NCBI GenBank assembly: GCA_964585935.1
Contig: CAZPFO010000001.1
Coordinates: 20,163 to 84,162, forward strand
Direction: 5' to 3'
From: an uncultured Methanosarcinales archaeon
GTDB taxonomy: Archaea > Nanobdellota > Nanobdellia > Woesearchaeales > GW2011-AR4
DNA length: 64,000 nt
Part shown: piece after piece, positions 1 through 64,000 of the stretch
Layout: every line of letters begins with the position of its first letter
Position numbering within the stretch: position 1 is the first letter of the stretch
Translations under genes and position numbers: made by a program
The notes under the pieces: model-generated
Databases searched by the model: none
What the model saw: the letters and a program-made list of their open reading frames with translations, nothing else
What the model was told of the DNA's origin: nothing

Positions 1-8
1 CTACCTGA

Positions 9-647
9 TTAGTTTTTAGATATAGTTTTTTTCCCCATCCTCTCTAATCTGTTTACGTTTTCTGTTAGTGTGGGGAGAACTTTCTGGAAAACTTTTTCCA
101 TTGCCTTTATCTCGACGCCTACATTGCCTATGTTCTTATCATAATCAGAAATCTTTGCAATTATACTTTTATGTAAAGAATCCAAGCCCCCCTTTAGGTC
201 ATTTAAACCCTCTTCTATCCTGTTTATCCTTGATTCAGTTGTTTCTTTCCATTCAATAACTTTGTTGATATCCTTCACCAGCTCATTCCATTTCTCCTCA
301 ATAATAGCCTCTGCCAATTCTTCAATTCTCTCCTTTTCTGTTACGGGCGTGCCATAATCTTCTGGCGGCTGTTGGGTGTATTGTTCTGTGGGTGGGTAAG
401 GCTCGGCTGGGTGGGGTGCTTGTTCAGGAGCTGGCTGGTCTGGCATTTGCTGGCTCATACCTGCCTGGTTCATGGCATCTAAAACCTGAGAAGAATTATA
501 ACCCTGGCCTTGTAAATTCTCAACTATCTGGTTATCTGCATAGCCCTGGTTCTTCATAGTCATAACCTGGTCAACAGGCGTACCAGCTGAAGGCTGTATA
601 GGCGGTGCTTCTTCCTCTTTCTTTTTTCCAAAACCAAACAAAGCCAT
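9..647 (-). CDS. hypothetical protein with an N-terminal UBA-like segment, a P/Q-rich linker and a C-terminal coiled coil
   Basis: 212-aa ORF starting MALFGFGKKK. It has a P/Q-rich low-complexity middle and a heptad-rich C-terminus. No family recognised. Confidence 0.6.
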   Translation of the reverse strand: MALFGFGKKKEEEAPPIQPSAGTPVDQVMTMKNQGYADNQIVENLQGQGYNSSQVLDAMNQAGMSQQMPDQPAPEQAPHPAEPYPPTEQYTQQPPEDYGTPVTEKERIEELAEAIIEEKWNELVKDINKVIEWKETTESRINRIEEGLNDLKGGLDSLHKSIIAKISDYDKNIGNVGVEIKAMEKVFQKVLPTLTENVNRLERMGKKTISKN

Positions 648-699
648 TATTCACCTCTTTTTCTTTTTTAATTACTCTTTAAACTATATTTAAAACTTT

Positions 700-1140
700 C
701 TATTTATTCCTGAGCTTTTCGTCTATTATTCTCTCTACATCGCCTTGAGTTACAAATTTGACCGGGTTCCATAAGTTGATGTATTTTTCCAAAACTTTGA
801 CTTCATTTATTTTAGCAGCAGTTCCCAGTTCCTTTATCAACATCAGGATTTTTTCTTTTATATCTGCCATCTCCTTCTTCATATCATCTATTTCAGAAGT
901 CAGGGTTCTTGCTTCAGTAGAAAATACCTTATGCTTGCTCAGCATGTTCTGCTCTGCAACCTGCAGACTTCTCCTTATGTTTGTAAAGCCCCCCTCTAAA
1001 ACTCTCAACCTTCTTTCCATACTAGAGACTTCTTCTTTAAATTCGTTGAAATCTGGTGCGGGCGTAGATGCTTTATGCTTAAAGACGCTTCTCATAGCCT
1101 TTTTCTGCGGTGGAGGAGGCATTCCTAATTGTTCAGTCAT
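700..1140 (-). CDS. hypothetical coiled-coil protein
   Basis: 146-aa ORF with long heptad-like stretches (EEVSSMERRLRVLEGG...DDMKKEMADIKEKI). No family recognised. Confidence 0.55.
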   Translation of the reverse strand: MTEQLGMPPPPQKKAMRSVFKHKASTPAPDFNEFKEEVSSMERRLRVLEGGFTNIRRSLQVAEQNMLSKHKVFSTEARTLTSEIDDMKKEMADIKEKILMLIKELGTAAKINEVKVLEKYINLWNPVKFVTQGDVERIIDEKLRNK

Positions 1141-1272
1141 TTTTATTTTGTTTTATTGAATAGCGCTATGTGTATCTATTTATCATAAAATGGATATGAA
1201 GTATTAAATACTATGTTAGGATTTTATAGTGGTGTATATCAGATGCCCTTATGCTTTAAATAGAAAGTTAAA

Positions 1273-1287
1273 ATGCCCCTACCGAGA
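1273..1287. repeat. attL-like copy of the tRNA-Arg 3' end
   Basis: atgcccctaccgAga matches 13703-13717 (atgcccctaccgGga) at 14 of 15 positions, with 12 of 12 exact at the start. Confidence 0.65.
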
Positions 1288-1322
1288 ATAGCTATAAACT
1301 TCCACTTTAAGGGAATACTTCA

Positions 1323-1472
1323 TCATGATGATGTTATAAACCTAATAAAAGAAGCATACCCCCACCACCCAATTAAAACTGCTGCAACTAATATAATGAT
1401 AAATATTATTATCCCTCTCCAACTTTCCTTTATGTAATTTACTAAATCCTTCTTCAATTCTTTCCAGTTCAT
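1323..1472 (-). CDS. small single-pass membrane protein (49 aa)
   Basis: Hand-translated as MNWKELKKDLVNYIKESWRGIIIFIIILVAAVLIGWWGYASFIRFITSS. It has an ATG start and one hydrophobic helix, and falls below the ORF-track cutoff. Confidence 0.3.
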   Translation of the reverse strand: MNWKELKKDLVNYIKESWRGIIIFIIILVAAVLIGWWGYASFIRFITSS

Positions 1473-1574
1473 CCAAAACTCCAACCTTCTTTAGGGATAA
1501 AGAGGTTCATTTCTTCTTCTTTGTTTCCTATGAATAAAGATGGATAGCCCCCTTTATATCAATAAAAGAGTTAA

Positions 1575-2339
1575 TTAAACAGAATCCATTAATGTAAATG
1601 TTGAGGAGTGTACTTCTTTATCTCCCTCTTGATTATTTTTACTTTCATAGAAATAATCTTCACAAATCTGATCTTTAAGTAATTGAGCCACAGCTAGAGT
1701 ACAATTTCTCTTTGCAGAACCATATGAGAAGATCATAATAAGTTTCTGTTTATTCCGCATTTTGTGGGTTATGATTTCGACAATAATCTTTTCTGTAATC
1801 TCTTTTTTAACAAAATAAGCGTACTTTTTCCACTCAATTATTATCTCATCAAAGGCATTGAGGATATAATCATTTTCATATTTTTTCTTTTTGAGATCTG
1901 ATAAGTAATCAACAACAGGAGCAATAGCCCCCGTTGTAACTAAATATACTATCTTAATCAAATTAACACCATTCGGTCTTTTGCGTATTGACCCCCTTAT
2001 CTCATCTCCTCTTACCCTATCCACCTCCTTTCCAGATTTATTTAAATGAGCTACAAGATATCCAACCCTGATTAAATCTGAATAATGATGATTTGGTAAA
2101 ATAGAACCAAATTCTAGGTAATATTCTCTTTCAGCAACCTTTTTAAGTATATCATTCTCTTCTTTGTTAGGCACAAATCCAAATTTCTTCTCTGCTGTCT
2201 TATCTTGGATAAGTTTCCTTATAGACTCGTAACCTTTTTTACCTAAATCCAGAATTTTTTTACCAGCAAGTAATTTCAGTGTATCTTTTAAATCCAAACG
2301 AGAAATAGCAGTAATGATAGCTTCAACATCCATTTTCAA
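1575..2339 (-). CDS. hypothetical protein (MGE-borne)
   Basis: 254-aa ORF that overlaps the upstream 83-aa ORF by 17 nt, which suggests an operon. No family recognised. Confidence 0.55.
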   Translation of the reverse strand: MKMDVEAIITAISRLDLKDTLKLLAGKKILDLGKKGYESIRKLIQDKTAEKKFGFVPNKEENDILKKVAEREYYLEFGSILPNHHYSDLIRVGYLVAHLNKSGKEVDRVRGDEIRGSIRKRPNGVNLIKIVYLVTTGAIAPVVDYLSDLKKKKYENDYILNAFDEIIIEWKKYAYFVKKEITEKIIVEIITHKMRNKQKLIMIFSYGSAKRNCTLAVAQLLKDQICEDYFYESKNNQEGDKEVHSSTFTLMDSV

Positions 2340-2574
2340 TCTTTTCCCTTAAATACCTAGAGATGGTAAGGGGATCAGAGTCTATTATTTTCAGTGAACC
2401 AGGCATAAATGCAGCATCTTTTAATGTCAATGGTTGATTTGTCCGATTAGAAATAATATTCTCCTTCAATAAGGTATCATATATTCTCCCTTCTTCGTCA
2501 ACACCATAACCATGAGCGCTTAACAATACTTTCTTCTCATCATCTGTAAGCTCTGCAAACTCAAATTCCTTCAA
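2323..2574 (-). CDS. hypothetical small protein (MGE-borne)
   Basis: 83-aa ORF coupled to 1575-2339 by an overlap. Confidence 0.5.
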   Translation of the reverse strand: MKEFEFAELTDDEKKVLLSAHGYGVDEEGRIYDTLLKENIISNRTNQPLTLKDAAFMPGSLKIIDSDPLTISRYLREKIENGC

Positions 2575-2774
2575 AAACTATCACCTTGTATTTAATTGGT
2601 TATCTTTACCATATATAAACGTTTCTGTTATGTATTATAGCCCATATCTTCCAGGGCATTTTTGTGTTAAAATAGGCTATTTTTCATTATGTTAGCTTAA
2701 TCAATTTTTTTTATCCAAAAGTCTAAAGATGTCATACAAAAAAGGCCTATTCTGTGACATTTTTCAATGTTTGC

Positions 2775-2996
2775 CTATCTGTACACCTTCATCCTGCCCT
2801 GATAAGTTTTTGATTTCCTTCTAAAAAGCACATCCCAATTTGGTGCTACAAGGCTATCTGTGACAACTTTAATATGGTTTAATGTCCAATCTAGGCTAAA
2901 CTTTAGAGCTGTGCTATCATTATCTATGTTTGTTAGAGCCATAAGTTGTTTTAACTTTGCAGCTTCCTCATCATTAAATCTGATTGTTATTCTCAT
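2775..2996 (-). CDS. ribbon-helix-helix (CopG/Arc-like) DNA-binding protein
   Basis: The N-terminus MRITIRFNDEEAAKLKQLMALT has the typical RHH beta-strand plus helix pattern. Confidence 0.5.
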   Translation of the reverse strand: MRITIRFNDEEAAKLKQLMALTNIDNDSTALKFSLDWTLNHIKVVTDSLVAPNWDVLFRRKSKTYQGRMKVYR

Positions 2997-3025
2997 CCTA
3001 AACCTCCATTCTTAGATTGATCCAT

Positions 3026-3301
3026 TTAAATTGAATTGAACATTGAAAATTTACAGATTAAGTAGATCATAACATAAGCATAAACAAATGCAATAAAACC
3101 CCATATAATCCCTAGAATTATACCATAAGCTAATGCAAATGTATATTGATTGTCTGAGACAGCAAACAAAAATTCATGGTTCATCATTATATAAATGAAG
3201 TTTATTAAAAATACACCTAAGCTAAAAAATATCGCAATCTTTAATGACTTCTTTCTATTGCTTCTTTCTAATGGCTCAATAATATAATGTTCTATTTTCA
3301 T
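3026..3301 (-). CDS. small integral membrane protein
   Basis: 91 aa with 2-3 hydrophobic helices (LKIAIFFSLGVFLINFIYIM..., YGIILGIIWGFIAFVYAYVMIYLI). It lies directly downstream of the 789-aa glycoprotein gene. Confidence 0.55.
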   Translation of the reverse strand: MKIEHYIIEPLERSNRKKSLKIAIFFSLGVFLINFIYIMMNHEFLFAVSDNQYTFALAYGIILGIIWGFIAFVYAYVMIYLICKFSMFNSI

Positions 3302-3340
3302 CTTAAATCCCTTATTTTTTATTAAAATAGGCTAATCATT

Positions 3341-5710
3341 TTACCCAAAAGCATTTTTTACTAGCCATATAATACCAAAAATAATTGGAACTACTACAAA
3401 GAATATTATCAATACGATAAAATTCCATAGAATAAAAGGGGATAATTCCATTCCAAATAGATTAACAGGTTCTCCTGAAAATAAAGATGAAAAAATATGA
3501 AGAATAGCACTTGAACCTACCACCAGTTTATAATTTCCCTGGCTGCCACAACCCATGACGGTTATTGCAGCTTCTTGTTGCTCTTCATCTACTTTGCATT
3601 TTATTGTATTCTCAAAAGTTAGATCTGCTTCAATAATAGCACCATCTTCAGCAAAAACACAATTATCCTCTAAATATGAATTGCCATTGATAGAAAACTG
3701 ATAAGTTCCTGAAGTATCACCAGTGTTCTTTATGATGAATGGAACATCTTTGGTAAATTGACCAACAGGCGCAAACATACTGATTAATCTTCCAGCCTTA
3801 GGCAAGAACAATTCCAGGCCACATATAGCAGCATCACCGCCACCTCCGCCGCCACCTCCACTACTGGGAGTTTCAGCTGCAACAACAGTAAAGTTTAACT
3901 CGTTGCCATTGTTAACCTCATTCCCGGAAGTATCTATCGCATAAAACACCAATGAATGTTCTCCCAAGATTGAAGTTGTAAAAGTATCTTTCCATTCTCC
4001 CTTTTGAGGATAACCATTATTTAAAACCATAGTTATATTAGTTTTATCTGTGTTGGGATCTTCAATCTCTACTTTAACGACATTAACACCTATTAAATCG
4101 CTAAAATTAACAAATAAATCAACTGTTTGTCCTAATGTAACCGAAGAAGAGCTTGTTCTATTTCCAAAAATTGAGGGGGCAGTTACATCCACCACTTCTA
4201 TTACTATGCTTGTTTGATTTACGATGTTAAAGCTGTCATTAACCCTAACTGTAAAATTTATGACGGCAGTTATGTTTGAATAGATTGTAAAGTTCTGTGA
4301 GCATTTATCTTTTGTTCCGCTTACAGAAAAATTAAATATTCCTTCTGCATTAGTTTGATTACTCGATATTTGACAAAAACTTAATTCAAAGTTATCTGAT
4401 ACATTTACAGTAACATTAATTGTAGAGTTTGCTTCTATTGAATTTTCTGATATATTGAATGAAAAATTTAAACCAGGATTTGAAGTATCTGTATATGAAA
4501 CATTAAGGAAAGGCCTTAAAGTTGGATCTACTGAATATTCTGTAGAGTGGAATGTATGTTGCTGTGCATTGCTTGCTATTGGAGGTCTTATAGCCATAGA
4601 AACATTATCTAAACCATTAGCATAGGCTTTTTTAACCATATTCCATACAATCCATTCATTCCAACTATCTACTACTGTAAAAATTTCTGATTCTGATGTA
4701 GAATTACATCTATGTGCTAAAGCAGGATCAAATTCTTCTTCATTCCCTGAATCTGCACCACAAGGTTGATTGTTCCAAGTTATTGCTGTTTCCTGCCAAT
4801 CTGCTGTAGGCTCTGATAAATTAACCTCATAAATCTTATCCACCCAAGAACCCTCAACTAATGTGGCATACATATTTACTGTTGCATTTGATATTGTAAG
4901 ATTGTCAGGCACTAATGAAAGATTAAATTTAAGATAGGTTGTTTGTCTAAAAGCCGAGTCTGCATGATTTTCAGTCCATAAATCAACATCAGTTCCATAA
5001 TTGGTATCTGGGTTTGCATGTTCTACATAACTATCTGCTGTTAGATTGCCTGGATGTTGTAGAATAATTGATGGATCGAGGTATAGTTCACCATCAATAA
5101 ATTTATCAGTTAGGTTACCTATGTATATCCTTTTTTCATTCGGCATTATATCAATAGTAAAATTATTTTCTGTTAAATCGTCAAATACCAATGTCGCTAT
5201 ATTTTTTATCTTATATTTTTTATTGTTTTTTGTGAGCTGAGATATATCAAAACCTTCATGCGATTTGTAAGTTAATGTTATGTTGCCTAATTTCTCTTGA
5301 ACAGCAACAGAAACATTACTAACATTTATGGCGTATTTCCAGGAAGTGATTTGTTTTTGTATTGGAAATTTATATATTATTGCTGGTTTTAATGTCTTAA
5401 TCTGAGCCATAGAAAAATAACTGCCGTCATAAATTGCTCCTACTTCAAAGGTTATGCTAAAATTTCCTTTGCTGCCATTATAGTTAAATGTTAGATCATC
5501 TCCACTTTTGGATATGGAAAAAACTTCAGAAGGATCAACCCAATTACTGCTTTTATCCTGGGTGTATCTTGCGCCGGAATAAACCACAGCATTACATATT
5601 CCATTATTGCAGGATTTCTCTGAGCTTTCTGTTCTCTCTACACTCGCAGAAACACAAGTAATTAACAGAATGAACATAAATACAAACATAGCGACAATTC
5701 TATTTTTCAT
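3341..5710 (-). CDS. large secreted, C-terminally membrane-anchored glycoprotein with a DNRLRE/CBM96-like domain (spike- or adhesin-like)
   Basis: It has a signal peptide (MKNRIVAMFVFMFILLITCVSA), more than 30 N-x-S/T sequons and a poly-Gly linker (SSGGGGGGGGD). The C-terminal TM is FILWNFIVLIIFFVVVPIIFGIIWLV. The segment DSYVEHANPDTNYG...TYLKFNLS...ISNATVNMY...WQETAITWNNQP matches the DNRLRE domain pattern. Confidence 0.7.
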   Translation of the reverse strand: MKNRIVAMFVFMFILLITCVSASVERTESSEKSCNNGICNAVVYSGARYTQDKSSNWVDPSEVFSISKSGDDLTFNYNGSKGNFSITFEVGAIYDGSYFSMAQIKTLKPAIIYKFPIQKQITSWKYAINVSNVSVAVQEKLGNITLTYKSHEGFDISQLTKNNKKYKIKNIATLVFDDLTENNFTIDIMPNEKRIYIGNLTDKFIDGELYLDPSIILQHPGNLTADSYVEHANPDTNYGTDVDLWTENHADSAFRQTTYLKFNLSLVPDNLTISNATVNMYATLVEGSWVDKIYEVNLSEPTADWQETAITWNNQPCGADSGNEEEFDPALAHRCNSTSESEIFTVVDSWNEWIVWNMVKKAYANGLDNVSMAIRPPIASNAQQHTFHSTEYSVDPTLRPFLNVSYTDTSNPGLNFSFNISENSIEANSTINVTVNVSDNFELSFCQISSNQTNAEGIFNFSVSGTKDKCSQNFTIYSNITAVINFTVRVNDSFNIVNQTSIVIEVVDVTAPSIFGNRTSSSSVTLGQTVDLFVNFSDLIGVNVVKVEIEDPNTDKTNITMVLNNGYPQKGEWKDTFTTSILGEHSLVFYAIDTSGNEVNNGNELNFTVVAAETPSSGGGGGGGGDAAICGLELFLPKAGRLISMFAPVGQFTKDVPFIIKNTGDTSGTYQFSINGNSYLEDNCVFAEDGAIIEADLTFENTIKCKVDEEQQEAAITVMGCGSQGNYKLVVGSSAILHIFSSLFSGEPVNLFGMELSPFILWNFIVLIIFFVVVPIIFGIIWLVKNAFG

Positions 5711-5730
5711 TTTTATTAACCTATAGAGGG

Positions 5731-5759
5731 GGATGTCTGGAGGAGGTCTCCAGACATCC
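5731..5759 (-). promoter_or_regulatory. perfect 12-bp GC-rich hairpin just upstream of the glycoprotein gene
   Basis: ggatgtctggag-gaggt-ctccagacatcc lies 21 nt from the ATG at 5710. It could be a terminator for the tiny upstream TM ORFs or a 5' UTR element. Confidence 0.4.
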
Positions 5760-6042
5760 TTGAATGACTTCAGATTTTATTAAGTTTTTTTCTTCATGAT
5801 CCAGAGTACAAAAATAATTAATAACATCGAAATAATTAATAACATCAACAGCCCACCTAACACCAAAACTGACAAATTCATAGCGCACCTGACATCTTCA
5901 TCCAAATAAATATTGCCAACAAGACTACAAAAACTGTAAAGGCAAACAGGCCTGTCAAAATTACAGATAGTTTAATTTCCATTGTAAAAGATAATTAAAC
6001 ATAATAACTATTTTAAATATTCAAAATTATACAATTATACAA

Positions 6043-6249
6043 TTATAACATTTTCTTAGTTTTGTCGAGCTGTTTCTTAAACTCCGCAAAATGGGAAGTT
6101 AATATCCTGTCTATAATTTTCTCCTTTGTGTTATCTTCCTCATTAAATAACTTATATGCTTCTATTAAAGTGCTTAATTCTTTGCTTATCCTGATGGTTG
6201 TTTTATTTTCAGGCACAACATCCAAAGCTAATTTTTTCATTTTAATCAA
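6043..6249 (-). CDS. hypothetical small protein (possible RHH or antitoxin-like)
   Basis: 68-aa ORF that overlaps the upstream 93-aa ORF by 8 nt. TTIRISKELSTLIEAYK resembles an RHH strand-helix. Confidence 0.4.
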   Translation of the reverse strand: MIKMKKLALDVVPENKTTIRISKELSTLIEAYKLFNEEDNTKEKIIDRILTSHFAEFKKQLDKTKKML

Positions 6250-6523
6250 TCTTACAATACCTCTTTATAGTTCCTCCTGGCCTTAAATCAAAATTATTAT
6301 AGTCGTGAACTGTTATGTAAAACAATCTTATGAATCTTCCAGTAAATCTGTGGTTGTAAACAGCAAAATAAGTTCCCTTGTCATAAGTTTCATAAATAAA
6401 GTTTGCTAATTGCTTGATTGTGAAGTCTTGTATCTTCTCTATTTCTATCAAATCAATATACTCTGATCTGCCGTTTAATCCTCTCCTGTTGTTCTCTACC
6501 CTTTGATGTAAATAGATATTCAT
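6242..6523 (-). CDS. hypothetical protein
   Basis: 93-aa ORF. No family recognised. Confidence 0.45.
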   Translation of the reverse strand: MNIYLHQRVENNRRGLNGRSEYIDLIEIEKIQDFTIKQLANFIYETYDKGTYFAVYNHRFTGRFIRLFYITVHDYNNFDLRPGGTIKRYCKID

Positions 6524-6618
6524 TTTATTGTTTATTACTAAACTAAATTATAGTTTAGTTAGTTTATAGTCTAACGAGTGGCCTATAACATATACTGTTG
6601 GTACTAAACTAACTATTT

Positions 6619-8091
6619 TTAACATAATTCTATTATCTTAATCCTACCTTGCCTTTTTCTTTTAATTTTGCTATTATTTTCCATATCCTTCAACAACATT
6701 GAGAGATGATCTTTTCTAATCCCTTCTTTTTGTATAATCTCTTTTGCAGTCTTTGAGCCATTTCTAACACTTTCAATTATCCTTTCTTCCCATGTTTTAC
6801 TATGCTCAACTTTTTGTTCTTTTTGTTGTTTTCTTTTTTCCTTTTCTTTCCTTAACTCATTGTATTCCTTGACAGCTTCATCCCACTCTGATCCAATTTC
6901 CTTCTTCTGTTCTTTTATATTTTTCATCTTGCCACCCAACTTTTGCCATGTTTTAATGAAATCAATACCCTCATATCTGTGCATAGTAGGTGGAGGTCTT
7001 ACTATAACTGTACAGGTTTCTTCTGGAGTCAAGCAGATACATTGCCCTGCTTTTAGAAATGGCAGATGTTTCATTATGTTGCTTTCGATCCTTATATCTC
7101 CTTTAAACCTCATAATAATTTCTCCAATCTCTTTTCTGTTGGTTAGCCTAAAAGCAAATAAATTTCCAACTTGGGTTCTTAAAGTATCTGAAACATTTAA
7201 TGGACTTTGTATATCTCCAACAATCTGGAGCTGTATGCTTCTCGCTTTTCTTGCTATCTGGTCAATATAATATTTTGAATAGCTTTTGGATTTGTCAAAA
7301 GGCTGCAATGGTGCTAAATCTCCAATTTCTCGAATCAAAACAACAACTTTTGGTTTTATTTTGTTTTCTGTCTTTAGATCATAAATCCTTCTCAGAAGCC
7401 AAACCACATTGAACATTGTAAGCTCCTCTGTCTTTAAGTAGCCCTGATGGAATACTGTAACTGTTTTTACATCATTAAGTTCTTTTACCAAATCAATACA
7501 ATAAGGATTATTTGCAGAAGTTACACAATTCTCCCTTATCAATGCGTTTAATGGTCGTATAACTCCTGCTAGGCTTCGTGTATCACTGATAGGGATAGGC
7601 ATACCACGTTCATAAATATGCCCTGCTTTAGTGGCCTTCTCTGAAAGTGTAATAAAGTCAGGAACCGTGTCTTTATTATTCATCTTGTTAAGTATTGAAT
7701 TGAAAATGTCCTCCTGGACATTGCTTAAATTCCCTCTGCTCAATATGTTCAACTCTGCTCCCTGTAGCTGATTCAATGGAATGGTATAAAGATGGTAATT
7801 TTCAGGCACTTCATTTGGCAAATTACTGCTCATAGGCAATAATATTTTTGTAGGCAATGCCCTTACTGGCAATTTTCTTTTTTCCAGCCATTTTCTAAAA
7901 CTTCCTTGAGCCTCTAAAGAAAAAAAAGCTCCTTCTATCCTGTTGTCCTGATTATATAGGTCAATTATTTTATAATCATGTTCATAAAAATAATTCCCTA
8001 TACCCTCTAATAAAGTTGATTTGCCAGATCCTGACTGTCCAACTATTAATGTGTGGCTTATTCTATTGGTTTTTAGTTTTATTCCTTCCAT
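6619..8091 (-). CDS. FtsK/HerA-superfamily P-loop ATPase (DUF87-like) with a C-terminal wHTH-like tail
   Basis: Walker A is HTLIVGQSGSGKSTLLEG, followed by KIIDLYN. A candidate Walker B is KPKVVVLIREIGD. The basic, coiled C-terminus ends in a wHTH-like segment (SKTAKEIIQKEGIRKDHLSMLLKDME). Confidence 0.65.
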   Translation of the reverse strand: MEGIKLKTNRISHTLIVGQSGSGKSTLLEGIGNYFYEHDYKIIDLYNQDNRIEGAFFSLEAQGSFRKWLEKRKLPVRALPTKILLPMSSNLPNEVPENYHLYTIPLNQLQGAELNILSRGNLSNVQEDIFNSILNKMNNKDTVPDFITLSEKATKAGHIYERGMPIPISDTRSLAGVIRPLNALIRENCVTSANNPYCIDLVKELNDVKTVTVFHQGYLKTEELTMFNVVWLLRRIYDLKTENKIKPKVVVLIREIGDLAPLQPFDKSKSYSKYYIDQIARKARSIQLQIVGDIQSPLNVSDTLRTQVGNLFAFRLTNRKEIGEIIMRFKGDIRIESNIMKHLPFLKAGQCICLTPEETCTVIVRPPPTMHRYEGIDFIKTWQKLGGKMKNIKEQKKEIGSEWDEAVKEYNELRKEKEKRKQQKEQKVEHSKTWEERIIESVRNGSKTAKEIIQKEGIRKDHLSMLLKDMENNSKIKRKRQGRIKIIELC

Positions 8092-8468
8092 TCTTCTTCC
8101 TCTTGTGTTTGTTGTTGTGGTTGTTGTGAGAGATTAAGTGATTTTAACTGTGTTTTATCTGCAAGAGTATCTGGTTTATAATTCATATCCTCTTCTTCTC
8201 CTAAAATATTTAGTTTCATCAAAATATGAGTAACAAAATTAATTGTCATTCCTATCTCTTCCGCAAGTATGCTACCTGCATCTTCTTGCATTGAACATCT
8301 TTGTAACTCTCTTATTGCAGGCTCGACATTGAAACAAATCCAGGGGTTCATAAACCCGCAAAATCTTTGTTCTTGTTCTATTGCCAATGTCATCTGGCCA
8401 GCAATTACTAAATCACGTATATCCTTAGTTCTCCTATATTGCCTGAATTGATTTTCTAATGGGTGCAT
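8079..8468 (-). CDS. hypothetical protein
   Basis: 129-aa ORF that overlaps the ATPase start by 13 nt. It has an acidic, Q-rich tail. Confidence 0.45.
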   Translation of the reverse strand: MHPLENQFRQYRRTKDIRDLVIAGQMTLAIEQEQRFCGFMNPWICFNVEPAIRELQRCSMQEDAGSILAEEIGMTINFVTHILMKLNILGEEEDMNYKPDTLADKTQLKSLNLSQQPQQQTQEEEEWKE

Positions 8469-8474
8469 TTTTGT

Positions 8475-9083
8475 TCAACCTCCTTGCTTTAATTTCTCTA
8501 CAAATGCATTAATAACTTTATCAGAAGGTACACACTTATATCCTGTCCCTGTCGGTATGGCTTGTTGGTGTTTTAATTGCTTAATCAATGCTTTATATTG
8601 ATCTTCTTCATTAGCTATCTCTTTAAAATTAGTAGCAACTTCTTTAATGAAAGCATACAATACTCCTGTAGGTAGATTGTCCGAACATGACTCTGTCAAT
8701 CTAACCCCTATTCGCCTTAAAACTTCGTTCAATAATTTAATATCATTCTCCCATAACTCTGCTAAAAATAAAGTAAAATCTTCTACTTTAATTCTGCCCA
8801 TGCTTTGCTCTAAAAGAGCTACATCAAAATTTAACCTTATGATACTATCTTGCTTCATTTTGTTTATAGCATAACACAACCTATGACATAAACATTCAAA
8901 GTATCTTTTATCTCCAAAAGTTATTGTATCTAACATATTATCTAAAATTCCCACACATTCGCCGTATGTTCTCGCGTCTTTCCAATATTCTGACACAAAC
9001 TCCATCGTTTTGAGTGGTTTATCTTTTTCTCCTTCCCCTCTTAATTTAGGGTAATAGTTTTTTTCTTCTTCCATTTTTATCAA
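8475..9083 (-). CDS. hypothetical protein
   Basis: 202-aa ORF in the same-strand gene string. No family recognised. Confidence 0.5.
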   Translation of the reverse strand: MIKMEEEKNYYPKLRGEGEKDKPLKTMEFVSEYWKDARTYGECVGILDNMLDTITFGDKRYFECLCHRLCYAINKMKQDSIIRLNFDVALLEQSMGRIKVEDFTLFLAELWENDIKLLNEVLRRIGVRLTESCSDNLPTGVLYAFIKEVATNFKEIANEEDQYKALIKQLKHQQAIPTGTGYKCVPSDKVINAFVEKLKQGG

Positions 9084-9100
9084 TCCTCCTTGTTTTTTTC

Positions 9101-9280
9101 TTAAAATAATGAATTGAAGTCCTCCATTATCTTCGCTTCTGTAACGCTTATCTGTGGATTTTTAGGGTTTTTTTCATTTCTTTGCCGGTGAGCCTTAACT
9201 CGGCATCCTGGGGCAAAATACACAGCTTTTTTGCGTGTTACCCAATTACCGCAGTTGCATGGGCAGAGATGTTTGTTCAT
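9101..9280 (-). CDS. small zinc-finger protein (59 aa)
   Basis: Hand-translated as MNKHLCPCNCGNWVTRKKAVYFAPGCRVKAHRQRNEK... The CxC..C...C.RVKAHRQR pattern is common in phage and plasmid small Zn proteins. Below the ORF-track cutoff. Confidence 0.4.
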   Translation of the reverse strand: MNKHLCPCNCGNWVTRKKAVYFAPGCRVKAHRQRNEKNPKNPQISVTEAKIMEDFNSLF

Positions 9281-9380
9281 TTTTTATTTCAGGTTCTCAA
9301 CAGCCTCCTCCGATTCTATTTCAATCATAGTTTTTCCATGCCCTAATGAATTTAAAAATTCCTTAGCCCTTTTGTCATCT

Positions 9381-11324
9381 TTATTTTTCATTTTGTTTTC
9401 CCTCCTTAGTTTTTTTAATTCGTTTTTGAACCTGCTTAGATTCAAAACAAGTTTTACATAAAGGTCTGCCTTCCTTGCTAAACTGATAGCAAGGGGTAGA
9501 ACCGCAGGAATGACAATTAAAATGGATTACTTCGGAATCTGGAGAATCTTCAATTGTTTCCTCCTGTACCTCCCCAGAAAGTGTCAAGTCAGTCAGTTTG
9601 TCAGAACTTGACTTGACAGTTTGTAAAGTGTCAGAGAAAGTGTCAGTATACCACTTGCCTATTTCCTCGTCTCTATACTGACAATCTGACACTTCTGACA
9701 CTTTTTTAAATAGTTCTTCTTTAGTTAAATACCCATTTCGTACAACTATCTCTGAAATTGTAAAAAAATCAAGCTCAAATCCCCTATTACAACCATCACT
9801 AGACCTAGTTCTAAAATTACCAAATCCTAGAGAAGTCATTAATTTTGTTACTTTATTGGTGCTTATTTTGTATTCTGTTTCTGAAGCTGAGACAAACTCA
9901 GATTTTAATCCCTGAGTTGAAATAAAAAAACTACCTTTATGTTTACAAAATTCTCCTACCAATACTTTTGCGAGAATTGACTCCCAGGTATTCTCATCGG
10001 CAGACTCATCTCTTATTGTAAAAAGTTTTGAGATAAAATTTCCCATTTCATTTTCTAACTTCACATCAATACATCTAGCCATAGCTATTAGTGGTTTGGC
10101 AATCAACCATTGTCTATTAATTAATTTATATTTATTCTCAACTTTAGTAAGGGCTTTTTGATATAACTTATAACTTAACAAGCCATTAACATAAGCAAAG
10201 TCCCTGCATTTTCCAAAATCAGGGTCGTTTTTGTCTGGCTCAATAGAAGCTCTCTTGTCTTTTGGATTAGCTTTAATCATAAACAACGATAAACTTCTTT
10301 TTTCAAGTGCCCCTTTGAGTGGTTTGATAGAACCAATACGAGTAAATCCGAAAGGATCAAACTCTTCGGTTATGTTTATGTTTTTGTCACTTTGCCTTGG
10401 GACATAATTACCTTTTTCATAGCTTCCATTCAAATATTCAACAAGTTCTGAATCTCCTACATTCTTTTTTTTAGAATCATCAAAAAGTTTTTCAGCCTCT
10501 TCGATAGATAGCGCCGATTTATTGTTGTGCCTATATCTAAAATAATTAGCAGGGGTTGGACATAAAAATTTTCTTCCATTAAACGCAAGATTAGAACTAA
10601 TTTTCATACCTTTACTTTTTGCGCTATCAGAAACGCCTTCATGCTTGATTATTACAGACTTATCAATCAGATCATAGAAGTAAGTACATTGATCCCAAAT
10701 AGCATTTAGATCATACCAACCATCTAGCTCAAATACCATCGATTCTGTATATTTTTTTTTAAATTCTTCATGTACTCTTCTGAATGACATAGCAAAATCT
10801 TTATAACCACCTTCAACAAATGTTTTAATTGAAGAAAGAGACCATCTATTTTCTTTAATTTGCATAACTGAATCAAAAACAAAATCACAGCCTCTAGGCC
10901 TTGAATATTTTGATATTATGCGACCATTTTCTAATATGATAGCATTAACTATTTTTTTTTGCCAAACAGAACCTTTTTCTTTTCTCACTTCAACATTCTC
11001 TAAAATATTTGCGCCATAATATCTATATTTTTTTTCATTGATTGTTATTGATCCAACTGCACTATCGATCCTCTCAGGTGTTTCTTCCTCATTTAAAATG
11101 AAACTACCAATCTTCTTTTCTGATTCAATCTCAATCTGTTTATTTTTTCTTATGATACTCTCTGCCAAGACTTCTTCTTGATTCTGTTTGTATTCCTCAA
11201 AATTGCTCCAGCTTTCTCCGGGATCGAGGATATAGCCCTCTCCAACATCTCTAATAATCCCTTTTTCATCTTTAACATAAGGAAGGCCTGAATCTTTGGT
11301 GGTCATTTCTTTTAACTTACCCAT
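9381..11324 (-). CDS. large MGE protein, putative replication/initiator protein with a C-terminal zinc ribbon
   Basis: 647 aa, the largest non-structural ORF of the element. The C-terminus is HFNCHSCGSTPCYQFSKEGRPLCKTCF (a 4-Cys ribbon). No Walker A and no clear primase motifs were found, so the function is inferred from size and position only. Confidence 0.45.
   Translation of the reverse strand: MGKLKEMTTKDSGLPYVKDEKGIIRDVGEGYILDPGESWSNFEEYKQNQEEVLAESIIRKNKQIEIESEKKIGSFILNEEETPERIDSAVGSITINEKKYRYYGANILENVEVRKEKGSVWQKKIVNAIILENGRIISKYSRPRGCDFVFDSVMQIKENRWSLSSIKTFVEGGYKDFAMSFRRVHEEFKKKYTESMVFELDGWYDLNAIWDQCTYFYDLIDKSVIIKHEGVSDSAKSKGMKISSNLAFNGRKFLCPTPANYFRYRHNNKSALSIEEAEKLFDDSKKKNVGDSELVEYLNGSYEKGNYVPRQSDKNINITEEFDPFGFTRIGSIKPLKGALEKRSLSLFMIKANPKDKRASIEPDKNDPDFGKCRDFAYVNGLLSYKLYQKALTKVENKYKLINRQWLIAKPLIAMARCIDVKLENEMGNFISKLFTIRDESADENTWESILAKVLVGEFCKHKGSFFISTQGLKSEFVSASETEYKISTNKVTKLMTSLGFGNFRTRSSDGCNRGFELDFFTISEIVVRNGYLTKEELFKKVSEVSDCQYRDEEIGKWYTDTFSDTLQTVKSSSDKLTDLTLSGEVQEETIEDSPDSEVIHFNCHSCGSTPCYQFSKEGRPLCKTCFESKQVQKRIKKTKEGKQNEK
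9579..9703. repeat. iteron-like cluster of five copies of AAGTGTCA/TGACACTT plus a 10-bp inverted repeat
   Basis: aagtgtca occurs at 9579, 9626 and 9638, and tgacactt at 9687 and 9696. tgtcagtata (9641-9650) pairs with tatactgaca (9675-9684). All lie inside the 3' part of the 647-aa ORF. Confidence 0.6.
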
Positions 11325-11505
11325 TGCTACCAGCCTCCTTCACTTTCAAGACCCTTTGAGCAGGAATAGAAATAATCTTACCACTTTTTAATTTAAATCT
11401 CACAAAAGAATTGACTTCCAAAACCTTAACCCAAACCTCTCGTTTAATATCAGTGTCGTCTAAAAACGCCACAAAATCCTTAAACTCATTTGTCTCAAAA
11501 CTCAT
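11317..11505 (-). CDS. hypothetical small protein
   Basis: 62-aa ORF that overlaps the start of the 647-aa ORF by 8 nt. Confidence 0.45.
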   Translation of the reverse strand: MSFETNEFKDFVAFLDDTDIKREVWVKVLEVNSFVRFKLKSGKIISIPAQRVLKVKEAGSNG

Positions 11506-11742
11506 AGTTAAACACCTCTTCTTAACTTAAAATTTTTTTCAACTTACATTCACAATTTCCTCCCTGTAACTATCAAAAAAATCATGAAAGTCATAGACTT
11601 CAATATTATCAAAATCTTTAATTTTTGTCTGCATTTTGATCCTCAATACCCTCCACAAGAACTTTATGGGCATGATCTAAATTACGAAAACCTTTATCTC
11701 GACAAATCTGTTCGACTTCCTGCAATATTTTATCTGTATTAC

Positions 11743-11886
11743 TCATTTTATCCCCAATTGATTTGAATAAATTTGAATGGATTTTTCTACGAAAGAAGAT
11801 TTGTTTCTTCTGTCAAATTCAGCCCCTTTATTCAATAAATCAAGGCTTTTTTTGTCAAGTGTTATGGAGATAGTTTTTCTTACCAT
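11743..11886 (-). CDS. ribbon-helix-helix (CopG-like) protein (47 aa)
   Basis: Hand-translated as MVRKTISITLDKKSLDLLNKGAEFDRRNKSSFVEKSIQIYSNQLGIK, a classic RHH pattern. Below the ORF-track cutoff. Confidence 0.45.
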   Translation of the reverse strand: MVRKTISITLDKKSLDLLNKGAEFDRRNKSSFVEKSIQIYSNQLGIK

Positions 11887-12012
11887 TTTGAATATCAGGT
11901 TGTATTAGGTTATGTGTAACATTTAAGCATAAGTTATATTTAAATGTTTTGGTAATTTATATACTACAACACATAAATATTTATAAATACTTATATTCTA
12001 ATATATTCTAAT

Positions 12013-12669
12013 ATGAGGTCAAAAATAAGTGAATTAAATACTATTGAAAAAACAGAAATAGAAAATTTGAGGATTACTTCTCAATATCCAATAATAAAGG
12101 AAAATATTATTTTGTTAAAACAAAATTTATTACCATCACAATTATTTTGTTTACAATATACAATTAAATCCCAAAAACCAAATACGACAAGGCAGTATTA
12201 TGTTTCTATTGTCCATGAATTTTTTATTAGGGAGTTTGGACATAACACGAGTGAACTCAATGAAGTAATAGAAAACCTACAGAATAAAATAAAGAAAAAG
12301 TATGGATTTGAAAATATGTCAAGAAAAGATATTATTGCTAATCTTTTAGTTGACAAAAACATTTATCTTCTTTTAAACCAATCTTTGATGGATGTAGAGA
12401 ATAAAATGAAAAAAGAGGTGGGTGTTAAATTAGATTGGTCCATAACAAATAAGACGGCAATAATAGAAATTATATTAAGAAAAATGAAAGTTAAATTTCC
12501 AACATATACAAAGATTAGCAATTCACTTGAAAAATTAAAATCTTTTGGATTTTTATCTAAGATTGTCGAAGACGGAAAAACTTATTGGACACTTAATAAT
12601 AGATTTTTTTTAGAGTTTAAAGATAAATTTAAGGATATTTTAAAATTAGATATTAATTCTTTTTTGTAA
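12013..12669 (+). CDS. hypothetical protein with a C-terminal wHTH-like segment
   Basis: 218 aa, and the only plus-strand gene of the element. KISNSLEKLKSFGFLSKIVEDGKTYWTLN resembles a winged-helix recognition helix plus wing. Confidence 0.5.
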   Translation: MRSKISELNTIEKTEIENLRITSQYPIIKENIILLKQNLLPSQLFCLQYTIKSQKPNTTRQYYVSIVHEFFIREFGHNTSELNEVIENLQNKIKKKYGFENMSRKDIIANLLVDKNIYLLLNQSLMDVENKMKKEVGVKLDWSITNKTAIIEIILRKMKVKFPTYTKISNSLEKLKSFGFLSKIVEDGKTYWTLNNRFFLEFKDKFKDILKLDINSFL

Positions 12670-13642
12670 CCATCGTTGTAAGAACTGCTATTGCTTTTTC
12701 AAGTTTATCCATTCTCTCCTGCTGCTTCTGATTCTCTTCTTTGAGCTTTAATAGTTCCGAGCTGAAAACCTTTTTTGCTCCGATTAAATGAGCAGACTTT
12801 GATCTTCTTACATAAGTTTTTAATTCCTTTGCGCTGTAGCTCCAGCCGTACCTATTTGCCAGGGCAATGAGGTCTCCATGTAGGAGTTGAGCATAGAGCG
12901 TTGCTGAACTATGCCTTAAGCATTGAATATTAAGTTTAATGCTTATTGCTTTACTGCTTGCATTTCCTAACATCTTTAGGTAAGATCCATAATTAACATT
13001 AAACAACTTATTGTCATTATTTAGGCTTTTATAATACACTCCGTTAACAAACGCTTTAATATCCTCTGTAAATAATTGTATTGGAATGGTTCTTGGCTCT
13101 GTCTTTGATTCATTGCATTTAATCCAAAAACACTTATTTCCATCTTCATCAAAAACATCCCAGGTTAAATCCTTTTTTAATGCAGAGAACATTTCAGATT
13201 TTCTAAAGCCAGAATCAAAAAACATCAAAGTTAGTATTCTATACTCGAGCTTGTCAAACTGAGCTGCAACTTTCATTATATCATCTTGAGAAGTTGTTGG
13301 CTTTTCTTTTGGCTTTTCATCCTTGCCTATTGTCGCCTTGATCCATGAAACTTCTTTTGGATAGTTTTCATCTTCTCCCCTTGTATGCTTAAAATACTGC
13401 TTTAGGAATTTCTTTATATCCGCCTTAGTTGATCCTGAGAAGTTACTGCCATCATTCTTTTTTATGATGTTTCTGTTAAGGTTATTCAAGAAGTTTTCAA
13501 TCTGCTCTCTCTTCGCTGTTTCTAGGTTAATGTACTTGCTTGTTAAAGTAAACATTACTTTAAGCTTTTTTATCCTTTGCTGCGTAAGCTGCTGGTTCAA
13601 TAGGTGGTTTTCATATTCCTTCCAGGAAGCAACCTGTTTCAT
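12653..13642 (-). CDS. int: tyrosine recombinase / phage-type integrase
   Basis: 329 aa. The C-terminal catalytic region is ...CLRHSSATLYAQLLHGDLIALANRYGWSYSAKELKTYVRRS (R-H..R/H...Y pattern). The N-terminal SAM-like domain lies next to the tRNA att site. Confidence 0.8.
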   Translation of the reverse strand: MKQVASWKEYENHLLNQQLTQQRIKKLKVMFTLTSKYINLETAKREQIENFLNNLNRNIIKKNDGSNFSGSTKADIKKFLKQYFKHTRGEDENYPKEVSWIKATIGKDEKPKEKPTTSQDDIMKVAAQFDKLEYRILTLMFFDSGFRKSEMFSALKKDLTWDVFDEDGNKCFWIKCNESKTEPRTIPIQLFTEDIKAFVNGVYYKSLNNDNKLFNVNYGSYLKMLGNASSKAISIKLNIQCLRHSSATLYAQLLHGDLIALANRYGWSYSAKELKTYVRRSKSAHLIGAKKVFSSELLKLKEENQKQQERMDKLEKAIAVLTTMVTKKN

Positions 13643-13702
13643 AATACCTAGAAAATACTAACTCCTATATAAATTATTCCCCCAATATGGAAGTTTATAA
13701 GT

Positions 13703-13717
13703 ATGCCCCTACCGGGA
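13703..13717. repeat. attR-like core, which is the 3' exon end of tRNA-Arg
   Basis: atgcccctaccgGga is the direct repeat of 1273-1287. Confidence 0.65.
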
Positions 13718-13847
13718 GTTTCGCGCATAAGTTTCGAGTGTGCCATAAATTTGCTATGCAAATTTAATTTCACCAAAATTTAATGCCAATCGAACCCGGG
13801 TCACAAAGTCCGCAACCTTGTATTCTTATCCATTAAACTATAGGGGC
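13704..13847 (-). tRNA. tRNA-Arg(GCG) with a ~69-nt intron in the T-loop
   Basis: The minus strand reads GCCCCTA-TA-GTTTAATGGATAAGAAT-A-CAAGG-TTGCGGA-CTTTG-TGAC-CCGGG-TTCGA[~69 nt]CT-CCCGG-TAGGGGC-A. The acceptor (GCCCCTA/TAGGGGC), anticodon (CAAGG/CTTTG) and T (CCGGG/CCCGG) stems all pair. The D arm is irregular. Confidence 0.7.
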
Positions 13848-13984
13848 TTGGAACCTTATTAATAAGGGGCTGTTTATAAATCTTATCTAGCCTATTTAAC
13901 CACTAAACAATGGTGAAAAAACCGAAAGGTTTATAAAGGAGGTTTTGTGTTCTTTTACTAGTATAAGTCTGATAGAAATGGCAG

Positions 13985-15058
13985 ATGGTTAAGATGAATG
14001 AACCAAAACGCTCACCAGGAATAGACCATAATATTTTAGTAGTTAGTAGAGATACTAATACAATAGACAGTATAACCTCTATTTTAGGAGACCGGATTCC
14101 GATTGACAAAAGATATAATATTAAACCAACCACTGATTTTGAAGAAGCTGTTGGGGAATTAAAGAAAAGTTTTTATGAAATTGCTATCGTATCTTCTATC
14201 GAAGAAAGCGATAAGAGTGTTGATTTAATAAAGCATATCAATGATTCTACAGATTTAGAAACGTTAGTTATTGCATTAACACCCAGAGTTTTAAATGAAA
14301 ATCTAAATAACAGGGCTCTTGACGCTGGTGCTACCCTTCTTGAACCAGTTCCAATTTGCCCTGCGAATCTACGTAATACTGTGGAAAGGACACTTGAGAT
14401 ATTGGGAGGTTACACTGATCCATTAACCAAACTATATAAGAAAGAGATATTTCATGAAAGGCTTGGAAAGGAACTAAAAGACCTTTATGGTAGGAGGGAA
14501 GAAGATCACGAGATTGGGAAGGAAAAAAGACACGGAATTAAACAAGCTAGTTTTTTAAAAAGAGCTTATCGAAAAATAGTTACCGAAAATGCTGATCAAC
14601 GTATTGGTGATAACTGCTATTCTTTGTTGTTTATGGACCTTGATAGATTTAAGGGGATCAACGACAAATATGGGCATGGTGTTGGTGATAAGGTATTAAA
14701 AGAAGTTGCAAGTGCAATTACAAGTATAACGCGTTCATCCGATATACAATCAAGGTGGGGCGGGGATGAATTTGGGATTGGTATCAGAGGGTGTAGTTAT
14801 GAAAATGCATTAAATGTTGCTCAAAAAATACTAGAAGCAGTAAATAATATTGAGATTTATGCAGATAGTGAAAGAATTCAAATTGCGACTTCGATTGGGG
14901 TCGTCACCGCTACTACTGGGGAAAAATTCATAGTGGAAGAATTTTTTAAAGCCGCAGATGAAACACTTTACCATGCTAAAGGATTCGGGAGATGTAATGT
15001 AAAAGGCTATCCTGATTATCTGGCTGCTAATAAAGCTAAATTAGCTAATACTAAATAA
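13985..15058 (+). CDS. diguanylate cyclase: degenerate receiver-like domain plus GGDEF domain
   Basis: 357 aa. The GGDEF domain reads LLFMDLDRFKGINDKYGHGVGDKVL...RWGGDEFGIGI. An RxxD I-site (RSSD) sits five residues upstream of GGDEF. The N-terminal CheY-like fold (ILVVSRD..., VIALTPR) lacks the phospho-acceptor Asp. Confidence 0.85.
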   Translation: MVKMNEPKRSPGIDHNILVVSRDTNTIDSITSILGDRIPIDKRYNIKPTTDFEEAVGELKKSFYEIAIVSSIEESDKSVDLIKHINDSTDLETLVIALTPRVLNENLNNRALDAGATLLEPVPICPANLRNTVERTLEILGGYTDPLTKLYKKEIFHERLGKELKDLYGRREEDHEIGKEKRHGIKQASFLKRAYRKIVTENADQRIGDNCYSLLFMDLDRFKGINDKYGHGVGDKVLKEVASAITSITRSSDIQSRWGGDEFGIGIRGCSYENALNVAQKILEAVNNIEIYADSERIQIATSIGVVTATTGEKFIVEEFFKAADETLYHAKGFGRCNVKGYPDYLAANKAKLANTK

Positions 15059-15523
15059 AAAACCCTTAACTTCTTCACTTTTATAATCCGGAAACGTATG
15101 CCAGAATTCTACAACTTTATCGTCTTTAAACTCCAGAACCTTATGCGCCCAGACTTTTTCTGAGAGCTGTTCTTTATAATTTGTTCCTTTTTTGAAGGAA
15201 GCCAGAACTACCTCTTTCTTTGTTAGGTAACCTGGATCTAGATTTATTTTTCTTTTGTTGTTTTCTGAATAGTTTTTTTCAAGATTGGTTGTGAATATTT
15301 TTATACCTGTTAGTTCCCCTTTTTTTATCTCTTTTTTAAAAACAATTATTTTTTTTATTAGGTTTTTGCCCATTTCTTTTTCATAATAAGAAGTAAAGCT
15401 GTCAAAATCATATTCATTGCTTTGTTTTTCAATCTCTCCAAATTCTTTTATTAAGTCTTTAAGGGCTTTTTCGTAAATATCCCTATTGGAGAACATTATT
15501 GCGAGTAAGAGTTTGGTTGGCAT
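15041..15523 (-). CDS. DUF4416 family protein
   Basis: 160 aa. DFDSFTSYYEKEMG...INLDPGYLTKKEVVLAS...FWHTFPDYKSEE matches the DUF4416 signature (F..T.YYe.EMG, NlDPGYl, TYPDY). Confidence 0.75.
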   Translation of the reverse strand: MPTKLLLAIMFSNRDIYEKALKDLIKEFGEIEKQSNEYDFDSFTSYYEKEMGKNLIKKIIVFKKEIKKGELTGIKIFTTNLEKNYSENNKRKINLDPGYLTKKEVVLASFKKGTNYKEQLSEKVWAHKVLEFKDDKVVEFWHTFPDYKSEEVKGFLFSIS

Positions 15524-15609
15524 TTTTTGATAGGATTTTGGTTTAATAGGCTGTAAGAGGAATAATATTTAATAATGTTTCCCATGGGAGTTGATATTCA
15601 GAAAACGGT

Positions 15610-16887
15610 TTAATGTGAATACAAAGACGGGCCTGAACTATCAAGTGAGGGATTAGCTAAGTTGATTAGCTTAGTTCTCCCTGTACTGTCAAATACTTTT
15701 TTAAATAATTTAACGGATTTTGGGTCAAACTGGCTACCCGTATCTTGGACTAATACATTCATCGCTTCCTGGGGTGTTTTTCCTTTTCGGTAAGGCCTTT
15801 TACCAATCATTGCCTGAAATGCATCAGTAACTGCAAATAGGTTGACTGTTCTTGGTAGTTCAGATGAATGAATTCCATGAGGATATCCTTCCCCATCATA
15901 TCTTTCATGATGATGCAATACAATTTTCCCTGCATCGCCAGGAAGAGTTGAGCCAATAATTTTATATCCGTTTTCCGGGTGTTGTTTAACCGTTTCATAC
16001 TCTTCATTGTTTAATTTTCCCGGCTTATTCAATATGTCCTCAGGTATTCCAATTTTTCCAATATCATGCATGCTTCCGCCCCACAAGATTGAATCTAACT
16101 CATCCTGACTAAACTTTCTTTTAGAGGCTACATATATCGCCATACCTACAGCTCCTTCTGAATGCACAGCTGTCCAATCGCTTTTTACTGCAAGAGACTT
16201 ATACATCAAGTTAAGCGTAGACTCATGCTGCCCCATATATATAAAATAGGCCGAAGTCTTGAAAGCAATATATTCAAATAACCACCTTTCCTGATCATTG
16301 AGCCTATGTCCGGAATTTCTATTTGCAACAAGCGAGCCTACAATGCGTTTTCCCATGTAAATAGGGGAAGCCATATAATGAGTAGCGGTTATGTCTTTTT
16401 CTGACGGATTTGGAACTAAATCCATACCCCTTTGAGTATACTTATGTTCCGTGATTCCTGTACTCCGCATGACTTCCTTTCCGGCAGCTTTTATCCTTGC
16501 AATAACATCCTTACCGGATCTTTTACTAAAGTCTATGGTTGAACCGCGTATCATCAGGGCATTTTTGCCCAGGGCCCCCTCCTTTTTTTCCATGAGGGTT
16601 ACATCAGCCTTAAATTCATCAGAGATTAAGCCGACTAATTTTTCTGCAGGCGGGGGGATAAGGTGGGTGTTGCTATACTCTGCAAAAAGAGAATAAATTT
16701 TTTTATCAAATTCGTTTGTCCTTCTGTAAATCGTATTTTCTTGTGATAATCTTTTTTTTTCTTCGATTGCAGCGCAATATAATTCTATAATCGGTGTTGT
16801 ATCTTCCTTTCCACTAACAATCTTAGAAAGAGCCTTCTTAAGGTCATCCACATCTCCTGAACTAGCTTCACCCCCTCTATCATTCAT
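15610..16887 (-). CDS. GAF-domain HD-GYP phosphodiesterase (c-di-GMP hydrolase type)
   Basis: 425 aa. The C-terminal HD-GYP domain reads HSEGAVGMA...GGSMHDIGKIGIPEDILNKPGKL...HHHERYDGEGYPHG. A GAF-like sensor region lies N-terminal to it. Confidence 0.85.
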   Translation of the reverse strand: MNDRGGEASSGDVDDLKKALSKIVSGKEDTTPIIELYCAAIEEKKRLSQENTIYRRTNEFDKKIYSLFAEYSNTHLIPPPAEKLVGLISDEFKADVTLMEKKEGALGKNALMIRGSTIDFSKRSGKDVIARIKAAGKEVMRSTGITEHKYTQRGMDLVPNPSEKDITATHYMASPIYMGKRIVGSLVANRNSGHRLNDQERWLFEYIAFKTSAYFIYMGQHESTLNLMYKSLAVKSDWTAVHSEGAVGMAIYVASKRKFSQDELDSILWGGSMHDIGKIGIPEDILNKPGKLNNEEYETVKQHPENGYKIIGSTLPGDAGKIVLHHHERYDGEGYPHGIHSSELPRTVNLFAVTDAFQAMIGKRPYRKGKTPQEAMNVLVQDTGSQFDPKSVKLFKKVFDSTGRTKLINLANPSLDSSGPSLYSH

Positions 16888-17042
16888 TTTCCATATTTGA
16901 ATTGTATCTTCTTTATAAACTTTTCTTTTGTAATCTTTCTAAAGTAGTTACTAATATATAGTATCCAGGATATACTTCAAATATTAGTAAAACCGTAAAG
17001 AAACTTGCAATGCTTTATAAAAATTAAAAATTTTCATTGAAG

Positions 17043-20000
17043 TCAATAACCCTTCAAACTAATCTGGCCTTTTCTTTTGTTCTCTGGAACCTCTTTTACT
17101 TCTTCACCTACTTGTTTCTTGACAGCCAGGGCAGTCTTCTTTCCGAGAATCTGCTCCAGAACTTCTAATTTTACTTTTTTAACGTCTGCTATATCTTTTA
17201 TTTTGTTTCTGTAAAGCGCTCTTGCCCTTACCCTTCCAACCTGCCCCAGCTTTAATAAAGGCAGCAGCTCTTCCTTGACGCCATACTTCAGCCTGAGCCT
17301 TAATTTGACAATCTCCTTAATCAGGGGCTTGAAGTGCAGTAGTTTACTTAACTCTTCACTGCTGTACAATAGCCAGTCTGTAATGTCTAATTTAGCCCTT
17401 AATTCACCAGGCCTTACTGCATATCCTTCCAATAAAAACTCCTCATCTTTTTCATTAGCCCAGTCCTGGAGCATCATTGCTGTTTTGACAGAATTCAAAA
17501 AGTCTTCGTACTCCTGCTCGTACATCGAAGGCTCTTTTTCCAGCAAAAAACTATTCTCTATGACCAGTTTTTCCTGCACCTTCTCGTATTCCTTGACTTT
17601 TACCCTCAATAAAGGCCTCATCTCCAGAGTATGGGATGTCATCTGTAAAAATGAGAAAGAGCTCATCCTTCTGTCAGAGGCTTCCCTTAAGCAGCATATA
17701 AAGAAATATGCAGTCAAAGGGTCAATATAAAGCTCTGCAACCCTCTTGCCTATTATTGTAGCCTTTACCTTAAAATCATCCATCTCATCCGCGCTTTTAA
17801 AATCTTCTCCTTCTTTTGCAATGAATTCCCACTCTGAAAGAAGGTCAAGCATCTTCATAATGATGTTTTCAAGCTTATCCATATCTGCAAACTGGAATGC
17901 CCAGAAAGTCCTGCTGAAAAATTTTATAATCTCTTTTTTGCTTCTTGTGAAATTCGCCGCAATCAGGCTTAAGATATAAGTCCTTAAAACAGGCTCTACA
18001 GCCAGCTTAGAATAGATCTCTTCTGGATTGCCAAGTACATAGTTCTCGTAAATCCTGTTTTTTTCAGGTTCAGTGGAGGCTATTGCAATTGCCTCGCCTA
18101 CATTATCAAATTTTGGGCGGCCAGCGCGGCCAGCCATCTGCAGGTATTCTAAAACAGGGATGTATGTTAAGCCTCTAGGGCCATATCTTCTTAAGTCTTT
18201 TATGATAGATCTAAAAGCTGGAAGGTCAAGGCCATACGAATTATGCACTATAAATCCATTAGCAACAAACATATGATCATTTTTAGGATTTTGAGGCAAT
18301 TCAACATCATAAACCTCTTCTTCACAATCAACCCTTTTTATTTCCCGTATAACATCCCAAAATATATCTCCTTCAAAATCTGAATCTCTCCATCCTTTCT
18401 TGATTACCCAGCCTAATTGGTTGCTACATAGTGGGCATTTGCGTAATTGAAAAAATTCATCAATTTTCTTCCCTTTTTTGATTATATTTTTAAAAATCCA
18501 TTCTCCGAGTGTATTGAGGCTCCAGAACCACTCTGTATTGCTTCTACTTCCAACTCTTCTTTTTTTTATTAATTCATAATGGTGGTTTAAGCTGCTATCA
18601 TTCTTTTTTGGTTCGCAACTCAAAATCTTTTTTAATTTCCTAGATCCTAATTCCTTATTCTCCCCGAGTAGTTTAATAACTTTTAATTTGATTTGCCCCC
18701 ATTTTTTTTGATCTTTCGTTCTTCCAGAAAAAATATCTTTGTAGATTTTATAGCTGCAATTGTTACATAAAACATAATTTAGGTTAGAACATAATTTAGC
18801 AATTAAATCAATAAGGCAATTCTGTTTTCTTTGAATATTAAAACCAATAAATCTGTAGAAATCGATTATGCTTCTTTTTTGATGTACAGTCAACTCAAAC
18901 TGGGGCAAGGTAAGGTATTCTCTTTCATAAATTTTCATAATGCCTTCTTTTCTTTTTCTTATCCTAGAGACTATCCCAAACCTAAGAAGGTTTTTTTGTA
19001 TTTGTTTGACTAATTTTTCTGAAGTGTTGCTAAAACCAACTCCTAATCTCTTGTCTACGTAACCATCTGTATCAAATAAACCTTTCAATAACCATGAAAT
19101 ATTTTCGAAATCCATTCTCATTAAATTTTCAGAAATATGTTTTTTATCTCTTTTTTCTACCCCGCATCTTACTAAAAATTCTCTAAACCACTTATTTTTG
19201 CCAAAAACCAGGCTGGGTGTGCCATGGTAAGTTTTTGTTTTCCTGCAATTTAATTTCAACCTGTTACATATCTCCTCAACATTTAAAAAAACCTCATTGT
19301 CCATTCCGACTATAGTTGGGCTTCCTTTATACTTAATTTTTCCACAATTTGTTTCTGCTCCAGAGTATCCATCTCCCAACATAAGCCCTATGAAATAAGA
19401 TAGTTTATGGTCAAATTTATAATTCGGAATGGGGATGTTATTATCAAAAATAAAATCCATAATAGAAGGAATTTTTATATGTTTAAGATTCAACCTCCCA
19501 ATTGTTGCTATTTTATCTTTTTGGCTGATATTTTCTGCTGGAACCACCATCTTTCTGTCTTTTCTTTTAATGAGTATTTTATGATTTGGCGTAACTTTTA
19601 TTGAATAACCTGAAACTGAAGAAATTTGAATAAGTTTTGAAGAGTTCATAATCCGATTAACTTTTTTAGCTTTCATAGAAATTAACTTATTTTTGGAAAG
19701 CGCAAAAAGTGGATTAGAACTCTTAAACTTTGAAACTTCAGTTTCGGACATATCATGCCAAATCATAGCATCTTTTGATAAACATAAAGTAGGAGTACAG
19801 CATATCACCTTTATCTTTCCTTCCCTGAAATTGTCTTCAATCAACGCTCTCTGTTTCTGGGTGAGGCCTGCATGATGAAAAGAAATCCCTTTCTTGATGC
19901 AATAAGCCAGCCTTGTACACTGTTTTGTCGGCTTCGATAATGCTTTTAAAGCCTCTTCGCTTAAGTTGTTTAAAGCCAAGCTTTCTGTTTTGATCTTTTT

Positions 20001-20141
20001 TGAGATGTCTTCTGCAGTTTTTTCTGCACTTCTCTTAGTGTTGACAAATACTAAAGCCTGCTTGTTGAGCTTAATGGTGTCGAGAACTATATTGAGGACA
20101 TCATTGTCAGTTTCGTGAGGGATTTTTTTAATAGTGGGCAT
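17043..20141 (-). CDS. hel308: Hel308/Ski2-type helicase, C-terminal part only (RecA2-WH-ratchet-HhH), interrupted by an intein
   Basis: Motifs present are IV ALVFVNTKRSAE, IVa FHHAGL, V CTPTL[intein]SYGLDLPA and VI QMAGRAGRP. The C-terminal HhH is LGQVGRVRARALY. There are no Walker A or DEAH motifs and no upstream coding space. The likely start is MPTIKK at 20141, although the ORF track extends to 20210. Confidence 0.8.
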   Translation of the reverse strand: MPTIKKIPHETDNDVLNIVLDTIKLNKQALVFVNTKRSAEKTAEDISKKIKTESLALNNLSEEALKALSKPTKQCTRLAYCIKKGISFHHAGLTQKQRALIEDNFREGKIKVICCTPTLCLSKDAMIWHDMSETEVSKFKSSNPLFALSKNKLISMKAKKVNRIMNSSKLIQISSVSGYSIKVTPNHKILIKRKDRKMVVPAENISQKDKIATIGRLNLKHIKIPSIMDFIFDNNIPIPNYKFDHKLSYFIGLMLGDGYSGAETNCGKIKYKGSPTIVGMDNEVFLNVEEICNRLKLNCRKTKTYHGTPSLVFGKNKWFREFLVRCGVEKRDKKHISENLMRMDFENISWLLKGLFDTDGYVDKRLGVGFSNTSEKLVKQIQKNLLRFGIVSRIRKRKEGIMKIYEREYLTLPQFELTVHQKRSIIDFYRFIGFNIQRKQNCLIDLIAKLCSNLNYVLCNNCSYKIYKDIFSGRTKDQKKWGQIKLKVIKLLGENKELGSRKLKKILSCEPKKNDSSLNHHYELIKKRRVGSRSNTEWFWSLNTLGEWIFKNIIKKGKKIDEFFQLRKCPLCSNQLGWVIKKGWRDSDFEGDIFWDVIREIKRVDCEEEVYDVELPQNPKNDHMFVANGFIVHNSYGLDLPAFRSIIKDLRRYGPRGLTYIPVLEYLQMAGRAGRPKFDNVGEAIAIASTEPEKNRIYENYVLGNPEEIYSKLAVEPVLRTYILSLIAANFTRSKKEIIKFFSRTFWAFQFADMDKLENIIMKMLDLLSEWEFIAKEGEDFKSADEMDDFKVKATIIGKRVAELYIDPLTAYFFICCLREASDRRMSSFSFLQMTSHTLEMRPLLRVKVKEYEKVQEKLVIENSFLLEKEPSMYEQEYEDFLNSVKTAMMLQDWANEKDEEFLLEGYAVRPGELRAKLDITDWLLYSSEELSKLLHFKPLIKEIVKLRLRLKYGVKEELLPLLKLGQVGRVRARALYRNKIKDIADVKKVKLEVLEQILGKKTALAVKKQVGEEVKEVPENKRKGQISLKGY
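18240..19784 (-). mobile_element. 515-aa intein with a LAGLIDADG homing endonuclease, inserted in helicase motif V
   Basis: The N-terminal splice junction is TPTL|CLSKD and the C-terminal junction is FIVHN|SYG. The LAGLIDADG blocks are YFIGLMLGDGY and LLKGLFDTDGYV. There are extra Cys pairs (CNNCSYK, CPLCSNQ). Confidence 0.85.
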
Positions 20142-20245
20142 TTTAAAAGGGAGATTTCCGGGGTTTATTAAATTTTTTAAAGATATGATGAAATAATAAC
20201 AAAAATCCAATAAATATATAAATAACTTTAATAAAAAATATATCC

Positions 20246-20581
20246 ATGTCCCCTGGAGTCCATCATATCCATAAGAGGCACAGAAAACACAAGAAACTGG
20301 AAAAATTCCCTCATCCTAACAGGTGGATTGCTTTTCTTGATGGGTTTTTGTTGGCTATAGCCGTTATTGGACCCTTATCAAATATCCCGCAAATAGCAAA
20401 AATATTTTACTTAAAGAACTCGTTAGGCGTTTCTATAGTTACTTTCTCTCTTCTTGCGCTATTTAACATACCATGGATAGTTTATGGCATTGTTCATAAA
20501 GAAAAGCCAATTGTAATTGCCTATATATTATGGCTTATCACTAATTCTATTGTAGTAATTGGTATTCTGATTTATCCATAA
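20246..20581 (+). CDS. 3-TM PQ-loop / SemiSWEET-like membrane protein
   Basis: 111 aa with three hydrophobic helices. A PQ motif (NIPQIAKIF) sits in the first helix. Confidence 0.5.
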   Translation: MSPGVHHIHKRHRKHKKLEKFPHPNRWIAFLDGFLLAIAVIGPLSNIPQIAKIFYLKNSLGVSIVTFSLLALFNIPWIVYGIVHKEKPIVIAYILWLITNSIVVIGILIYP

Positions 20582-20620
20582 GAAAGATTCTCAATTAAAA
20601 AATTTGAATTCAAAAATAAA

Positions 20621-22528
20621 TCAGACAACCTTAACATCCCACTCATAGCCTATACTCTTCTCGCCATCAGAAACAGTGACCTTGACCTTTTTATCCCCTC
20701 TTGAAGTGAATGTGCGTTCCATTACAGCTGTTGCCTCGTATTTCTCAAGCCTGCTAAAAACCCATTCATAAGTTAACTCATCGCCATCCTTATCCAAGGC
20801 ATTAATCCAGAAAACAATTGGCTTATTAACATCAGCAATTGTATCTTTGCTTACTTCAATTGTTTCAGGAGGCCTGTTTTTGTCAAGAACAGTTATAGTT
20901 GAGGTTTCACTAACATTGTTCTTCCCATCATCTGCCATAAAGTTGAGAAGTATATCCATTTTACTTTCGTATTTGGAGACGAAATCAAAATCAGGCTTCC
21001 ATGTAAAGATATTTTCCTCTAAAAAAGCCCCTTCAGGAGGATCAATAACGGAAAAGGTTATTTCGTCATTATCCGGGTCAGATGCCTTTAAATATATCAT
21101 TAAAGTTTCATCCTCATTAACTTCAAAATTGCCTATTTTGCTAAAGATGGGCTTTCTGTTTGACTTTTTAACAATTATCTTGACAAATTTATGAGAAGAA
21201 TGGTAGCTGTCTGTGGCAGTAACCTTAACATAATGCTCGCCGGCATCGTCATAGGTTGTTTTATGGGTGTCTTTGTTCATCCACCCTGAATAGGAGAAGC
21301 TTAGAAGATCGTTATCAGGATCATCATATTTTGGCTGTATCTTTACTATCTCACCTTCATTAACTACTATATCCTCAAAATCTTCCATGGTAAAGGGCCT
21401 GTTGCTATCCTGTACCACAACCTTGATATCCTTTTTGATTTCTCCGCCTTTAGTTACAGCAATAAATGTTACTGGGAAGCTTTTTACAAGCAAACGAAAC
21501 TTATCAAGAGCATAATCGAAAACGCTTTCTTTTTGCACTGCGTTATAATCAGGTTTCCATTCAAAAACATTGTCTTTGAAAGAAAACCCTTCCGGCAGGC
21601 CAGTAGCGGAAAATGATATTTTATCATTATCGGGGTCATTAGCCTTTAGTTCTATTCTTAAATTTTCATTTTCCCTCACAAAATAAAGGCTCTTGATGTC
21701 AAATTTAGAGGGCCTGTCTTCATTTTCAATAATCACGTCAATTTCTTCTGTGCCTGAAAAACCCCTGCCTTCAACAGTTAAGGTAACTGTGTACTTGCCC
21801 GCGCTATCATAATCTGTCAGCCAATAATTGTCATTCCCTATTGGTTCTGAGATATCATAGCTTAAGCCGTATTTCTTTAAATCTGGCAGGTTCAATTTTA
21901 CAACTCCTGTCTCTTTGGTTGTGACATCCTCTATTGCAGCAAGAATATCTTTTATATCTACATTATTAACCTTAAGCTGCCATTTATTGCTTACATTGTT
22001 TATGCCGTCAGAAATTACAACTTCAACGTCATACTTCCCGCTTTGGTCATAGTCAGATGAAAATTCAAATTTATTGCCTTCAGAAACCTTCTTGCCATTT
22101 AAAAACCATGAATATGTCAGGGGGTCTTTGTTTAAGTCGCTTGCCTGGATATCAAATTTTAATGTTTTTCCCTCGTCAATCTCAATAGCCTTATCTGGCG
22201 GGTTAAAGGTTTCTATTGATGGCTTTTCTTCTTTTTTAATCACCAGGATTATAATCTCTTCTGAAGTGGATAATTCACCGTCGCTTACAGTTATAATAAC
22301 TGTATATTTTCCTGCGTCACCATAAGCTGTCTGCCACTCACCATCTTCATCTAATGGGTCTGTGTAGGCATAAGTCAATTTCTGGTCATCAGGATCATTA
22401 GCCTCTGCCTGCAAGCTTACCAGATCTGTCTCTTCATATTCGAAAATGGTTATAGAATTAACAAAATAGGCTGATAAAAGCAAAACTAAAACAAATGTGA
22501 ATATTACTCTCTTCAATTCAACCCCCAC
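20621..22528 (-). CDS. secreted surface protein made of PKD / cadherin-like Ig repeats
   Basis: 635 aa with a GTG start and a signal-like N-terminus. The ~90-aa repeats contain DPD(D/N)D..L(T/S)(Y/F)S...W.P.Y..AG.Y.V.V.VSDG. Confidence 0.7.
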   Translation of the reverse strand: MGVELKRVIFTFVLVLLLSAYFVNSITIFEYEETDLVSLQAEANDPDDQKLTYAYTDPLDEDGEWQTAYGDAGKYTVIITVSDGELSTSEEIIILVIKKEEKPSIETFNPPDKAIEIDEGKTLKFDIQASDLNKDPLTYSWFLNGKKVSEGNKFEFSSDYDQSGKYDVEVVISDGINNVSNKWQLKVNNVDIKDILAAIEDVTTKETGVVKLNLPDLKKYGLSYDISEPIGNDNYWLTDYDSAGKYTVTLTVEGRGFSGTEEIDVIIENEDRPSKFDIKSLYFVRENENLRIELKANDPDNDKISFSATGLPEGFSFKDNVFEWKPDYNAVQKESVFDYALDKFRLLVKSFPVTFIAVTKGGEIKKDIKVVVQDSNRPFTMEDFEDIVVNEGEIVKIQPKYDDPDNDLLSFSYSGWMNKDTHKTTYDDAGEHYVKVTATDSYHSSHKFVKIIVKKSNRKPIFSKIGNFEVNEDETLMIYLKASDPDNDEITFSVIDPPEGAFLEENIFTWKPDFDFVSKYESKMDILLNFMADDGKNNVSETSTITVLDKNRPPETIEVSKDTIADVNKPIVFWINALDKDGDELTYEWVFSRLEKYEATAVMERTFTSRGDKKVKVTVSDGEKSIGYEWDVKVV

Positions 22529-22590
22529 GAAAAATGCTAACGCATTTTCCTAGTAATAAATTATATCCTATAATTTATATACCATTAAAA
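22528..22590. repeat. dispersed 63-bp intergenic repeat R3, copy a (two hairpins)
   Basis: cgaaaaatgctaacgcattttcctagtaataaattatatcctataatttatataccat... matches 62696-62758 with 2 mismatches. It contains the hairpins aaaatgc-taac-gcatttt and ataaattata-tcc-tataatttat. Confidence 0.75.
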
Positions 22591-22604
22591 AAATAAATAA
22601 AAAA

Positions 22605-23816
22605 TTAACTTTTTTGTACTATTCCCGTTATAATAGGCGCTCTGTTTACATTCTCTACCAGTATCTTTACATCCTGGCTTACAGTATCTGTACCGTCAGA
22701 GGCGGTTACAGTAACAGTATATTCTCCTGCATCGTCATAAGTAGTTTCCCAAACCCCTTCATCACCAACAGGATCTGAAATTGTAAAGCTTATTTCATCT
22801 CCGTCAGGATCAACTACATCAGGAGCTATTATCACTACCTCATTTTCCTTTACCTCTATAAGCGATATTTCCTCCATAACAGGCTTTCTGTTGGTGTTCT
22901 CTACAGTAACTGACCATAACTGGCTTGTTAAATCATTATCATCTGAAACATCCACTTTTATAGTATGGGATCCGGAATCATCATAGGTTGTCTCGTAAGT
23001 ATAGGCTTTACCAGTGCTAACTTCAGCGCCGTCCAGTTTCCAAGAATAATCCAACTCATCTCTGTTTAAGTCGCTTGCTTCAATCTCAAAATCAATATCT
23101 TCTGTTTCTTTTATAATAACTATAAGCTGTTGCGGCTCAAAGCTGTCAATTGTTGGTTTTTCTTCTTTTTTATTGACAATTATCAAAACATTCTGGCTTG
23201 TTGTTAATTGGCTGTCAGAGGCGGTTACAGTAACAGTATATTCTCCTGCGTCACCATAAGCTGTCTGCCACTCACCATCTTCATCTAATGGGCTGCTGAA
23301 TGTAAATATTATCTGATCCTCATCCGGGTCTTGAGCCTCAGTAACCAGGCTTACCAGCTCTGTTTCTTGAACAATTATAGCAATAGCCTCTTCAACCTGA
23401 GCTTCTTCGATTATTTCTTCAATAATAGCGATATCTTCCTCGCTTATGGTAGTATCTTCATCTAATTCTTCTTCAAGAGCTTCCTCGTCTGTTAATTCTT
23501 CACCCTCATCAATTACTTCACCTTTTTCGTCTAATTCTTCTGATAAAATATCGAAAATATCCTCTGCTATGCTCATAACTTCTTCTGATTCCTCTTCAAT
23601 AGGGATTTCTTCAGCAACTTCTTCATCTGTGGATTCTTCATCTACTTCTGCTGGCAAAACCTCCCCTAATGTTTTTTCAATCTCGCTGCTTATGTCTTCC
23701 AAATCATCCAGGGGCAATGACTCATCCCCATATAATTGCTCGTACGTATCACAGCCTGCTAAAAAGAAAACAGATAGTAAACTTAAAAACACCAATATAA
23801 AATTAGATTTGTTCAT
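22605..23816 (-). CDS. lipoprotein with an acidic low-complexity region and PKD/cadherin-like repeats (paralog of 20621-22528)
   Basis: 403 aa. The lipobox-like signal is VFFLAGCDT, followed by an ~130-aa E/D-rich region. Repeats such as DEDGEWQTAYGDAGEYTVTVTASD share 49 identical nt with the neighbouring gene. Confidence 0.7.
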   Translation of the reverse strand: MNKSNFILVFLSLLSVFFLAGCDTYEQLYGDESLPLDDLEDISSEIEKTLGEVLPAEVDEESTDEEVAEEIPIEEESEEVMSIAEDIFDILSEELDEKGEVIDEGEELTDEEALEEELDEDTTISEEDIAIIEEIIEEAQVEEAIAIIVQETELVSLVTEAQDPDEDQIIFTFSSPLDEDGEWQTAYGDAGEYTVTVTASDSQLTTSQNVLIIVNKKEEKPTIDSFEPQQLIVIIKETEDIDFEIEASDLNRDELDYSWKLDGAEVSTGKAYTYETTYDDSGSHTIKVDVSDDNDLTSQLWSVTVENTNRKPVMEEISLIEVKENEVVIIAPDVVDPDGDEISFTISDPVGDEGVWETTYDDAGEYTVTVTASDGTDTVSQDVKILVENVNRAPIITGIVQKS

Positions 23817-23961
23817 TATGATACCCCTCCATTTTTTTGAGCATAATTTTAAAGTGTTGTTATTCTAAAATACTAACTGGTATTTAAACTTTTCGAATAG
23901 TAAAAATAAGTAAAAGTTAAATCAAGGAGAGCACTGAATCTCAAGACAGGATAGTGAAAGA

Positions 23962-24075
23962 TGGCTCCGCTGAGATTTGAACTCAGGACTTCGAGAGGCT
24001 TTAAAAAAACCTTCACTCGATCTCCGACTGAATTGTTATCAGTCGAGCGCTCTAACCAGGCTGAGCCACGGAGCC
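23962..24075 (-). tRNA. tRNA-Ile(GAU) with a canonical 37/38 intron and a probable second intron in the variable region
   Basis: The minus strand reads GGCTCCG-TG-GCTCAGCCTGGTTAGAGC-G-CTCGA-CTGATA[ACAATTCAGTCGGAG]A-TCGAG-...-CTGAG-TTCAAAT-CTCAG-CGGAGCC-A. It is 114 nt against ~76 expected, so a 15-nt intron plus ~23 extra nt (hairpin GGTTTT...AAAGCC) lie before the T stem. Confidence 0.8.
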
Positions 24076-24119
24076 AGTGATATTAAATTGGCAACGCCAA
24101 TTTATGGCGTTTACCAAAA

Positions 24120-24235
24120 CGCCCCTGACCAGACTCGAACTGGTGACCTTATGGTATCAGCGCAATGCTAACAGCCATACGCTCTGTATAGTTCTCTGAC
24201 ATTGCGTCAGAAAATACCTACTAAGCTACAGGGGC
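24120..24235 (-). tRNA. tRNA-Asn(GUU) with introns in the D-loop and at 37/38
   Basis: The minus strand reads GCCCCTG-TA-GCTT-AGTAGGTA[~28 nt with hairpin TCTGAC-GCAAT-GTCAGA]A-GAGC-G-TATGG-CTGTTA[GCATTGCGCTGAT]A-CCATA-AGGTC-ACCAG-TTCGAGT-CTGGT-CAGGGGC-G. Total length is 116 nt. Confidence 0.8.
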
Positions 24236-24393
24236 AAAACACTATTGATAGAACCTTTGATTTATTTATAAAACTTTCTGAGTTTTTCTGCTTGAGAAGA
24301 GAAATGTGTTTGGATAATAAAAAAGATATACAAGAAGTTTTATAAAGACTGCTTTTTTCCCGAATTCTAGATGAAGAACAAGATGTGAATACT

Positions 24394-24534
24394 ATACTCA
24401 CGGATAAGATTAATTGAACAATAGTTGTCTGTTCGTAATATCCCAAAGGGGTACAAAAAAACGCAAAAGTGTTTTTTACGTAAGTAAAGGGCATATACAT
24501 TGCTCAAATATTTGTGCCTTTTGCTATACCAAGA
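24394..24534. repeat. intergenic repeat pair R1a (24394-24438) and R2a (24491-24534)
   Basis: R1 is atactcacggaTaagattaattgaacaatagttgtcTgttcgtaa and R2 is gcatatacattgctcaaatatttgt...ttgctata. Both recur at 62624-62829. R1 contains ATTAATTGAACA, which is also found in cassette junction B. Confidence 0.7.
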
Positions 24535-24588
24535 AATCGATCTTGCAATGTGTTCTGGGTTTTAATAAAAAAAGAGTTGGGATAAAGA

Positions 24589-25413
24589 ATGGAATGTAAA
24601 AAATTGAAATCGGGCAAAATTTTATTGGTTTTAATAGCTTGCATCATTTTTTTTGCCAGTAATTTAGGAGTTGTCTTGGCTGATGATGTTACAAGATCCT
24701 TTTCATCTGCGACTGTAAACACAGGCGATCAATTAACAGTAGTGTTAAATGTGGAGATAACAGGGAATGGAAGCTATTACATAATTGATGAATTAACACC
24801 TTCTGGTTTTTCCATTGTAGATTCAGGAACTGGCAACTCTAATGAGGCAGGCCATCTAAAATGGGCAGTAATTGGAAATGTGAACTCTGCTTCTTATTAT
24901 TATTCAGTTAGCTCTAATACAGCCGGAGGCTATAATTTTAATGGAAACTATTTCATCGAGGGTATGGAAAATGAGCAAAATATTAGTGGAGATTATCATG
25001 TTACTGTTGAAGGGGATTCTGCGCCGTCTGAGGACAATGGAGGAAGTAGTGTAGGAAGCGGTGGTGGAGGAGGCGGAGGAGGTGGAGGAGGCGGTGGTAG
25101 AGGCATAGCTAGAACTGATGATAGTCAGGAAGAGGGAGATACTCCAATCGAGGATATAATAGAATGGGGTAAGGATGTTGGCGAGGGATTAGCGGAATTG
25201 GGCAAGGATGTTGGCGAGGGGTTGGCAGGAGGCCTATCAAAAATAACAGGAGAGGTTATTGGGGACATAGGAGGACCCAAATGGTCTTTTTACACTGCTG
25301 TTTTTGTTATCCTGATTGCTGCTGGTTTAATTGTATTCAACCATAGGAGAAATAAAGATGATGATAATCTAAAAAGCGACAAAGGCAAATTAAAAAAAAG
25401 AAAAAAATTATAA
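24589..25413 (+). CDS. secreted, C-terminally anchored surface protein with a poly-Gly linker
   Basis: 274 aa with a signal/TM (ILLVLIACIIFFASNLGVVLA). It has a 14-residue Gly run, the duplicated motif GKDVGEGLA, and a C-terminal TM followed by a basic tail. Confidence 0.7.
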   Translation: MECKKLKSGKILLVLIACIIFFASNLGVVLADDVTRSFSSATVNTGDQLTVVLNVEITGNGSYYIIDELTPSGFSIVDSGTGNSNEAGHLKWAVIGNVNSASYYYSVSSNTAGGYNFNGNYFIEGMENEQNISGDYHVTVEGDSAPSEDNGGSSVGSGGGGGGGGGGGGGRGIARTDDSQEEGDTPIEDIIEWGKDVGEGLAELGKDVGEGLAGGLSKITGEVIGDIGGPKWSFYTAVFVILIAAGLIVFNHRRNKDDDNLKSDKGKLKKRKKL

Positions 25414-25424
25414 AAATATTTCTG

Positions 25425-26915
25425 TCAAACAATCTCTCCAACAACACTCCTAAGCATGTGCCCTGTAACCCTGACATCACAGAATTTCTTTAAATCCAGC
25501 CTTTTCTTAACGCCTATGATCAATGGGTAAGTTCCAATCTGCCTTCCGAAGGTTGTGTTTCCGTCATGGATTTCCATCCTGATTTCTTTTAATATTGTGC
25601 CTATCGGGACTAATTTTTTAAGCATTGCATTGTCTATTTTCTGCCTTATTTCGTTGCGCCATTTCCAGTAGTACCTTTTGTTTTTTTTGATGAATTTATT
25701 CCCTGCTTCTTTGTAGAGTGGAGTGCCTTCAAATATTGAAACTTGCCTTATATTTATCCTTCTTACCAATAGATTATTAATTAATATTTTATTTAAAAAA
25801 AACATATTTTGTTTATGTGTTTCCTTGCTTTCGTTTTTAAGACCAAAAATAATGTTTATTCCCGGCAGAAATTTAGGCATTCCGTTTTTTCCGGTTTCTT
25901 TTCCGAATTTGTTCAGTATTTCAATGGCTTTGTAGGTGATTTCAGGATTGGAGTTTAAATTATTGGCTTTAACAACCTCTTTGTCAAAGCTTTCAACGCC
26001 TAAAGCTGCGACGTTTCCTTCTGTGCAATATTTTACTATTGCTTTTGTTATGTTGTTGTTTTTGTCATTAACAATCTTCACTGGGTTGACATTATCGATA
26101 TGCAAAACCTTAATGTCCTTGCAGTCTTTTCTTATGTTTTTTAATAGCTCGATAGCCTCAGGATAAGAATAAAAGCAGCTCTGTTTTCCTATCCTAAAAT
26201 ATCTTTTGCCTAGATTATATAATTTTTTAATTTCGCTGAGGGCATCTTTTGAATCCCTAAATTCCAGCTTATGCTTCAAAGGCTCTGTGCAGAAACTGCA
26301 CTTTCCAATATCGCAGCCATGGGCTGTTTCAATTTCAATAATCCTCAAATCAGGAATCTGGCCTATTATCTTTGCTCCTTCAACAGCATAATGATTAATT
26401 TCGCCATATTTAGGATCAAATTCTTCAATTTTATCAAAAACCTTTAAATCAACCTTCTCAAAAAACTTTCCACCTTCTAACTGGGTTCCAAAAACAGCTG
26501 GTCCAGTCAATATTTTCTTGCAGTTTAGATTTTCGATTAATCTATTGACTTCGGACAAAGTGCCTGGCAAGGCAGAAAGATATTTGCCTGGAACATGCAC
26601 TCCAAGAATCACAACCAAGGTATTTGTTTTGTCAAGAATTTCTTTTATGTTTTTGTAGTTTTTAGTTAGGTTGTATGTCTTTATATCCGTCTTTAATGGC
26701 TCTTTTTTTGTTTTTTTATTTTTTAATGATGGGTCTTTTTTATTGGTTTTTAAATTAGAATTGTAAAGCCTCAAGTCATCTATTGTAATATAATCAACTT
26801 TGTGCCCTTCCAATGATAATTTGCCATAAATATACCTGGGGTATGTGCCTAAATAAGGCGGTACTCCAAGGCCTGCTGGCTCGTCTGTGTAGCAGTCCAG
26901 TATTGTGCATCCCAT
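25425..26915 (-). CDS. radical SAM domain protein (archaeal type, with an N-terminal B12-binding-like / Rossmann-like region)
   Basis: 496 aa. The cluster motif reads AHGCDIGKCSFCTEP, which is CX4CX2C rather than the canonical CX3CX2C. Downstream is a radical-SAM-like barrel (GVESFD..., INIIFGL). Confidence 0.55.
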   Translation of the reverse strand: MGCTILDCYTDEPAGLGVPPYLGTYPRYIYGKLSLEGHKVDYITIDDLRLYNSNLKTNKKDPSLKNKKTKKEPLKTDIKTYNLTKNYKNIKEILDKTNTLVVILGVHVPGKYLSALPGTLSEVNRLIENLNCKKILTGPAVFGTQLEGGKFFEKVDLKVFDKIEEFDPKYGEINHYAVEGAKIIGQIPDLRIIEIETAHGCDIGKCSFCTEPLKHKLEFRDSKDALSEIKKLYNLGKRYFRIGKQSCFYSYPEAIELLKNIRKDCKDIKVLHIDNVNPVKIVNDKNNNITKAIVKYCTEGNVAALGVESFDKEVVKANNLNSNPEITYKAIEILNKFGKETGKNGMPKFLPGINIIFGLKNESKETHKQNMFFLNKILINNLLVRRINIRQVSIFEGTPLYKEAGNKFIKKNKRYYWKWRNEIRQKIDNAMLKKLVPIGTILKEIRMEIHDGNTTFGRQIGTYPLIIGVKKRLDLKKFCDVRVTGHMLRSVVGEIV

Positions 26916-26983
26916 ACTATTAAAGAATTAAATAGTGAATAAAAAGGTTTGGGTTTGATTTTTAGATTAGAGTAAAATAAAGT

Positions 26984-27682
26984 TTAATCTTGTTTATCAC
27001 TATCTATTTTTAAATCAAGCCAATCTACGATATCTTGAGCTAATTTTTTCATTAAGTCTTCTCTTTTATGGCCTTCAACTGCGGAGTATTCTAATCCGGT
27101 CTTAAATGATTCTTTCTCTACTTTATGAACCGAAGCAAAATAATCATCATTACATTTCGCCCATTGAAGCAAGGGTGCCTGCCCTATCTTCAATACAATT
27201 TTCTTTTTATGAGGATTATCTACTGGTTCTACACTGTAAGTACTTATCAAAGTTGAACCATCTTCATAGTGATTGTTTTCCATACTTATTTTGCAACTAT
27301 ACTCACTGCTCAATGTTTCTTTTAGATCGGCTAAAGGAGCTTCATACAATTTCTTTTGGGTATTAGCAGTTTGTATATCTGGATGATTTTCAAGTGTTCT
27401 TAAATATTTAAGATGGTCTTCTTGTTCTGGAGATTTTGTTTCTTTTCTTTCTAAAGATTCTATCCCTTGCTTAATACTATGAGGTATTACTATGCACTTT
27501 TCCACTTCCTCATTTATACGAGTAATATCATTCAAAAGAATTGCTAAGTTATTCACACTACGAGGTAAAGACTTGTATTGTATAGCGTACATATCAAGTA
27601 TATTATCCATATCAACCACCATTAAGACTCCAAGAAATAAATCCCAGAGTGTTTTATCATTACCACACTCTTTTTTAACCAA
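26984..27682 (-). CDS. hypothetical protein
   Basis: 232-aa ORF. No family recognised. Confidence 0.5.
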   Translation of the reverse strand: MVKKECGNDKTLWDLFLGVLMVVDMDNILDMYAIQYKSLPRSVNNLAILLNDITRINEEVEKCIVIPHSIKQGIESLERKETKSPEQEDHLKYLRTLENHPDIQTANTQKKLYEAPLADLKETLSSEYSCKISMENNHYEDGSTLISTYSVEPVDNPHKKKIVLKIGQAPLLQWAKCNDDYFASVHKVEKESFKTGLEYSAVEGHKREDLMKKLAQDIVDWLDLKIDSDKQD

Positions 27683-27697
27683 CTAACATTAATCTAT

Positions 27698-28762
27698 TTA
27701 AATCCTTTTCGCTTTAAAATTTAAGATATCATTAATCCTGCCGCCTTTCTTCCAGAACAGATAAACATACCTGAACATAGCAATGTAAATCAGAACAACC
27801 ATTGCAACAAGAAACTGCTGCTTATATGCAAAATTAATCAATACTGCTGCAATAGTAAAGTAAGTGACAGCAACTGCAATCTGGGCTATAGGGGCTAAAA
27901 TAACATCCTTCTCTTTCTTAAAGTAAAACAGTTTTATAAAGCCATTAACTGCTGATGGTATGATCATCAAGACAAGCCAGTACAGCTCTAAAAATCCCAC
28001 AAAATAAAAAGAGACGAAGCTTAGAAGTATCAGGCTCCAGTCAGTAAAAGAGTCAAAAATCCTGCCAAAGGTTGTTGTCTGTTTCGTCATCCTTGCAAAA
28101 AGGCCGTCCAGTTTATCAGTTGCAATTATGATTATGAGTATTATCAATGCCTTGTTGATACTGCTCCTGAACACCATCACCATATAGAGAGGTATTAAGG
28201 CGAATCGTGCAGCAGTTATAATATTGGGCAGATTAATTATTTTCTCTTCAATATTTTTAGAGGCTTTTATCAGATAATCAATGCCTGAAACCAGTGTTAT
28301 TATCACCGCTATAAGCATAAGGTGCCCGTTATAGGGGATATTCAGTATTACTGCAATAATTGCAATTGTCTGGCTTATTGTTTTTATTTTGCCCAATATG
28401 CTTGCGCTTATAACAATGCCGCTAACCAAAGCAATCAATCTTATGACTGTAATTATCACTTCCCTTGTGATTATCGCTATAGCCATCCATGCATCAACAC
28501 CCCTGCCAATAAGAAAAATCAATGCTACACCAATCAGCAGTTTGTCAGCAATAGGATCAAGTATTTTCCCAATTTCAGTAATCTCTTTATTTTTTCTTGC
28601 AATATAACCGTCTAAAGCGTCTGATAATGACAGTATAATAAAGACAAAAGCAGCAATGTAATCTTTATAAGGCAGATTACTTAATAAGAATGCCGCGAAA
28701 ACAGGTATGAGCAGAATCCTGATTATTGTTATAATGTTTGATTTATAGAGCAGCTGTTTCAT
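27698..28762 (-). CDS. tandem fusion of two CDP-alcohol phosphatidyltransferase domains (archaetidyl head-group synthases)
   Basis: 354 aa with two complete CAPT motifs, DALDGYIARKNKEITEIGKILDPIADK and DKLDGLFARMTKQTTTFGRIFDSFTD. Each sits in its own multi-TM module. Confidence 0.8.
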   Translation of the reverse strand: MKQLLYKSNIITIIRILLIPVFAAFLLSNLPYKDYIAAFVFIILSLSDALDGYIARKNKEITEIGKILDPIADKLLIGVALIFLIGRGVDAWMAIAIITREVIITVIRLIALVSGIVISASILGKIKTISQTIAIIAVILNIPYNGHLMLIAVIITLVSGIDYLIKASKNIEEKIINLPNIITAARFALIPLYMVMVFRSSINKALIILIIIIATDKLDGLFARMTKQTTTFGRIFDSFTDWSLILLSFVSFYFVGFLELYWLVLMIIPSAVNGFIKLFYFKKEKDVILAPIAQIAVAVTYFTIAAVLINFAYKQQFLVAMVVLIYIAMFRYVYLFWKKGGRINDILNFKAKRI

Positions 28763-28806
28763 TCCAAAACATAAGATTTATAATACTTATATAATTTTCT
28801 GTTTGT

Positions 28807-29442
28807 ATGAAATATGACCTGCACATACACACTAAATATTCCAAATGCAGCAATTTAAAGCCGGAGATATTGTTAAAGCTGGCAAAAAAACTTAAGTTTG
28901 ACGGCATTGCAGTTACAGACCACAATACAATAAAAGGCAGCTTAGTTGTTTCAAAATTGAACAAAGAAAAAGATCTTGAAGTGATAACCGGAAGCGAGAT
29001 CAACACACCAGATGGGAGCATCCTTGCGTATTATATAAATGAAGATATTAAATCGAAAAATTTGCTGGATGTTCTGGATGAGATAAAAAAACAGGGAGGT
29101 ATGGCAGCAATAGCTCATCCTTTCAGGCTTTCCTTTAATCGTGAACATCATTTTAGATACCCTATAGAGAAAATAAAAAATAAAATTGATGCTATTGAGG
29201 CATTTAATGCGAGGAATCTCCCAGGCAATAACATGAAGGCAATCAAGACAGCAGACAAATTAAAGATTACCAAAATAGCTGGCTCTGATACCCATTTTGC
29301 TTTTGAGTTTGGCAAGGCATATACTTTGTTTGAAGGCAGTTTAAGAGATGCTGTCAAAAAAAACAAAACAAAGATAAAAGGAACAATAATCTTCGGGCCT
29401 GTTGGAGGGCTTATAAGTTACTTTAGATATCGCCTATTATAG
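28807..29442 (+). CDS. PHP-domain metal-dependent phosphoesterase
   Basis: 211 aa with MKYDLHIHTKYSKCS, GIAVTDHN, AIAHPF and GSDTH motifs. Confidence 0.75.
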   Translation: MKYDLHIHTKYSKCSNLKPEILLKLAKKLKFDGIAVTDHNTIKGSLVVSKLNKEKDLEVITGSEINTPDGSILAYYINEDIKSKNLLDVLDEIKKQGGMAAIAHPFRLSFNREHHFRYPIEKIKNKIDAIEAFNARNLPGNNMKAIKTADKLKITKIAGSDTHFAFEFGKAYTLFEGSLRDAVKKNKTKIKGTIIFGPVGGLISYFRYRLL

Positions 29443-29480
29443 CAAAATTTATAAATAAAAATAAAAAATAAAATTTTAAA

Positions 29481-30032
29481 ATGGAATTTTTGGTTTTCAT
29501 CTTAAGCTGCCTTTATTTTATGGTGCCGGCGTACTTCGCAAATATGGCTCCTGTTTTTGCCAGAGGATCTTTTAAAGAGCTTAAAGTGCCCCTTGATCTC
29601 AATACAAGATTGAACAAACACAGAATTTTCGGCAAGAACAAGACTTTCAGGGGACTGTTTTTTGGCATTATTCTTGGCGTAATAACCGCCTTTGGGCAAT
29701 ACCTTCTTTATAATTTTGATTTTTTCAGGCTTATCTCACTTATTGATTATTCTAACTGGCTCCTGATAGGATTTTTATTCGGCAGCGGAGCAATTTTTGG
29801 CGACTTGGTTAAGAGCTTTTTCAAAAGAAGGTTTGATATCAAGCCCGGCAAACCATTTATTCCATGGGACCAGCTGGATTTTGTTATTGGCTCTTTGGTA
29901 TTTATCTATCCAGTATCCAGATTATGGCTGCCATTTGACAAGATACTGGCCATATTAATTCTAAGTTTTGTTCTGCATATTATAGTAAACCATGTAGCTT
30001 ATTACTTAAAGATAAGGAAAGAGAAGTGGTAA
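29481..30032 (+). CDS. carS: CDP-archaeol synthase
   Basis: 183 aa of the multi-TM DUF46/CarS type. Motifs are YFMVPAYFANMAPVF...GKNKTFRGLFFG...GDLVKSFFKRR. Confidence 0.8.
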   Translation: MEFLVFILSCLYFMVPAYFANMAPVFARGSFKELKVPLDLNTRLNKHRIFGKNKTFRGLFFGIILGVITAFGQYLLYNFDFFRLISLIDYSNWLLIGFLFGSGAIFGDLVKSFFKRRFDIKPGKPFIPWDQLDFVIGSLVFIYPVSRLWLPFDKILAILILSFVLHIIVNHVAYYLKIRKEKW

Positions 30033-30496
30033 TTAAGTAAAAACAGCAATTGGGTTAGAGCTAAAAAGATTATACCGCTAGAAATGACCTTCAGATAATT
30101 CTTTTTTCTTCTGTCTAATAGCAAAGAACCTGTTGCCATTCCAAATAGAATGATAAAAAGAGCCCCGATCAGGAATAAATTTGTATCTTTTGAGCTTAAG
30201 AAAAAGGTAAAAGCCAGAACTGCATATATCAGCCCGGATTTTTTAAAATAATCCTTAATTTTCGCTTTTGAAAAATAAAATATTGACAAAATTATTAATA
30301 AAAACACCAAGAAGATATTCACTTTTAAGAAAACTAAAAAGAAGACTAATGATAAGACAAAAAATAGATTTTGCAAAAAAATGAAATATTTTCTTCCGGG
30401 CTTTTGCTCTTCAGGAGCTATTGACACTAAAATCATGCCCAGTATTAATCCAAAAAAGGATATCAAGCTTGCCAAGAAATAATTGATAAACTGCAT
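30002..30496 (-). CDS. integral membrane protein, unknown function
   Basis: 164 aa with 5-6 hydrophobic helices. Confidence 0.5.
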   Translation of the reverse strand: MQFINYFLASLISFFGLILGMILVSIAPEEQKPGRKYFIFLQNLFFVLSLVFFLVFLKVNIFLVFLLIILSIFYFSKAKIKDYFKKSGLIYAVLAFTFFLSSKDTNLFLIGALFIILFGMATGSLLLDRRKKNYLKVISSGIIFLALTQLLFLLNYHFSFLIFK

Positions 30497-30497
30497 T

Positions 30498-30935
30498 TTA
30501 TTCCAGTTTCATTATTTTGTCAACCCTTCTATGGTGCCTTTCTTCCTTGCTGAAAGGTGTTTCGAGCCATATCTTCACTATTTTTTTTGCCAAGCCTTCC
30601 TTGGTTGTTCTTTCGCCCAGGCACAAAACATTGCCGTTATTATGCTCACGAGACATCTTTGCAGTGTACTCGTCAAATGCTACAGCAGCCCTGATTTTAT
30701 TTACTTTATTGGCTGCAATGCAGCTTCCAATGCCTGTGCCGCAGATTACAATGCCCCTGCTGTTTGTTTCAGAAACTTTCTTTGCAACTTTGTAGGCAAA
30801 ATCAGGATAATCGCAGCTTTCTTCGCTGTTTGTGCCAACATCTTCATATTGGTAATTTAGTTTTATCAGGTATTTTTTTATAAGTTCCTTTAACTTGAAC
30901 CCTGCATGATCAGAACCTATTATTATTTTTTTCAT
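30498..30935 (-). CDS. rpiB: ribose-5-phosphate isomerase B (RpiB/LacAB family)
   Basis: MKKIIIGSDHAGFKLKE...GIVICGTGIGSCIAANK...HNNGNVLCLG. The start is taken at the internal ATG at 30935, because the 31-aa upstream extension in the ORF track overlaps the NUDIX gene. Confidence 0.85.
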   Translation of the reverse strand: MKKIIIGSDHAGFKLKELIKKYLIKLNYQYEDVGTNSEESCDYPDFAYKVAKKVSETNSRGIVICGTGIGSCIAANKVNKIRAAVAFDEYTAKMSREHNNGNVLCLGERTTKEGLAKKIVKIWLETPFSKEERHHRRVDKIMKLE

Positions 30936-30946
30936 TTTTATTGATT

Positions 30947-31345
30947 TTATATTAAACTCAATGTTTTTAAATCTTTCTCTAAGGCAGGAACACCATCGTA
31001 GTTTATGTATTCCTCTGGCTTTATCCACTTGAAGTCCATGTTTTCATGGCATAGTTTAACATCTTTAGAGTCTGATTCGCATAAAAATGGGATAACAACC
31101 CATGTCTTTTCTTCTTTATCGTCAACAACCTTGACTATTTCTCCCTTTTTTATGATTCTTGCTTTTAATCCTGTCTCTTCTTCAATCTCCCTCAAAACAC
31201 TCTCCTCTGCAGGCTCAAACTCTTTTACAAACCCGGAGCAAAAGCCCCATTTTCCAGGGTAGTTCTTGTCATCCAAGGCTTTCCTCAGGATAAGGATTTT
31301 TCCTTTGTTTTTTACCACGCCAGCAACAGCAAAATAGGTTTTCAT
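30947..31345 (-). CDS. NUDIX hydrolase
   Basis: The Nudix box is GKWGFCSGFVKEFEPAEESVLREIEEETGL. Confidence 0.8.
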   Translation of the reverse strand: MKTYFAVAGVVKNKGKILILRKALDDKNYPGKWGFCSGFVKEFEPAEESVLREIEEETGLKARIIKKGEIVKVVDDKEEKTWVVIPFLCESDSKDVKLCHENMDFKWIKPEEYINYDGVPALEKDLKTLSLI

Positions 31346-31347
31346 TT

Positions 31348-32238
31348 TTATATAATTATGAAATAGAGTCCTAAGAGCATCAACAAAGCCGAGATTATTT
31401 TTATACTTAATGTTTTTCTGTCAATTGCTTCTTTTATTATCCTCGGGAAGAAGATTGAGAGTATGACAGCTAAAATCAATGTGAAGATGTTCTGGAAACC
31501 CCCCACTAAAGTTACTAGTGAAACTGGTGCTCTCTGGATTGCAAGATAAGCAAAGACCACGCCTGCCATGCCTATTCCCTCTACTGTGTACATAAAAGAA
31601 CCTTTTTTAATTCCAAATTCTTTTATTGTTTCTTTTGTTTTTTTAAGCGCGGTTTTTGAAAAAGCCAGTACAACTAATACTAATATAAGAAAACCAGTTT
31701 CTCTCAATATCATCATTGTTGAAAAGTTTGTAGATGATGCAAGTTTCAACAGAAGGTTATGGACAGCCCAGATAAAAGAAGACAAAATAATTAACAGAAC
31801 GCCTTTGCGTAGTAATCTGCCATTTTTATGGTCTGATGAGATGAGGAAAGTGCCTGAGATTATCAGGATAAAAGCAAGATAATGTTTTGGAGATAGCATC
31901 TCATTGAGGAACATAGTTTCGAGCACCAATACAAACAGGGGAGTGATCCCATATAAGGTTATTATCCTTGAGACTTCTTCTTTGTAGAGCACATATATAA
32001 AAAAATAATATCCCAACCCTGCAAGAACGCCTGACAAAAGAAGTAAAAAAGTATTTGTTAAGCCTGGGTTTCTGAAAGGCTCCATAAAAAGAAGAAGCAG
32101 GCTTAAGAATGCTGTTGGAGCTATAAATAAAAGATAGCCAAGGGGGCTTTTTATATGCTTAACGCGCATGAACTTTACAATTATACTGCCAAATGCCCAC
32201 AGAAAAGGGGCCATTAAAGCAAAAAATATCCATTCCAT
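31348..32238 (-). CDS. EamA/DMT-family transporter
   Basis: 296 aa with 10 predicted TM helices in two EamA-like halves. Confidence 0.7.
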   Translation of the reverse strand: MEWIFFALMAPFLWAFGSIIVKFMRVKHIKSPLGYLLFIAPTAFLSLLLLFMEPFRNPGLTNTFLLLLSGVLAGLGYYFFIYVLYKEEVSRIITLYGITPLFVLVLETMFLNEMLSPKHYLAFILIISGTFLISSDHKNGRLLRKGVLLIILSSFIWAVHNLLLKLASSTNFSTMMILRETGFLILVLVVLAFSKTALKKTKETIKEFGIKKGSFMYTVEGIGMAGVVFAYLAIQRAPVSLVTLVGGFQNIFTLILAVILSIFFPRIIKEAIDRKTLSIKIISALLMLLGLYFIII

Positions 32239-32239
32239 C

Positions 32240-32497
32240 TTAACTCCTTACAAATCTGCTGTGGCCCCACTGTATCAGCAAATCGACTTTTAGATTTTCC
32301 AAGCTTTGCGGGGTGTCGCATGCCCCGAAACAGGAGCCCATCCAAATAAGAACGCCAGCATTTGTTTTAGTTTCTATCTCTTCCTTTATTTCTTTTGCCT
32401 TTGGCTTCAGACCGTCAGGTAACTGGATGCAGACTGTTTTTGCCCTTGATTTTTTTATTTCAGAGATTGCTTTGGAAAGTTCTAAATTATATTGCAT
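32240..32497 (-). pseudogene. dph2: N-terminal 85-aa remnant of diphthamide synthase Dph2
   Basis: AKTVCIQLPDGLKPKAKEI...GSCFGACDTP...DLLIQWGHS aligns with the first ~85 residues of archaeal Dph2 (~340 aa). The ORF stops 1 nt before the EamA gene start, leaving no room for the rest. Confidence 0.65.
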
Positions 32498-32536
32498 GAT
32501 TATAGAGAATAAGAATGAGTTTAAAAGGGTTTTTGT

Positions 32537-33472
32537 TTAGGCTGCTTTGTAAAGTTTATTCATTTGGACTTTATAAGCAACTTTACTTGTATCTTTAAAA
32601 TATTGGAGTTTATTGGACCGATGGTTATTTTTTTGAGGTTTTTTATTTCCATATTTAGATAAAACATTCTTAAGAATTTTATCCAAATTCTCTTTTATTT
32701 CTATAAAGCTGTCACGCTCATGATCAACTAATTCGTCTTTTCTTTTATTTATTTCTTCTTCTAATTGAGCTGAATAGTTTTTAAAAATGTTGTATAATTC
32801 ATTGCCTTTGTTGGGATTATTATTGATATAGTTCTTGATAGCTGATCTTACTTTTATTGAGCTTTGTTTATTGGTGATTGAGATATTGTCAATAAATTTT
32901 CCTTGTAAGTCGCCATATTCTCTTAATCCGTCTAAATAAGCGAAAACACCCTCTTTGATGTTTCCACTATCTACCAATATATCCCCTATTTTTAAATAAG
33001 AATCGTCTATTAATGATTTTTCTGCGTCGTGTTTTTTTATAAGTTTTATTGTTTTTTTGTAAGTGTTTATTGAACCTTCATGATTTTTGTTTGATCTGTC
33101 CTCGATTTGATAAATCACATCGGCTAGGTTAAAGTGATCCTTGATAAATCTGCTATAATCCTCATTATTTTTTGCAATTTCAATCCTTTTTTCTAATTTA
33201 CTTTTTAATTCGCTTCTCTCAGTTGTAGTTTTTGGTGTTTTCCAGTATAATTCATTGATTCTCTCACTAAGATCTTGATAATATGTAGTTTGGTCTGTTG
33301 AAGGAGTAGATTCGACTTGAGTTTGGTTTGGTTGATTATGAAGTTCTTCTTCTGTTTGGTTCTTTCCAGCTCCAAAATATGCTATTGGAATTAAGACTCC
33401 GGCAACTCCTACAGCGAACATAATACTGGCTGTTGTTTGCATCCTACCAAAAACAGTATCCATATCATCCAT
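32537..33472 (-). CDS. hypothetical N-terminally membrane-anchored protein
   Basis: 311 aa with one N-terminal TM (ASIMFAVGVAGVLIPIAYFGA). The remainder is Lys/Asn-rich and helical. Confidence 0.55.
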   Translation of the reverse strand: MDDMDTVFGRMQTTASIMFAVGVAGVLIPIAYFGAGKNQTEEELHNQPNQTQVESTPSTDQTTYYQDLSERINELYWKTPKTTTERSELKSKLEKRIEIAKNNEDYSRFIKDHFNLADVIYQIEDRSNKNHEGSINTYKKTIKLIKKHDAEKSLIDDSYLKIGDILVDSGNIKEGVFAYLDGLREYGDLQGKFIDNISITNKQSSIKVRSAIKNYINNNPNKGNELYNIFKNYSAQLEEEINKRKDELVDHERDSFIEIKENLDKILKNVLSKYGNKKPQKNNHRSNKLQYFKDTSKVAYKVQMNKLYKAA

Positions 33473-33622
33473 TCTTATACCTACATAAACAATTCATCCA
33501 TCTCGAATCTGTTAAGGTCTTTTTTGTTTATCAATCTAGCGAAATCTTTGGATTTCATCTTTTTCCTTTCCTCCCGCATGTTCTCAACTTCGATTGTGTC
33601 TTCGTCAAATACGTCGTCCATT

Positions 33623-33892
33623 TTATATTTCTCCTTTATAATCTCCTAAATCATAGAAGTATTTTTCTCTTGTCTCAGTATTAAGCAGGGCAATTTGTCC
33701 ATCATACTCTAAATAAGTAAGTGCCCATTTTCCTTCCTTAGAGATATTAATAAAAATTCCTGATTCACAAGATTGTGAAATCTTTACTTCAATATCTCCA
33801 TCAGGATGGCTAAACATTATTTGTTCTAAATTACCTTGAGTATCCATCTCTAAATCCATAATTTCTGGTTTATTTTTTTCTTTAACTGTCAT
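33623..33892 (-). CDS. hypothetical small protein
   Basis: 89-aa ORF. No family recognised. Confidence 0.45.
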   Translation of the reverse strand: MTVKEKNKPEIMDLEMDTQGNLEQIMFSHPDGDIEVKISQSCESGIFINISKEGKWALTYLEYDGQIALLNTETREKYFYDLGDYKGEI

Positions 33893-34193
33893 TTTCTTCT
33901 CTAACCTTCTCCTTTGAGTTTAGGATTAGCATATCTTCTTTGTATTTGTTATTCTTAATCTCTTTCTCAACTTTCTTCTTATCAACTTTTTCAGAGTTTA
34001 CTATCTCTGCAAGCTCCATTGAAACCACCCTTATTTCTTCACTACTCATTAGTAGATATGTTATATATAAAGGTTTCGGTTTTGGTTAAATATCTGGGAA
34101 AATAGGGTAGCAACAATAGAGAAGATGAGGTATTATGAAGTGAGAATGTAATGTGGTTCTAGACGAATGTGAGAAAGTTGAAAGAAAGCTAGA

Positions 34194-34427
34194 CTATCCA
34201 ACATACTTAAAACGAGGAACTTCTTTACCATCAACATTAACATATTCAAGAAACATCTTTTTTGGTCTAACCCATAAAGCATTTTTGCCAAACTCTTCTG
34301 AATCATAAAGAGCGCGATATACTACCAATTCTTCCAAAGTTTCGCTGTGTCTTGCGACACTAATAACTTCATAGAATTTGCCTTTGTAATGTTGATACTT
34401 TCCTAGCTTTAAGTCTTCCATAAGCAT
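34194..34427 (-). CDS. DUF1653 family protein (cassette 1)
   Basis: 77 aa. GKYQHYKGKFYEVISVARHSETLEELVVYRALY...LWVRPKKMF is the DUF1653 signature. Confidence 0.75.
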   Translation of the reverse strand: MLMEDLKLGKYQHYKGKFYEVISVARHSETLEELVVYRALYDSEEFGKNALWVRPKKMFLEYVNVDGKEVPRFKYVG

Positions 34428-34473
34428 AGATAAGTTTACATTATTAAAAACTTTTCGGGAGGGCTTTCTTTTT

Positions 34474-34546
34474 ATTGAACATGATTATTGTTAGTCGCAC
34501 CGACCCCTACGAAGTTGGCGAGGCAAAGAGCGTAAGCGACGAAGAG
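34474..34546 (+). repeat. cassette junction A: core ATTGAAC-N9-GTTAGTC plus a GC-rich insert (accgacccctacga subfamily)
   Basis: attgaacatgattattgttagtcgc followed by accgacccctacgaagttggcgaggcaaagagcgtaagcgacgaagag. It shares the 16-nt gcaccgacccctacga with junction D. Confidence 0.7.
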
Positions 34547-34605
34547 TTAATTTTGAGATGCTTCTATCAATAATTTTAAATATAAGTTAGTGATATAATA
34601 AAATA

Positions 34606-34821
34606 ATGGAAATATTGTACATACAAATTGGTGGAATCGCATTATTGATTGGTATATTCTTATATATGGCATTAAAGCCAAGATATTGCCCTAAGTGCAA
34701 TACCAAATTACCAATTTGGAGGAAACCTAAGAATAAAAGGCAAGCATTATGGGGTGGAGATACATGTCCAAATTGTGGGTGTGAAGTTGATAGAAAAGGA
34801 AAAGAAGTTACTAATTCTTAA
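34606..34821 (+). CDS. small membrane protein with a C-terminal zinc ribbon (cassette 2)
   Basis: 71 aa with an N-terminal TM (IGGIALLIGIFLYMAL). The Cys pairs are CPKC...CPNC. Confidence 0.6.
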   Translation: MEILYIQIGGIALLIGIFLYMALKPRYCPKCNTKLPIWRKPKNKRQALWGGDTCPNCGCEVDRKGKEVTNS

Positions 34822-34835
34822 GCATCTCAAAATTA

Positions 34836-34917
34836 ATTGAACATAAAACTTGTTAAATGCCCCGACGACCGAAGGGAGGAGAGCGCAGCGTGGTCGAGGA
34901 GCGAAGCGACGAAGAAG
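34836..34917 (+). repeat. cassette junction B: core ATTGAAC-N9-GTTAAAT plus a 57-nt GC-rich insert (cccga / gagagcgcagcgtgg subfamily)
   Basis: attgaacataaaacttgttaaatgc followed by cccgacgaccgaagggaggagagcgcagcgtggtcgaggagcgaagcgacgaagaag. Confidence 0.7.
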
Positions 34918-35040
34918 TTCAAAAAAGGCCGTAAAATAAAGGACAGAGTCCGATTAAGTAAAAGGAGAAAGAGCCCCAGAAAATTGATACTCAATTTCAA
35001 ATTAAAAAGATTTAAATAGATGTAATTTTTAATTTAAAAC

Positions 35041-35559
35041 ATGAAAAAGATATTTACTTTAATTTTATTGGTAATTCTCTTTGTAACTTCATGTGAAGGG
35101 GAAATTAAAGAAATTAAAATAGACAATCTTAGTGATACATTAACTTTAAAAAAATCTTTGGTTTGTCCAATACAAGGAACAGACCCAACAGGAAAGATAG
35201 TCAAAACTACTATATATATTGAGGATAAAAAGGCAAGAATTGAAACAGATTACACAAATGAAAAAACCTACACAATATATACCAAGAAGTTATTATATGT
35301 TTGGGGGGATGCTTCAAACCAGGGAGAAATATTAAATCTAGAGTTTTTTGAAGAATTGCAAGGAAAAGACTATGATGAAGTGCAATCATTAAAGGAATAT
35401 TTAGATGGAATTGATGAATCTTCTACTATGAGAGAACCAAATTCTGAAGTAATCTGTAAAATTCAGTATATAGATCCATCTCAATTCGTTCCACCAAGCA
35501 ATATAGATTTTAAAGATATGGTAGATGAATTAGGGTCGGCATTGGAACAAGTTGGATAA
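35041..35559 (+). CDS. putative lipoprotein / secreted protein (cassette 3)
   Basis: 172 aa. The signal is MKKIFTLILLVILFVTSCEG, with a lipobox-like Cys. Confidence 0.6.
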   Translation: MKKIFTLILLVILFVTSCEGEIKEIKIDNLSDTLTLKKSLVCPIQGTDPTGKIVKTTIYIEDKKARIETDYTNEKTYTIYTKKLLYVWGDASNQGEILNLEFFEELQGKDYDEVQSLKEYLDGIDESSTMREPNSEVICKIQYIDPSQFVPPSNIDFKDMVDELGSALEQVG

Positions 35560-35610
35560 ATTAAATCTATATTTTCTGGGGCTCTATTAAAAATAAAAGG
35601 CCTTTTTTGA

Positions 35611-35700
35611 ATTGCATTTAACCCTTGTTAAGTGACCCGAGTGGAGCGAAGCGGAACGAGAGCGCAGCGTGGCAAGGCGGAGTGAAACGGAGCCGCAGAG
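35611..35700 (+). repeat. cassette junction C: ATTGCATTTAAC-CCTT-GTTAAGT plus a 65-nt GC-rich insert
   Basis: attgcatttaacccttgttaagtga followed by cccgagtggagcgaagcggaacgagagcgcagcgtggcaaggcggagtgaaacggagccgcagag. Confidence 0.7.
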
Positions 35701-35718
35701 TATCACTCAAAAATTTGC

Positions 35719-36048
35719 TTATTTAACTGTACAAATATTATTTATGCATCTTAGTTCATATGCGCAACTTACTTTGCAGTATGGTCCATCATAATTCTTA
35801 CATTTCTTCTCTTGAGCATCCAAATATTTTTGCCAGTGAATTTTGTTTATCGGCACACCACAATCGCAAGAACATTCTACCATTGCCATAATACAATCTT
35901 CATCCACTTCGCAAACTTGATCTGTAGAATTAACTTCAATCGGTTTATTAATGGGTTTAATGTTTTTGGATGGGAAATAATATACTATAATTATTCCGAT
36001 AACTAAAATCAGCAAAAAAATTATTATAAATTTTTTGATTCCTTTCAT
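35719..36048 (-). CDS. secreted/anchored Cys-rich small protein (cassette 4)
   Basis: 109 aa with an N-terminal TM (FIIIFLLILVIGIIIVYYF). The ectodomain has 11 Cys (CEVDEDCIMAMVECSCDCG...). Confidence 0.6.
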   Translation of the reverse strand: MKGIKKFIIIFLLILVIGIIIVYYFPSKNIKPINKPIEVNSTDQVCEVDEDCIMAMVECSCDCGVPINKIHWQKYLDAQEKKCKNYDGPYCKVSCAYELRCINNICTVK

Positions 36049-36107
36049 AATGTTAGATATATTATAGATTATATTTAAACATTTCTAAAGCAAATTTTTG
36101 AGTGATA

Positions 36108-36228
36108 TTTCACTTAACGCTTGTTCAACGCACCGACCCCTACGAGCGTTACTTCACAAAGTACAGAGCGAGTTTTTCTATAGAAAAAGAAGCTCTGAGC
36201 GGAGTGGGGGGAGGGGAGTTAAGGCGCA
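36108..36228 (+). repeat. cassette junction D: ACTTAAC-GCTT-GTTCAAC plus a 97-nt GC-rich insert with G-tracts
   Basis: tttcacttaacgcttgttcaacgc followed by accgacccctacgagcg...gagcggagtggggggaggggagttaaggcgca. Confidence 0.7.
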
Positions 36229-36270
36229 GGCGGTTCACAAGTTAAGAAACAGAAGAAAGGAAAGAATTTT

Positions 36271-36513
36271 TTATTTTTTAATCTTATTAATAATAAATCT
36301 TACAAGTTTATATAATAGAAATAATATGGTCGCATAAAAAAGAAAACCAATTACATATACATAAAAATCGAAAAAACTTGGGGGTCCTCTACAAAATCCT
36401 CCCTTACACACATATGTGAGTTTATCAATAAAAAAAGCAACAACGCCAAAGATTAAAGAAAGTATGATAATCAATACGAAGGGTTGTTTTTTAAAAAATT
36501 CTTTCCAATTCAT
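36271..36513 (-). CDS. small two-TM membrane protein (cassette 5)
   Basis: The start is taken at the ATG at 36513 (MNWKEFFKKQPFVLIIILSLIFGVVAFF...). The ORF track extends to a TTG at 36555, inside the flanking repeat. Confidence 0.55.
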   Translation of the reverse strand: MNWKEFFKKQPFVLIIILSLIFGVVAFFIDKLTYVCKGGFCRGPPSFFDFYVYVIGFLFYATILFLLYKLVRFIINKIKK

Positions 36514-36690
36514 AATTATTATAGAATATAGCAAGTATAAATAAGTTTCTGTCAAGTGAACCGCCGAGCATTAATTGCGTTGAACCGTACATATACGCAA
36601 AACCTTAATATTTGCCTTTTTAGGCTCTGAAATGGCTGAATTTTTAAGTCCAGAGGCTGATTTTTCGTATCTACTTAAAAATAAAGAAAA

Positions 36691-37512
36691 TCAATACTTC
36701 CCTTTTGGATAGCTCCCTAAGACCTTAACAAACAATGTGGTGGCTTCTATCTCGCTCAGGGCCAGTTTTATATTGTCGTCATTCAAGCCGCCTTCAAACT
36801 CTACAAAGAAGACGTATTCAAAAGGATCTTCTGGAATGGGCCTTGACTCCAGCTTTGTCATGTTGATGTTGTTTTTTGAAAGGCGCTGGAGGCAATTGAC
36901 CAAAGAGCCAGGGTAATGCTTTGCCTTGAATGCTATGCTTGTTTTTTCTTTTTTCAGGTTTTTAGGAACCTTGCCTTTTTTTACAAAAACAAAAAATTTA
37001 GTCAGGTTGTTCTTGTTTTTTTCTATGCCTTTTTTTAATATACTTAAACCATAAATTTCAGCGCATAGTTCAGATGCAATGGCACTTTCCCCATCTTTTC
37101 CGCTTTCTGCAACCATTTTTGCAGAGCTTGCTGTATCATATTTCGGGATAGACCTTATCTTATGCTTTATTAAAAAATCACGGCACTGCTCAAGGGCATG
37201 CTGGTGGGAGTAGGCTTTTTTGATGTTCTCAAGCTTGTTCCCCTTATGAGACAGCAGGTTATGGCTTATTCTAAGAAATACTTCTGCAATTACAAAAACA
37301 TCTTCCTTCAAGAGCAGGTTGTAGTTTATAGCAACGCTTCCTGCAATTGTGTTTTCTACAGGAACTAAACCGAAATCAGCTTTGCCTTTTGTTACAGCTT
37401 CAAAAACTTCCTCAAAGCTGCCGTAACCAGCTGCCCCTGCATTTTTACCAAAATGCCTGAAGATAGCTGCTTCGCTATAAGCTCCTTTTATTCCCTGGTA
37501 TGCTACTTTCAT
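36691..37512 (-). CDS. pheA: prephenate dehydratase (with a C-terminal ACT domain)
   Basis: MKVAYQGIKGAYSEAA...VPVENTIAGSV...TKFFVF...LESRP. Confidence 0.85.
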   Translation of the reverse strand: MKVAYQGIKGAYSEAAIFRHFGKNAGAAGYGSFEEVFEAVTKGKADFGLVPVENTIAGSVAINYNLLLKEDVFVIAEVFLRISHNLLSHKGNKLENIKKAYSHQHALEQCRDFLIKHKIRSIPKYDTASSAKMVAESGKDGESAIASELCAEIYGLSILKKGIEKNKNNLTKFFVFVKKGKVPKNLKKEKTSIAFKAKHYPGSLVNCLQRLSKNNINMTKLESRPIPEDPFEYVFFVEFEGGLNDDNIKLALSEIEATTLFVKVLGSYPKGKY

Positions 37513-37541
37513 TTCAATAACCTCTCAACTTTTGATACTGT

Positions 37542-37775
37542 TAGGATAAGCCGCCGGAGCTACGACAGAAAACTTTATACTCAATAGGCAAAGTTTTCTG
37601 TTCCTTGCTTCTCTTACGAAGCGCTTAGTCTCCGCTCCAATTTAGGCATCTTTGCAACGCTGTTGCGAAGGGTTAACCTCCCCCCTAGTGCACAACTGGG
37701 TAGGTGTCCCACCCCCGCACATGAGATGGTTTGTGCTTCACCTGCGATTGCCTATATTGATGGCGGCTTATCCTA
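37542..37775. other. 234-nt GC-rich element with a 14-bp perfect terminal inverted repeat (structured ncRNA or MITE; identity unresolved)
   Basis: taggataagccgcc...ggcggcttatccta. Internal hairpins include acagaaaacttt...aaagttttctgt, gcaac-agc-gttgc and gggtgggacacctaccc. It is roughly 50% GC in a ~30% GC genome, and it fills the only large gap in a tightly overlapping operon. Confidence 0.55.
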
Positions 37776-37788
37776 ATCTGACTGTAAA

Positions 37789-38625
37789 TTATTTTTTCTC
37801 GCTCATCTTTTTTATCAGGTAATTGCTTTCCTCTTTTGCAGTTTCTTTGAAATTGCCCATATATTCGGCTGCTTTTTTGAAATATTCAACAAAGCCATCA
37901 ACATCTTTTTTTTCTATATGCCTGAATAATTCTTTTGATGATTCCATAAGCTCCTTAACTGATTCTACAGTATGGGGGTTTAATATTTCTATTTCAGCGT
38001 AGAGCATTGGATCTTGCGCCATGACCCTTCCAATCATATCCATCTTTAGCTTATACACAGGACTTGTATAATCAAGGCTCTCTTTAATATCTACCCCTTG
38101 TTTCATCAAAGTATTTGCTATAACAATTGCATTAAAGTGGGTAAGGCCCTGGATTGTTGCCATTATTTTATCATGCTTTTCCGGAGTGGAAATTTTTATC
38201 CTGACTCCTGCTTTCTCAAAAACCTTCTCAAAAACTCCAGTGTATTTTCCAGGTCTTGATTTTAATAAAATCACAGTCTGCCCCTTGATTGAGTCAATAT
38301 CCGGGCTGAACATTGGATGAATTCCAAGAACTTCGCACTCAGATTTCATCATTGCTTCGATAATGGGTGTTTTAATTGACGTCAAGTCCATTAAAATCTG
38401 CCCGGGCCTTGTAAAAGGGATAACCTCCTTGATAACATCTGCTGTTATCCCTATAGGCACTGAAAAAACCACTGCATCGCACTGCTTGACCAACTCTTTA
38501 TTGGTTATCTTTGTGGTTCTTCCTGAAATAATAACTTCAAAATTACCTTGTTTTAATAAAAAATCCCTAAACCAGCTTCCTGTCCTGCCCCTTCCGCCAA
38601 TAATCCCGACTTTAATCTTCTTCAT
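37789..38625 (-). CDS. tyrA: prephenate dehydrogenase
   Basis: KVGIIGGRGRTGSWF...VLGIHPMFSP...ATIQGLTHF. Confidence 0.8.
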   Translation of the reverse strand: MKKIKVGIIGGRGRTGSWFRDFLLKQGNFEVIISGRTTKITNKELVKQCDAVVFSVPIGITADVIKEVIPFTRPGQILMDLTSIKTPIIEAMMKSECEVLGIHPMFSPDIDSIKGQTVILLKSRPGKYTGVFEKVFEKAGVRIKISTPEKHDKIMATIQGLTHFNAIVIANTLMKQGVDIKESLDYTSPVYKLKMDMIGRVMAQDPMLYAEIEILNPHTVESVKELMESSKELFRHIEKKDVDGFVEYFKKAAEYMGNFKETAKEESNYLIKKMSEKK

Positions 38626-38906
38626 TCTCTGTCAATTATTTTTTTCTGGATGTTGCGTGATTCTTCAAGCAGCTCATGGATTATCTTTTCGATTAACTCG
38701 ACATTGATATTGAATTCTTCAGCCAGTTTCTTTTTTGATTTTATTATCTGCTTTTCCCTTTCAGAGTCTTCCACAGGGATATTGTTTTTTTTCTTATAAT
38801 CCGCTACTTCTGAGACTAATGATAGCCTCTCTTTGATTAACTCAATAATCTTGTTGTCTATCTTATCAATCCCTTTCCTTAAATCTTCAATTTCCATCCT
38901 TGCCAC
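38622..38906 (-). CDS. chorismate mutase (AroQ class)
   Basis: 94 aa. [46 protein letters not shown]. Confidence 0.8.
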
Positions 38907-39975
38907 CTAATGCCTTAAACCTCAAATAATGATCACATAATACCAAAGCGGCCATTGCCTCGACTATTGGCACAGCTCTCGGCACAACGCATGGGTCATG
39001 CCTTCCTGCCCCTAATTTGATATCATTTCCTTTCATGTCGATTGCTTTTTGTTTTTGGATTGTGGCTGTTGGCTTGAAAGCTACTCTGAGTATTATGGGC
39101 ATGCCATTTGAAATCCCGCCTTGTACCCCTCCAGAGTTATTTGTTTTTGTTCTTATTTTTCCGGCTTCCATAATGAAGGGATCGTTATGGGCGGTGCCGT
39201 ACATCCCAGCAGCAGAAAAGCCAGAGCCTATTTCAAATCCCTTTACAGCATTTATATCCATCATTGCTTTTGCCAGGTCTGCATCTAACTTGTCAAAAAT
39301 TGGCTCTCCTAAGCCAGGGGGAATATTTCTTGCAACACATTCGATTATCCCTCCAACAGAGTCTCCTTTTTTGGCTGTTTCTTCAACCAAGGCTTCCATT
39401 TCCTCTGATTTTTTATGGTCGGGGCACCTTACTATGCTAGCTTCAACATACTTTTCTTTTACCTTGCCTGTGTCAACAACAGCCTCGATATCTTTTATTC
39501 TTTTAGTGTAAGCAATTATTTCTGTGTTTAATTTCTCTTTCAGTATTTTTTTGGCTATTGCGCCTGCTGCGACATTTCCTGCTGTTAATCTTGCAGAGCT
39601 TCTTCCTCCGCCGTAAGGATTCCTGATGCCATACTTTTTTTCGTAAGTGAAGTCAGCATGGCTAGACCTCAAAGCTTTTGTCAGTTTTTTGTAATCCTCT
39701 TTCCTGAAATCTTTATTGTAGATTATCATAGAGATTGGGGTGCCTGTTGTTTTTCCATTGAAAATTCCAGATAATATCTCTACTTTATCCTTCTCTTTTC
39801 TTTGTGTTGTTATTTTGCTTTGGCCGGGTATCCTCCTGTCAAGCTCTTTCTGGATGTCTTTTTCCGACAGTTCAAGCAACGAGGGGCAGCCGTCTACAAC
39901 TACTCCAATTGCCTTTCCATGGGATTCTCCCCAGTTTGTTACCCTAAATAATTTTCCTAATGAATTCCCTGACAT
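38887..39975 (-). CDS. aroC: chorismate synthase
   Basis: [11 protein letters not shown]...[11 protein letters not shown]...GGISNG. Confidence 0.9.
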
Positions 39976-39981
39976 AGTCTA

Positions 39982-41469
39982 TCACCTTTCAATATTATCC
40001 AAAAGCGCTTTCTCCATAATCTTAAAATCAGGCTCTTTTCCTGTCCAAAGCCTGAACTGGCCTATTGCCTGGTGAACAAGCATCCTGTCCCCTGTTATCA
40101 CATCACAATTATTCTTTTTTGCAAGCCTTATAAGTTTTGTTATTATTGGCGCAGATACAATATCCATAACCAGCTTTTCTGAAAGGTCATCTTCTTTTAT
40201 TACAGCATCGTCTGGCCTGGGATGCATACCTACGCTTGTTGTATTTATGATTATATCATTTCCTGCAATCAATTCTTTCATATTTTTAATTTCTTTAAAG
40301 CCAACTTTAAACTCTTTAGCGAGTTTTTCAGCTTTTCCAGATGTTCTGTTGGCAATAGTAATCTCTGCATCTTCCTTTTTTAACCCGTATACAACAGCCC
40401 TTGCAGCGCCGCCTGCTCCAATTATCAGTACTTTCTTGCCATTTAGCCCTGTTTTTTCTTTCAAAGCCTGGACAGCGCCATAGTAATCTGTATTGTACCC
40501 GATTAATCTTCCACCTTTATTGATAAATGTGTTTACTGCTCCAATTTTATCTGCTGTATCGTCAACCTCATCAAGATAGTTTATTATTCCTGTTTTATGG
40601 GGCACTGTAACTGCCCCCCCTGCAAACTCAAGCTTCCTGAAATTTTCCATAAATTCCTTTAACTCTTCTTTTTTGACCTTAAACGGGAGGTAAACAAAAT
40701 CGAGTTTTTTTTGTTTAAAACCTTTGTTGTGCATATATTTTGATTTTGAATTTTCTGCAAACTCGCCTATGACTCCAAGCACTTTTGTCTCTGGCTTTAT
40801 GAGGGAGGCATTATAAACATCATCCATCTCTTCAATACTAATCTGGCCGGGAGCAGATTCCTTGTCTTTTTTCAAAGAGGCAAATGTGATGCAGGAGCCG
40901 TACTTTGAGGCTAGGATTCTTGACATCTGCCCTCTTAGGCCCATGCAAAATGAAACCAGATCATTTTTGTTTTTTAATAATTTAAATATCTCAAAATTAT
41001 CATTGATAGAATTTGCAAAGGTAACTATTTTTATTAAGTCTGGGTTTAGCTCTTTTATTTTATTATAAATTTCCTCAAGCTCTTTTAACGAAGGCGTTTC
41101 CTTAAAATTATGATACGAGGATATTATTTTTGTTTTATTTTTTATTTTTATTAATTCGTTAATGGCTTCTTTTCCAGCGGAGGATTCTATATCAATATAA
41201 TCAGCATTTAATTCTATTGCTTTTTTCAATAAGCCCATTCTTTCTTTTTCGCTTCCTTTAAATTTTCCGTTTTCTGATTTTATTCGATTTGTGATAATAA
41301 CTTTTCCTTTTTTGTTGATCAATAATTTTTCAAGGTTTTCTTCATTAATACCATTAATATAATCTATTCTTAATTCCACTAAATCCGTAAGTTTTTCAGC
41401 TTCTTTTAATTCTGCCGAAGCTTGGCTTGTTGTTTTTGCAGTTATTGGTATGCATATTTTAGTTTTCAT
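39982..41469 (-). CDS. aroDE: bifunctional 3-dehydroquinate dehydratase (type I) / shikimate 5-dehydrogenase fusion
   Basis: 495 aa. The N-terminal half is ICIPITAK...VELRIDY...DIE (DHQase I). The C-terminal half is GVIG...S.SKYMHN...GGAVTVPHK...GAGGAARA (SDH). Confidence 0.85.
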   Translation of the reverse strand: MKTKICIPITAKTTSQASAELKEAEKLTDLVELRIDYINGINEENLEKLLINKKGKVIITNRIKSENGKFKGSEKERMGLLKKAIELNADYIDIESSAGKEAINELIKIKNKTKIISSYHNFKETPSLKELEEIYNKIKELNPDLIKIVTFANSINDNFEIFKLLKNKNDLVSFCMGLRGQMSRILASKYGSCITFASLKKDKESAPGQISIEEMDDVYNASLIKPETKVLGVIGEFAENSKSKYMHNKGFKQKKLDFVYLPFKVKKEELKEFMENFRKLEFAGGAVTVPHKTGIINYLDEVDDTADKIGAVNTFINKGGRLIGYNTDYYGAVQALKEKTGLNGKKVLIIGAGGAARAVVYGLKKEDAEITIANRTSGKAEKLAKEFKVGFKEIKNMKELIAGNDIIINTTSVGMHPRPDDAVIKEDDLSEKLVMDIVSAPIITKLIRLAKKNNCDVITGDRMLVHQAIGQFRLWTGKEPDFKIMEKALLDNIER

Positions 41470-43250
41470 TTTTTTATTAATTTTAAAACCTCATTTGAAA
41501 TTTCTTTCTCTTCCTTATTGTCTGTGTCAATTTCGTAGTCAGCAGCTTTTTTATAAAGAGGGATTCTTTTGCTTAAGACTTCTTCAACTTCCTCTACAAC
41601 TGGCTTGCCTGTGAGTGAGGGCCTTCCATGATTGTTTTCTATTCTTTTGATGATGACCGGGGTGCTTGCTTTCAACCAGAAAATTATTCCGTTTCTTTTT
41701 AGGTTTTTTATGTTTTCCCCCTTTTCAATAACCCCTCCTCCGCAGTCTATGATAGAGTTACCAGTATTTTCAAGCCCATTTACAACTTCACTTTCCCTCT
41801 TCCTAAATTCATCCCAACCTTCTTTTTCAACATATTCCTTTATTGGCATTCCAACTTTTTTAACAATCTCTTCATCAGTGCTTATTAGCCTGTAGTTTGT
41901 TATTTTTGAAATTTCTCTCCCTACAGGGCTCTTGTATGCCCCCCTGTATCCTATCAAAACTATGTTTTTAGGCATTTTTATTCCTGCTCCAATTTCCTTT
42001 AATTTTTCCCAGAATCCCGGGAAGGACTTGTTCACGCATTCGGGATTTTCTATTTTAATTCCTGTCTTTAAGCCAATAATTGCGAAGCTCATAGCCATCC
42101 TGTGGTCATTATGGGGGTTGATAACAGCTGGATTAATTTTTCCGCCTTCTATTGTCAAATTATCTTCTCCTGCACTGGCTTTCAAGCCTAATTTTTTCAA
42201 CTCTGCCCCAGTATCCTTTATCCTGTTGCTTTCTTTGTATTTTAAATTGCCTATGTTTCTTATCTTTGTAGTGCCTTTTGAAAAAGCAGCTACTGCAGCC
42301 AATGTCTGAACAGCGTCAGGCATTGAGGACATGTCAACTTCAATAGCTGAAAGATTATTTTTTCCAGTAATCTGTATGTAGTTCGCGCCTTTGTTTACTT
42401 TACAACCCATTCCAGCAAGCACGTCTGCAAATTTTGCTTCTCCATGTTTGGAGTTTATGTCTAGGCCGTTTATTTTTACAACTCCGGGGACTATTGCTGC
42501 AGCTGCCAGAAAATAATTTGCAGAGCTCCAGTCACTAGGAACAGTAAATTCTTTTGAGATATATTTCTGCCCTGCCTTTATCCTGAATTTTTCATAACCT
42601 TCCCTTTCAACAGAGACTCCAAATTGCCCCATGAGATCGAGGGTCATGTCAACATAACTTTTTGATGCAAGATTTTCTACAATAATTTCAGTATCATTTT
42701 CAGCGTATGGCGCTGATAAAAGCAAAGAGCTGATGAACTGGCTGCTTACGCTGCCATCTATTCTTGTTGTTCCGCCTTTTAATGTGCCTTCTTCTATTAT
42801 CACAGGAGGGCAGCCATTGTTTAGGGCTCTTGATTTTATGCCCAGGTCTTCCAGGCTGTTTATCAATTCAAGAACAGGCCTTTGCTGAATGCGTTTGCTT
42901 CCTGTAATTGTTGTTTTTCCGTCTGCTAATGCTGCAAAGCCAGTTATAAACCTCAGCAATGTTCCTGATTCACCAACATCGATTTCATTTTCAGCTAATT
43001 TTAATTTTCCTGCTGTTCCGTTTATTTTTACAGTGTTGTTTTCTTTTTTTATTCCTACGCCGAACTCTTTTAATGCGGTTATTGCGTTATTGATGTCATC
43101 GTTGTCTGGAATGTTCTTTATTGTTGAATTGCCTTCTGCAAGAGCTGCAATTATTAAAACCCTGTTTGCTATATATTTGCTTCCAGGGACTGTTATCTCT
43201 GCATTCAGGCTTTTAAGAGGGAATATCTCAATCATTTTTGCATAAATCAA
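41466..43250 (-). CDS. aroAK: bifunctional EPSP synthase / shikimate kinase (AroK-type) fusion
   Basis: 594 aa. The EPSPS part has LPGSKYIANR, GESGTLLRF and NDHRMAMSFA. The C-terminal ~165 aa is IVLIGYRGAYKSPVGREIS...STDEEI, a bacterial-type shikimate kinase. Confidence 0.85.
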   Translation of the reverse strand: MIYAKMIEIFPLKSLNAEITVPGSKYIANRVLIIAALAEGNSTIKNIPDNDDINNAITALKEFGVGIKKENNTVKINGTAGKLKLAENEIDVGESGTLLRFITGFAALADGKTTITGSKRIQQRPVLELINSLEDLGIKSRALNNGCPPVIIEEGTLKGGTTRIDGSVSSQFISSLLLSAPYAENDTEIIVENLASKSYVDMTLDLMGQFGVSVEREGYEKFRIKAGQKYISKEFTVPSDWSSANYFLAAAAIVPGVVKINGLDINSKHGEAKFADVLAGMGCKVNKGANYIQITGKNNLSAIEVDMSSMPDAVQTLAAVAAFSKGTTKIRNIGNLKYKESNRIKDTGAELKKLGLKASAGEDNLTIEGGKINPAVINPHNDHRMAMSFAIIGLKTGIKIENPECVNKSFPGFWEKLKEIGAGIKMPKNIVLIGYRGAYKSPVGREISKITNYRLISTDEEIVKKVGMPIKEYVEKEGWDEFRKRESEVVNGLENTGNSIIDCGGGVIEKGENIKNLKRNGIIFWLKASTPVIIKRIENNHGRPSLTGKPVVEEVEEVLSKRIPLYKKAADYEIDTDNKEEKEISNEVLKLIKK

Positions 43251-44328
43251 TAGAATTGATTATAGTTTTTTTGTCTATTTCAAAGGAGAAATCATTGTGC
43301 TCTTTTTTTATCTGACCTATTCCCCTTATAATAACAAATCTTATTTTTCCTTTTCTTACTTTCTTGTCCGACTTCATAAGTTCTATTAGGCTGTCTGTTT
43401 TGATATCTTGTATCTTAGTAGGAAGACCCAGTAAATTTAAAAGTGCTTTAATCCTTTTTCCCTCATCTGACTTTAAATTTCCAGATAATTCTGCAATCTT
43501 AGACTCCACCCTTATTCCTATACTTACACAATAACCATGGGGTACCTTATAGCTATGATGTGTCTCAAGCGCATGTCCGATTGTATGACCAAAATTTACT
43601 ATTTGTCTTAGCCCTTCCTCCTTCTCGTCTTTTTCCACGACATCCCTCTTTAGCTCAACGCTTCTTTTTATTATGGAAATTAAGGTGTCCTTTTCTTTTG
43701 CCAGAATCTTTTTATGATTCTTTTCTATAAATGAAAAAAGCTTATTGTCAGACGTAATCGCAATTTTCACTATTTCTGATAATCCATTAGATAATTCTGA
43801 TTTAGGTAATTCATTTAGAAAATCCAAGTCAGCAAAAACAGCATCTGGTTGATAGGTAGCTCCTATCAAGTTTTTGCCATGTTTTGTATTTATACCAGTC
43901 TTGCCCCCAACAGAAGAATCGACCATAGCCAACAAAGTAGTTGGCACTTGTATTACAGGAATTCCCCTATTGTAGGTAGAAGCGATATAGCCTGCTAAGT
44001 CTCCTACTACTCCGCCGCCAAAAGCAACAATCACTGTATCTCTGCCATACCTTTTTTCCAGCAGCTCATCCTCAATTTTTTCTTTTACTTTTCTGGATTT
44101 ACTTTCCTCGCCTTCTCTAACAGAAATCATATGGGGATTTAGTGGCTTTAGAATATCCATAATCCTATTGCCATAAAGCTTTTTTACATTGTCTTCTGTT
44201 ATGACTACTGTTTTTTTATCAGGGTGTTTGTTTTGTATGAAGCTTAAAAGCTCAGGAAGTATAGAGCTGCCTACTAAAACCTTATATTCTTTGTCCTTGC
44301 TTTTGATTTCAACCTTTATTTGCTCCAT
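43228..44328 (-). CDS. aroB: 3-dehydroquinate synthase (bacterial AroB type)
   Basis: GGGVVGDLAGYIASTYNRGIPVIQVPTTLLAMVDSSVGGKTGIN...NFGHTIGHALE. Confidence 0.9.
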   Translation of the reverse strand: MEQIKVEIKSKDKEYKVLVGSSILPELLSFIQNKHPDKKTVVITEDNVKKLYGNRIMDILKPLNPHMISVREGEESKSRKVKEKIEDELLEKRYGRDTVIVAFGGGVVGDLAGYIASTYNRGIPVIQVPTTLLAMVDSSVGGKTGINTKHGKNLIGATYQPDAVFADLDFLNELPKSELSNGLSEIVKIAITSDNKLFSFIEKNHKKILAKEKDTLISIIKRSVELKRDVVEKDEKEEGLRQIVNFGHTIGHALETHHSYKVPHGYCVSIGIRVESKIAELSGNLKSDEGKRIKALLNLLGLPTKIQDIKTDSLIELMKSDKKVRKGKIRFVIIRGIGQIKKEHNDFSFEIDKKTIINSIDLCKND

Positions 44329-45346
44329 TTTCCACTATTCTTTTGCCAACAGCCTCGCAAATTGGCTTTAACTCTTTTAAGAGGTCTGCTAGCTGCTCCG
44401 GATACAATGACTGGTCACCGTCGCTTGATGCCTCCTCAGGATTTGGGTGCATCTCTACCAATAATCCGTCTGCTCCGACAGCAGCGCTTGCCTTGCTTAA
44501 TGAATTTACTAAATCCCTTCTTCCAGCAGCATGGCTTGGATCAACAATCACCGGAAGGTGTGTTTCTTTTTTTAGGATGGCAACAGCTGCTAAATCTAAG
44601 GTATTTCTGTAGGCAGTTTCGAATGTTCGTATGCCCCTCTCACACAATATGACATTTTTGTTGCCGTTCATTAAGATGTATTCAGCAGCCATAAGGAATT
44701 CTTTTATTGTTGCTGCCATACCTCTTTTTAATATGACTGGCTTGTTGATCTTGCCTACTTCTTTTAGTAAATCGAAGTTCTGCATGTTTCTTGCTCCCAC
44801 TCTTACTATGTCAACATACTCGGCTGCTATTGGCACGTCCCTTACATCCATGACTTCTGTCTCGACTAACAATCCTGTTTCGTCTCTTACTTTTTTTAAC
44901 AGCTTTAGACCTTCTATCCCCATCCCCTGGAAAGAGTAAGGCGATGTTCTTGGCTTAAACACTGAGGCCCTCATTACCCTGATTCCAATCTCTTTGAGCA
45001 ATTTAGCTGATTCCATTACTTGCTTCTCAGATTCAGCAGAGCATGGACCTGCAATTATAGTGAAATCGCTATTTCCAAAGGATACATCTCCTGCTTTAAC
45101 AACAGTTTGTTGGGCGTGGTGCTCTTTGCTGGCAAGCTTATAAGGCTTCATTATCCTTACTACTTTTTCCACACAGCTTACTGACTTCATGCTATTTGCG
45201 TCATCTTCTTTTACTTCTCCTAAAACATGTATTACTGTTCTTTCTACACCTTCAAATGTTGTTGGCTTAAGGCCCCTTTTCTTTATTTTATCAACTACTT
45301 CATCAATCTCTTCTTTTTTTGTTTTTGGTTTCAGTACAATTATCAT
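44309..45346 (-). CDS. 3-deoxy-7-phosphoheptulonate (DAHP) synthase, class I-beta, with an N-terminal regulatory domain
   Basis: 345 aa with an ~70-aa ferredoxin-like N-terminal domain. The KDO8PS/DAHPS barrel reads IAGPCSAES..., RVGARNMQN, ILKRG, CERGIRTFE and VDPSHA. Confidence 0.85.
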   Translation of the reverse strand: MIIVLKPKTKKEEIDEVVDKIKKRGLKPTTFEGVERTVIHVLGEVKEDDANSMKSVSCVEKVVRIMKPYKLASKEHHAQQTVVKAGDVSFGNSDFTIIAGPCSAESEKQVMESAKLLKEIGIRVMRASVFKPRTSPYSFQGMGIEGLKLLKKVRDETGLLVETEVMDVRDVPIAAEYVDIVRVGARNMQNFDLLKEVGKINKPVILKRGMAATIKEFLMAAEYILMNGNKNVILCERGIRTFETAYRNTLDLAAVAILKKETHLPVIVDPSHAAGRRDLVNSLSKASAAVGADGLLVEMHPNPEEASSDGDQSLYPEQLADLLKELKPICEAVGKRIVENGANKG

Positions 45347-45401
45347 TTTTTCCTCCTGTTTGTTTTTTTAATTGTTTATATTTTTAACTAAAACTTAAAA
45401 T

Positions 45402-45472
45402 GCGCACCCGGAATTTAGAAACCTGGCATTTTGCCAGGACCTTAAGATTTAGTTATCTAAAGCCGGGCCTAG
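45402..45472 (-). promoter_or_regulatory. structured 5' leader of the aro operon
   Basis: The minus strand reads CCCGG-C-UUUAGA-(16 nt)-UCCUGGCA-AAA-UGCCAGG-U-UCUAAA-UU-CCGGG. It lies between a TATA-like box (~45489-45497) and the AGGAGG plus ATG at 45346. Confidence 0.4.
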
Positions 45473-45815
45473 TTAAAATAAAAGAAGTATATAAACCAAT
45501 CTAACTTGGACCTTACAGATCTTACGTTAGTTATATATGACATAGCCTTAAGAAACGGTTTTCTATTTATAAAGGTTTTGGATTTTCCCAGTAGTTCCGA
45601 AAGTAAAAATCTCGGTTTTTAAGTAAGATTTTAGATAAAGTTATGTTTTCCTTGAAATTCTGGTTTCAAACTGCTGTGAACGTAAACTCCAATAATGAAC
45701 TGAAACTAAATTTTTTCAAGAAAAGAAAAAAATAAATCAAAAATCTATTTTTAGGGCTGTTCCATAAAGAATAATCCACTTTTGGGGTGTAGAAGATTCT
45801 ATACAGTAAGCTTTC

Positions 45816-46214
45816 CTAATCATACAAAACCATAGCCAAGATTCCTTTTACCTGACTGTAATTTATTATATCCTGACCTAGACTATTATCCCCTTCAACA
45901 ACAATGAAATTAGGCTGTATTGAAACAATCCTGTGGATTCTTTCCACATCAGTTGTATAATGGATTATATTGCCTTGTTTCAAATTTTGATTGGTATATT
46001 CATTAAGACACACAACATTTCCCTCAAAAAAAGAAGGATTCATGCTTGAGCCCCACATCTTTCTGCAATAAACATTATTGACACTCATTTTGCTATCATC
46101 AAAAGAATAATCAATATCTGTATGGTGGGCTTGTATGTAATTCTGTTTGAAATATGTATGATCTCCGGAACAGCCTATGAGCAAAATACAAAGTAAAAAG
46201 ATTATTTTTTTCAT
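45816..46214 (-). CDS. S26/S24-type signal-peptidase-like serine peptidase, lipoprotein
   Basis: MKKIIFLLCILLIGCSG is the signal. The GSSMNPSF catalytic Ser motif is present. The start is taken at the ATG at 46214. Confidence 0.6.
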   Translation of the reverse strand: MKKIIFLLCILLIGCSGDHTYFKQNYIQAHHTDIDYSFDDSKMSVNNVYCRKMWGSSMNPSFFEGNVVCLNEYTNQNLKQGNIIHYTTDVERIHRIVSIQPNFIVVEGDNSLGQDIINYSQVKGILAMVLYD

Positions 46215-46260
46215 CTGTACAGTACAGGTAACAATAACTAATTTATAAATCTTACTGTAC

Positions 46261-46416
46261 ATGTACGGTATGAGAAAAAATTATGTTAATGTCAGCATAC
46301 CATCGGACCTAGTATATTCGCTGGATGAAATCTGGAAGAAAAGCAAGAAAGCGTATAGAAGCAGGGCAGAGTTTGTGATAGAAGCTGTCAGAGAGAAGAT
46401 GAGTAAAGAAAAATAG
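46261..46416 (+). CDS. ribbon-helix-helix (CopG family) protein (51 aa)
   Basis: Hand-translated as MYGMRKNYVNVSIPSDLVYSLDEIWKKSKKAYRSRAEFVIEAVREKMSKEK. Below the ORF-track cutoff. Confidence 0.55.
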   Translation: MYGMRKNYVNVSIPSDLVYSLDEIWKKSKKAYRSRAEFVIEAVREKMSKEK

Positions 46417-46463
46417 CTTTTATTTACCTTGAATTTCTGAAAACTCAAAAAAATAAATAAAAT

Positions 46464-46784
46464 TTATTTCTCCTTCACATGGGGAAATCTCATAAACTTC
46501 TTGCAATTTTGGCAGAAATAAACAACCTTGCCATCGTGCATTCTTACCCTGCAGTTTACGCCGGGAACCAGATACTTGTAGCAGTGCTTGCAGAACCTTC
46601 TTTTTAGCTCAGGTTTTATTCTTACCTTGTATTTCATGGCTATTTTTCTTGCCAGATGGACGTATCTATTGGATAATTTCGGGTCTTCCTTAAACATACC
46701 TTTAGCTTGCTTAAACAGGGTTTCTATTCTTTCTCGAGCTATTTTCCTATGTTCTGTAGGCTTTTTAGAGTATTTTTTCTTCAT
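46464..46784 (-). CDS. rnp4: RNase P protein component 4 (Rpr2/RPP21)
   Basis: IARERIETLFKQA...LSNRYVHLARKIAMKYKVRI...FCKHCYKYLVPG...VVYFCQNCKKF. The start is taken at the ATG at 46784, because the upstream extension in the ORF track reads through a GC-rich element. Confidence 0.85.
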   Translation of the reverse strand: MKKKYSKKPTEHRKIARERIETLFKQAKGMFKEDPKLSNRYVHLARKIAMKYKVRIKPELKRRFCKHCYKYLVPGVNCRVRMHDGKVVYFCQNCKKFMRFPHVKEK

Positions 46785-46873
46785 ACTATTGAATATACGC
46801 AAAATATATAATAAACTTGCTGTTCTAGATGAAGTCAAGTTAGGTCTTTTATGATTATTTTTGAGATATATTC

Positions 46874-46964
46874 GGCAACAACAACCTTGGCTTCGGACGG
46901 ACTTCGTCCTACTCGGCACCCCGGATGGGGCAACCCCCGCCTAGCCCTCGCCATTGTTGTTGCC
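46874..46964. ncRNA. 91-nt GC-rich stem-closed element (candidate small structured RNA, family unknown)
   Basis: ggcaacaacaa...ttgttgttgcc forms an 11-bp closing stem. The interior has overlapping GGGG/CCCC hairpins (ccccggatggggcaacccccgcc) and ggac-ttc-gtcc. It is followed on the plus strand by tcattttt. Confidence 0.45.
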
Positions 46965-47054
46965 TCATTTTTGATTTATCTGCTTAAGTTGACTGTACTC
47001 TATTTGACCCTAATAGGGGTAAGTCTTAAATAACAAATAAAGATACCAATAAAA

Positions 47055-48314
47055 ATGTTTAAATTTATAAAAAAGTTATTTGCTAAGGAAGAAGAGAAAG
47101 TGCCGGAAAAAGAGGATATAGCATTAGACGCTCTAGGAGATTGGTTTGATTCCAAATCCAAGATGGTTTTTGATGAATTAAATGAAAATATAAAAATCAT
47201 AAAAGAAAAGATAAGTTCTGAGATAGAAAAAACAAAATCAAATCTTGAAGTTTTAAAAAATGCGAAACTGAAAAATCCGAATATACCTCCAAGGGCTAAA
47301 AATATGATGGAAGGCAACAGGGAGTCTTACTTAAAAGCGGTTTCTAATTTTGTTGATCGTATAGTAATAGTGAATGATGCAGGTGAAATATTAAATTTTT
47401 GCAATGGCTTTAATAAGGTTGTTGAAAGCCTTGGAAAAAGCACAACCAGAAGCTACCATCTTCTTAAGGAGTTTTTTGCGCATGAAGTAACAGATATAGC
47501 TATAAATATCAGGAATATTGAAAATTCAGTCAAAGAGCTGAAATCTACCATAGAAAACTCAAATATAGACAAAACTGAGGATATAAAAAAAGATATTTTG
47601 AGCATAAAAAACAAAATAACGCAGAAAAAGGATTTTGAAGGAGAATTAAAAAATAAAGAGGCAGAATTAATTAAATTAAAGAAGGAGAAAGAAACCTTGG
47701 TGGGGGATATTGAATCTGTTAAAAACTCAGAAGGTTATCTGGATTTTAATAAATTAAAAGAGGAAAAGGAGGAATTAAAAAGACAAATTAAGGAAATTGA
47801 AAACAATATTTTCCATTCTTTCTCAATATTGGAGAGGGCATTAAAAAAATATTCAAGGATAGTCCTCGAGAATCAAAAGCTGCTTGAAAGCTATCTGGAA
47901 AATCCTGTAAATTCCCTTTTGAGGGACAAGGATATGATGATAATAAAAATACTTGATGGGCTGGAAAAGAATATTGTGCAAGGCAATATAGAGTTAGACG
48001 AGAAAAAGAAAAACAAGACATTGGCAGAAATAAAAAGAGCGGATAAGCAATTTTTTATTGATATTTTAAAAGAATATTATGGATTGAATGAAAAATTGAA
48101 AACAACCCGGGATAAAATACAGAATAGCGAGGTAAAAAAGAGTCATGATGGATTGAATGAAAAATTGAATCAAGTTGAGGGCAGTTTAGAAAAAATAGAT
48201 AGTAGCAATGAAAATTTAAAAAAAGAGATAGAAAGAATAAATATAGAGCAGATTAAGGATAATTTGCAGGAAGAGATAAACAAAACAATAAAAACGGATA
48301 TTTCTATTTCTTAG
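47055..48314 (+). CDS. long coiled-coil protein, unknown function
   Basis: 419 aa, K/E/N-rich, with heptad repeats throughout. Confidence 0.6.
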   Translation: MFKFIKKLFAKEEEKVPEKEDIALDALGDWFDSKSKMVFDELNENIKIIKEKISSEIEKTKSNLEVLKNAKLKNPNIPPRAKNMMEGNRESYLKAVSNFVDRIVIVNDAGEILNFCNGFNKVVESLGKSTTRSYHLLKEFFAHEVTDIAINIRNIENSVKELKSTIENSNIDKTEDIKKDILSIKNKITQKKDFEGELKNKEAELIKLKKEKETLVGDIESVKNSEGYLDFNKLKEEKEELKRQIKEIENNIFHSFSILERALKKYSRIVLENQKLLESYLENPVNSLLRDKDMMIIKILDGLEKNIVQGNIELDEKKKNKTLAEIKRADKQFFIDILKEYYGLNEKLKTTRDKIQNSEVKKSHDGLNEKLNQVEGSLEKIDSSNENLKKEIERINIEQIKDNLQEEINKTIKTDISIS

Positions 48315-49482
48315 CAGCCTCTTCTAAAGCGACCAATGCTGGCAGTTTGCCTTCCTTTTCTATAAATTGCAAAGAAGCTCCGCCACCTGTGCTTACATGA
48401 GTCATTTTATCAGCCAGGTTGAATTTGTCAACTGCTGCTGCTGAGTCTCCGCCGCCGATAATCGTGGTTGCGTTTAATTCAGAAATGAATTTAGCAATTT
48501 CCTTTGTTCCGTTAGAAAATTTTTTAAATTCAAAAACACCTAAAGGGCCTCCCCATACTACCGTCTTTGCATCTTTTAATATCTCCTTGTAATCTTCTAT
48601 TGTTTTCTTTCCAATGTCCATTATTAACCAACCATCTGGAATTTCCTCAATTTTGACGTTTCTGCTTTTAGCATTTTCACCATATTTATCTGCAGCTACA
48701 GCATCTTCTGGCAAGATTATTTTTTTATCATCAATAAACTCCTTAGCCAATTCTAATGTTTCATCGTCAAATTTAGAACTTTTTATATCAGTTCCTCTTG
48801 CCTTATGGAAAGTATTTGCTAGAACACCGCCAATGATCATATTATCGACTTTTGGCAACAGGCTTCTTATTACTCCAATCTTATCAGCTTTTGCCCCCCC
48901 TATTATTGCTATGAATGGTTTTTTAGGTTTTAACAGTTTGCTTAATTGCTCGATTTCATTTTGAACCAGGAAACCTGCACAGCTCGGCAGGAATTTTGGA
49001 ACGCTGAAAACAGAAGCTTGTTCACGATGGCATGTTCCAAAAGCGTCATTTACAAATATTTCTGCAAAGCTTGCCAGTTTTTTTGCAAACTCCCTATCAT
49101 TCTTTTTTTCTCCTTCATGGAGCCTTAAATTTTCCAGTAAAATTATTTTATCATCGTTTATTCCTTTCTTTGTGTAATCCTTAGCAAAAGAAACATCCTG
49201 ATTAAGCAATTCTTTCAATTTATCTGCAACAGGTTGCATAGTATATTTTTTCTTGACTTCCTCCATTGGAACGCCTTTTTTTAAATCCTTATAGGGCCTT
49301 CCTAAATGGCTCATGATGATAAGTCTACAGTTTTTTTCTAAAAGATATTTTATTGTTTTCAGAGTTCTCTTTATTCTTGTATCATCAGTTACTTTTCCAT
49401 CTTTGATAGGAACATTATAATCAACTCTTACAAGGACCCTTTTATTTTCAAGATTCATATCTTCAAGTTTAAGGAAGTTCAT
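48304..49482 (-). CDS. pgk: phosphoglycerate kinase
   Basis: KRVLVRVDYNVP...IIMSHLGRP...FAIIGGAK...STGGGA. Confidence 0.9.
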   Translation of the reverse strand: MNFLKLEDMNLENKRVLVRVDYNVPIKDGKVTDDTRIKRTLKTIKYLLEKNCRLIIMSHLGRPYKDLKKGVPMEEVKKKYTMQPVADKLKELLNQDVSFAKDYTKKGINDDKIILLENLRLHEGEKKNDREFAKKLASFAEIFVNDAFGTCHREQASVFSVPKFLPSCAGFLVQNEIEQLSKLLKPKKPFIAIIGGAKADKIGVIRSLLPKVDNMIIGGVLANTFHKARGTDIKSSKFDDETLELAKEFIDDKKIILPEDAVAADKYGENAKSRNVKIEEIPDGWLIMDIGKKTIEDYKEILKDAKTVVWGGPLGVFEFKKFSNGTKEIAKFISELNATTIIGGGDSAAAVDKFNLADKMTHVSTGGGASLQFIEKEGKLPALVALEEAAKK

Positions 49483-49595
49483 TCTTTCACCTGATTATAG
49501 GTATTTTTATAATTTGTATATAAATTTTGCTCTGATTTTGATTTTAACCTTGCGAAACAGAAACTTTTTTATTTAATCAAGTAAATCGCATATAA

Positions 49596-50885
49596 ATGCT
49601 TGATATAAAGTTCATAAGGGAAAATCCTGACTTAGTAAAGGAAAATATAAAGAAGAAGTTTCAGGATGAAAAGATAAAGAAGGTAGATGAAATTCTTGAG
49701 AAGGATAAAAGGTATAGGAAGCTGTTGCAGGATTCTGAGAAATTGAGAGCGGAAAGGAATAAAGTAACTGCTGAGATCAATAATCTCAAAAAAGAAGGCA
49801 AGGACATTTCCAAGGCTGTTAAAAAAGCAAAAAAGATTCCTGGAAAGATAAAGGATATTGAGGGGGGTTTGGATAAGCTGAAGGCGGAGATTATTGATAT
49901 TCTGTATATCATCCCTAATATGATCCACAAATCAGTTCCAATTGGGAAAAGTAATAAGGAAAATGTGGTTAGAGAGATTATAGGGAAGCCCAAAAAACCT
50001 TCTTTTAAGGTTAAAAGCCATGTCGAGATTGCAGAGGAACTAGGGGTGGTTGATTTTGACACGTCTGCAAAAACCTCTGGAAACGGATTTTATTATCTTA
50101 AAGGGGAGCTGGCATTGTTAAACGCGGCTTTGGTCAGCTTTGCAAGAGATTATATGGTCAAGCAAGGTTATGAGTATGTGGAAACGCCTTTGATGATAAG
50201 AGAAAATATACTAACAGGCGTTTATTCCCATGAAGAAATAGAACAAATGTCTTACAAAATAGAAGACGAGGATTTATACCTGATAGCAACTTCAGAGCAT
50301 CCTTTGATCGGCATGTTCATCAACAAAACACTAAATGAAGAAGATCTGCCGATAAAATTGACAAGTTACTCATCATGCTTTAGGAAAGAGATTGGAAGCC
50401 ATGGCATTGATGAGAAGGGCTTGTTTAGAACTCATCAATTCAACAAGCAGGAAATGGTGGTAATCTGCAAGTCAGAAGATTCTTACAAATTTTATGATGA
50501 GATGAACAAGCATTCTAAAGCAGTTTTTAAGAAACTAGGGCTGCCAATAAGAGAATTAGAGTGCTGTTCAGGAGATTTAGCAGATTTGAAGGCAAAGTCT
50601 TCGGATTTAGAGGCATGGAGTCCAAGGAAAAAAGAATATTTTGAGATAACTTCATTAACAAATATGGAAGAAGCGCAGGCAAGAAGGCTGAATATCAAAA
50701 TAACAGATGGACAGAAAAAATATGTTGCTCATACGCTTAATAATACAGTAATTGCAACTTCAAGGGCGATGGTTGCTATTCTCGAGAATTACCAGAATAA
50801 AGATGGTTCTGTTACAGTTCCCAAGGTTCTGGTTCCTTACATGGGTGGGGTTAAGAAGATTGCGCCCAAGAGTAAAAAATATTGA
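49596..50885 (+). CDS. serS: seryl-tRNA synthetase
   Basis: MLDIKFIRENPD opens an N-terminal coiled-coil arm. The class II motifs are FRKEIGSHG...RTHQF and LNNTVIATSR. Confidence 0.9.
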   Translation: MLDIKFIRENPDLVKENIKKKFQDEKIKKVDEILEKDKRYRKLLQDSEKLRAERNKVTAEINNLKKEGKDISKAVKKAKKIPGKIKDIEGGLDKLKAEIIDILYIIPNMIHKSVPIGKSNKENVVREIIGKPKKPSFKVKSHVEIAEELGVVDFDTSAKTSGNGFYYLKGELALLNAALVSFARDYMVKQGYEYVETPLMIRENILTGVYSHEEIEQMSYKIEDEDLYLIATSEHPLIGMFINKTLNEEDLPIKLTSYSSCFRKEIGSHGIDEKGLFRTHQFNKQEMVVICKSEDSYKFYDEMNKHSKAVFKKLGLPIRELECCSGDLADLKAKSSDLEAWSPRKKEYFEITSLTNMEEAQARRLNIKITDGQKKYVAHTLNNTVIATSRAMVAILENYQNKDGSVTVPKVLVPYMGGVKKIAPKSKKY

Positions 50886-50999
50886 GTTTTGAAGTTCAGA
50901 GAATAAAAAGATCTGATAGAACATTAAAGATTGATTACACTCTTAAAAGATAGCAAAACAGAAAACTATTTATATTCAAAAATTAAGGTTTGATTTAAT

Positions 51000-51728
51000 A
51001 TGATTACTAACGGGAAAAGAGGGCGTGTATTGAATATTCTAGTTTTGGTTCTGTTTGCTGTTGTGTTAGCAGGCATCTTTTTTTCAGAGACTGGGGTGGT
51101 AGGCAATACTGTTTGGAGCGAGGGTGGTGCTAGAGAAGTCTGTTTTGAAGGAACTGAATATGGAGAGTGTTCTCCTGTTAAGCCAAAATATTGTGATGAT
51201 GGGTCTTTAAAGCCTGATTGCGGGAAGTGCGGCTGCCCTTCTGACCAGGCATGTTTGGATAATGGAAAATGCATACCTAAGTGCGGTGATGGGACATTGT
51301 ATGGGGAATGCTCAGAGGATAAGCCTTTGTATTGCAACAAGGGAAATTTACTTGAGAACTGTTTTAAATGCGGCTGTTATGATGGCGGGAAGTGTGAAGC
51401 AGACGGTACATGCTCTGGTGTAAGAACACCGAGGTGTGATGATGGCACAATATACTACCAATGCTCTAAAGAGAAGCCGAAATATTGTGATGAAGGAAGT
51501 TTGATTGATAAATGCAGCTTATGTAGGTGTCCTGAAGGTAAAGATTGTGAGAATGAAAGGTGCGTGGAAGAGAAGGAGAAGGTAATTGAAAAAAGCCCTA
51601 TTATAAAAGATCTGGGCGATACCGCAGTATGGGATGAGGGTGTTCCTGCTCCAGAAGCCCAAAAAGAGAAGAACAATTTTAAATCGTTTTTGAAGCAGAT
51701 TTGTGAATTTCTGAAATTGGATTGTTAG
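51000..51728 (+). CDS. membrane-anchored Cys-rich repeat protein
   Basis: 242 aa with an N-terminal TM. Three ~45-aa repeats of the form C.(D/E)GT.Y..CS..KP.YC..G.L...C..C.CP... give ~25 Cys in total. Confidence 0.65.
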   Translation: MITNGKRGRVLNILVLVLFAVVLAGIFFSETGVVGNTVWSEGGAREVCFEGTEYGECSPVKPKYCDDGSLKPDCGKCGCPSDQACLDNGKCIPKCGDGTLYGECSEDKPLYCNKGNLLENCFKCGCYDGGKCEADGTCSGVRTPRCDDGTIYYQCSKEKPKYCDEGSLIDKCSLCRCPEGKDCENERCVEEKEKVIEKSPIIKDLGDTAVWDEGVPAPEAQKEKNNFKSFLKQICEFLKLDC

Positions 51729-51768
51729 AATAAAAAAATATATAAATTTACCTAGGTTTTCTTCGAAT

Positions 51769-52839
51769 ATGGGGATGTTTAAGGATGTTTTAAGGGGGGA
51801 TGAAAGCCTTTTTAAGAATGAGGATGCGCTGAATTATGATTTTCTGCCTAAGCTTCTGCCTTATAGGGAAACGCAGCAGAGGTATGTTGTTAACTGCATA
51901 AAGCCCCTGCTTTCCGAGAGGGATGGAAAGAATGTCTTTATTTTCGGAGCTCCGGGTATTGGGAAAACGACTGCTATGAGGCATGTGTTAAGGGAGCTGG
52001 AAGAAGAGACAGATGATGTTATTCCTGTTTATATTAATTGCTGGCAGAAGAACACCACTTATAAGATTATTCTTGAGGTATGTGATGCTGTTGGATATAA
52101 GCTGACACATAATAAAAAGACAGATGAGTTGTTCAGGATTGCAAAAGGGATTCTGAATAAGAAGGCTGTTGTTTTTGTTTTTGATGAGGTTGACAAACTG
52201 GAAGATTTTGATTTTTTGTATATGATTCTCGAGGATATTTACAAAAAAACAGTCATACTTATAACCAACTTCAAGGAATGGGTAGATGACCTGGATGAGA
52301 GGATAAAATCAAGATTGATGTGTGACCTGCTTGAGTTTAAGCCTTACAATCTGACAGAGACAAGAGGGATTTTAAAGCAGAGAGCTGATTATGCTTTTGT
52401 TCCAGGTGTTCTGGATGATGATGCTTCTGAGTTAATTGTGAAGAAGACTGCTGAGCTGGAAGATATCAGAAGTGGGCTGCATTTGCTAAGGGAGGCAGGG
52501 AATAATGCCGAGGCTCGAAGTTCCAGAAAGATTAGTTTAGAGGATGCTTCTGAGGCTGTCAAGAAGCTGGATGAGTTTTCTATAAAGAGTTCTAATGACC
52601 TGGCAGGGGATGAGAGGAATATCCTGAGCATGATAAAAGAGAATTCTGGCAAGAAGATTGGTAATCTATATTTGGTTTACAAGAAAAAAGGAGGAAGTTT
52701 GGTGTATAAATCTTTCCAGAGGAAGATTGAAAAGCTAAGGAAAAGCAATTTTGTTTCTGTTGAAAAGAAGATGGGTGGGGAGGATGGCTCTACAACCATA
52801 GTTAATTATAAAAGTGTTAAGAAGCTGACTGAGTTTTAG
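51769..52839 (+). CDS. cdc6: Orc1/Cdc6 replication initiator
   Basis: The AAA+ Walker A is FIFGAPGIGKTT and Walker B is VFVFDEVD. A C-terminal winged helix is present. Confidence 0.9.
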   Translation: MGMFKDVLRGDESLFKNEDALNYDFLPKLLPYRETQQRYVVNCIKPLLSERDGKNVFIFGAPGIGKTTAMRHVLRELEEETDDVIPVYINCWQKNTTYKIILEVCDAVGYKLTHNKKTDELFRIAKGILNKKAVVFVFDEVDKLEDFDFLYMILEDIYKKTVILITNFKEWVDDLDERIKSRLMCDLLEFKPYNLTETRGILKQRADYAFVPGVLDDDASELIVKKTAELEDIRSGLHLLREAGNNAEARSSRKISLEDASEAVKKLDEFSIKSSNDLAGDERNILSMIKENSGKKIGNLYLVYKKKGGSLVYKSFQRKIEKLRKSNFVSVEKKMGGEDGSTTIVNYKSVKKLTEF

Positions 52840-53129
52840 TATTTGATTCCAAACTCTTTAAAATTGTTTGTAGCTTTCTCTTCTTTTATATCAACTTTAG
52901 AAACATCAGAACTTCCTGGGTTGCTTTTGCAGAATTCAATTAATTCATTTAGTTTATCTCCAGGGCCTTCTGCTATTATTTCAACTGCCCCATCAGGTAA
53001 ATTCTTTACATAACCTTTCAATCCAAGTTCTATTGCTTTGTTGCTGGTGTTTTCACGAAAGCAGACTCCTTGTACCCTTCCATAAGCAATTGCGTGGATT
53101 CTTTTCATTTTTTGAATAGTAGTATTCAA
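52836..53129 (-). CDS. acyP: acylphosphatase
   Basis: AYGRVQGVCFRENT...GLKGYVKNLPDGAVEIIAEG. Confidence 0.85.
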   Translation of the reverse strand: MNTTIQKMKRIHAIAYGRVQGVCFRENTSNKAIELGLKGYVKNLPDGAVEIIAEGPGDKLNELIEFCKSNPGSSDVSKVDIKEEKATNNFKEFGIKY

Positions 53130-53219
53130 TGAATATATTTAATTTTATTTAATCTTTTTTATTACTTTATTTATTTTCAATATTGAACTAAATTGTAAAA
53201 AAATCAGGTATCGAAAATT

Positions 53220-53299
53220 GATGTCCAGTGAAGAGAGGCTCTGTAATGGCAAAATTTGGAGGTTTCAGAAAAATAAATTGCAAAAGAGCACTGGACATC
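53220..53299. promoter_or_regulatory. ORB-like inverted repeat pair (candidate replication-origin element)
   Basis: gatgtccagtg (53220-53230) and cactggacatc (53289-53299) are 11-bp perfect inverted repeats 58 nt apart. The core TCCAGTG resembles the archaeal ORB core as I recall it. The pair lies 380 bp from the cdc6 3' end. Confidence 0.35.
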
Positions 53300-53817
53300 T
53301 GTGCGCGTGAGATATATAAAGGAATTCTCCCATACTATTTCTTAAACACTTCGTGTGTTTAGGGCTGGCAGGAAGAATTCACCCCTACCAAATTTCCTGC
53401 CCCTATTTTTTAAAAATATTAAGAGGTGGCAAGATGGACTTAAGCAATGAAACAATAAAAGATATTTTTTACAAACAGATAAGGAATCTGACATTAAGCA
53501 AAGCTGAAAGTTTTGATTTTCAGTTTAGTGGGAGGTGGCTGTAAAATGGAGGAAGAAAAAGATATTTACACAGCAGAAGGAATTGAAAATTGTGTTGATG
53601 AGGATGATCTTTCAGGTGAGGAACAAGGATTTATGCTAGGCTATTTCGAGGCGTGAAAATGTTTTTCAGAAGAAAATACATCAGCTGGGGCGAGTACATG
53701 GCAAAAATGGGATTTTTAGATGACTTTAATTTCCAGCAAAAAGTAAGAAAAGATAATATCAGGAACTTATAATACTTAAGCATAAAGTTTTTATAGAAAC
53801 TTACGTTTGCTGACTTT

Positions 53818-54384
53818 ATGAGGATACTGACAAAAGAAGAATGCGACATTGAAAATGGTTTTATTTCTGAGAGAATTTTAAAAGGATCGATTTTCATAAA
53901 CCCTACTGATACAATCTATGGTTTAGGGTGCAATGCTTTAAGGGAAAAGAGCGTCAGAAAGATAAGAGAGATTAAAGAAAGGTATGAGAATCCTTTTTCT
54001 GTTATTGCGCCTTCTAAAGAGTGGATTCTGGAGAATTGCTATGTAGATAAGAAAGGGAAAGAATTGATAGACAGGCTGCCTGGTCCTGTTACATTGATTC
54101 TGAAATTGAAAAACAAGGACTGTATTGTTAAAGAGGTTAATAATGGATTAGACACCTTGGGTGTTAGGATTCCTGCTCATTGGTTCAGCGGATTTATGAA
54201 GTGGTTGGGTGTTCCTATAATCACGACTTCAGTGAATAAAGCAGGGAATGATTTTATGACTTCCCTGGAAGATCTGGACGAGAATATCCAAGGAAGTGTT
54301 GATTTTGTGATTTATGAGGGTGAGAAAAAAGGGAGGCCTTCAAAGATTATTGATTTGACGAAAGGAAAGGTTATTGAAAGATAG
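53818..54384 (+). CDS. tsaC: L-threonylcarbamoyladenylate synthase (TsaC/YrdC/Sua5 family)
   Basis: NPTDTIYGLGCNA...PFSVI...PGPVTLIL...LGVRIP...TSVNKAG. Confidence 0.85.
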   Translation: MRILTKEECDIENGFISERILKGSIFINPTDTIYGLGCNALREKSVRKIREIKERYENPFSVIAPSKEWILENCYVDKKGKELIDRLPGPVTLILKLKNKDCIVKEVNNGLDTLGVRIPAHWFSGFMKWLGVPIITTSVNKAGNDFMTSLEDLDENIQGSVDFVIYEGEKKGRPSKIIDLTKGKVIER

Positions 54385-54419
54385 AAATGTTTTTAAACCA
54401 AGATTCCTTCTTTTAGATT

Positions 54420-55055
54420 ATGGCTAAGGAAAAAGATATTAAACATAAAAAACTCAGAATACTGGCAGCTGGAGACATACATGGTGATACTTCTCTTGCA
54501 AAGAAGCTTGCTGAAAAGGCTGAAAAGGAGAAAGTAGATTTAGTTGTACTGTGCGGCGATCTTACAATGGGGGAGATGTCAACTGAAAACATTATAGGGC
54601 CTTTTGTAAAAAGAAAAGAGAAGGTGATTTTAATTCCCGGGAATCATGAGACTATTGCAACTGCTGATTTTCTGTCTGAGCTGTATGGGGCGAGGAATCT
54701 GCATGGATATAGTGTGAAGTATAAGGCAGTAGGTATTTTTGGCGCTGGCGGAGCAAACATTGGGCTGTTTCAGATGGATGAAAAGGAGATTTATGATTTA
54801 CTGAAGAAGGGCTTTGACAAGATAAAATACCTGAAGAAGAAGATAATGGTCACGCACGTCCATCCTGAAGGAAGCAAAATGGAAAAATTCACTAAATTTT
54901 TTCCTGGCAGCGGAGGTGTGAAAAAGGCTATTGAGAAGTTCAAGCCTGATATTCTGCTTTGTAGCCATGTACATGAGGCAGAAGGTATTGAAGAGAAGAT
55001 AGGCAAGACCAAAGTCATTAATGTTGGGAAAAAAGGCAAGATTATTGAGATTTAG
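54420..55055 (+). CDS. calcineurin-like metallophosphoesterase
   Basis: ILAAGDIHGD, CGDL, PGNHE, VTHVHP and CSHVHE motifs. Confidence 0.8.
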   Translation: MAKEKDIKHKKLRILAAGDIHGDTSLAKKLAEKAEKEKVDLVVLCGDLTMGEMSTENIIGPFVKRKEKVILIPGNHETIATADFLSELYGARNLHGYSVKYKAVGIFGAGGANIGLFQMDEKEIYDLLKKGFDKIKYLKKKIMVTHVHPEGSKMEKFTKFFPGSGGVKKAIEKFKPDILLCSHVHEAEGIEEKIGKTKVINVGKKGKIIEI

Positions 55056-55354
55056 AAGTATTCCCTGATGATGTCTGAGGGTTCTTCTGCATCTGTTTTT
55101 TCCTCTATCTGAGGCTCTGTTTCCTGTGTTGATTCTGGCTCTTCTGATGGTTTTTCTGTTGTTGATGGGCTGTCAAATATGTTCCCAAAAACATTTTGTT
55201 GAGGGGTGGGAGTCACCTCTGGAGAATCATTTTCAAATATATTCGGCTGGTTGGCAAGGGGTTTTTCTCCAACTAAATGGGAAAGGATTTTTATTGCGTT
55301 CCTTATCTCTTCAGCAGAGTCCTCTTTTGTATCTATTGTGATCTTCATTATCAC
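55052..55354 (-). CDS. hypothetical acidic protein
   Basis: 100-aa ORF with a structured N-terminus (MIMKITIDTKEDSAEEIRNAIKIL) and a P/E/T-rich tail. Confidence 0.45.
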   Translation of the reverse strand: MIMKITIDTKEDSAEEIRNAIKILSHLVGEKPLANQPNIFENDSPEVTPTPQQNVFGNIFDSPSTTEKPSEEPESTQETEPQIEEKTDAEEPSDIIREYF

Positions 55355-55430
55355 AATCTTTATCTGGAAGGTATAAATATTTTTCGTATTTTCACAAATT
55401 TTAAATATTAATTATGAAATTAGTATTAAA

Positions 55431-56342
55431 ATGGCCCGTAAGCATGAAGGCAAAGATGCGGAAAATGATGTAGGGGATATTTTTAACGACTTTAAGTATG
55501 ATGATGGGGAGCATTCCCATGATGATGTGAAAAAGCGCGCTCAGAAGGAATTTGACAAGGGGGGAATGAAATATGTTGATGATTTTGATTACCGGGGAGA
55601 GATAAGAGACTTGAGGCGGCAGGTAAGGGAGCTTAAGGATGTGGTAGAAGGGCCCCATAAAGGGTCAAAAAGAAAACCTGAGCCAAAACATCATGAGCAT
55701 AGCCATTTTAAGCAGAAGGATAATGTTTTTACCGGGCCTTTGAGTACTTTGGAGAGGGGGGTCCTTATAGGCATTATTGTGCTTTTAGCCGGTTTCATTG
55801 TCATTGATTTGAGTTTTTGCTTCCATTGTGGTTCTAAAGCAACTAGTGAGAATATACCTATAGAGGTTGGTGGAAATGTGAATGGAAGTGATCAGAATGA
55901 GACTGAGGAAGTTGAAGAAGGAGCTGAAGAAGTTATTGAAGAAGAACCTGAACCTGTTGTTGATGAAGAACCAGAGCTTTCGGGAGATATTACATTAAAA
56001 ATAGATAATATTGATAAAAAGTTAAGGGATGATCTTGGTGAAGATAAAGGAGAGATAAGCAGCATTACATTTACTATTGATAATGGGAAAAATGATGTTT
56101 TGACTCCAGTGGTGGAGGTTTTTATTTATGATGATGAAAGTAAAGATGATTATGAAACCAAAAGGAGAGGGCACTACACGTATGCGATTGGTATTGCAGA
56201 GGGCAAGACACACACAGGAACTATAAGCGTAACGCCTAAAATATTTGCAGACCTTGATTTGGTGAAACATATTAGGCTGACTTTGAATGATACAGAGGGA
56301 GGGTATATAACTGCAGTGAATGATGAGATTACTATTTCTTGA
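55431..56342 (+). CDS. hypothetical single-pass membrane protein
   Basis: 303 aa with a charged, His-rich N-terminus. It has a central TM (GVLIGIIVLLAGFIVIDLSF), an acidic linker and a beta-rich C-terminus. Confidence 0.55.
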   Translation: MARKHEGKDAENDVGDIFNDFKYDDGEHSHDDVKKRAQKEFDKGGMKYVDDFDYRGEIRDLRRQVRELKDVVEGPHKGSKRKPEPKHHEHSHFKQKDNVFTGPLSTLERGVLIGIIVLLAGFIVIDLSFCFHCGSKATSENIPIEVGGNVNGSDQNETEEVEEGAEEVIEEEPEPVVDEEPELSGDITLKIDNIDKKLRDDLGEDKGEISSITFTIDNGKNDVLTPVVEVFIYDDESKDDYETKRRGHYTYAIGIAEGKTHTGTISVTPKIFADLDLVKHIRLTLNDTEGGYITAVNDEITIS

Positions 56343-56447
56343 TTAAGGATTTTATTAAATCTGATATCACTTTAGGATAGTTAAGAGGGAAAGGTTTAAA
56401 TATTAAAATTAAAGTCTAAACAAAAACTAAATATTGGGCGGTCTTTA

Positions 56448-56834
56448 ATGAAAGTTTTGTTGTATGATGAGGGTAATGCTAAGAGGACTTCAAATAATCA
56501 AAAATTGATTAGTACTATAGTTCCAGATAATATTGAATTAGTGGTCTGTGATAAATGTAAGGATTTCCCACCTAAAAAAGGGGCAGAATCCATAATTTTG
56601 GATGGAGAACCCTTTGATATGTTTTTTGTTGTTCAAATGTCTATACATTACGAGAAGATTACAGATGCCTTAGAATTGGTAAAAGAAGTTAATGGGACAA
56701 AAGATTTTAGTGATATTGTTGTGATAGGCAGCAATGCTTTTTATGATGAATCAAAATTGATAGCGGCGCCAGATGGTTATTTACAAGAACACCATATTCC
56801 TAAATTAAAAGAAATACTTAATGGAAGATATTAA
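56448..56834 (+). CDS. hypothetical protein
   Basis: 128-aa ORF. No family recognised. Confidence 0.5.
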   Translation: MKVLLYDEGNAKRTSNNQKLISTIVPDNIELVVCDKCKDFPPKKGAESIILDGEPFDMFFVVQMSIHYEKITDALELVKEVNGTKDFSDIVVIGSNAFYDESKLIAAPDGYLQEHHIPKLKEILNGRY

Positions 56835-56836
56835 AA

Positions 56837-57619
56837 TTAAAACACTCTCTGCCAGTTCATCCAAACATTGTTAACAACTTCTTTTAGTTCCATCTTCTTT
56901 ATCTCTGCCAGTTTTTTATAGGCTTCTATTACAAAAGAGGGCTCGTTTCTTTTATCCTTAAAAGGGCTAAGGTAAGGCGAGTCTGTCTCGCAGAACAGCT
57001 GGGTAATCGGGAGGTATTCTGCTATAAACTGGAACTGATGGCTTCTTACAATGTTTGTTGGCAGGGTCATAAACCAACCATTATCATCAATTTTTTTTAC
57101 TAAAGACTTTTTGCCGGAGAAGCAGTGCATTATTATTTTCTTTGATTTTGAGGTTTCCAGAATGTCAACACAATCAGCTTCTGCCTTTCTTGAGTGCACT
57201 ATTATTGGCTTTTTTGTTTTTTCTGCAAGGCTTATTTGTTTAAGAAAAAGATCTTTCTGCTTTTTTGGATCTTCATTTTGGGAATAATCCAGACCGCACT
57301 CGCCAATTGCAGATATCTTATTTTTATTTTTTCGCATGAATTCTATCTCTTCATCAATATCAAAAATATTCGGCTTTAGAGGGTAGCTGCCTGTTTCTAT
57401 CTCTTTCTGCAGCGTCTGCACTGGATAAATCCCCAGGGCTGCCTTTACAATATCATATTTTTCAGCTATTTCCAGGGTTTTCCTGTTAGTTTCTGGATTT
57501 ATACCTGCTGTAAGGACTACTTTAAGCCCTGCTTTTTCCGCGTTTTTTATTGTTTCGTCCAGCTTTCCTTCGAATAAAGGATGGTCCAAATGGCAATGTA
57601 TATCTATCAATAAGCTCAT
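56837..57619 (-). CDS. tatD: TatD-family metal-dependent hydrolase/DNase
   Basis: LIDIHCHLDHPLF...AIGECGLDY...IIVHSR...MHCFSG...ETDSPYL. Confidence 0.85.
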   Translation of the reverse strand: MSLLIDIHCHLDHPLFEGKLDETIKNAEKAGLKVVLTAGINPETNRKTLEIAEKYDIVKAALGIYPVQTLQKEIETGSYPLKPNIFDIDEEIEFMRKNKNKISAIGECGLDYSQNEDPKKQKDLFLKQISLAEKTKKPIIVHSRKAEADCVDILETSKSKKIIMHCFSGKKSLVKKIDDNGWFMTLPTNIVRSHQFQFIAEYLPITQLFCETDSPYLSPFKDKRNEPSFVIEAYKKLAEIKKMELKEVVNNVWMNWQRVF

Positions 57620-57796
57620 AATAGGGGTAAAAAGGAAAATGTTTATAAATATTATCAGGTTTTTTATGGTTATGGACTTTGTAAGGATGAAAGGCTCGTA
57701 ATTTAGCTTTTTCTTAGGTTTGATTATCCATTATTAATTAAAAATAAATTACTATTAAAATATTCAATAAAAACCAATTATAATCAATGATTGAAA

Positions 57797-58714
57797 ATGG
57801 AAGAAATAAAAGGAATGAAATTAAATAAAAATATGAAAATTAGGGAGCTTGTTAAAGATATGAATAATATTGGCTTTCAGGCAACACAGCTGAGCAGGGC
57901 TGTCAAAGTTATAGAAAAAATGAAAAAAGACAAGGCTGTTGTTTTTTTGAGCTTTACGTCGAATATGGTGAGCAGCGGATTGAGGGAGGTTATAGCGCAA
58001 TTGGTCAAAGATAAATTTGTTGATGTTTTAATAACAAGCGTTGGAAGCATTGAGGAAGATCTGATAAAGACAGAGAAGCCTTTTTTAATGGGGAGTTTTG
58101 ATGCTGACGACAAAGAGCTGGACAGGAAAGGGATAAACAGGATCGGAAATATTTTTGTGCCTGACGACAGGTATGAACTCTTAGAAGATAAGCTGATGCC
58201 TTTCTTTAAAAAAATTTATGATAGGCAATTGAAAAATAAAAAATTGATAAGCCCCCAGGAATTAATTTTTGAGCTGGGTAAGGGTGTTAAAGACAAAAAT
58301 TCAATACTCTACTGGGCAACAAAAAACAAAATACCGGTTTTTTGCCCGGGCATCACAGACGGGGCTTTGGGGCTTCAAATTTATTTCTTCAAGCAAAAGT
58401 TCAAGGAGTTTGGGATTGATGTTACAGCTGATATGGAAAAATTAAGCAAAATTGTTCTAGAAGCGGAAAAAACAGGAGCAATCATTTTAGGAGGGGGCAT
58501 AGCAAAGCACCATACAATAGGGGTTAATATTATAAGAGACGGCTTAAACTATGCTGTTTATGTAAGCACTGGAACAGAATATGATGGGAGCTTATCTGGT
58601 GCGAGACCGAAAGAGGCTGTTTCGTGGTCAAAGATAAATGAAGAAGGAAATTATGTTTTTGTTAATGGCGATGCAACGATAATATTTCCGTTAGTTATTG
58701 GCTGTTTTTTATAA
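57797..58714 (+). CDS. dys: deoxyhypusine synthase
   Basis: VFLSFTSNMVSSGLRE...ITSVGSIEEDL...PGITDGALG...GGGIAKHH...DGSLSGA...EAVSWSKI. The ATG at 57797 is preferred over the TTG at 57791. Confidence 0.9.
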   Translation: MEEIKGMKLNKNMKIRELVKDMNNIGFQATQLSRAVKVIEKMKKDKAVVFLSFTSNMVSSGLREVIAQLVKDKFVDVLITSVGSIEEDLIKTEKPFLMGSFDADDKELDRKGINRIGNIFVPDDRYELLEDKLMPFFKKIYDRQLKNKKLISPQELIFELGKGVKDKNSILYWATKNKIPVFCPGITDGALGLQIYFFKQKFKEFGIDVTADMEKLSKIVLEAEKTGAIILGGGIAKHHTIGVNIIRDGLNYAVYVSTGTEYDGSLSGARPKEAVSWSKINEEGNYVFVNGDATIIFPLVIGCFL

Positions 58715-58715
58715 A

Positions 58716-59294
58716 ATGACTGAATTGATTTTATTGCTTGTAATTTCCCTTTTCACAGGGATTTTTGTAAAATTAGTGGATTTGATAGAGGATGATGGTT
58801 TAAGGCTTTTCAAAGGCGATAATTTTATTTTTGCTGTTATTTATGGCTTGTTGATTGGTTATGTGATTAGCAATTACAATATTGTTGCACCTTTGTGGAT
58901 AGGCTCGATATTTGCATTGATATTAGCAAAGAAAATAGACACTAAAGCGCATGTTATGGGGTTATTATCTGTTTTAGGGTTAGTGGTATTTTCTGGTTTT
59001 GGTAAAATTAATATTTCATTTTTGGTTGTTTTTACAGTTGCTGCTTTTTTAGATGAGATAGCAAATGATTTTGCAGATGGAAGACCGTTGTTGAAAAATC
59101 CATTATTGAAAAAAGTTAATAAAATAAAAATCAATAAAAACATAAAAAAGATACTTGAATTAAGGCCATTTCTTGAGATTTCTGCATTATCAGTTTCTTT
59201 TATAATCCAGGATTTTTCCATATTTCTGGCTATATTGTTTTTTGATGTAGGCTATAATATTGCGAATAGAATCGGGCTAAAATTAAAGAGGTAG
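58716..59294 (+). CDS. integral membrane protein, unknown function
   Basis: ~192 aa with 5-6 TM helices. The ATG at 58716 is preferred over the alternative start at 58698. Confidence 0.5.
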   Translation: MTELILLLVISLFTGIFVKLVDLIEDDGLRLFKGDNFIFAVIYGLLIGYVISNYNIVAPLWIGSIFALILAKKIDTKAHVMGLLSVLGLVVFSGFGKINISFLVVFTVAAFLDEIANDFADGRPLLKNPLLKKVNKIKINKNIKKILELRPFLEISALSVSFIIQDFSIFLAILFFDVGYNIANRIGLKLKR

Positions 59295-60593
59295 TTATTT
59301 TCTGTGTTTATGCCTGTAAAGGATAGCAATCAAATATTCTGCATGCGACCATGCCAAAGGCATTGCATACCTGGTTATATTATTGCCACCACGTTTTCTC
59401 ATTCTTTTCTTAATTTTCTCGTAAGTGTTTTTCATGTAAAAGATTTCCTCTACAATCTTATCAAAATCCAGATTAGGCAATAATATTGTGGGGTCAAATT
59501 CTTTTTTAAAGTCTATCCCTGTTTTCCATTCATTTTTTATGAAATCACGAAAGCGCTGTTCTGTGCTTACATGTTCAGGCAGGTACCCTAATTTCGAAGA
59601 ATAAGAATTTATCAGCCTGAGAATTTTATCCCCTTCGCTTTCATTATGCACTGAAAAATAATATTGTGCAAGTATTGCTGAATATTGGAGCCAGGGCCCT
59701 GTTCCTGCGTGCTTATGGATTGATAAGTCATTTGAGTTTTGCAGGGGCAGGTACCTCTGAATCAGGCCAAGCTCTTTATCCCAGAGCTCATTTCTCATGA
59801 ATTTTATTGTTTTTTTGTTGAACTTTTTTGAGCTAAAATTAAAGTAGAAAGGGCTCATCAAGGTTGCGTCTGGGCGGAGATCGGGAATAAGGTTGCCGTT
59901 AAGCCTTGCAATAAACAGGCTGTTATGCACGAGCAATCTTTTGATATTTTTTTCAAGATCTATCCTGAATTTTTTGAATTTCTTAAGCTCTTTCTTGTAT
60001 TTTGTATGCTGTCTGACCTCTTCAGCCATACTTAAGGCACGCCAGTAGGCAAGATTAACCCATAAAGTATACCCTTTTTCTATTGGAGATTCATGGATTG
60101 ATGTTGTTGAATAAAACAGTTTTTTTTCTTTATCAAAAATGCTGTCTATTGCAAAGTCAAGAGCTTTAGTTACAGCGCTTATATGCTTCCTTTCGTTCTT
60201 TATCCTTTTTTTCAGCTTTTTTGCAGTAATCAGATAAGTTAACAGTATTATCGCTCCGTGGGCATTATTGTCTTCCTGTTTGTAGATTGAACGGTCTCTT
60301 CCGCTAAGGGCGTATCTTTGGCCCCAATAACCATTTTTGCTCTGCACGCTTAAAACAAATTTATCTATGCCTTCCAGGAGCTCATAGGCTCTTTCTGTGA
60401 ATTTTGTTTCCTGGCAGATGAGGCTTAAAGCTTTGGTGATAGAAGCGCTATCTCTTAGATAGAAAAAAGGATGTCTGCTTCTCTTAAAGGTTGCCAAAAC
60501 TCCAATACCTCTTCTTACTTTTCTGCAGCATTTTGAGATAATATTAAGATGAAAATCAACCTCTTTATCAAAATCTGATTGTTTAGACTGCAT
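59295..60593 (-). CDS. glycoside hydrolase family 15-like (glucoamylase/trehalase type)
   Basis: 432 aa. FFYLRDSASITKAL (RD motif), WGQRY, GPWLQYS and the C-terminal PLAWSHAEYL match the GH15 (alpha/alpha)6-barrel pattern. Confidence 0.65.
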   Translation of the reverse strand: MQSKQSDFDKEVDFHLNIISKCCRKVRRGIGVLATFKRSRHPFFYLRDSASITKALSLICQETKFTERAYELLEGIDKFVLSVQSKNGYWGQRYALSGRDRSIYKQEDNNAHGAIILLTYLITAKKLKKRIKNERKHISAVTKALDFAIDSIFDKEKKLFYSTTSIHESPIEKGYTLWVNLAYWRALSMAEEVRQHTKYKKELKKFKKFRIDLEKNIKRLLVHNSLFIARLNGNLIPDLRPDATLMSPFYFNFSSKKFNKKTIKFMRNELWDKELGLIQRYLPLQNSNDLSIHKHAGTGPWLQYSAILAQYYFSVHNESEGDKILRLINSYSSKLGYLPEHVSTEQRFRDFIKNEWKTGIDFKKEFDPTILLPNLDFDKIVEEIFYMKNTYEKIKKRMRKRGGNNITRYAMPLAWSHAEYLIAILYRHKHRK

Positions 60594-60598
60594 TTTGG

Positions 60599-61777
60599 TT
60601 AAAAGAAAGATTTATAGAGATTCCATGTCCTAATAAATTCTGCGTGAGGCCATGCCAGGGGAATAGTTATGTAAGCAATGCCTTTCTTGAACAAAGGGTG
60701 TTTTCTTGTGTTATCTATCATTATCAGGCGGTCTTTTCTTAACAGGCCTGCTTCCTCAAAGTCTTTAACATATTCCTCAAATTCCTTTACAGTTGCTATA
60801 TGTTCTGGAAGGATGTCTTTATGCGAGATTTTCATAACCCAGTTAAGGTATTTGTCTGCTTTTTTCCTGTCCTTCAGTCTTATAAAATGCCTGCAGAGCA
60901 TTAAGGTAAAGTGAGGCCATGGGCCCCATCCGCCATTGTTTCTGCCTTCATACTTATGGTAGCGGCACAATCCGCCTAATTCCTTGTTTATCAGCTCTTT
61001 TTCCATTCTTTTTACAGTTGATCTCATTCTTTTGTCATTATCAGGGATAATCCCAAAGTCGCATAATGCCAGCTGGGAAGCGTCAATATCAATATCCACA
61101 GAACTGGATTCTTTAATCCTTATGATCTTCACAAAAGAGTTTACCCTTGAATTCCAGAGATACTTTTCAATTCCTGCCTGTATTTTGTTTGCTAGTTGTA
61201 CCCAGTCGTTGTTGTTTTTCTTATGTTTCTTTGATAATTCACAGAGGTCTTTAAGCGCAGCGCAGCAAACACAATTGGCCCATATCTCCAACCCATCCTC
61301 CATTGGAGGAAATTCGTGGATTGAATTAGGAGTGTAGATTAAATTACTGCCTTCTATAAGGTTTTGCTTAATGTAGTTTACTGCTTTTTGTATAGCAGAC
61401 CAGTGCTCATCAAGAAATTTTTTATCATCAGTTATTTTTACATATTCTGTAAAAGCGTAAATAATCAGTCCTGTGCCGTCTATCTGTATTGGCTTATAGG
61501 AAGCATCATTTCCCTTTGTGTCATATCTTTGAGGGAATGCTCCATTGTCCAGCTGACCTTTAAGCATAAAATCCAATGCTTTTTTTGCCTCCTTATGCAT
61601 GCCTGCTGAAAGAAAAGCCAAAATGCATATTGAATGGTCTCTTGGGTAAACATATGGGTAGCGCTCCCCTTCAGGGGTTGCGATGCAGCCTCCATTTTTT
61701 AGCTGAACTTTTTTTAAAACTTCTGTGCTTTTTCTATAAATTTTTTCTGCTTTTTTCTTGTCTATTATCTTAGCCAC
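60599..61777 (-). CDS. glycoside hydrolase family 15-like, tandem paralog
   Basis: 392 aa. YPYVYPRDHSICILAF, DGTGLIIY, GGWGPWPHFT and PLAWPHAEFI. Confidence 0.65.
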   Translation of the reverse strand: MAKIIDKKKAEKIYRKSTEVLKKVQLKNGGCIATPEGERYPYVYPRDHSICILAFLSAGMHKEAKKALDFMLKGQLDNGAFPQRYDTKGNDASYKPIQIDGTGLIIYAFTEYVKITDDKKFLDEHWSAIQKAVNYIKQNLIEGSNLIYTPNSIHEFPPMEDGLEIWANCVCCAALKDLCELSKKHKKNNNDWVQLANKIQAGIEKYLWNSRVNSFVKIIRIKESSSVDIDIDASQLALCDFGIIPDNDKRMRSTVKRMEKELINKELGGLCRYHKYEGRNNGGWGPWPHFTLMLCRHFIRLKDRKKADKYLNWVMKISHKDILPEHIATVKEFEEYVKDFEEAGLLRKDRLIMIDNTRKHPLFKKGIAYITIPLAWPHAEFIRTWNLYKSFF

Positions 61778-61810
61778 CTCTTTAATTATGATTTTTATTT
61801 TATTGTTTAT

Positions 61811-62599
61811 TTATTTTTTGTTTATTACCTTTAATATTATCCTGTTCCAACCTTCCGGGCCTATTCCCCTTGCATGTTTGAATTTATTATTCTCGTAAGA
61901 TTTATCAATTTTCTGAACCCAATACGCATCATCGACTTCTTTTAGCATTGGAACATCGTTTAAGTTGTCTCCTAACGCAATTGTTTTTATGTTTTTATAT
62001 CTCTTTTTGTACAGCCTTATCAATTCTTTTACAGCCTTCCCTTTATCATTTTTTCCCATAACATAATGGTAGTTTGCTCCCTTGCTATAATTCAGTTTTT
62101 TGTTTTTGATTAGTTTTTTTAATAAGTTAAGATTGCCTTCAAATTTAAATGGTTCAATATAATCCCTTTTTTTGGCTAATTTTGCTTCCCTTAAACTTAA
62201 ACCGCAATCTTGAGATATCTCTTTTATTGTCATGTCTCCAAATCCTTTTATCTTCAGTTTTTTGTTTTTTTTAATAGACCTTAAGAAGTTTCTTAATTTT
62301 TTGTACTGCGTTCCATATTCAATGATATAATATTTTTTATCTTTTTTGGCATACTTGAATTTAAAATTGAAATAGTCTTTGGGTATGAATATTGCTGCTC
62401 CGTTCTCTGAAACAAATGGACGGTTGTTTTTTAGTTTCTTTATATAGTGTTCAATCTCTGCTTTGGTTTTGGAGGTGCAGATTACCAGGGGTATTTTTTT
62501 CTTTTTTATCTGCTTCAATGCCGGCATCGCTTTTTTGAAAGAATACGTATCATGATTGAGAAGAGTGCCGTCCAAATCTGTAAATATAATGTTTTGCAT
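61811..62599 (-). CDS. HAD-IIB phosphatase, mannosyl-/glucosyl-3-phosphoglycerate phosphatase-like
   Basis: IFTDLDGTLL, ICTSKT and GDNLNDVPML are the HAD motifs I-IV. The cap resembles the YedP/MpgP type. Confidence 0.65.
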   Translation of the reverse strand: MQNIIFTDLDGTLLNHDTYSFKKAMPALKQIKKKKIPLVICTSKTKAEIEHYIKKLKNNRPFVSENGAAIFIPKDYFNFKFKYAKKDKKYYIIEYGTQYKKLRNFLRSIKKNKKLKIKGFGDMTIKEISQDCGLSLREAKLAKKRDYIEPFKFEGNLNLLKKLIKNKKLNYSKGANYHYVMGKNDKGKAVKELIRLYKKRYKNIKTIALGDNLNDVPMLKEVDDAYWVQKIDKSYENNKFKHARGIGPEGWNRIILKVINKK

Positions 62600-62623
62600 G
62601 TTTTTTCCCCTGTAAATCGAGGC

Positions 62624-62829
62624 ATACTCACGGACAAGATTAATTGAACAATAGTTGTCCGTTCGTAAGTTTGGAAATCATAGATTTCCAATCCGCGAAA
62701 AATGCTAACGCATTTTCCCAGTAATAAATTATATCCTATAATTTATATACCATCAAAAATCGAAGATTTTTGACATAAGCAAAGAGCATATACATTGCTC
62801 AGATATTTGTAATCTTTGCTATATCAAGA
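62624..62829. repeat. intergenic repeat pair R1b (62624-62668) and R2b (62786-62829), with R3b inserted between them
   Basis: R1b differs from R1a at two positions (T to C). This turns two G-T pairs of the 8-bp stem ACGGAYAA/TTGTCYGT into G-C pairs. Confidence 0.7.
62696..62758. repeat. dispersed 63-bp intergenic repeat R3, copy b
   Basis: See 22528-22590. Confidence 0.75.
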
Positions 62830-64000
62830 TTCTATAATCTCCACTATTTTATTTTTTATTTTATCTTTATTCAATAATTCACTGAGTTTTTTCCACTTAG
62901 CTTGATATTTTAAAAAATCGTTAAATGGATTACCCTGTATTGTAAGACTTTTTGCTACCCTTATATTTTTCTTAATCTTTTTAATAACATCCGGGTTTTT
63001 CTTTTTTGATATTTTCTCAAGTAAAAATTCCTGGCTCTTTAAAAATCTCTTCCTTAAATCCCCCACTAAAAAGGAGGCTGGATAAGGCTCTAAATCGGAT
63101 ATCTTTACTTTTTTTAATCCATTGATATTTTTTTGGTTCATTATTTTCTTTTGTTCATATAAGAATCTATAAAAATCTACCCTCATGGTTTTCCATTTTG
63201 AGCGGCCGGTATGGACTGGATTATGGATTATAGAAAGCTGATTATCAAAAAAGATATTGTAACCAAACATCTTTGCATTTATAAGATAGTCTATATCTTC
63301 CCCCCTGGGTATTCCCGGATCAAATGGTATGTTAGTGAATAAGTTCCTACTTAGAACCATGTTACCTCCAAGAATAAGGGGCGTATCTTTCAGTCTTGGT
63401 TTCTTCTTTATTAGATTATCAAATGCCTTATTCATAACTTTTGCCTTTTCCCAGTAATTTCCAGAATCCTTAGTTTCGCGCATATAATAACTAGCGTTCT
63501 CATATAAATAATAGCCACCTATACCATGGACTTCTTTTCCCTTAATTTTTTTTCCAATGTTTTCTCTAGCTTTCCTGATGAAGTCAGGGTCATTAAAATA
63601 TTCATCATCATCTATTGAAATAAGGATATCTGCATCTAAAGCCTGGCCAATAATCAAAGAGGTGTTTCTTATTTTAGAGTACCCGTAGAACCCGAATAGG
63701 CTATTGAAAGTTTTTTTTCTTAATATTTTTTTTATTTTATTTAATTTGTCCTCTGTAACTAGAAAACAATCTATGCCATATTGCTTTTTTATTTTCCTAG
63801 TTAAGGTATTGATCTTTTCCACTGTCTCCTTATCAATTGAATGGCTCAAAGTATTTGCCAATATGGCTATAGAGAAATCCTTATCCTTTAATATCTTGAT
63901 TGTGTTGAGCAGTTTATCCAGGGGCGGCTTTTTAAGAACATCTACAGAATAATCATAGGGGATATCTTCTATTGGAAATTGGTGAGGCTTCCAATAAGTC
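62824..64000 (-). CDS. GT-A fold glycosyltransferase (5' end beyond the window)
   Basis: DxD is SIDDDEYF, with further motifs GGNMVLSRNLF and PRGEDIDY. Hand translation shows the frame stays open upstream of the track start (63861) to position 64000 (...TYWKPHQFPIEDIPYDYSVDVLKKPPLDKLLNTIKILKDKDFSIAILANT...). Confidence 0.65.
   Translation of the reverse strand, partial: TYWKPHQFPIEDIPYDYSVDVLKKPPLDKLLNTIKILKDKDFSIAILANTLSHSIDKETVEKINTLTRKIKKQYGIDCFLVTEDKLNKIKKILRKKTFNSLFGFYGYSKIRNTSLIIGQALDADILISIDDDEYFNDPDFIRKARENIGKKIKGKEVHGIGGYYLYENASYYMRETKDSGNYWEKAKVMNKAFDNLIKKKPRLKDTPLILGGNMVLSRNLFTNIPFDPGIPRGEDIDYLINAKMFGYNIFFDNQLSIIHNPVHTGRSKWKTMRVDFYRFLYEQKKIMNQKNINGLKKVKISDLEPYPASFLVGDLRKRFLKSQEFLLEKISKKKNPDVIKKIKKNIRVAKSLTIQGNPFNDFLKYQAKWKKLSELLNKDKIKNKIVEIIES

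Follow-up and report, generated by a model that had tools for sequence, protein, structure and literature searches.

A site-specifically integrated and probably plasmid-like element in an intron-containing archaeal tRNA-Arg(GCG) gene

In the window, the 64-kb stretch of DNA that was analysed, we identified a site-specifically integrated mobile element of 12,430 bp (positions 1285-13714), and our analysis confirmed that it is real and sharply delimited. With an integrase and a replication helicase of its own, it is probably an integrative plasmid-like (“cryptic integrated”) element and not a classical provirus, an element type that is already known from other archaea. An integrative element had been proposed here in the preliminary description, to which we add a terminal inverted repeat, contig break points, the attP of a relative and parallel tRNA insertions as support. 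Judging from where relatives of the integrase and the replication protein (Rep) occur, the host is an archaeon, probably DPANN or Woesearchaeota-like.

Element boundaries and tRNA target

The limits of the element are defined by a short direct repeat shared between a tRNA gene and a distal site:

13704-13847, minus strand: tRNA-Arg(GCG) gene with T-loop intron (5' exon 13789-13847; intron ~13718-13788; 3' exon 13704-13717)
13703-13717, no strand: tRNA-proximal att copy; core 13703-13714 (ATGCCCCTACCG), with GGA (13715-17) as the end of the tRNA 3' exon
1273-1287, no strand: distal att copy; core 1273-1284, then AGA on the element side, one mismatch to the tRNA copy

The 12-mer ATGCCCCTACCG is present in two exact copies, both on the plus strand, and nowhere else in the 64 kb, as previously described. 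The three bases 3' of it differ (GGA in the tRNA copy, AGA in the distal copy), and the only true copies of the 15-mer ATGCCCCTACCGRGA are the two att sites, which agree at 14/15 positions. The repeat had been assigned to the terminal 12 nt of the tRNA; this requires a small correction, as 11/12 nt belong to the gene and one lies outside it. Read on the tRNA strand (reverse complement CGGTAGGGGCAT), it takes in the final 3 nt of the T-stem and all 7 nt of the acceptor strand, followed by the discriminator A and one further nucleotide.

The tRNA-Arg(GCG) gene as it stands was missed by ARAGORN and by Rfam at gathering score (Rfam returned a 16-bit partial match to the 5' part only) because a 71-nt intron, with boundaries defined to +/-1, splits the T-loop. 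Removal of this insert in silico produced a 73-nt tRNA-Arg(GCG) that was called by ARAGORN. The intron can fold as a relaxed bulge-helix-bulge comprising the T-stem, a 3-nt bulge ACU, the 4-bp helix UUCG:CGAA, a 4-nt bulge AUUG and a helix. The 12-nt repeat thus approximates the 3' exon, which the next three bases complete; because the gene is split by the intron, the att core is in effect the tRNA 3' exon.

The core is short, and direct repeats of 12-15 nt are frequent by chance in AT-rich DNA of such size, so that the region might be ordinary chromosome, or an island gained by another route, with a fortuitous repeat. Against this, the 12-mer is a GC-rich tRNA end with a chance expectation of 0.08 or less (0.08 with one mismatch and both strands allowed), and at least two matches to it were found in 0/100 shuffles. 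The composition of the element also differs from that of its flanks, both in GC content (32.3% vs 35.4%) and in tetranucleotide distance (0.0184 vs 0.0136 +/- 0.0019), a comparison that had been suggested in the preliminary description. As set out below, the longest inverted repeat of the region flanks the 12-mer, the architecture is seen again in three relatives, and the joined ends are present in the related element L034. A chance repeat is therefore highly improbable and close to refuted.

Terminal inverted repeats and attachment site

The ends of the element carry two inverted arms:

1288-1323, no strand: left terminal inverted-repeat arm; perfect core TATAAACTTCCA at 1293-1304
13669-13704, no strand: right terminal inverted-repeat arm; perfect core TGGAAGTTTATA at 13688-13699

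This 36-nt repeat is the longest inverted repeat in 1200-13800 and is located just inside both att cores; the two arms contain the only copies of its perfect 12-nt core in the 64 kb. The right arm is presumed to be the integrase-binding arm of attP. In two related elements (L034 and L035; integrase 62% identical), the sequence TTCT-CGGTAGGGGCAT-AC lies ~60 nt upstream of int and corresponds to the predicted joined ends of the window element. These relatives show further similarity to both of its ends, have no tRNA body upstream of the joined-ends sequence and, in the case of L034, contain a stretch homologous to the left inverted-repeat arm adjoining the attP core. The joined ends of the window element thus occur as attP in a related element.

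We propose that attP consists of the core ATGCCCCTACCG between the inverted arms, ~60 nt upstream of int, and that the tyrosine integrase of the element recombined it with the 3' exon of the intron-containing tRNA-Arg(GCG) gene. Crossover would have taken place inside the 12-bp identity, and would in that case have left the tRNA gene intact and a displaced pseudo-3'-end at 1273-1287. Excision would yield a circle.

Two independent short-read contigs stop exactly where occupied and empty alleles would part. Logan contig L001 corresponds to window positions 12202-13702 and ends at 13702, and Logan contig L003 corresponds to 173-1284 and ends at 1284; one of these ends fits only if branch contigs were trimmed by k-1. 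L003 differs by 3 SNPs and therefore represents a second strain, and an NCBI contig (L002) runs across the left junction. Such breaks in contigs from two samples suggest, indirectly, a presence/absence polymorphism in the population. Sequence searches recovered neither a circular form nor an empty-site sequence, and identified no close host relative whose gene order could show the empty site.

Integrase and replication protein

The tRNA-proximal half of the element contains the following genes:

12653-13642, minus strand: tyrosine integrase, 329 aa, with R147, K180, R243, W267 and Y277, and Q240 in place of the catalytic His
12013-12669, plus strand: 218-aa protein with a wHTH-like C-terminus, a putative regulator positioned like the HTH protein beside the L034 integrase
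11743-11886, minus strand: 47-aa CopG-like RHH protein encoded at the head of the rep-side operon; RHH_1 match below threshold
11317-11505, minus strand: 62-aa ORF overlapping the rep start
9381-11324, minus strand: Rep, 647 aa, AAA+ replicative helicase of MCM/Cch/D5-SF3-like fold, with C-terminal CxxC..CxxC
9101-9280, minus strand: 59-aa Cys-rich protein, zinc-ribbon-like by sequence only

The integrase adjoins the tRNA, its ORF starting 60 nt from the repeat, in line with the earlier account. The 329-aa protein itself had no Pfam match; its assignment as a tyrosine recombinase is upheld by 108 homologues, nearly all with PF00589 and some named Nanoarchaeota or Woesearchaeota integrases, and by a family profile that matches P. 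abyssi XerA (PDB 4a8e; E=3e-7). The catalytic His of the HxxR motif is conserved in 22/22 aligned homologues and is replaced by Q240 in the window integrase, which may therefore have reduced activity or none. Changes of this His to other residues are tolerated in some tyrosine recombinases.

The 647-aa protein had been called rep-like, which is borne out by its fold. Fold matches include MCM4, SCCmec Cch, the ASFV and MPXV primase-helicases and, among the top matches, PriRep1 (PDB 7pds), along with viral primase-helicases and DUF927; Pfam searches with Rep gave no MCM or Cch match. The protein belongs to an undescribed family of MCM/D5-like replicative helicases. It has no N-terminal AEP primase domain, which some homologues carry. 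We suggest that this helicase would assist replication of the excised circle and that it is probably controlled by the small RHH protein heading the rep operon; as a primase domain is lacking, the host would supply both priming and the polymerase. We regard int, the opposite-strand HTH gene, the RHH gene and Rep as the backbone of the element.

Relatives were likewise found at tRNA genes. In locus L028, Rep and int adjoin tRNA-Arg(GCG), and a 14-nt repeat of its 3' end covers the same tRNA positions; in L014, the two genes adjoin tRNA-His, where the 3'-end repeat measures 16 nt and attP contains a 16/18 inverted repeat; and in L031 the integrase is located beside tRNA-Glu. L011 and L015, two further relatives, form closed circles of 5.5-6.0 kb and encode little more than Rep and int, each with a tRNA-3'-end-like core between inverted repeats upstream of int.

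The replaced His, the absence from the window Rep of a primase domain found in several relatives and the lack of recovered circular or empty-site sequence would all be in accordance with a decayed remnant, integrated as proposed and now a fixed genomic island with an inactive integrase. We consider this improbable. The ORFs are all intact and tightly packed, the att cores are identical and the terminal arms intact, and the contig breaks suggest that occupancy still varies in the population. A Rep without a primase domain is a normal variant, found in about half of the homologues as judged by length, and the His substitution is of a kind tolerated elsewhere.

ATPase, surface protein and remaining ORFs

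The remainder of the element encodes the following:

8475-9083, minus strand: 202-aa ORF, no homologue detected
8079-8468, minus strand: 129-aa ORF, no homologue detected
6619-8091, minus strand: HerA-clade FtsK/HerA ATPase, 490 aa, with Walker A at residues 18-26 and a C-terminal wHTH (DUF7343)
6242-6523, minus strand: 93-aa ORF; in related locus L021 a homologue comes after that of the ATPase
6043-6249, minus strand: 68-aa ORF, RHH-like by eye, no significant match
3341-5710, minus strand: 789-aa surface protein with signal peptide, DNRLRE/CBM96 domain, Gly-rich linker and C-terminal TM anchor
3026-3301, minus strand: 91-aa protein, 2-3 predicted membrane spans
2775-2996, minus strand: 73-aa RHH-like protein (DUF6290 match, E=0.06)
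1575-2574, minus strand: overlapping 83-aa and 254-aa ORFs
1323-1484, minus strand: 53-aa membrane protein with a single predicted span, leftmost ORF of the element

As first noted, the enclosed ORFs lie on the minus strand nearly throughout and overlap by a few bases. The HerA/FtsK assignment of the ATPase also stands: its family profile matches HerA structures in the PDB, with E-values as low as 3e-22, as well as the STIV2 B204 genome-packaging NTPase (E=2e-6). The term “spike-like glycoprotein” holds only in part for the 789-aa protein, which has a signal peptide, anchor, DNRLRE/CBM96 domain and 31 N-x-S/T sequons (~13 expected); no tie to a virion was found. For the three RHH proteins reported, the matches are sub-threshold. 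The AF2 single-sequence model of the 254-aa ORF (pLDDT 35) was unusable.

We suggest that this second half is an exchangeable accessory module. It combines a DNA-translocating ATPase of HerA type with an anchored, glycosylated surface protein and small membrane proteins, and its candidate roles are cell-to-cell transfer, vesicle or virion formation, and cargo. The module is absent from the closest Rep relatives. In L008 we identified a comparable trio: an ATPase, a small protein with multiple spans and a secreted protein rich in sequons.

An ATPase, an anchored glycoprotein and small membrane proteins, here with small multi-span proteins adjoining the 789-aa protein, form the set expected in a membrane-containing virus. 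The element could accordingly be the provirus of an undescribed DPANN virus of pleomorphic or spindle type, integrating and replicating as in the plasmid-like reading; the 789-aa protein would be the spike, the 91-aa and 53-aa proteins would be virion membrane proteins, and the ATPase would package or extrude the genome. The STIV2 match and the L008 trio are in keeping with this. Integrase-bearing pleolipoviruses such as SNJ2, which integrates in tRNA-Met, have genomes of 7-17 kb and combine a tyrosine integrase and tRNA-gene integration with an anchored glycosylated spike, small membrane proteins and an NTPase. The window element resembles them in genome size and in all of these features; it differs in gene order, in having no detected protein similarity and in a module that is not conserved among relatives. 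A capsid or other virion gene could be concealed among the ~10 ORFs for which no homologue was detected; no capsid or conjugation genes were found among the element ORFs.

Several results argue against a provirus. The comparison with viral databases suggested in the preliminary description gave no virus signal: there were no matches in deposited phage and archaeal-virus genomes, including for the ATPase and glycoprotein, none to PHROG structural families, and no relatives of Rep, integrase or ATPase among 2.9 million IMG/VR contigs. The ATPase is far nearer to cellular and defence HerA than to packaging ATPases. The smallest free relatives consist of little more than Rep and int, and the absence of the module from the closest Rep relatives points to an accessory block and not a conserved morphogenetic core. 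A provirus is thus possible but doubtful, and we favour the integrative plasmid-like element.

Comparison with known elements

Integrative pRN-type plasmids of Sulfolobales (the pRN1 family, pSSVi and pXZ1) combine CopG, a primase-helicase Rep and an integrase. The window element is similar in the small RHH (CopG-like) gene that heads the rep operon, the large primase-helicase-type Rep, the integrase and tRNA target, and the small free circular relatives (5.5-6 kb). It differs in a Rep without primase domain that is similar at fold level only (TM about 0.3), an integrase gene unsplit by integration (not SSV-type) and the extra ATPase/glycoprotein module. With SCCmec Cch and MGE-recruited archaeal MCM helicases (PDB 5dgk, 8b9d, 8q67), Rep shares an N-terminal beta domain, AAA+ core and winged helix, whereas identity is ~10% and Rep carries a C-terminal zinc-ribbon-like motif.

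Cryptic integrated elements (CIE) of Thaumarchaeota, compared by description only, likewise show tyrosine-integrase insertion in the distal 3' portion of tRNA genes, some of them with introns, and short att repeats (median 17 bp, minimum 8 in these mesophilic archaeal elements). They too have MGE-type replication proteins (MCM, Cch-like and primpol-S3H in CIE) and mostly ORFans, and no virion or conjugation genes can be recognised in them (Krupovic et al, 2019; PMC6563490). The window element differs in its host lineage, in a Rep family absent from Pfam and in an att core that coincides with the 14-nt 3' exon made by the T-loop intron.

The earlier statement that very few DPANN viruses or plasmids have been described is dated, as 97 DPANN viruses and MGEs are reported from one 2024 study (Wu, Liu & Ni, Nat Microbiol, as cited in PMC12647753 and PMC13573593), and there are further provirus surveys. 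In that catalogue of viruses and unclassified MGEs, as in the present case, metagenome-derived mobile elements are assigned to DPANN archaea (PMC12647753, PMC13573593).

Ends of the integrated element

The 12-mer ATGCCCCTACCG, which the preliminary description had reported to recur in direct orientation, occurs exactly twice in the window, at 1273–1284 and 13703–13714, both on the + strand. Dinucleotide-preserving shuffles gave 0.08 matches to this core with one mismatch permitted. Extended by three bases (AGA versus GGA), the two copies agree at 14 of 15 positions, and the window contains no third copy. One copy forms the 3′ end of a tRNA gene and the pair brackets the integrase, the arrangement that defines a tRNA-integrated mobile genetic element. 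The longest inverted repeat in the region 1200–13800 has its arms at 1288–1323 and 13669–13704, directly inside both cores. These arms (36 nt, 78%) share a perfect 12-nt centre, TGGAAGTTTATA, found nowhere else in the 64 kb. Joining the ends in silico produced an attP in which inverted arms flank the core, as in the relatives L014, L011 and L015; tyrosine-recombinase sites typically have this structure. The junctions were modeled as follows.

Junctions of the element
1245–1324 and 13663–13742, occupied-junction models
Predicted empty-site junction, ...GAAAGTTAAA-ATGCCCCTACCG-GGAGTTTCGCGC...
Predicted circle junction, ...GTTTATAAGT-ATGCCCCTACCG-AGAATAGCTATA...

The predicted circle junction has a counterpart in two related loci, L034 and L035, whose integrases are 62% identical to that of the window. 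Both carry TTCT-CGGTAGGGGCAT-AC about 60 nt upstream of int, an 18/18 match to the predicted window junction that joins the left-end AGAA (1285–1288) to the right-end GT (13701–13702). Further similarity extends into both termini of the window element, and the upstream tRNA body is absent.

Public assemblies were also informative. One Logan contig, from SRR6439359, matches window positions 12202–13702 without a difference, and another, from SRR6439360, corresponds to 173–1284 with three SNPs and therefore represents a second strain. Occupied and empty alleles would diverge between 1284 and 1285 and between 13702 and 13703, where these contigs end; the evidence is indirect, the end at 13702 fitting only with k-1 trimming of branch contigs. 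These ends differ from the positions expected for a circle (between 1272 and 1273 and between 13714 and 13715). The NCBI metagenome contig L002 spans the left junction, so the integrated state does not stem from misassembly. Exact-protein look-ups for an empty site with the GGDEF neighbour and with Rep returned neither on record, and contigs carrying the DUF4416 neighbour end inside the GGDEF gene, short of the tRNA; neither an empty site nor a circular junction was seen for the window element itself. Within the GGDEF gene, one NCBI and two Logan assemblies, all independent, are interrupted at 14566 or 14616, and a 14-nt tandem repeat at 14557–14589 adjoins the breaks (region 14557–14616).

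The comparison of tetranucleotide usage that had been suggested gave a distance to the host profile of 0.0184 inside the element versus 0.0136 ± 0.0019 outside; GC content is 32.3% inside and 35.4% outside. Besides the direct repeat, four lines of evidence (the inverted repeat, the contig ends, the attP of a relative and composition) support 1273 and 13714 as the insertion ends. This is a real, well-delimited integrated element.

The target is an intron-containing tRNA gene

The tRNA-Arg described beside the integrase is present, though interrupted by an intron.

Target gene
13704–13847, − strand, tRNA-Arg(GCG) gene with an intron of 71 nt at about 13718–13788

Default ARAGORN called no tRNA in the window, and Rfam at the gathering score missed the tRNA-Arg, reporting only a tRNA at 23962–24075. 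A permissive Rfam scan returned a 16-bit match at 13784–13847 that covers the first two-thirds of a tRNA, from its 5′ end. Read on the − strand, the 5′ exon comprises the acceptor strand GCCCCUA, the D-arm, the GCG anticodon stem-loop, the T-stem strand CCGGG and UUCGAU, followed by 71 nt of unrelated sequence and then U-CCCGG-UAGGGGC-A. RNA folding paired the acceptor and T stems around this insert, and its removal in silico left 73 nt that ARAGORN calls as tRNA-Arg(GCG). One suboptimal fold, 0.9 kcal/mol above the MFE, consists of the T-stem, a 3-nt bulge (ACU), a 4-bp helix (UUCG:CGAA), a 4-nt bulge (AUUG) and a further helix; symmetric cleavage of this predicted bulge-helix-bulge (BHB) would leave a 7-nt T-loop. 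By its modeled fold, the T-loop insert is an archaeal BHB-type tRNA intron with a relaxed motif (the 4-nt bulge) and predicted splicing. We also considered the insert as debris of an earlier integration and rejected this idea because the insert folds in a BHB-like manner and its removal restores a canonical tRNA.

The direct repeat spans nearly the whole 14-nt 3′ exon plus one downstream base. The idea that attP is closer to the spliced tRNA than to the tRNA gene was dropped, the difference being a single base. As tRNA genes with non-canonical introns escape default tRNA finders, detection of islands anchored on tRNAs misses such insertions. Elsewhere in the window, tRNA-Ile(GAT) (23960–24076, − strand) has a 41-nt intron and was missed by default ARAGORN, being found by Rfam and by the ARAGORN intron search; the same intron search (ARAGORN -i) also lists a questionable "tRNA-His(ATG)" at 24119–24236.

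Integrase and proposed mechanism of integration

Assignment of the 329-aa protein encoded at 12653–13642 to the tyrosine integrases held up through its homologues and family profile. The protein alone had no match in Pfam, PHROGs or PDB (phmmer), and it matched NCBIfam XerA_Arch with 26.6 bits (E=4e-6). PF00589 was detected in about 100 of 108 homologues, some of which are named as Nanoarchaeota or Woesearchaeota recombinases, and the family profile matched XerA (4a8e) with E=3e-7 over box I, HxLRH and the tyrosine. R147, K180, R243, W267 and Y277 are all conserved without exception across the family. Residue 240 (codon 12923–12925) is a glutamine, where the catalytic histidine of HxxR is found in 22/22 aligned homologues. 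Next to Q240, TP/SP is changed to NI. The int ORF is intact, with the att core 60 nt upstream of its start. SSV-type (type I) integrases, in contrast, have attP inside int, which is split on integration; the window integrase is of the pNOB8-like "intact integrase" type.

Most likely, the integrase would bind the inverted arms of attP, and strand exchange would take place inside the 12 bp that attP shares with the 3′ exon of the tRNA. CCCGG would be kept at the tRNA-side junction, leaving the tRNA gene functional, and CUCGG, the variant of the element, would lie at the distal junction. Excision would yield a 12,430-bp circle.

Rep has a predicted AAA+ helicase fold

The 647-aa protein (Rep, 9381–11324) labelled "rep-like" in the preliminary description proved to have an AAA+ replicative-helicase fold in its AF2 model (pLDDT 79.6) and by Foldseek. 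The modeled structure combines an N-terminal beta domain, a winged helix and a P-loop, as in MCM/SF3 (D5, DUF927) helicases. Foldseek matched it with probability 1.0 to MCM4, PriRep1, SCCmec Cch and ASFV/MPXV primase-helicases, with further matches to AAV Rep68 and ORC; against the viral library BFVD, the matches were primase-helicases, DUF927 and D5-like proteins (to E=1e-21, TM 0.51). G229, K235 and S236 are invariant among homologues. With no Pfam match and nothing significant in PDB by sequence or sequence profile, Rep is assigned to no single named family.

Some Rep homologues carry an N-terminal AEP primase (PF01896, PF08800; VVIDLD, GSKGYHIHLFF). The AEP motifs (hhhDhD, sGxGYHIH) are present in the Reps of loci L011, L014 and L015 and in the homologues P0120 and P0170; neither the window Rep nor, in all six frames, the remainder of the element has them. 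As a helicase without a primase domain, Rep would recruit host priming and polymerase functions. An RHH gene heads the rep operon, which we liken to the CopG-Rep control of pRN plasmids.

Relatives share a backbone with exchangeable modules

The 62 Rep homologues (36–57% identity) have a Pfam domain in almost none of their members, and scans of genomes and metagenomes with the Rep alignment found 24 loci, two Woesearchaeota MAGs among them. At L028, a Rep homologue and an integrase adjoin tRNA-Arg(GCG), and a 14-nt repeat, TCACGCCCCTTCCG, at the same tRNA positions brackets a 7-kb element. L014 contains a 12-kb element between 16-nt repeats of the tRNA-His 3′ end, its attP having a 16/18 inverted repeat. 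The same locus encodes, at 14330–17230, a serine resolvase/invertase and a second, small tyrosine recombinase (229 aa); extra small tyrosine recombinases also occur in L028 and in the contig of P0110. L011 (5,991 nt) and L015 (5,553 nt) have terminal overlaps of 123 nt and 55 nt, respectively, and are therefore closed circles. They encode a 768–772-aa AEP-primase-fused Rep, an integrase, an HTH protein and a few small ORFs; upstream of int lies a GC-rich core resembling a tRNA 3′ end between the perfect inverted repeats AACAAAAC/GTTTTGTT. Both may represent minimal integrative plasmids of DPANN archaea. The Rep family is thus found as integrated copies of 7–12 kb and as closed circles of 5.5–6 kb.

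Another integrase homologue (55% identity) adjoins an intron-containing tRNA-Glu and has quite different cargo. The element of L034, which has the closest integrase and the same attP core, carries an unrelated 886-aa Rep (3888–6548; Pfam MTBMA_p00010_2nd) at the same backbone position. Comparison of L034 with the window element shows exchange of the replication module between elements with a common integration module. The HerA-clade ATPase is shared only with L021 and L008 and is missing beside the closest Rep relative (P0110). From this family comparison, the backbone consists of int, an opposite-strand HTH gene, RHH and Rep, and the remainder is exchangeable.

Cargo genes: provirus or plasmid?

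Cargo features
6619–8091, − strand, HerA-clade ATPase of 490 aa
3341–5710, − strand, surface protein of 789 aa with signal peptide, DNRLRE/CBM96 domain and C-terminal anchor

Pfam (FtsK_SpoIIIE, DUF87, AAA_10) and the family profile bore out the reading of the ATPase as HerA/FtsK and place it in the HerA clade of this superfamily. It has a C-terminal wHTH, and Walker A at residues 18–26 means that the N-terminal HAS-barrel region is missing. The profile of its 265 representative homologues (about 500 aa each) matched HerA structures with E=3e-22 to 1e-10 and, more weakly, the STIV2 B204 packaging NTPase (2e-6), TrwB/TraD coupling proteins (~1e-5) and FtsK (5e-4). pNOB8-like ICEs carry both VirB4/TrbE-like and VirD4/TraG-like ATPases, whereas the window element has a single ATPase, whose VirB4 and TrbE matches cover the P-loop only (E ~0.007); the archaeal conjugative set of these ATPases with membrane proteins was not found in the element.

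The protein described as a spike-like glycoprotein has a signal peptide, an anchor and an excess of N-x-S/T sequons (31 versus about 13 expected), which fits a glycoprotein; its spike-like character found no counterpart among deposited archaeal viruses. Within its gene, a 23-nt inverted repeat (22/23) has arms at 4255–4277 and 5413–5435, 1.1 kb apart, and none of 200 Markov shuffles yielded one like it. Flipping the segment 4255–5435 would cut the protein short at 99 aa, so the segment may, judging from sequence, act as an on/off inverton within the gene. In the small ORF 5721–5888, 18 nt are perfectly duplicated in tandem (AAATAATTAATAACATCG x2, 5812–5846) and encode VINYFDVINYF. The three proteins listed as RHH (47, 68 and 73 aa) can be called RHH-like, by sub-threshold matches or pattern alone. 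PADLOC and NCBIfam returned nothing for the ORFans except HerA and DNRLRE, and no relatives of the remaining ORFs were detected in Pfam, PHROGs, NCBIfam or PADLOC. The single-sequence AF2 model of a 254-aa ORF (pLDDT 34.8) was not usable. The block of HerA ATPase, glycoprotein and membrane proteins may act in DNA transfer or in the formation of vesicles or virions, or it may be cargo for interaction with the host.

The search of the ORFs against virus databases proposed earlier matched no PHROG structural family. In IMG/VR, no relatives turned up when Rep and the ATPase were scanned as single proteins, when Rep and the integrase were scanned as profiles, or when the exact attP 18-mer was sought. 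tblastn of the ATPase and glycoprotein against 50,697 phage and archaeal-virus records gave one weak pectin-lyase-like match (E=8e-4), and homologues of the pleolipovirus VP3/VP4/VP8 cluster were not detected in the element (tblastn, PHROGs). Given that half of the ORFs give no clue to their function and that the trio of ATPase, glycoprotein and membrane protein is suggestive, we keep a membrane-containing provirus in view as a rather unlikely reading, against which stand the missing structural families, archaeal-virus similarity and IMG/VR relatives. With nothing viral detected, and minimal free relatives that consist of Rep and int only, our preferred reading is an integrative plasmid-like or "cryptic integrated" element. 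Cryptic integrated elements were defined for Thaumarchaeota, where short att sites and intron-bearing tRNA targets also occur (PMC6563490), features shared with the window element.

We regard as improbable a bolder proposal, in which the element is a provirus or vesicle-transmitted plasmid of an undescribed membrane-enveloped family in Woesearchaeota-type DPANN. There, the ATPase would load the genome, and the glycoprotein would mediate attachment and may be switched on and off by inversion at the 23-nt repeats in its gene. The MCM/D5-like Rep family, which neither Pfam nor IMG/VR contains, would in this view be the hallmark of a widespread mobilome of these archaea that has so far escaped recognition.

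As an integrative plasmid-like element, the locus is of a kind already known from tRNA-targeted integrative plasmids and cryptic elements in other archaea and introduces no new principle. Its lineage, Rep family and att-equals-3′-exon configuration are probably new details. DPANN viruses and mobile elements have been reported, 97 of them from Wu et al, 2024 as cited in PMC12647753, with others in PMC13573593 and bioRxiv 10.1101/2025.02.15.638363. DPANN mobile elements are sparsely documented and their hosts uncultured; this locus provides defined attL, attR and attP sites, an integrase family and a Rep family unrecognised by standard databases. Both families could be markers for mining DPANN mobilomes, and the integrase plus attP and the small replicons are possible parts for future genetic tools.

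Chromosomal neighbourhood

Beyond the tRNA, a GGDEF diguanylate cyclase, a DUF4416 protein and an HD-GYP-type (HD_5) protein are clustered at 13985–16887. To our knowledge, archaea rarely carry genes for c-di-GMP signalling. Among 5.8 billion proteins, no close homologue of the GGDEF protein was found. The cluster adjoins an archaeal helicase that contains an intein and a LAGLIDADG domain (17043–20210), and the independent contigs L004–L006 confirmed this contiguity. Further along, fused shikimate genes at 39982–43250 encode dehydroquinase-shikimate dehydrogenase and EPSP synthase-shikimate kinase. DHQ synthase and chorismate synthase complete the block, a larger biosynthetic capacity than a reduced DPANN genome would be expected to have.

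Follow-up and report, generated by a model that had tools for sequence, protein, structure and literature searches.

A tRNA-integrated mobile element of a Woesearchaeota-like archaeon encodes a predicted membrane-anchored glycoprotein, small membrane proteins and a HerA-fold ATPase

Genes for a predicted 789-aa glycoprotein, small membrane proteins and an ATPase, located in the 64,000-nucleotide window analysed here, are newly recognised as parts of a mobile element integrated in the genome of a Woesearchaeota-like (DPANN) archaeon. For insertion, the element's own tyrosine integrase used the 3' end of a tRNA-Arg(GCG) gene. The most likely explanation, which we put forward tentatively, is a capsid-less, membrane-based virus-like or vesicle-transmitted element, i.e. 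a temperate virus of pleomorphic or spindle type, or a plasmid travelling in membrane vesicles. An earlier note had proposed a pleolipovirus-like module for this region. This proposal holds in so far as the genes reside in a true mobile element and the design recurs on an unrelated contig (L006), but homology to the pleolipovirus proteins VP3, VP4 and VP8 was not found and the gene order is different.

The element comprises 12,418 bp (~12.4 kb) and spans about positions 1285-13702 of the window. It is bounded by the exact 12-mer ATGCCCCTACCG, present as a direct repeat at 1273-1284 and 13703-13714, which corresponds to the 3' end of the tRNA-Arg(GCG) gene (13704-13847, minus strand). The right copy overlaps the 3' exon of the tRNA, and the left copy, which duplicates the tRNA 3' end, is the distal att site. 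Default ARAGORN and Rfam missed the tRNA gene because of a 71-nt intron in the T-loop (13717-13787); after intron removal, ARAGORN yielded a perfect 73-nt cloverleaf. Adjoining this target is the intact gene of the integrase (329 aa; 12653-13642, minus strand), which was recognised by a weak XerA match (E 4e-6, far under the cut-off) and by an RH..W..Y box identified by eye. The GC content of the element is 32.2%, while all other 12.4-kb windows of the region are higher (34.0-36.5%). The left repeat is intergenic and sits where the GC composition shifts, and the flanks of both copies show loose similarity. The host was assigned from its seryl-tRNA synthetase, which is 63-75% identical to those of Woesearchaeota, Nanobdellota and Pacearchaeota MAGs. 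Att repeats at the 3' end of the tRNA gene, an integrase beside it, the dip in GC content and the orphan gene content contradict an ordinary, non-mobile chromosomal S-layer or adhesin locus, which we regard as extremely improbable even though the glycoprotein family has apparently chromosomal members.

The 789-aa protein (3341-5710, minus strand) is a predicted type-I membrane glycoprotein, as judged from domain matches, sequon count and sequence features. Its N-terminal half consists of a hydrophobic signal-like segment, a conserved N-domain (about residues 20-215) and a CBM96/DNRLRE domain (223-408). These are followed by a beta-rich region (410-610) with most of the sequons, a Gly8 hinge (618-625), a membrane-proximal domain and a hydrophobic C-terminal transmembrane (TM) anchor. 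The description in the earlier note (signal peptide, more than 30 sequons, CBM96/DNRLRE domain, poly-Gly hinge and TM anchor) is thus confirmed in full. The 31 N-x-S/T sequons all lie within residues 78-606 and compare with an expectation of 12.5 +/- 3.1 (maximum 24) from 2000 composition-preserving shuffles; two host PKD surface proteins in the window have only 1-2 sequons each. This suggests that the protein is N-glycosylated. The carbohydrate-binding domain is a clear member of the CBM96/DNRLRE group (Pfam CBM96 at residues 223-398 with 73.3 bits versus a cut-off of 26; NCBIfam DNRLRE with 90 bits versus a cut-off of 34), and phage CBM96 and pectate-lyase tail proteins match it in fold. Unlike known examples, it occurs in an archaeal mobile element, where a membrane anchor and a conserved N-domain not described before are fused to it. 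About 20 nt upstream of the start codon, a perfect 12-bp inverted repeat with a 5-nt loop (GGATGTCTGGAG / CTCCAGACATCC; 5731-5759) occurs once in the window.

Every homologue of the N-domain/CBM96 cassette is secreted and sequon-rich, and the loci have only the glycoprotein gene in common. Their contexts vary; some are apparently chromosomal, with radical-SAM and glycosyltransferase genes adjoining. One N-domain homologue is part of a tailed-virus contig, where it lies in a co-directional array with terminase (E 1.8e-46) and portal (E 5e-31) genes and is flanked on both sides by PHROG-matching genes. The earlier note had named a cellular surface-protein family, combined with a conjugation-type ATPase and a lack of viral homologues, as the outcome that would speak against its proposal. 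The result is mixed: the cassette family also occurs beside ordinary cellular genes, but the ATPase is not of the VirB4/TraG type and one cassette homologue is embedded in a viral contig.

The small membrane proteins described in the earlier note are likewise present, all on the minus strand. Immediately downstream of the glycoprotein gene lies the gene for a 91-aa protein with two hydrophobic segments (3026-3301), for which comparison with His1 VP21, HRPV-1 VP3 and the two-TM proteins of L005 gave no significant similarity. Two mini-ORFs of 34 aa (5878-5982) and 33 aa (5780-5881), each with a single TM segment, overlap by ATGA and are translationally coupled. Together with a 53-aa ORF from the ORF list at the left end of the element (1323-1484, minus strand), whose hydrophobic segment was judged by eye to have TM character, the element encodes one large and four tiny TM proteins. 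These membrane genes account for roughly a quarter of the element, which is very small. As the note had stated, no recognisable capsid was detected, here in Pfam, PHROGs and NCBIfam scans that covered ten proteins of at least 83 aa. Furthermore, none of the element's proteins matched a deposited virus.

The ATPase (490 aa; 6619-8091, minus strand), encoded upstream of the glycoprotein gene, is a soluble protein with a Walker A motif (GQSGSGKS, residues 18-25), Walker B/Glu at 249-255 and conserved R284, D293 and Q295, followed by a long helix (393-431) and a C-terminal winged helix (434-489). While FtsK/HerA-type sequence matches were marginal, the predicted fold is clearly HerA-like: the best PDB folds for the AF2 model (pLDDT 90.6) are HerA (Foldseek E about 1e-14 (3e-14), TM about 0.5). 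The structural match extends over about 400-470 columns and includes Walker A and B, the conserved Arg and the conserved Gln, at a sequence identity of 13-16%. Compared with HerA, the ATPase lacks the N-terminal HAS barrel (Walker A begins at residue 18) and a NurA partner, and has the C-terminal coiled helix and winged helix in addition. Viral-library matches include the ATPase of haloarchaeal virus PH1 and corticovirus and A32-type packaging ATPases. The family of the protein, not described before, comprises at least 265 clusters and was absent from the virus collections searched; IMG/VR searches with family members, including a haloarchaeal homologue, gave no match.

SIR2-HerA and DUF4297-HerA are among the best PDB folds of the ATPase, and the PADLOC models for HerA and mad8 matched weakly (E 1e-8 to 1e-3), both of which would fit a HerA-based anti-phage defence island beside a surface protein gene. 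We nevertheless consider such an island very improbable, as an effector partner such as Sir2 or DUF4297 is absent, the neighbouring genes have no PADLOC matches, and the family has a winged helix instead of the HerA N-terminal barrel.

Several relatives of the ATPase bear on its possible role. A 26%-identical ATPase is encoded on the unrelated contig L006, where it is accompanied by small TM proteins and by a protein of 563 aa with signal peptide, C-terminal anchor and 29 sequons, so that the ATPase is again combined with a sequon-rich, TM-anchored glycoprotein and small TM proteins. The family HMM also matches ORF375 of the spindle virus PAV1 (E 4e-9; hhalign probability 53%), a distant relative; ORF375-type ATPases are found in the plasmid-like half of PAV1 and also in pTN2 plasmids. 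Strong homologues are present in haloarchaeal plasmid islands, amid runs of membrane proteins, beside an MCM-OB protein and with two paralogous ATPases, an arrangement as reminiscent of a secretion or transfer apparatus as of a virus.

These islands are in line with an integrative plasmid with contact-dependent transfer, in which the ATPase would pump double-stranded element DNA through a pore of small TM proteins, as Streptomyces TraB does, while the glycoprotein would glue donor to recipient. TraB and FtsK-gamma likewise combine an FtsK-superfamily motor with a winged helix at the C-terminus, and the absence of the ATPase family from virus collections would fit as well. Such a plasmid could be a minimal cousin of the pT26-2 family, for which DNA secretion has been proposed and which combines many TM proteins with a carbohydrate-binding protein, a HerA/VirB4-like ATPase and an integrase. 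However, neither the ATPase nor 149 of 150 family members contain a TM segment, and no VirB4, VirD4 or VirB6 signatures were detected, matches to Pfam and NCBIfam models being confined to the P-loop and far under the cut-offs. The TM proteins are only four and all tiny, and 12.4 kb is far below the known archaeal conjugative elements (median 64 kb). Nor is a sequence link to pT26-2 expected, and the pT26-2 paper reports no homologues beyond its own family. On balance, we consider contact-dependent transfer possible but rather unlikely.

The position of the ATPase gene offers another view. The earlier note had grouped it with the membrane genes; its Walker A motif and HerA-like fold stand, but the gene ends a packed run (647, 59, 202 and 129 aa) behind a putative replication gene, and two small genes and two intergenic regions lie between it and the genes for membrane proteins. 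The ATPase may therefore serve replication instead. The 647-aa protein (9381-11324, minus strand) carries a C-terminal Cys4 zinc ribbon, had no match in Pfam, PHROGs, NCBIfam, PDB, plasmids or phages, and is a candidate replication protein from its position. The 202-aa (8475-9083) and 129-aa (8079-8468) ORFs, tightly packed upstream of the ATPase gene on the minus strand, had no family match in Pfam, PHROGs, NCBIfam or PADLOC. The 95-nt gap after the ATPase gene contains a cluster of 9-11-nt direct and inverted repeats (ACTAAACTA / TAGTTTAGT; 6536-6615), which may be a protein-binding site. Beyond it lie genes for small soluble proteins of 93 aa (6242-6523) and 68 aa (6043-6249; both minus strand). 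The left part of the element encodes, also on the minus strand, a 254-aa protein (1575-2339; no match in Pfam, PHROG, NCBIfam, PADLOC or PDB), an 83-aa protein (2323-2574; no PADLOC match) and a 73-aa possible ribbon-helix-helix regulator (2775-2996; pattern recognised by eye, no PDB match). The sole sizeable gene on the opposite strand is a 218-aa ORF (12013-12669, plus strand) with sub-threshold matches only.

This layout would suit a cryptic integrated element, to use the term of Krupovic's scheme for such elements, with two functionally unrelated halves: the ATPase and the 647-aa protein would act in replication, resolution or partition, and the glycoprotein and small TM proteins would be cargo that remodels the host surface, e.g. 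for attachment of the DPANN cell to its partner or for exclusion of other elements. In addition to the packing of the ATPase gene with the 647-, 202- and 129-aa genes, an MCM-OB protein gene directly follows the haloarchaeal homologue, and the varied contexts of the cassette point in the same direction. The recurrence of the combination on L006 would be unexpected for random cargo, and the large share of membrane genes in so small an element also speaks against this explanation. We consider two unrelated halves, like contact-dependent transfer, possible but rather unlikely.

If the element is instead membrane-based and virus-like or vesicle-transmitted, the 789-aa protein would be exported, heavily N-glycosylated and held by its C-terminal helix, so that the N-domain/CBM96 cassette would face outward as a glycan-binding adhesin recognising recipient cells. 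The 91-aa protein and the 33- and 34-aa peptides could be the small hydrophobic building blocks of a particle or vesicle membrane. The ATPase might form a ring, recognise element DNA via its winged helix and carry it into the membrane compartment or out of it. In size and gene number the element fits in with pleolipoviruses, His1, wyrdviruses and PAV1. Against this reading count the missing matches to deposited viruses and to VP3, VP4 and VP8, the homologues of the ATPase in haloarchaeal plasmid islands, its gene position, the plasmid link of ORF375 and the glycoprotein relatives beside radical-SAM and glycosyltransferase genes.

Among known systems, the Pleolipoviridae share with the element a small genome, a spike-type protein with signal peptide and C-terminal anchor, an adjoining small multi-TM protein, one NTPase and the lack of a capsid gene, and some members integrate into tRNA genes via tyrosine integrases. 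The analogy in gene content drawn in the earlier note is therefore fair (one anchored glycoprotein, small hydrophobic proteins, one NTPase, ~12 kb, no capsid match). In contrast, the order of the HRPV-1 core (VP3, VP4, ORF6, ORF7, VP8) is not kept, counterparts of ORF6 and ORF7 were not identified, and the pleolipovirus ATPase is described as AAA+, whereas that of the element has a HerA fold with a winged helix. Direct comparison with VP4, VP8 and VP3 revealed no homology (hhalign probabilities 0.1% and 0.6%, the latter from the P-loop only). Spindle-shaped viruses (His1/Halspiviridae, Wyrdviridae and PAV1) encode, close to a large adhesin, a capsid protein of ~80 aa that has two hydrophobic segments and recalls the 91-aa protein despite the latter's lack of sequence similarity to His1 VP21. 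His1 VP27 has a signal peptide and C-terminal anchor like the 789-aa protein, and DPANN spindle viruses with tyrosine integrases are known. PAV1 interleaves lectin-domain adhesins with small membrane proteins and encodes a ribbon-helix-helix protein and the P-loop ATPase ORF375, although the latter stems from the plasmid-derived half of its genome; the ATPases of Wyrdviridae and fuselloviruses are pI-like or DnaA-like AAA+ proteins and not HerA-like. Compared by gene types, the element also resembles the pT26-2 family of Thermococcales and Methanococcales and the vesicle-borne pR1SE, which are integrative, have a conserved core in which a carbohydrate-binding protein and a HerA/VirB4-like ATPase accompany membrane proteins, and are proposed to move DNA through membranes or vesicles; the pT26-2 elements differ in size (17-38 kb), in their 12 conserved core genes and in host lineage.

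Two exact copies of ATGCCCCTACCG border the 12.4-kb element (approximately 1285-13702), one at 1273-1284 and the other at 13703-13714, where it consists of the final 11 bases of a tRNA-Arg(GCG) gene plus one more. The tRNA gene (13704-13847, minus strand) was found by reading the sequence by eye, since its T-loop carries a 71-nt intron; once this intron was spliced out by hand, ARAGORN returned a perfect 73-nt tRNA-Arg cloverleaf. The absence of a tRNA at the border according to default ARAGORN and Rfam was thus a false negative, and T-loop introns in tRNA genes can conceal integration sites from standard tools. The 12-nt direct repeat duplicates the 3' end of the tRNA (exon 2), and the intact tRNA is directly adjoined by the gene of a 329-aa tyrosine recombinase (12653-13642), which identifies a tRNA-targeting integrative element of the tyrosine recombinase type. 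The family assignment of this integrase is weak, with XerA as the sole family match (26.6 bits; cut-off 220). Between the repeats lie 12,418 bp with a GC content of 32.2%, whereas windows of the same size over the remaining 50 kb are all higher (34.0-36.5%). Nearly all genes of the element are on one strand, and most are without a match in the libraries searched. A plain chromosomal adhesin locus, in which the glycoprotein would belong to the host genome proper, is unlikely given the att repeats at tRNA-Arg. Another NCBI contig, 10,678 bp in length, also encodes the glycoprotein with 100% identity, although its annotated start codon is a later one (P0002). This second contig is near the element in size and may stem from a separate assembly or from an excised copy.

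The host belongs to the DPANN archaea and is of Woesearchaeota/Nanobdellota type, as judged from its seryl-tRNA synthetase (SerRS; 49596-50885, plus strand), which is 63-75% identical to proteins of such MAGs, and from an archaeal helicase with an intein that is also encoded in the window (17043-20210, minus strand; the intein contains a LAGLIDADG homing endonuclease domain). By type, this SerRS is a bacterial enzyme, and its next best matches after the DPANN relatives are from Firmicutes (50-55% identity), a pattern that suggests acquisition by an old horizontal transfer. Next to the integration site, a diguanylate-cyclase-type protein (13985-15058, plus strand; GGDEF motif) and an HD-GYP-type protein (15610-16887, minus strand; HHERYDGEGYP motif) are candidates for cyclic-di-GMP-type genes, which are unusual in DPANN archaea. 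With intron search switched on, ARAGORN also detected two adjacent intron-containing tRNA genes at 23960-24236 (minus strand), tRNA-Ile (GAT) and tRNA-His (ATG), both missed under default settings; the His anticodon call looks doubtful. Furthermore, two proteins encoded at 39982-43250 (minus strand) are fused shikimate-pathway enzymes, namely a dehydroquinase-shikimate dehydrogenase of 495 aa and an EPSP synthase-shikimate kinase of 594 aa.

Following the minus strand from the integrase onward, three small ORFs precede a 647-aa zinc-ribbon protein, which is followed by ORFs of 59, 202 and 129 aa and by the ATPase gene (490 aa, 6619-8091), separated by overlaps or tiny gaps only. This packing indicates that the ATPase is co-organised with putative replication genes. 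Use of the ATPase for replication, with the glycoprotein as cargo that alters the host surface, would make the element a cryptic one, a serious rival explanation, though a less probable one than the reading favoured below. Downstream (3') of the ATPase gene, a gap of 95 nt contains at least four copies of ACTAAACTA / TAGTTTAGT in direct and inverted orientation (6536-6615), which are a candidate binding site for the winged helix of the ATPase or for a regulator. ORFs of 93 and 68 aa follow, and then an AT-rich gap with three tandem copies of GTATAATT (approximately 6023-6047), possibly promoter elements, upstream of two mini-TM ORFs. One of these, encoding 33 aa, includes an exact 17-nt tandem duplication (5812-5846) that doubles part of its hydrophobic helix. 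The start codon of the glycoprotein is closely preceded by a perfect inverted repeat (5731-5759) with GC-rich arms of 12 bp around a 5-nt loop, which contrasts with the AT-rich genome, occurs only once in the window and could serve as an operator or RNA hairpin. Beyond it lie the genes of the glycoprotein (3341-5710) and a 91-aa TM protein, followed by ORFs of 73, 83 and 254 aa and by one of 53 aa that includes a TM segment. The glycoprotein and the small TM proteins thus form a unit separate from the ATPase and replication genes. The 647-, 254- and 73-aa proteins had zero matches in the libraries searched for them, and a bacterial promoter and terminator scan was uninformative as the genome is archaeal.

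An earlier note had described 3026-8091 as a module of spike-like glycoprotein, small membrane proteins and FtsK/HerA ATPase, and all ORFs listed there are present on the minus strand. The 789-aa glycoprotein has the architecture that had been proposed, with a hydrophobic signal-like segment at the N-terminus, a run of eight glycines at residues 618-625 as the poly-Gly hinge and a hydrophobic C-terminal anchor. More than 30 sequons had been claimed; we counted 31 N-x-S/T motifs, all within residues 78-606, compared to 12.5 ± 3.1 (maximum 24) expected from 2000 shuffles of the protein's own composition and to only one or two in each of two host PKD-domain surface proteins from the same window. 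The predicted carbohydrate-binding domain was found at residues ~223-404, and by its scores for CBM96 (Pfam PF24517, 73.3 bits against a cut-off of 26) and DNRLRE (NCBIfam NF033679, 90 bits against 34) the protein is assigned to the CBM96/DNRLRE domain proteins. The 91-aa protein (3026-3301) contains two hydrophobic segments, and the two tiny TM ORFs, of 34 aa (5878-5982) and 33 aa (5780-5881), encode one TM helix each and overlap in an ATGA.

Relatives of the glycoprotein exist only for residues 20-408, that is for a conserved N-domain (~20-215, up to 49-54% identity) and the following CBM96 domain, while the C-terminal 380 residues are unique. Fold comparison was confined to the modelled half, as residues 411-759 were modelled too poorly for a judgement of the fold; the matches of this half were phage CBM96 and pectate-lyase proteins, and no pleolipovirus protein or spike was among its BFVD matches. 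Scans with the N-domain retrieved one IMG/VR contig and 16 metagenome contigs. A leading hydrophobic segment is present in nearly all homologues with their N-terminus inside the contig, the sequon number of those that are full-length ranges from 44 to 99, and the glycoprotein-type gene is the sole gene common to these loci. In the IMG/VR contig (L094, 75 kb), the homologue is part of a co-directional array with terminase (E 1.8e-46) and portal (E 5e-31) genes and is flanked by PHROG-matching genes on both sides. The same contig encodes, in an odd position after terminase and portal (4628-7969), a protein of 1113 aa that contains an ATP-dependent DNA ligase domain. In L004/L005, L099 and L105, the homologue is found in collinear arrays of almost wholly membrane and secreted proteins; it adjoins radical-SAM genes in L096 and a family-2 glycosyltransferase in L105. 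These differing contexts indicate that the N-domain/CBM96 cassette is a module by which low-GC organisms (probably DPANN) and their mobile elements recognise surfaces, and that it is not virus-specific.

L005, a contig from Loki's Castle sediment, encodes nearly exclusively membrane and secreted proteins, among them three tandem two-TM paralogues of ~107 aa (7981-9170, also at the end of L004), one with a Cys-rich insert, which could be spindle-virus capsid proteins or pilins. The L005 two-TM protein had no relatives in IMG/VR, and a 929-aa protein of L004 gave no matches. For another contig, L001, the label of tailed virus was withheld, because the match of its 773-aa protein to a PHROG 'major head protein' is weak (E 5e-5) and PDB support is absent.

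The ATPase carries its Walker A motif at residues 18-25, as had been noted from the sequence. Its profile matches are marginal (FtsK, HerA, AAA_10), with a sub-threshold C-terminal DUF7343. A word-index homology search matched the protein itself only, and exact contig records for the ATPase, the glycoprotein, the integrase and the 647-aa protein were not found. When 1.8 billion cluster representatives were scanned in full with HMMER, 265 relatives were found, 16 of them below 1e-30, nearly all soluble proteins of ~500 aa with the Walker A at the extreme N-terminus. An AlphaFold model based on an alignment of 27 relatives (pLDDT 90.6) had its best Foldseek matches in the PDB exclusively among HerA folds (E 3e-14 to 1e-11, TM ~0.5), namely Thermococcus HerA-NurA, Sulfolobus HerA, Deinococcus HerA and SIR2-HerA. 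In the viral library, a phage HerA-like protein ranked first, followed by the ATPase of haloarchaeal virus PH1, a corticovirus NTPase and A32-type packaging ATPases. Residues G18, G21, G23, K24, S25, E255, R284, D293 and Q295 are invariant in the close relatives. The FtsK-HerA set (RecA-like core, Walker A/B, arginine finger and a conserved polar residue after the sensor strand) is thereby present along with the HerA-like fold, in agreement with the initial FtsK/HerA assignment. The position of the Walker A motif implies that an N-terminal domain is missing, whereas HerA proper has an N-terminal HAS barrel. At the C-terminus, the model shows a long helix followed by three helices and a beta hairpin, forming a winged helix.

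HerA proteins also occur in defence systems, such as the SIR2-HerA in the fold matches. A defence island is unlikely, as the HerA/mad8 matches are only weak and no NurA or defence-effector partner was detected among the element's proteins. A conjugation ATPase of the VirB4/TraG kind, which had been named as the alternative, does not fit either: scores were far below the cut-offs for VirB4_CagE (14.5 against 643 bits) and TrbE (14.1 against 810) and below that for AAA_10 (20.8 against 27.5), and the element's proteins include no VirB6/VirB3-type partner families.

Further members of the ATPase family are located in diverse settings. One relative with 26% identity (P0042) maps to a 30-kb contig, L006, which encodes many small Cys-rich proteins, a DUF5131 protein, a Dam methylase, small TM proteins, a 563-aa protein that combines a signal peptide and a C-terminal anchor with 29 sequons, and another secreted protein longer than 1000 aa. 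The combination seen in the window thus recurs around a very divergent ATPase. The family HMM also matched proteins on two haloarchaeal plasmids (E 1e-45 to 1e-60). Haloarchaeal plasmid islands at 9243-14435 of L010 and 11386-14807 of L011 contain one or two ATPase-family paralogues, with approximately ten membrane proteins upstream, an MCM-OB-only protein directly after and an integrase further downstream. Single-protein scans of IMG/VR and the genome collection with family members, and tblastn with three of them against deposited phages and archaeal viruses, returned zero matches. The HMM matched ORF375 of PAV1 (E 4e-9; hhalign probability 53% across the Walker B-sensor region); PAV1 ORF528 and ORF898 proved unrelated to the ATPase on comparison. 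Besides PAV1, where they sit in the plasmid-like half, ORF375-type ATPases are found in pTN2-type plasmids and in a Methanococcus provirus (PMC3543421). For this reason, the PAV1 link cannot separate virus from plasmid.

Together, these data firmly support a small integrative element that encodes a surface glycoprotein of its own along with four small membrane proteins and a HerA-fold, predicted DNA-binding ATPase. With regard to its spread, we tentatively favour, at somewhat less than an even chance, a membrane-based particle that lacks a capsid and is either virus-like or a vesicle carrying a plasmid. This reading is favoured because the size and minimal gene set match those of pleolipoviruses, His1, wyrdviruses and PAV1, because the gene combination recurs in L006 and because packaging by FtsK-HerA motors is well established for membrane-containing viruses. 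In addition, the conjugative elements known from archaea exceed this one several-fold in size and encode VirB4, VirD4 and VirB6 (PMC6563490). A plasmid that transfers its DNA in a TraB-like or pT26-2-like manner is a serious rival, in our view about as probable as the cryptic element. In a membrane-based particle, the genome would be loaded by the HerA-fold ATPase with its DNA-reading winged helix, and the particle membrane would be studded with the CBM96 glycoprotein. It may be speculated, with considerable doubt, that this is the first element to be recognised from a new group of temperate DPANN viruses without a capsid. Its ATPase family, which counts no fewer than 265 clusters at 50% identity, with members in low-GC archaea from sediments and on haloarchaeal plasmids and a distant tie to PAV1, would then mark a widespread class of archaeal mobile elements that has yet to be named. 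The family could be a search handle for archaeal elements missed by current virus and plasmid detectors.

DPANN archaea are tiny symbionts reliant on surface contacts, and to our knowledge their mobile elements are barely known. The element described here is compact and cleanly bordered, and its combination of a glycan-binding surface protein with an undescribed HerA-type motor makes it a concrete test case for the movement of DNA between DPANN cells.

Compared to known systems, the resemblance to pleolipoviruses is architectural only. The gene-content analogy of the earlier note is retained at this level, but homology was not detected: in hhalign, the glycoprotein alignment reached 0.1% probability against HRPV-1 VP4, and the ATPase family aligned with HRPV-1 VP8 over 26 P-loop columns at 0.6%. 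BLASTP of the 91-aa protein against VP3 gave nothing, short hydrophobic proteins not being comparable by sequence. Nor are the cores collinear, since HRPV-1 has the order VP3-VP4-ORF6-ORF7-ATPase, whereas in the element the ATPase is followed by the 93- and 68-aa ORFs, the two mini-TM ORFs, the glycoprotein and the 91-aa TM protein. By homology, the element is placed only through the CBM96 domain, the HerA fold and the distant tie to PAV1 ORF375. Architecturally closest are spindle-shaped viruses, with a small two-TM capsid protein beside a large adhesin, and plasmids of the pT26-2/pR1SE type. The 91-aa protein shares the two-hydrophobic-segment architecture of the ~80-aa spindle-virus capsid proteins, with no sequence similarity to VP21 found and no match of the small two-TM proteins to those of His1, HRPV-1 or L005, and VP27 of His1 has the signal-plus-anchor layout of the glycoprotein. 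Spindle viruses (His1/SSV1/wyrdvirus) differ in their AAA+ ATPase, described as pI-like or DnaA-like for wyrdviruses, from the HerA-fold ATPase of the element. Under the scheme of PMC6563490, the element would be classed as a cryptic integrated element, potentially of a new virus or plasmid family.

Follow-up and report, generated by a model that had tools for sequence, protein, structure and literature searches.

The stretch of DNA analysed here (the window, 64,000 nucleotides) carries three consecutive open reading frames (ORFs) at positions 13985-16887, in which, as the preliminary description had it, a GGDEF gene and an HD-GYP gene flank a gene encoding a DUF4416 protein (Table 1). The contig also encodes CDP-archaeol synthase (CarS), RNase P Rpr2/Rpp21, Orc1/Cdc6, deoxyhypusine synthase, and an intein-bearing Hel308 helicase in which the "archaeal helicase domain 4" was detected, bearing out its description as archaeal. 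Based on homologue names and synteny, the host is assigned to the Woesearchaeal (DPANN) archaea. Several related contigs carry the label "Methanosarcinales." Hel308 is 57 to 79% identical to its relatives at the archaeal loci L084, L085, L099, L101, L005, L010, and L020 (tblastn), and the intein is missing from these relatives.

Table 1. Features of the locus and its flanks (positions are those of the window)
Feature	Position	Strand	Basis or remark
Putative integrated element, ~12.4 kb	1273..13717	-	Bounded by 15/16-nt repeat ATGCCCCTACCG[A/G]GA
tRNA-Arg(GCG), ~71-nt insert after T-loop	13702..13848	-	Read from sequence
Pseudo-receiver-GGDEF protein, 357 aa, predicted diguanylate cyclase	13985..15058	+	Pfam, TIGR00254, PDB matches
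DUF4416 protein, 160 aa	15041..15523	-	Pfam PF14385, 144 bits (cut-off, 27), E = 4.3e-42
GAF-like-HD-GYP protein, 425 aa, predicted c-di-GMP phosphodiesterase	15610..16887	-	HD_5; PmGH match
TTTATAAA box	16912..16919	-	25-32 nt upstream of HD-GYP start codon
Hel308-type archaeal helicase with intein and LAGLIDADG domain	17043..20210	-	Pfam; native flank, syntenic with DUF4416 in relatives

The GGDEF domain (approximately residues 196 to 343) scored 126 bits against Pfam GGDEF (PF00990; cut-off, 23.8; E = 1.5e-36) and 132.5 bits against TIGR00254 (cut-off, 37.4; E = 1.2e-38), and it matched GGDEF domains of the PDB, e.g., that of PleD, at 1e-19. In the translation (...TRSSDIQSRWGGDEF...), an RxxD motif (RSSD, residues 250 to 253) is followed by five residues and then by GGDEF (residues 259 to 263), i.e., RSSD-IQSRW-GGDEF. 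Alignment to solved GGDEF domains reveals a complete set of catalytic motifs (FMDLDRFKGINDKYGHGVGD ... RWGGDEFGI ... YHAKGFGR), including the Mg-binding Asp (D-x-D-x-FK), the guanine-binding Asn/Asp (FKGINDKYGHGVGD), and the C-terminal K..R (AK..GR). Hypr GGDEFs carry a serine where standard cyclases carry the guanine-specifying aspartate; the window protein has the aspartate. The profile scores and motifs confirm the proposed GGDEF domain, apparently intact and with an RSSD I-site five residues upstream, and the protein is predicted to be a cyclase with a product-inhibition I-site. Residues ~14 to 137 form a REC-like domain that reached 25 bits with an ad hoc REC profile and had no match to a REC domain in Pfam. 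A serine takes the place of the phospho-acceptor aspartate, and S-R that of the acidic pair; since this aspartate and the conserved lysine are missing, we refer to the domain as a pseudo-receiver. The protein resembles REC-GGDEF cyclases of the PleD/WspR type in its GGDEF motif, its RxxD at five residues, its Mg-binding and guanine-binding residues, and its receiver-like N terminus, but differs from them in the degeneration of the receiver, in a ~35-aa insert after the DPLT helix (the first helix of the GGDEF domain), and in its archaeal host. Among 1.84e9 representatives, the only full-length homologue retrieved was the protein itself.

The HD-GYP protein matched HD_5 with 103 bits (cut-off, 27.2; E = 1.7e-29), and its best match in the PDB was 4MCW (PmGH; 3.5e-27), followed by 5Z7C (6e-21) and 4R8Z (4e-17). 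The signature reads HDIGK ... HHHERYDGEGYP in the translation (also read as HDIGK...HHHERYDGEGYPHG), and every His/Asp metal ligand is conserved with PmGH column for column, as is the GYP motif (AVH..., MHDIGK, QHPENG, HHHERYDGEGYP, VTDAF). The earlier reading of this protein as an HD-GYP phosphodiesterase that looks intact is supported. It shares with PmGH and bacterial GAF-HD-GYP proteins the H..HD..H..HH..D ligands, HHExxDGxGYP, and the KPGKL lysine, but differs from them at RxxK, which reads RPYR, and at the position of PmGH E185. In the 4MCW alignment, with the equivalence mapped through the E185...H189 spacing, this position corresponds to Trp238, within KSDWTAVH. The glutamate of "ALE" was also considered as the E185 equivalent and was rejected, since in the alignment the position precedes the first His ligand by four residues. 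A Glu or Asp in the N-terminal loop that binds the third metal defines a trinuclear subgroup able to proceed to GMP (Galperin & Chou). With Trp238 in place of E185, the window protein is predicted to belong to the binuclear subgroup, and it probably converts c-di-GMP to pGpG.

The GAF sensor proposed for the N terminus of the HD-GYP protein, of a kind seen in many bacterial relatives, is supported at the level of the fold and not by Pfam, for which the domain is too divergent (GAF_2, E = 0.25, 12 bits versus a cut-off of 28.6). The region aligns colinearly with GAF-HD-GYP proteins (BLASTP), and GAF-domain proteins make up all of the best 50 PDB matches (E, 2e-5 to 7e-4; TM, 0.4 to 0.69) to its AF2 model, which is of moderate quality (pLDDT, 63), although the input alignment consisted of GAF-HD-GYP proteins and the fold match is therefore not fully independent. 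The closest identities of the HD-GYP protein are 34 to 43%, in the catalytic domain only. The TTTATAAA box found upstream of its start codon matches 15 times (8.8 expected), several matches lying 23 to 33 nt upstream of ORF starts; CarS (29448) and further ORFs have it at a similar upstream distance. Its placement makes it a probable TATA box of the archaeal type.

The DUF4416 and GGDEF genes are arranged tail-to-tail, and their 3' ends overlap by 18 nt. More than 280 homologues of the DUF4416 protein were found at 50 to 77% identity, and those that are named belong to Woesearchaeota/Nanoarchaeota; a metagenome scan with the protein returned nine loci, mostly short. Judging from these homologues, DUF4416 is a native, conserved Woesearchaeal gene that was not imported. 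Its AF2 model (pLDDT, 95.7) has no PDB match at E < 1e-3, the best being HPPK/ACT/PII-like (TM about 0.42). Our literature search found no mention of DUF4416 in papers. Bacterial members, encoded upstream of yicC-remA-gmk, belong to the same Pfam family (32 to 43% identity; about 160 to 180 aa). The archaeal copies instead have Hel308 on one side and the variable signalling slot on the other, and YicC, RemA, and Gmk are not adjacent.

On the other side of the GGDEF gene lies a tRNA-Arg(GCG) gene that was not called by ARAGORN or Rfam. Its 7-bp acceptor stem and 5-bp T stem pair (z = -3.0 for the fold), and orthologous tRNA-Arg(GCG) genes are present in L099 and L084. It is a native syntenic gene that bounds the slot holding the GGDEF gene (the "GGDEF slot") and serves as the attachment site of an integrated element. 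The repeat copies that bound this putative element lie at 1273-1287 and 13703-13717, and its cargo comprises a tyrosine integrase (12653-13642; weak XerA-type match), an Abi-like protein (12013-12669), a 647-aa orphan, a HerA/FtsK-like ATPase, and a CBM96 protein. GC3 of the ORFs at 1575-12669 is 0.20 to 0.29, versus 0.34 +/- 0.055 for the core. The tRNA has the element at its 3' side and the GGDEF gene at its 5' side; as delimited by the repeats, the element is thus not part of the c-di-GMP locus. The module had been placed beside a tRNA integration hotspot: the tRNA is there, but it is native and syntenic, and the integrase element lies beyond it. An 18-nt repeat at 7054-7071 and 13973-13990 was judged to be due to chance.

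A GGDEF gene convergent on and abutting DUF4416 is present in six other distinct archaeal loci (L084, L099/100, L101 [identical to L004], L005, L092, and L008). Their usual order is PKD-PKD-Hel308-DUF4416-GGDEF-(DNA ligase-nitroreductase-FtsZ). These syntenic proteins were missed by a word-indexed homology search and were seen through an HMM scan of DUF4416 neighbourhoods. The GG[D/E]EF motif is kept in all of the slot cyclases and RxxD in all but that of L099, leaving out of the check L092, which is a short C-terminal fragment. The sensor domains differ, with REC-, PAS-, or other N termini, and the slots of some relatives hold a lone receiver or unrelated genes. In L084, the closest relative, the flanking genes are 65 to 79% identical to those of the window, yet the GGDEF proteins share only 31% identity. 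The slot of L099 also holds an HD_5 protein that has lost the GYP motif. No HD-GYP gene lies between Hel308 and DUF4416 in L004, L005, L010, L084, L085, L099, or L101, and, from these comparisons, an HD-GYP gene at this position is specific to the window genome among the relatives examined. The possibility that such modules are already common in this lineage is partly borne out, for the GGDEF gene but not for the HD-GYP gene. In a neighbor-joining tree of GGDEF domains, only L005 and L008 grouped (69% bootstrap), and the six archaeal domains came together in 0 of 100 replicates; because the bacterial sequences had been picked for their similarity to the window protein, this tree cannot separate vertical descent from replacement. 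The archaeal GGDEFs are not monophyletic, each being about equally near to bacterial GGDEFs and to one another, which makes repeated replacement or import of the slot content as possible as vertical descent.

Published reports caution that GGDEF and HD-GYP ORFs in archaeal metagenome-assembled genomes (MAGs) are still to be confirmed as genuine and may represent contamination (bioRxiv 10.1101/2021.11.05.467447; PMC5847659), and short contigs covering this locus do break within the GGDEF gene, at 14566 and 14616. That a bacterial fragment, spanning 13.9-17.0 kb, became attached to an archaeal contig through misassembly or contamination is nevertheless very improbable. The joins between Hel308, HD-GYP, DUF4416, and the GGDEF domain recur at 100% identity in three independent assemblies (NCBI VAPC01, Logan SRR6439358, and SRR6439360), an archaeal DUF4416 gene stands between the two "bacterial" genes, the same arrangement is found on archaeal contigs from other samples, and the ORF runs in frame through 14566-14616 with its domain intact. 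Only the long contig shows the left junction, in which the GGDEF gene, with its N-terminal half, adjoins the tRNA and the integrase-bearing island; no independent match to it came from exact contig-index look-ups of the integrase and of the GGDEF protein. No sharp break in composition or codon usage marks the module, both being close to those of the host, as GC is flat over 13-18 kb (0.34 to 0.38) and the synonymous-codon z scores are -1.0, +0.8, and -1.7 for GGDEF, DUF4416, and HD-GYP, respectively. The preliminary description treated the three genes as one module and its position as consistent with horizontal acquisition. Recent transfer of one such cassette from a bacterium through the tRNA/integrase hotspot would agree with the adjoining integrase and tRNA, with the HD-GYP gene being the most atypical of the three in codon usage and having a GC of 0.39, and with the GGDEF and HD-GYP proteins having only bacterial-looking relatives, at 30 to 43% identity in the catalytic domains. 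However, DUF4416 is native, GGDEF genes recur in the same slot, HD-GYP and GGDEF occupy two different intergenic slots, and the att-like repeat leaves the module outside the element. We consider this scenario unlikely, and for DUF4416 and GGDEF, such a transfer is largely refuted by these comparisons. The recurrence of GGDEF in the slot removes the case for a unique import and strengthens that for genuine archaeal GGDEF genes. No bacterial protein with >60% full-length identity to the HD-GYP protein was found, and no donor clade can be named, the best matches being spread over many phyla (Desulfobacterales, Acidobacteriota, Zixibacteria, Clostridia, and Pseudoalteromonas among the best-match taxa).

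We therefore favor, with a probability of about 0.65, a locus of resident archaeal genes for a cyclase and a phosphodiesterase, built on a variable GGDEF slot and with the HD-GYP gene added later. The window genome encodes one predicted diguanylate cyclase and one predicted c-di-GMP phosphodiesterase around a housekeeping-like DUF4416. The cyclase fills the slot between DUF4416 and tRNA-Arg(GCG), which Woesearchaeal relatives fill differently, and the HD-GYP gene would have joined between Hel308 and DUF4416 in this lineage only. The data establish that the genes are present with their motifs intact, are linked to archaeal genes, lie at a recurrent slot, and are independent of the integrase element; we infer that the enzymes may be active (from the motifs), that c-di-GMP may be made and degraded in the cells, and that effectors may read it. 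The preliminary description saw no PilZ-type effector in the window, and the Pfam-scanned ORFs likewise gave no match to PilZ, MshEN, or another known receptor; nor was a c-di-GMP riboswitch found in the 64 kb. This lack of a known effector, together with the degenerate receiver, would suit a situation in which the proteins are real but form no c-di-GMP circuit, the GGDEF protein being a GTP/I-site sensor or making another dinucleotide and the HD-GYP protein cleaving cGAMP, pGpG, or another substrate. The HD-GYP protein has no E185-type ligand, its second-best PDB match (5Z7C) is a cGAMP-specific phosphodiesterase, and L099 has an HD_5 protein without GYP and a cyclase without the I-site. Against this, the cyclase keeps GGDEF, the Mg-binding aspartate, the guanine-specifying Asn and Asp (FKGINDKYGHGVGD), and AK..GR, and the HD-GYP protein keeps all of its metal ligands and the GYP tyrosine; we hold the absence of a circuit to be a minor, though not negligible, prospect.

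With no obvious effector, DUF4416 had been put forward as a candidate partner, a suggestion to which the recurrent abutment of GGDEF lends weak support. It is doubtful that DUF4416 is the functional partner of the two enzymes, whether as effector or as regulator. GGDEF abuts DUF4416 tail-to-tail, often with overlap, in seven distinct archaeal loci, including L008 with its different upstream context; other neighbours of archaeal DUF4416 genes are signalling genes (PAS histidine kinase, Ser/Thr kinase, and lone REC), the bacterial gene lies upstream of guanylate kinase in 22 to 31 of ~66 loci, and invariant His, Asp, Tyr, and Lys residues point to a site for ligand binding or catalysis. However, the pair is not co-transcribed, because the genes are convergent, and about two-thirds of archaeal DUF4416 loci have no GGDEF neighbour. 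The conserved bacterial context is YicC-RemA-Gmk rather than GGDEF/HD-GYP, which occur within 10 kb in ~11 of 66 loci with no fixed position, and the fold has no tie to known c-di-GMP receptors. Slightly less probable still is a genuine c-di-GMP system across Woesearchaeota, a group of ultra-small DPANN archaea, in which cyclases would be exchanged or diversified in a dedicated variable slot beside DUF4416 and DUF4416 would be a guanine-nucleotide- or c-di-GMP-linked component not recognised before; if true, a resident c-di-GMP circuit would be established for an archaeal lineage for the first time, and DUF4416 would represent a new receptor family.

To date, c-di-GMP has not been detected in any archaeon (PMC10249747). 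C-di-GMP domains are known from archaeal records, namely, RCIX2274 of Methanocella arvoryzae (REC-PAS-PocR-GGDEF-HD-GYP) and 70 HD-GYP ORFs from archaeal MAGs listed by Galperin & Chou. In contrast to RCIX2274, the window cyclase and phosphodiesterase are separate genes, and unlike in these earlier cases, support for their archaeal linkage comes from independent assemblies and from one syntenic locus that recurs in several Woesearchaeal genomes. Interleaving with native genes, reproduced joins, and a GGDEF position that recurs across samples provide genomic evidence for genuine archaeal genes. The locus offers an apparently intact cyclase and phosphodiesterase, as well as a lineage in which archaeal effectors can be sought. 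Should the proteins prove active, c-di-GMP signalling would reach the DPANN archaea, which live attached or as symbionts; in bacteria, this messenger controls behaviour of that kind.

The region 13985-16887 is filled by three ORFs, coding for a GGDEF protein (the cyclase), a DUF4416 protein, and an HD-GYP protein (the phosphodiesterase), and the convergent GGDEF and DUF4416 genes overlap by 18 nt at their 3′ ends. Translation of the cyclase and alignment to solved GGDEF domains revealed the motif stretches FMDLDRFKGINDKYGHGVGD ... TRSSDIQSRWGGDEFGI ... YHAKGFGR. The Mg-binding Asp, the guanine-binding Asn and Asp, and the C-terminal Lys/Arg are all present, and an RxxD I-site lies at a spacing of exactly five residues from GGDEF. 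Residues 14 to 137 matched an ad hoc receiver profile (25 bits), with the phospho-acceptor Asp replaced by Ser, the acidic pair replaced by S-R, and the conserved Lys missing; the cyclase N terminus is thus a pseudo-receiver. In an exhaustive phmmer search of 1.84 billion representatives, the only full-length match to the GGDEF protein was itself. The nearest relatives of both the GGDEF and HD-GYP proteins reach at most about 43% identity, in the catalytic domain only.

Features of the c-di-GMP locus and its surroundings (window positions)
Feature	Position	Strand	Evidence or remarks
Putative integrated element, ~12.4 kb	1273-13717		Bounded by ATGCCCCTACCG[A/G]GA; low GC3
tRNA-Arg(GCG)	13702-13848	-	Overlooked by both ARAGORN and Rfam
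GGDEF protein, 357 aa	13985-15058	+	Pfam GGDEF 126 bits; TIGR00254 132.5 bits
DUF4416 protein, 160 aa	15041-15523	-	Pfam DUF4416 144 bits
HD-GYP protein, 425 aa	15610-16887	-	Pfam HD_5 103 bits, plus HD
Hel308-type helicase	17043-20210	-	Split by intein with LAGLIDADG endonuclease domain
tRNA, 114 nt	23962-24075	-	Rfam 50 bits; absent from ARAGORN output
Aromatic amino acid operon	36691-45346	-	Complete, bacterial type

The phosphodiesterase aligned with PmGH, the HD-GYP protein of Persephonella marina (PDB 4MCW; E = 3.5e-27), and kept all His/Asp metal ligands along with HHERYDGEGYP. Trp238 stands where PmGH has E185, four residues ahead of the first His ligand. According to the binuclear-subgroup rule summarized by Galperin and Chou, this residue assigns the phosphodiesterase to the predicted binuclear HD-GYP enzymes, which usually stop at pGpG. 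These alignments bear out the intact GGDEF domain with its I-site five residues upstream and the intact HD-GYP domain of the preliminary description, and the motifs predict that both enzymes would be active in a working c-di-GMP circuit. The GAF sensor also proposed there was recovered in part. Pfam detected no GAF domain in the N terminus (GAF_2, E = 0.25), but residues ~87 to 215 were colinear with GAF-HD-GYP proteins in BLASTP alignments, and the best 50 PDB matches to an AF2 model of residues 1 to 230 (pLDDT 63) were all GAF-domain proteins (E values of 2e-5 to 7e-4). This part of the protein is best described as a putative divergent GAF-like domain.

The archaeal nature of the surrounding contig, as initially proposed, is supported by genes for CDP-archaeol synthase, RNase P Rpr2/Rpp21, Orc1/Cdc6, and deoxyhypusine synthase, by a Hel308-type helicase that contains an intein as well as “archaeal helicase domain 4,” and by intron-bearing tRNAs. 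The tRNA at 23962 is itself intron-bearing, given its length. Orthologues of the helicase in DUF4416-bearing loci from other genomes (L004, L005, L084, L085, and L101) are 514 to 520 aa long and lack the intein. The window also contains an aromatic amino acid operon encoding DAHP synthase I, DHQ synthase, an EPSP synthase-shikimate kinase fusion, a DHQase-shikimate dehydrogenase fusion, chorismate synthase, prephenate dehydrogenase, and prephenate dehydratase, a biosynthetic capacity unexpected in a DPANN-type genome.

Misassembly of a bacterial fragment could have been revealed by a composition break at the edges of the locus; none was seen, as GC content was steady at 0.34 to 0.38 across 13 to 18 kb and synonymous-codon scores relative to core genes were all below 2 SD (GGDEF, -1.0; DUF4416, +0.8; HD-GYP, -1.7). 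In addition, the DUF4416 protein was recovered from three shorter contigs, each belonging to an independent assembly (NCBI VAPC010224792.1, Logan SRR6439358, and Logan SRR6439360), which are 100% identical to window positions 14566/14616 to 18869. The joins between Hel308, HD-GYP, DUF4416, and the GGDEF domain are thereby reproduced and are real. All three contigs end at 14566 or 14616, at the N-terminal edge of the GGDEF catalytic domain, which may reflect differences between strains in the sensor-encoding half of the gene or in the island next to it. The long contig is the only source for the N-terminal half of the cyclase gene and for the junction of that gene with the tRNA.

The tRNA-Arg(GCG) of the window carries an insert of ~71 nt between the T-loop and the 3′ T-stem. 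The same tRNA adjoins the site between DUF4416 and tRNA-Arg(GCG), hereafter the slot, in L099 (8591-8662, +; a 72-nt gene called by ARAGORN directly) and in L084 (9700-9815, +; T-arm intact, with inserts within the D-loop and 3′ of the anticodon). The tRNA is therefore native, and its intron positions vary between close relatives. Its 3′ end is repeated at 1273-1287 (15/16 nt), the ORFs at 1575-12669 have a GC3 of 0.20 to 0.29 compared to 0.34 for the core, and a tyrosine integrase directly adjoins the tRNA, which together point to an integrated element on the tRNA 3′ side. Besides the integrase, its cargo comprises an Abi-like protein, a HerA/FtsK-like ATPase, a CBM96 protein, and a 647-aa orphan that is Cys-rich at its C-terminal end. 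The cyclase gene lies on the tRNA 5′ side, outside this element, contrary to the proposed tie between the c-di-GMP genes and a tRNA integration hotspot.

DUF4416 is a native gene: it has more than 280 homologues at 50 to 77% identity, and every named one belongs to Candidatus Woesearchaeota, Nanoarchaeota, or Nanoarchaeia. We used it as an anchor to examine 80 loci from species-representative genomes plus further contigs, which were scanned with our own GGDEF and HD-GYP HMMs. In six other loci among about 20 distinct archaeal ones (L084, L099/L100, L101 [identical to L004], L005, L092, and L008), a GGDEF ORF faces DUF4416 in convergent orientation and either abuts or overlaps it, mostly in the order PKD-PKD-Hel308-DUF4416-GGDEF-(DNA ligase-nitroreductase-FtsZ). 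Where checked, that is, outside L092, a short C-terminal fragment, the slot cyclases kept GGDEF or GGEEF, and all but that of L099 kept RxxD. Their N termini vary (REC in L005, PAS in L008), and a lone receiver protein occupies the slot in L085 to L088. The slot is thus a recurrent, variable archaeal GGDEF site. On L099, a Woesearchaeal groundwater contig, it holds on one strand (5539-8477, -) a GGEEF cyclase without I-site, an orphan protein of 264 aa, and a divergent HD_5 protein from which the GYP motif is missing, which may represent a second, different archaeal c-di-GMP-related operon. The MAGs of L004, L005, L006, L009, and L011 are titled “uncultured Methanosarcinales archaeon”; since their DUF4416 and gene order match Woesearchaeota-labeled contigs, the title appears to be a placeholder or a mistake.

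Such variability could stem from fast divergence with domain shuffling or from repeated replacement or import. In the closest relative, L084, identity to the window is 74 to 79% for Hel308, 66 to 77% for the PKD proteins, and 65% for DUF4416, versus 31% over 108 aa for the GGDEF protein. Archaeal GGDEF domains are about equally close to bacterial ones and to one another. In a neighbor-joining tree of GGDEF domains, only L005 and L008 grouped (69% bootstrap), and the six archaeal domains came together in 0/100 replicates. The bacterial sample was biased toward the window GGDEF protein, so the tree does not arbitrate between the two histories; under either one, GGDEF genes are resident in these archaea. 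No relative among the loci compared has an HD-GYP gene inserted between Hel308 and DUF4416, and the one in the window is a lineage-specific insertion.

As initially noted, no PilZ-like effector was apparent: PilZ, MshEN, and other known c-di-GMP receptors were absent from the ORFs of 100 aa or more that were scanned with Pfam, several of which had no Pfam match, and no c-di-GMP riboswitch was detected in the window at Rfam thresholds. DUF4416 had been considered a candidate partner. Its AF2 model (pLDDT 95.7) had no significant PDB match, the best being HPPK, ACT, and PII-like folds (TM about 0.42), and our literature search found no paper mentioning the family. In bacteria, DUF4416 immediately precedes YicC, RemA, and guanylate kinase in 22 to 31 of about 66 loci; about 11 loci have a GGDEF or HD-GYP gene within 10 kb, but in varying positions. 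Gene context thus hints only faintly at a link between DUF4416 and c-di-GMP, given this bacterial setting and the convergent archaeal orientation. In many of the bacterial loci (L012 to L083), DUF4416 heads a conserved DUF4416-YicC-RemA-guanylate kinase-SpoU array, shared by Desulfobacterales, Omnitrophota, Atribacterota, Endomicrobia, and others, and described nowhere in the literature searched.

Galperin and Chou (bioRxiv 10.1101/2021.11.05.467447) listed 70 HD-GYP ORFs from archaea, only one of which has a source other than a MAG, and flagged contamination as possible for the MAG-derived ones; archaeal GGDEF proteins were said to still await confirmation (Galperin et al. 2018; Römling 2022), and a 2023 review (PMC10249747) stated that c-di-GMP had been detected in no archaeon. 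No publication dealing with c-di-GMP genes of Woesearchaeota or DPANN archaea turned up in our searches. The present results confirm that genes for a predicted c-di-GMP cyclase and a predicted phosphodiesterase are present in this archaeal window. The preliminary view of GGDEF, DUF4416, and HD-GYP as a single imported module is superseded by a composite locus, in which a native DUF4416 gene is flanked by a recurrent, variable GGDEF slot and a separate HD-GYP insertion specific to this lineage.
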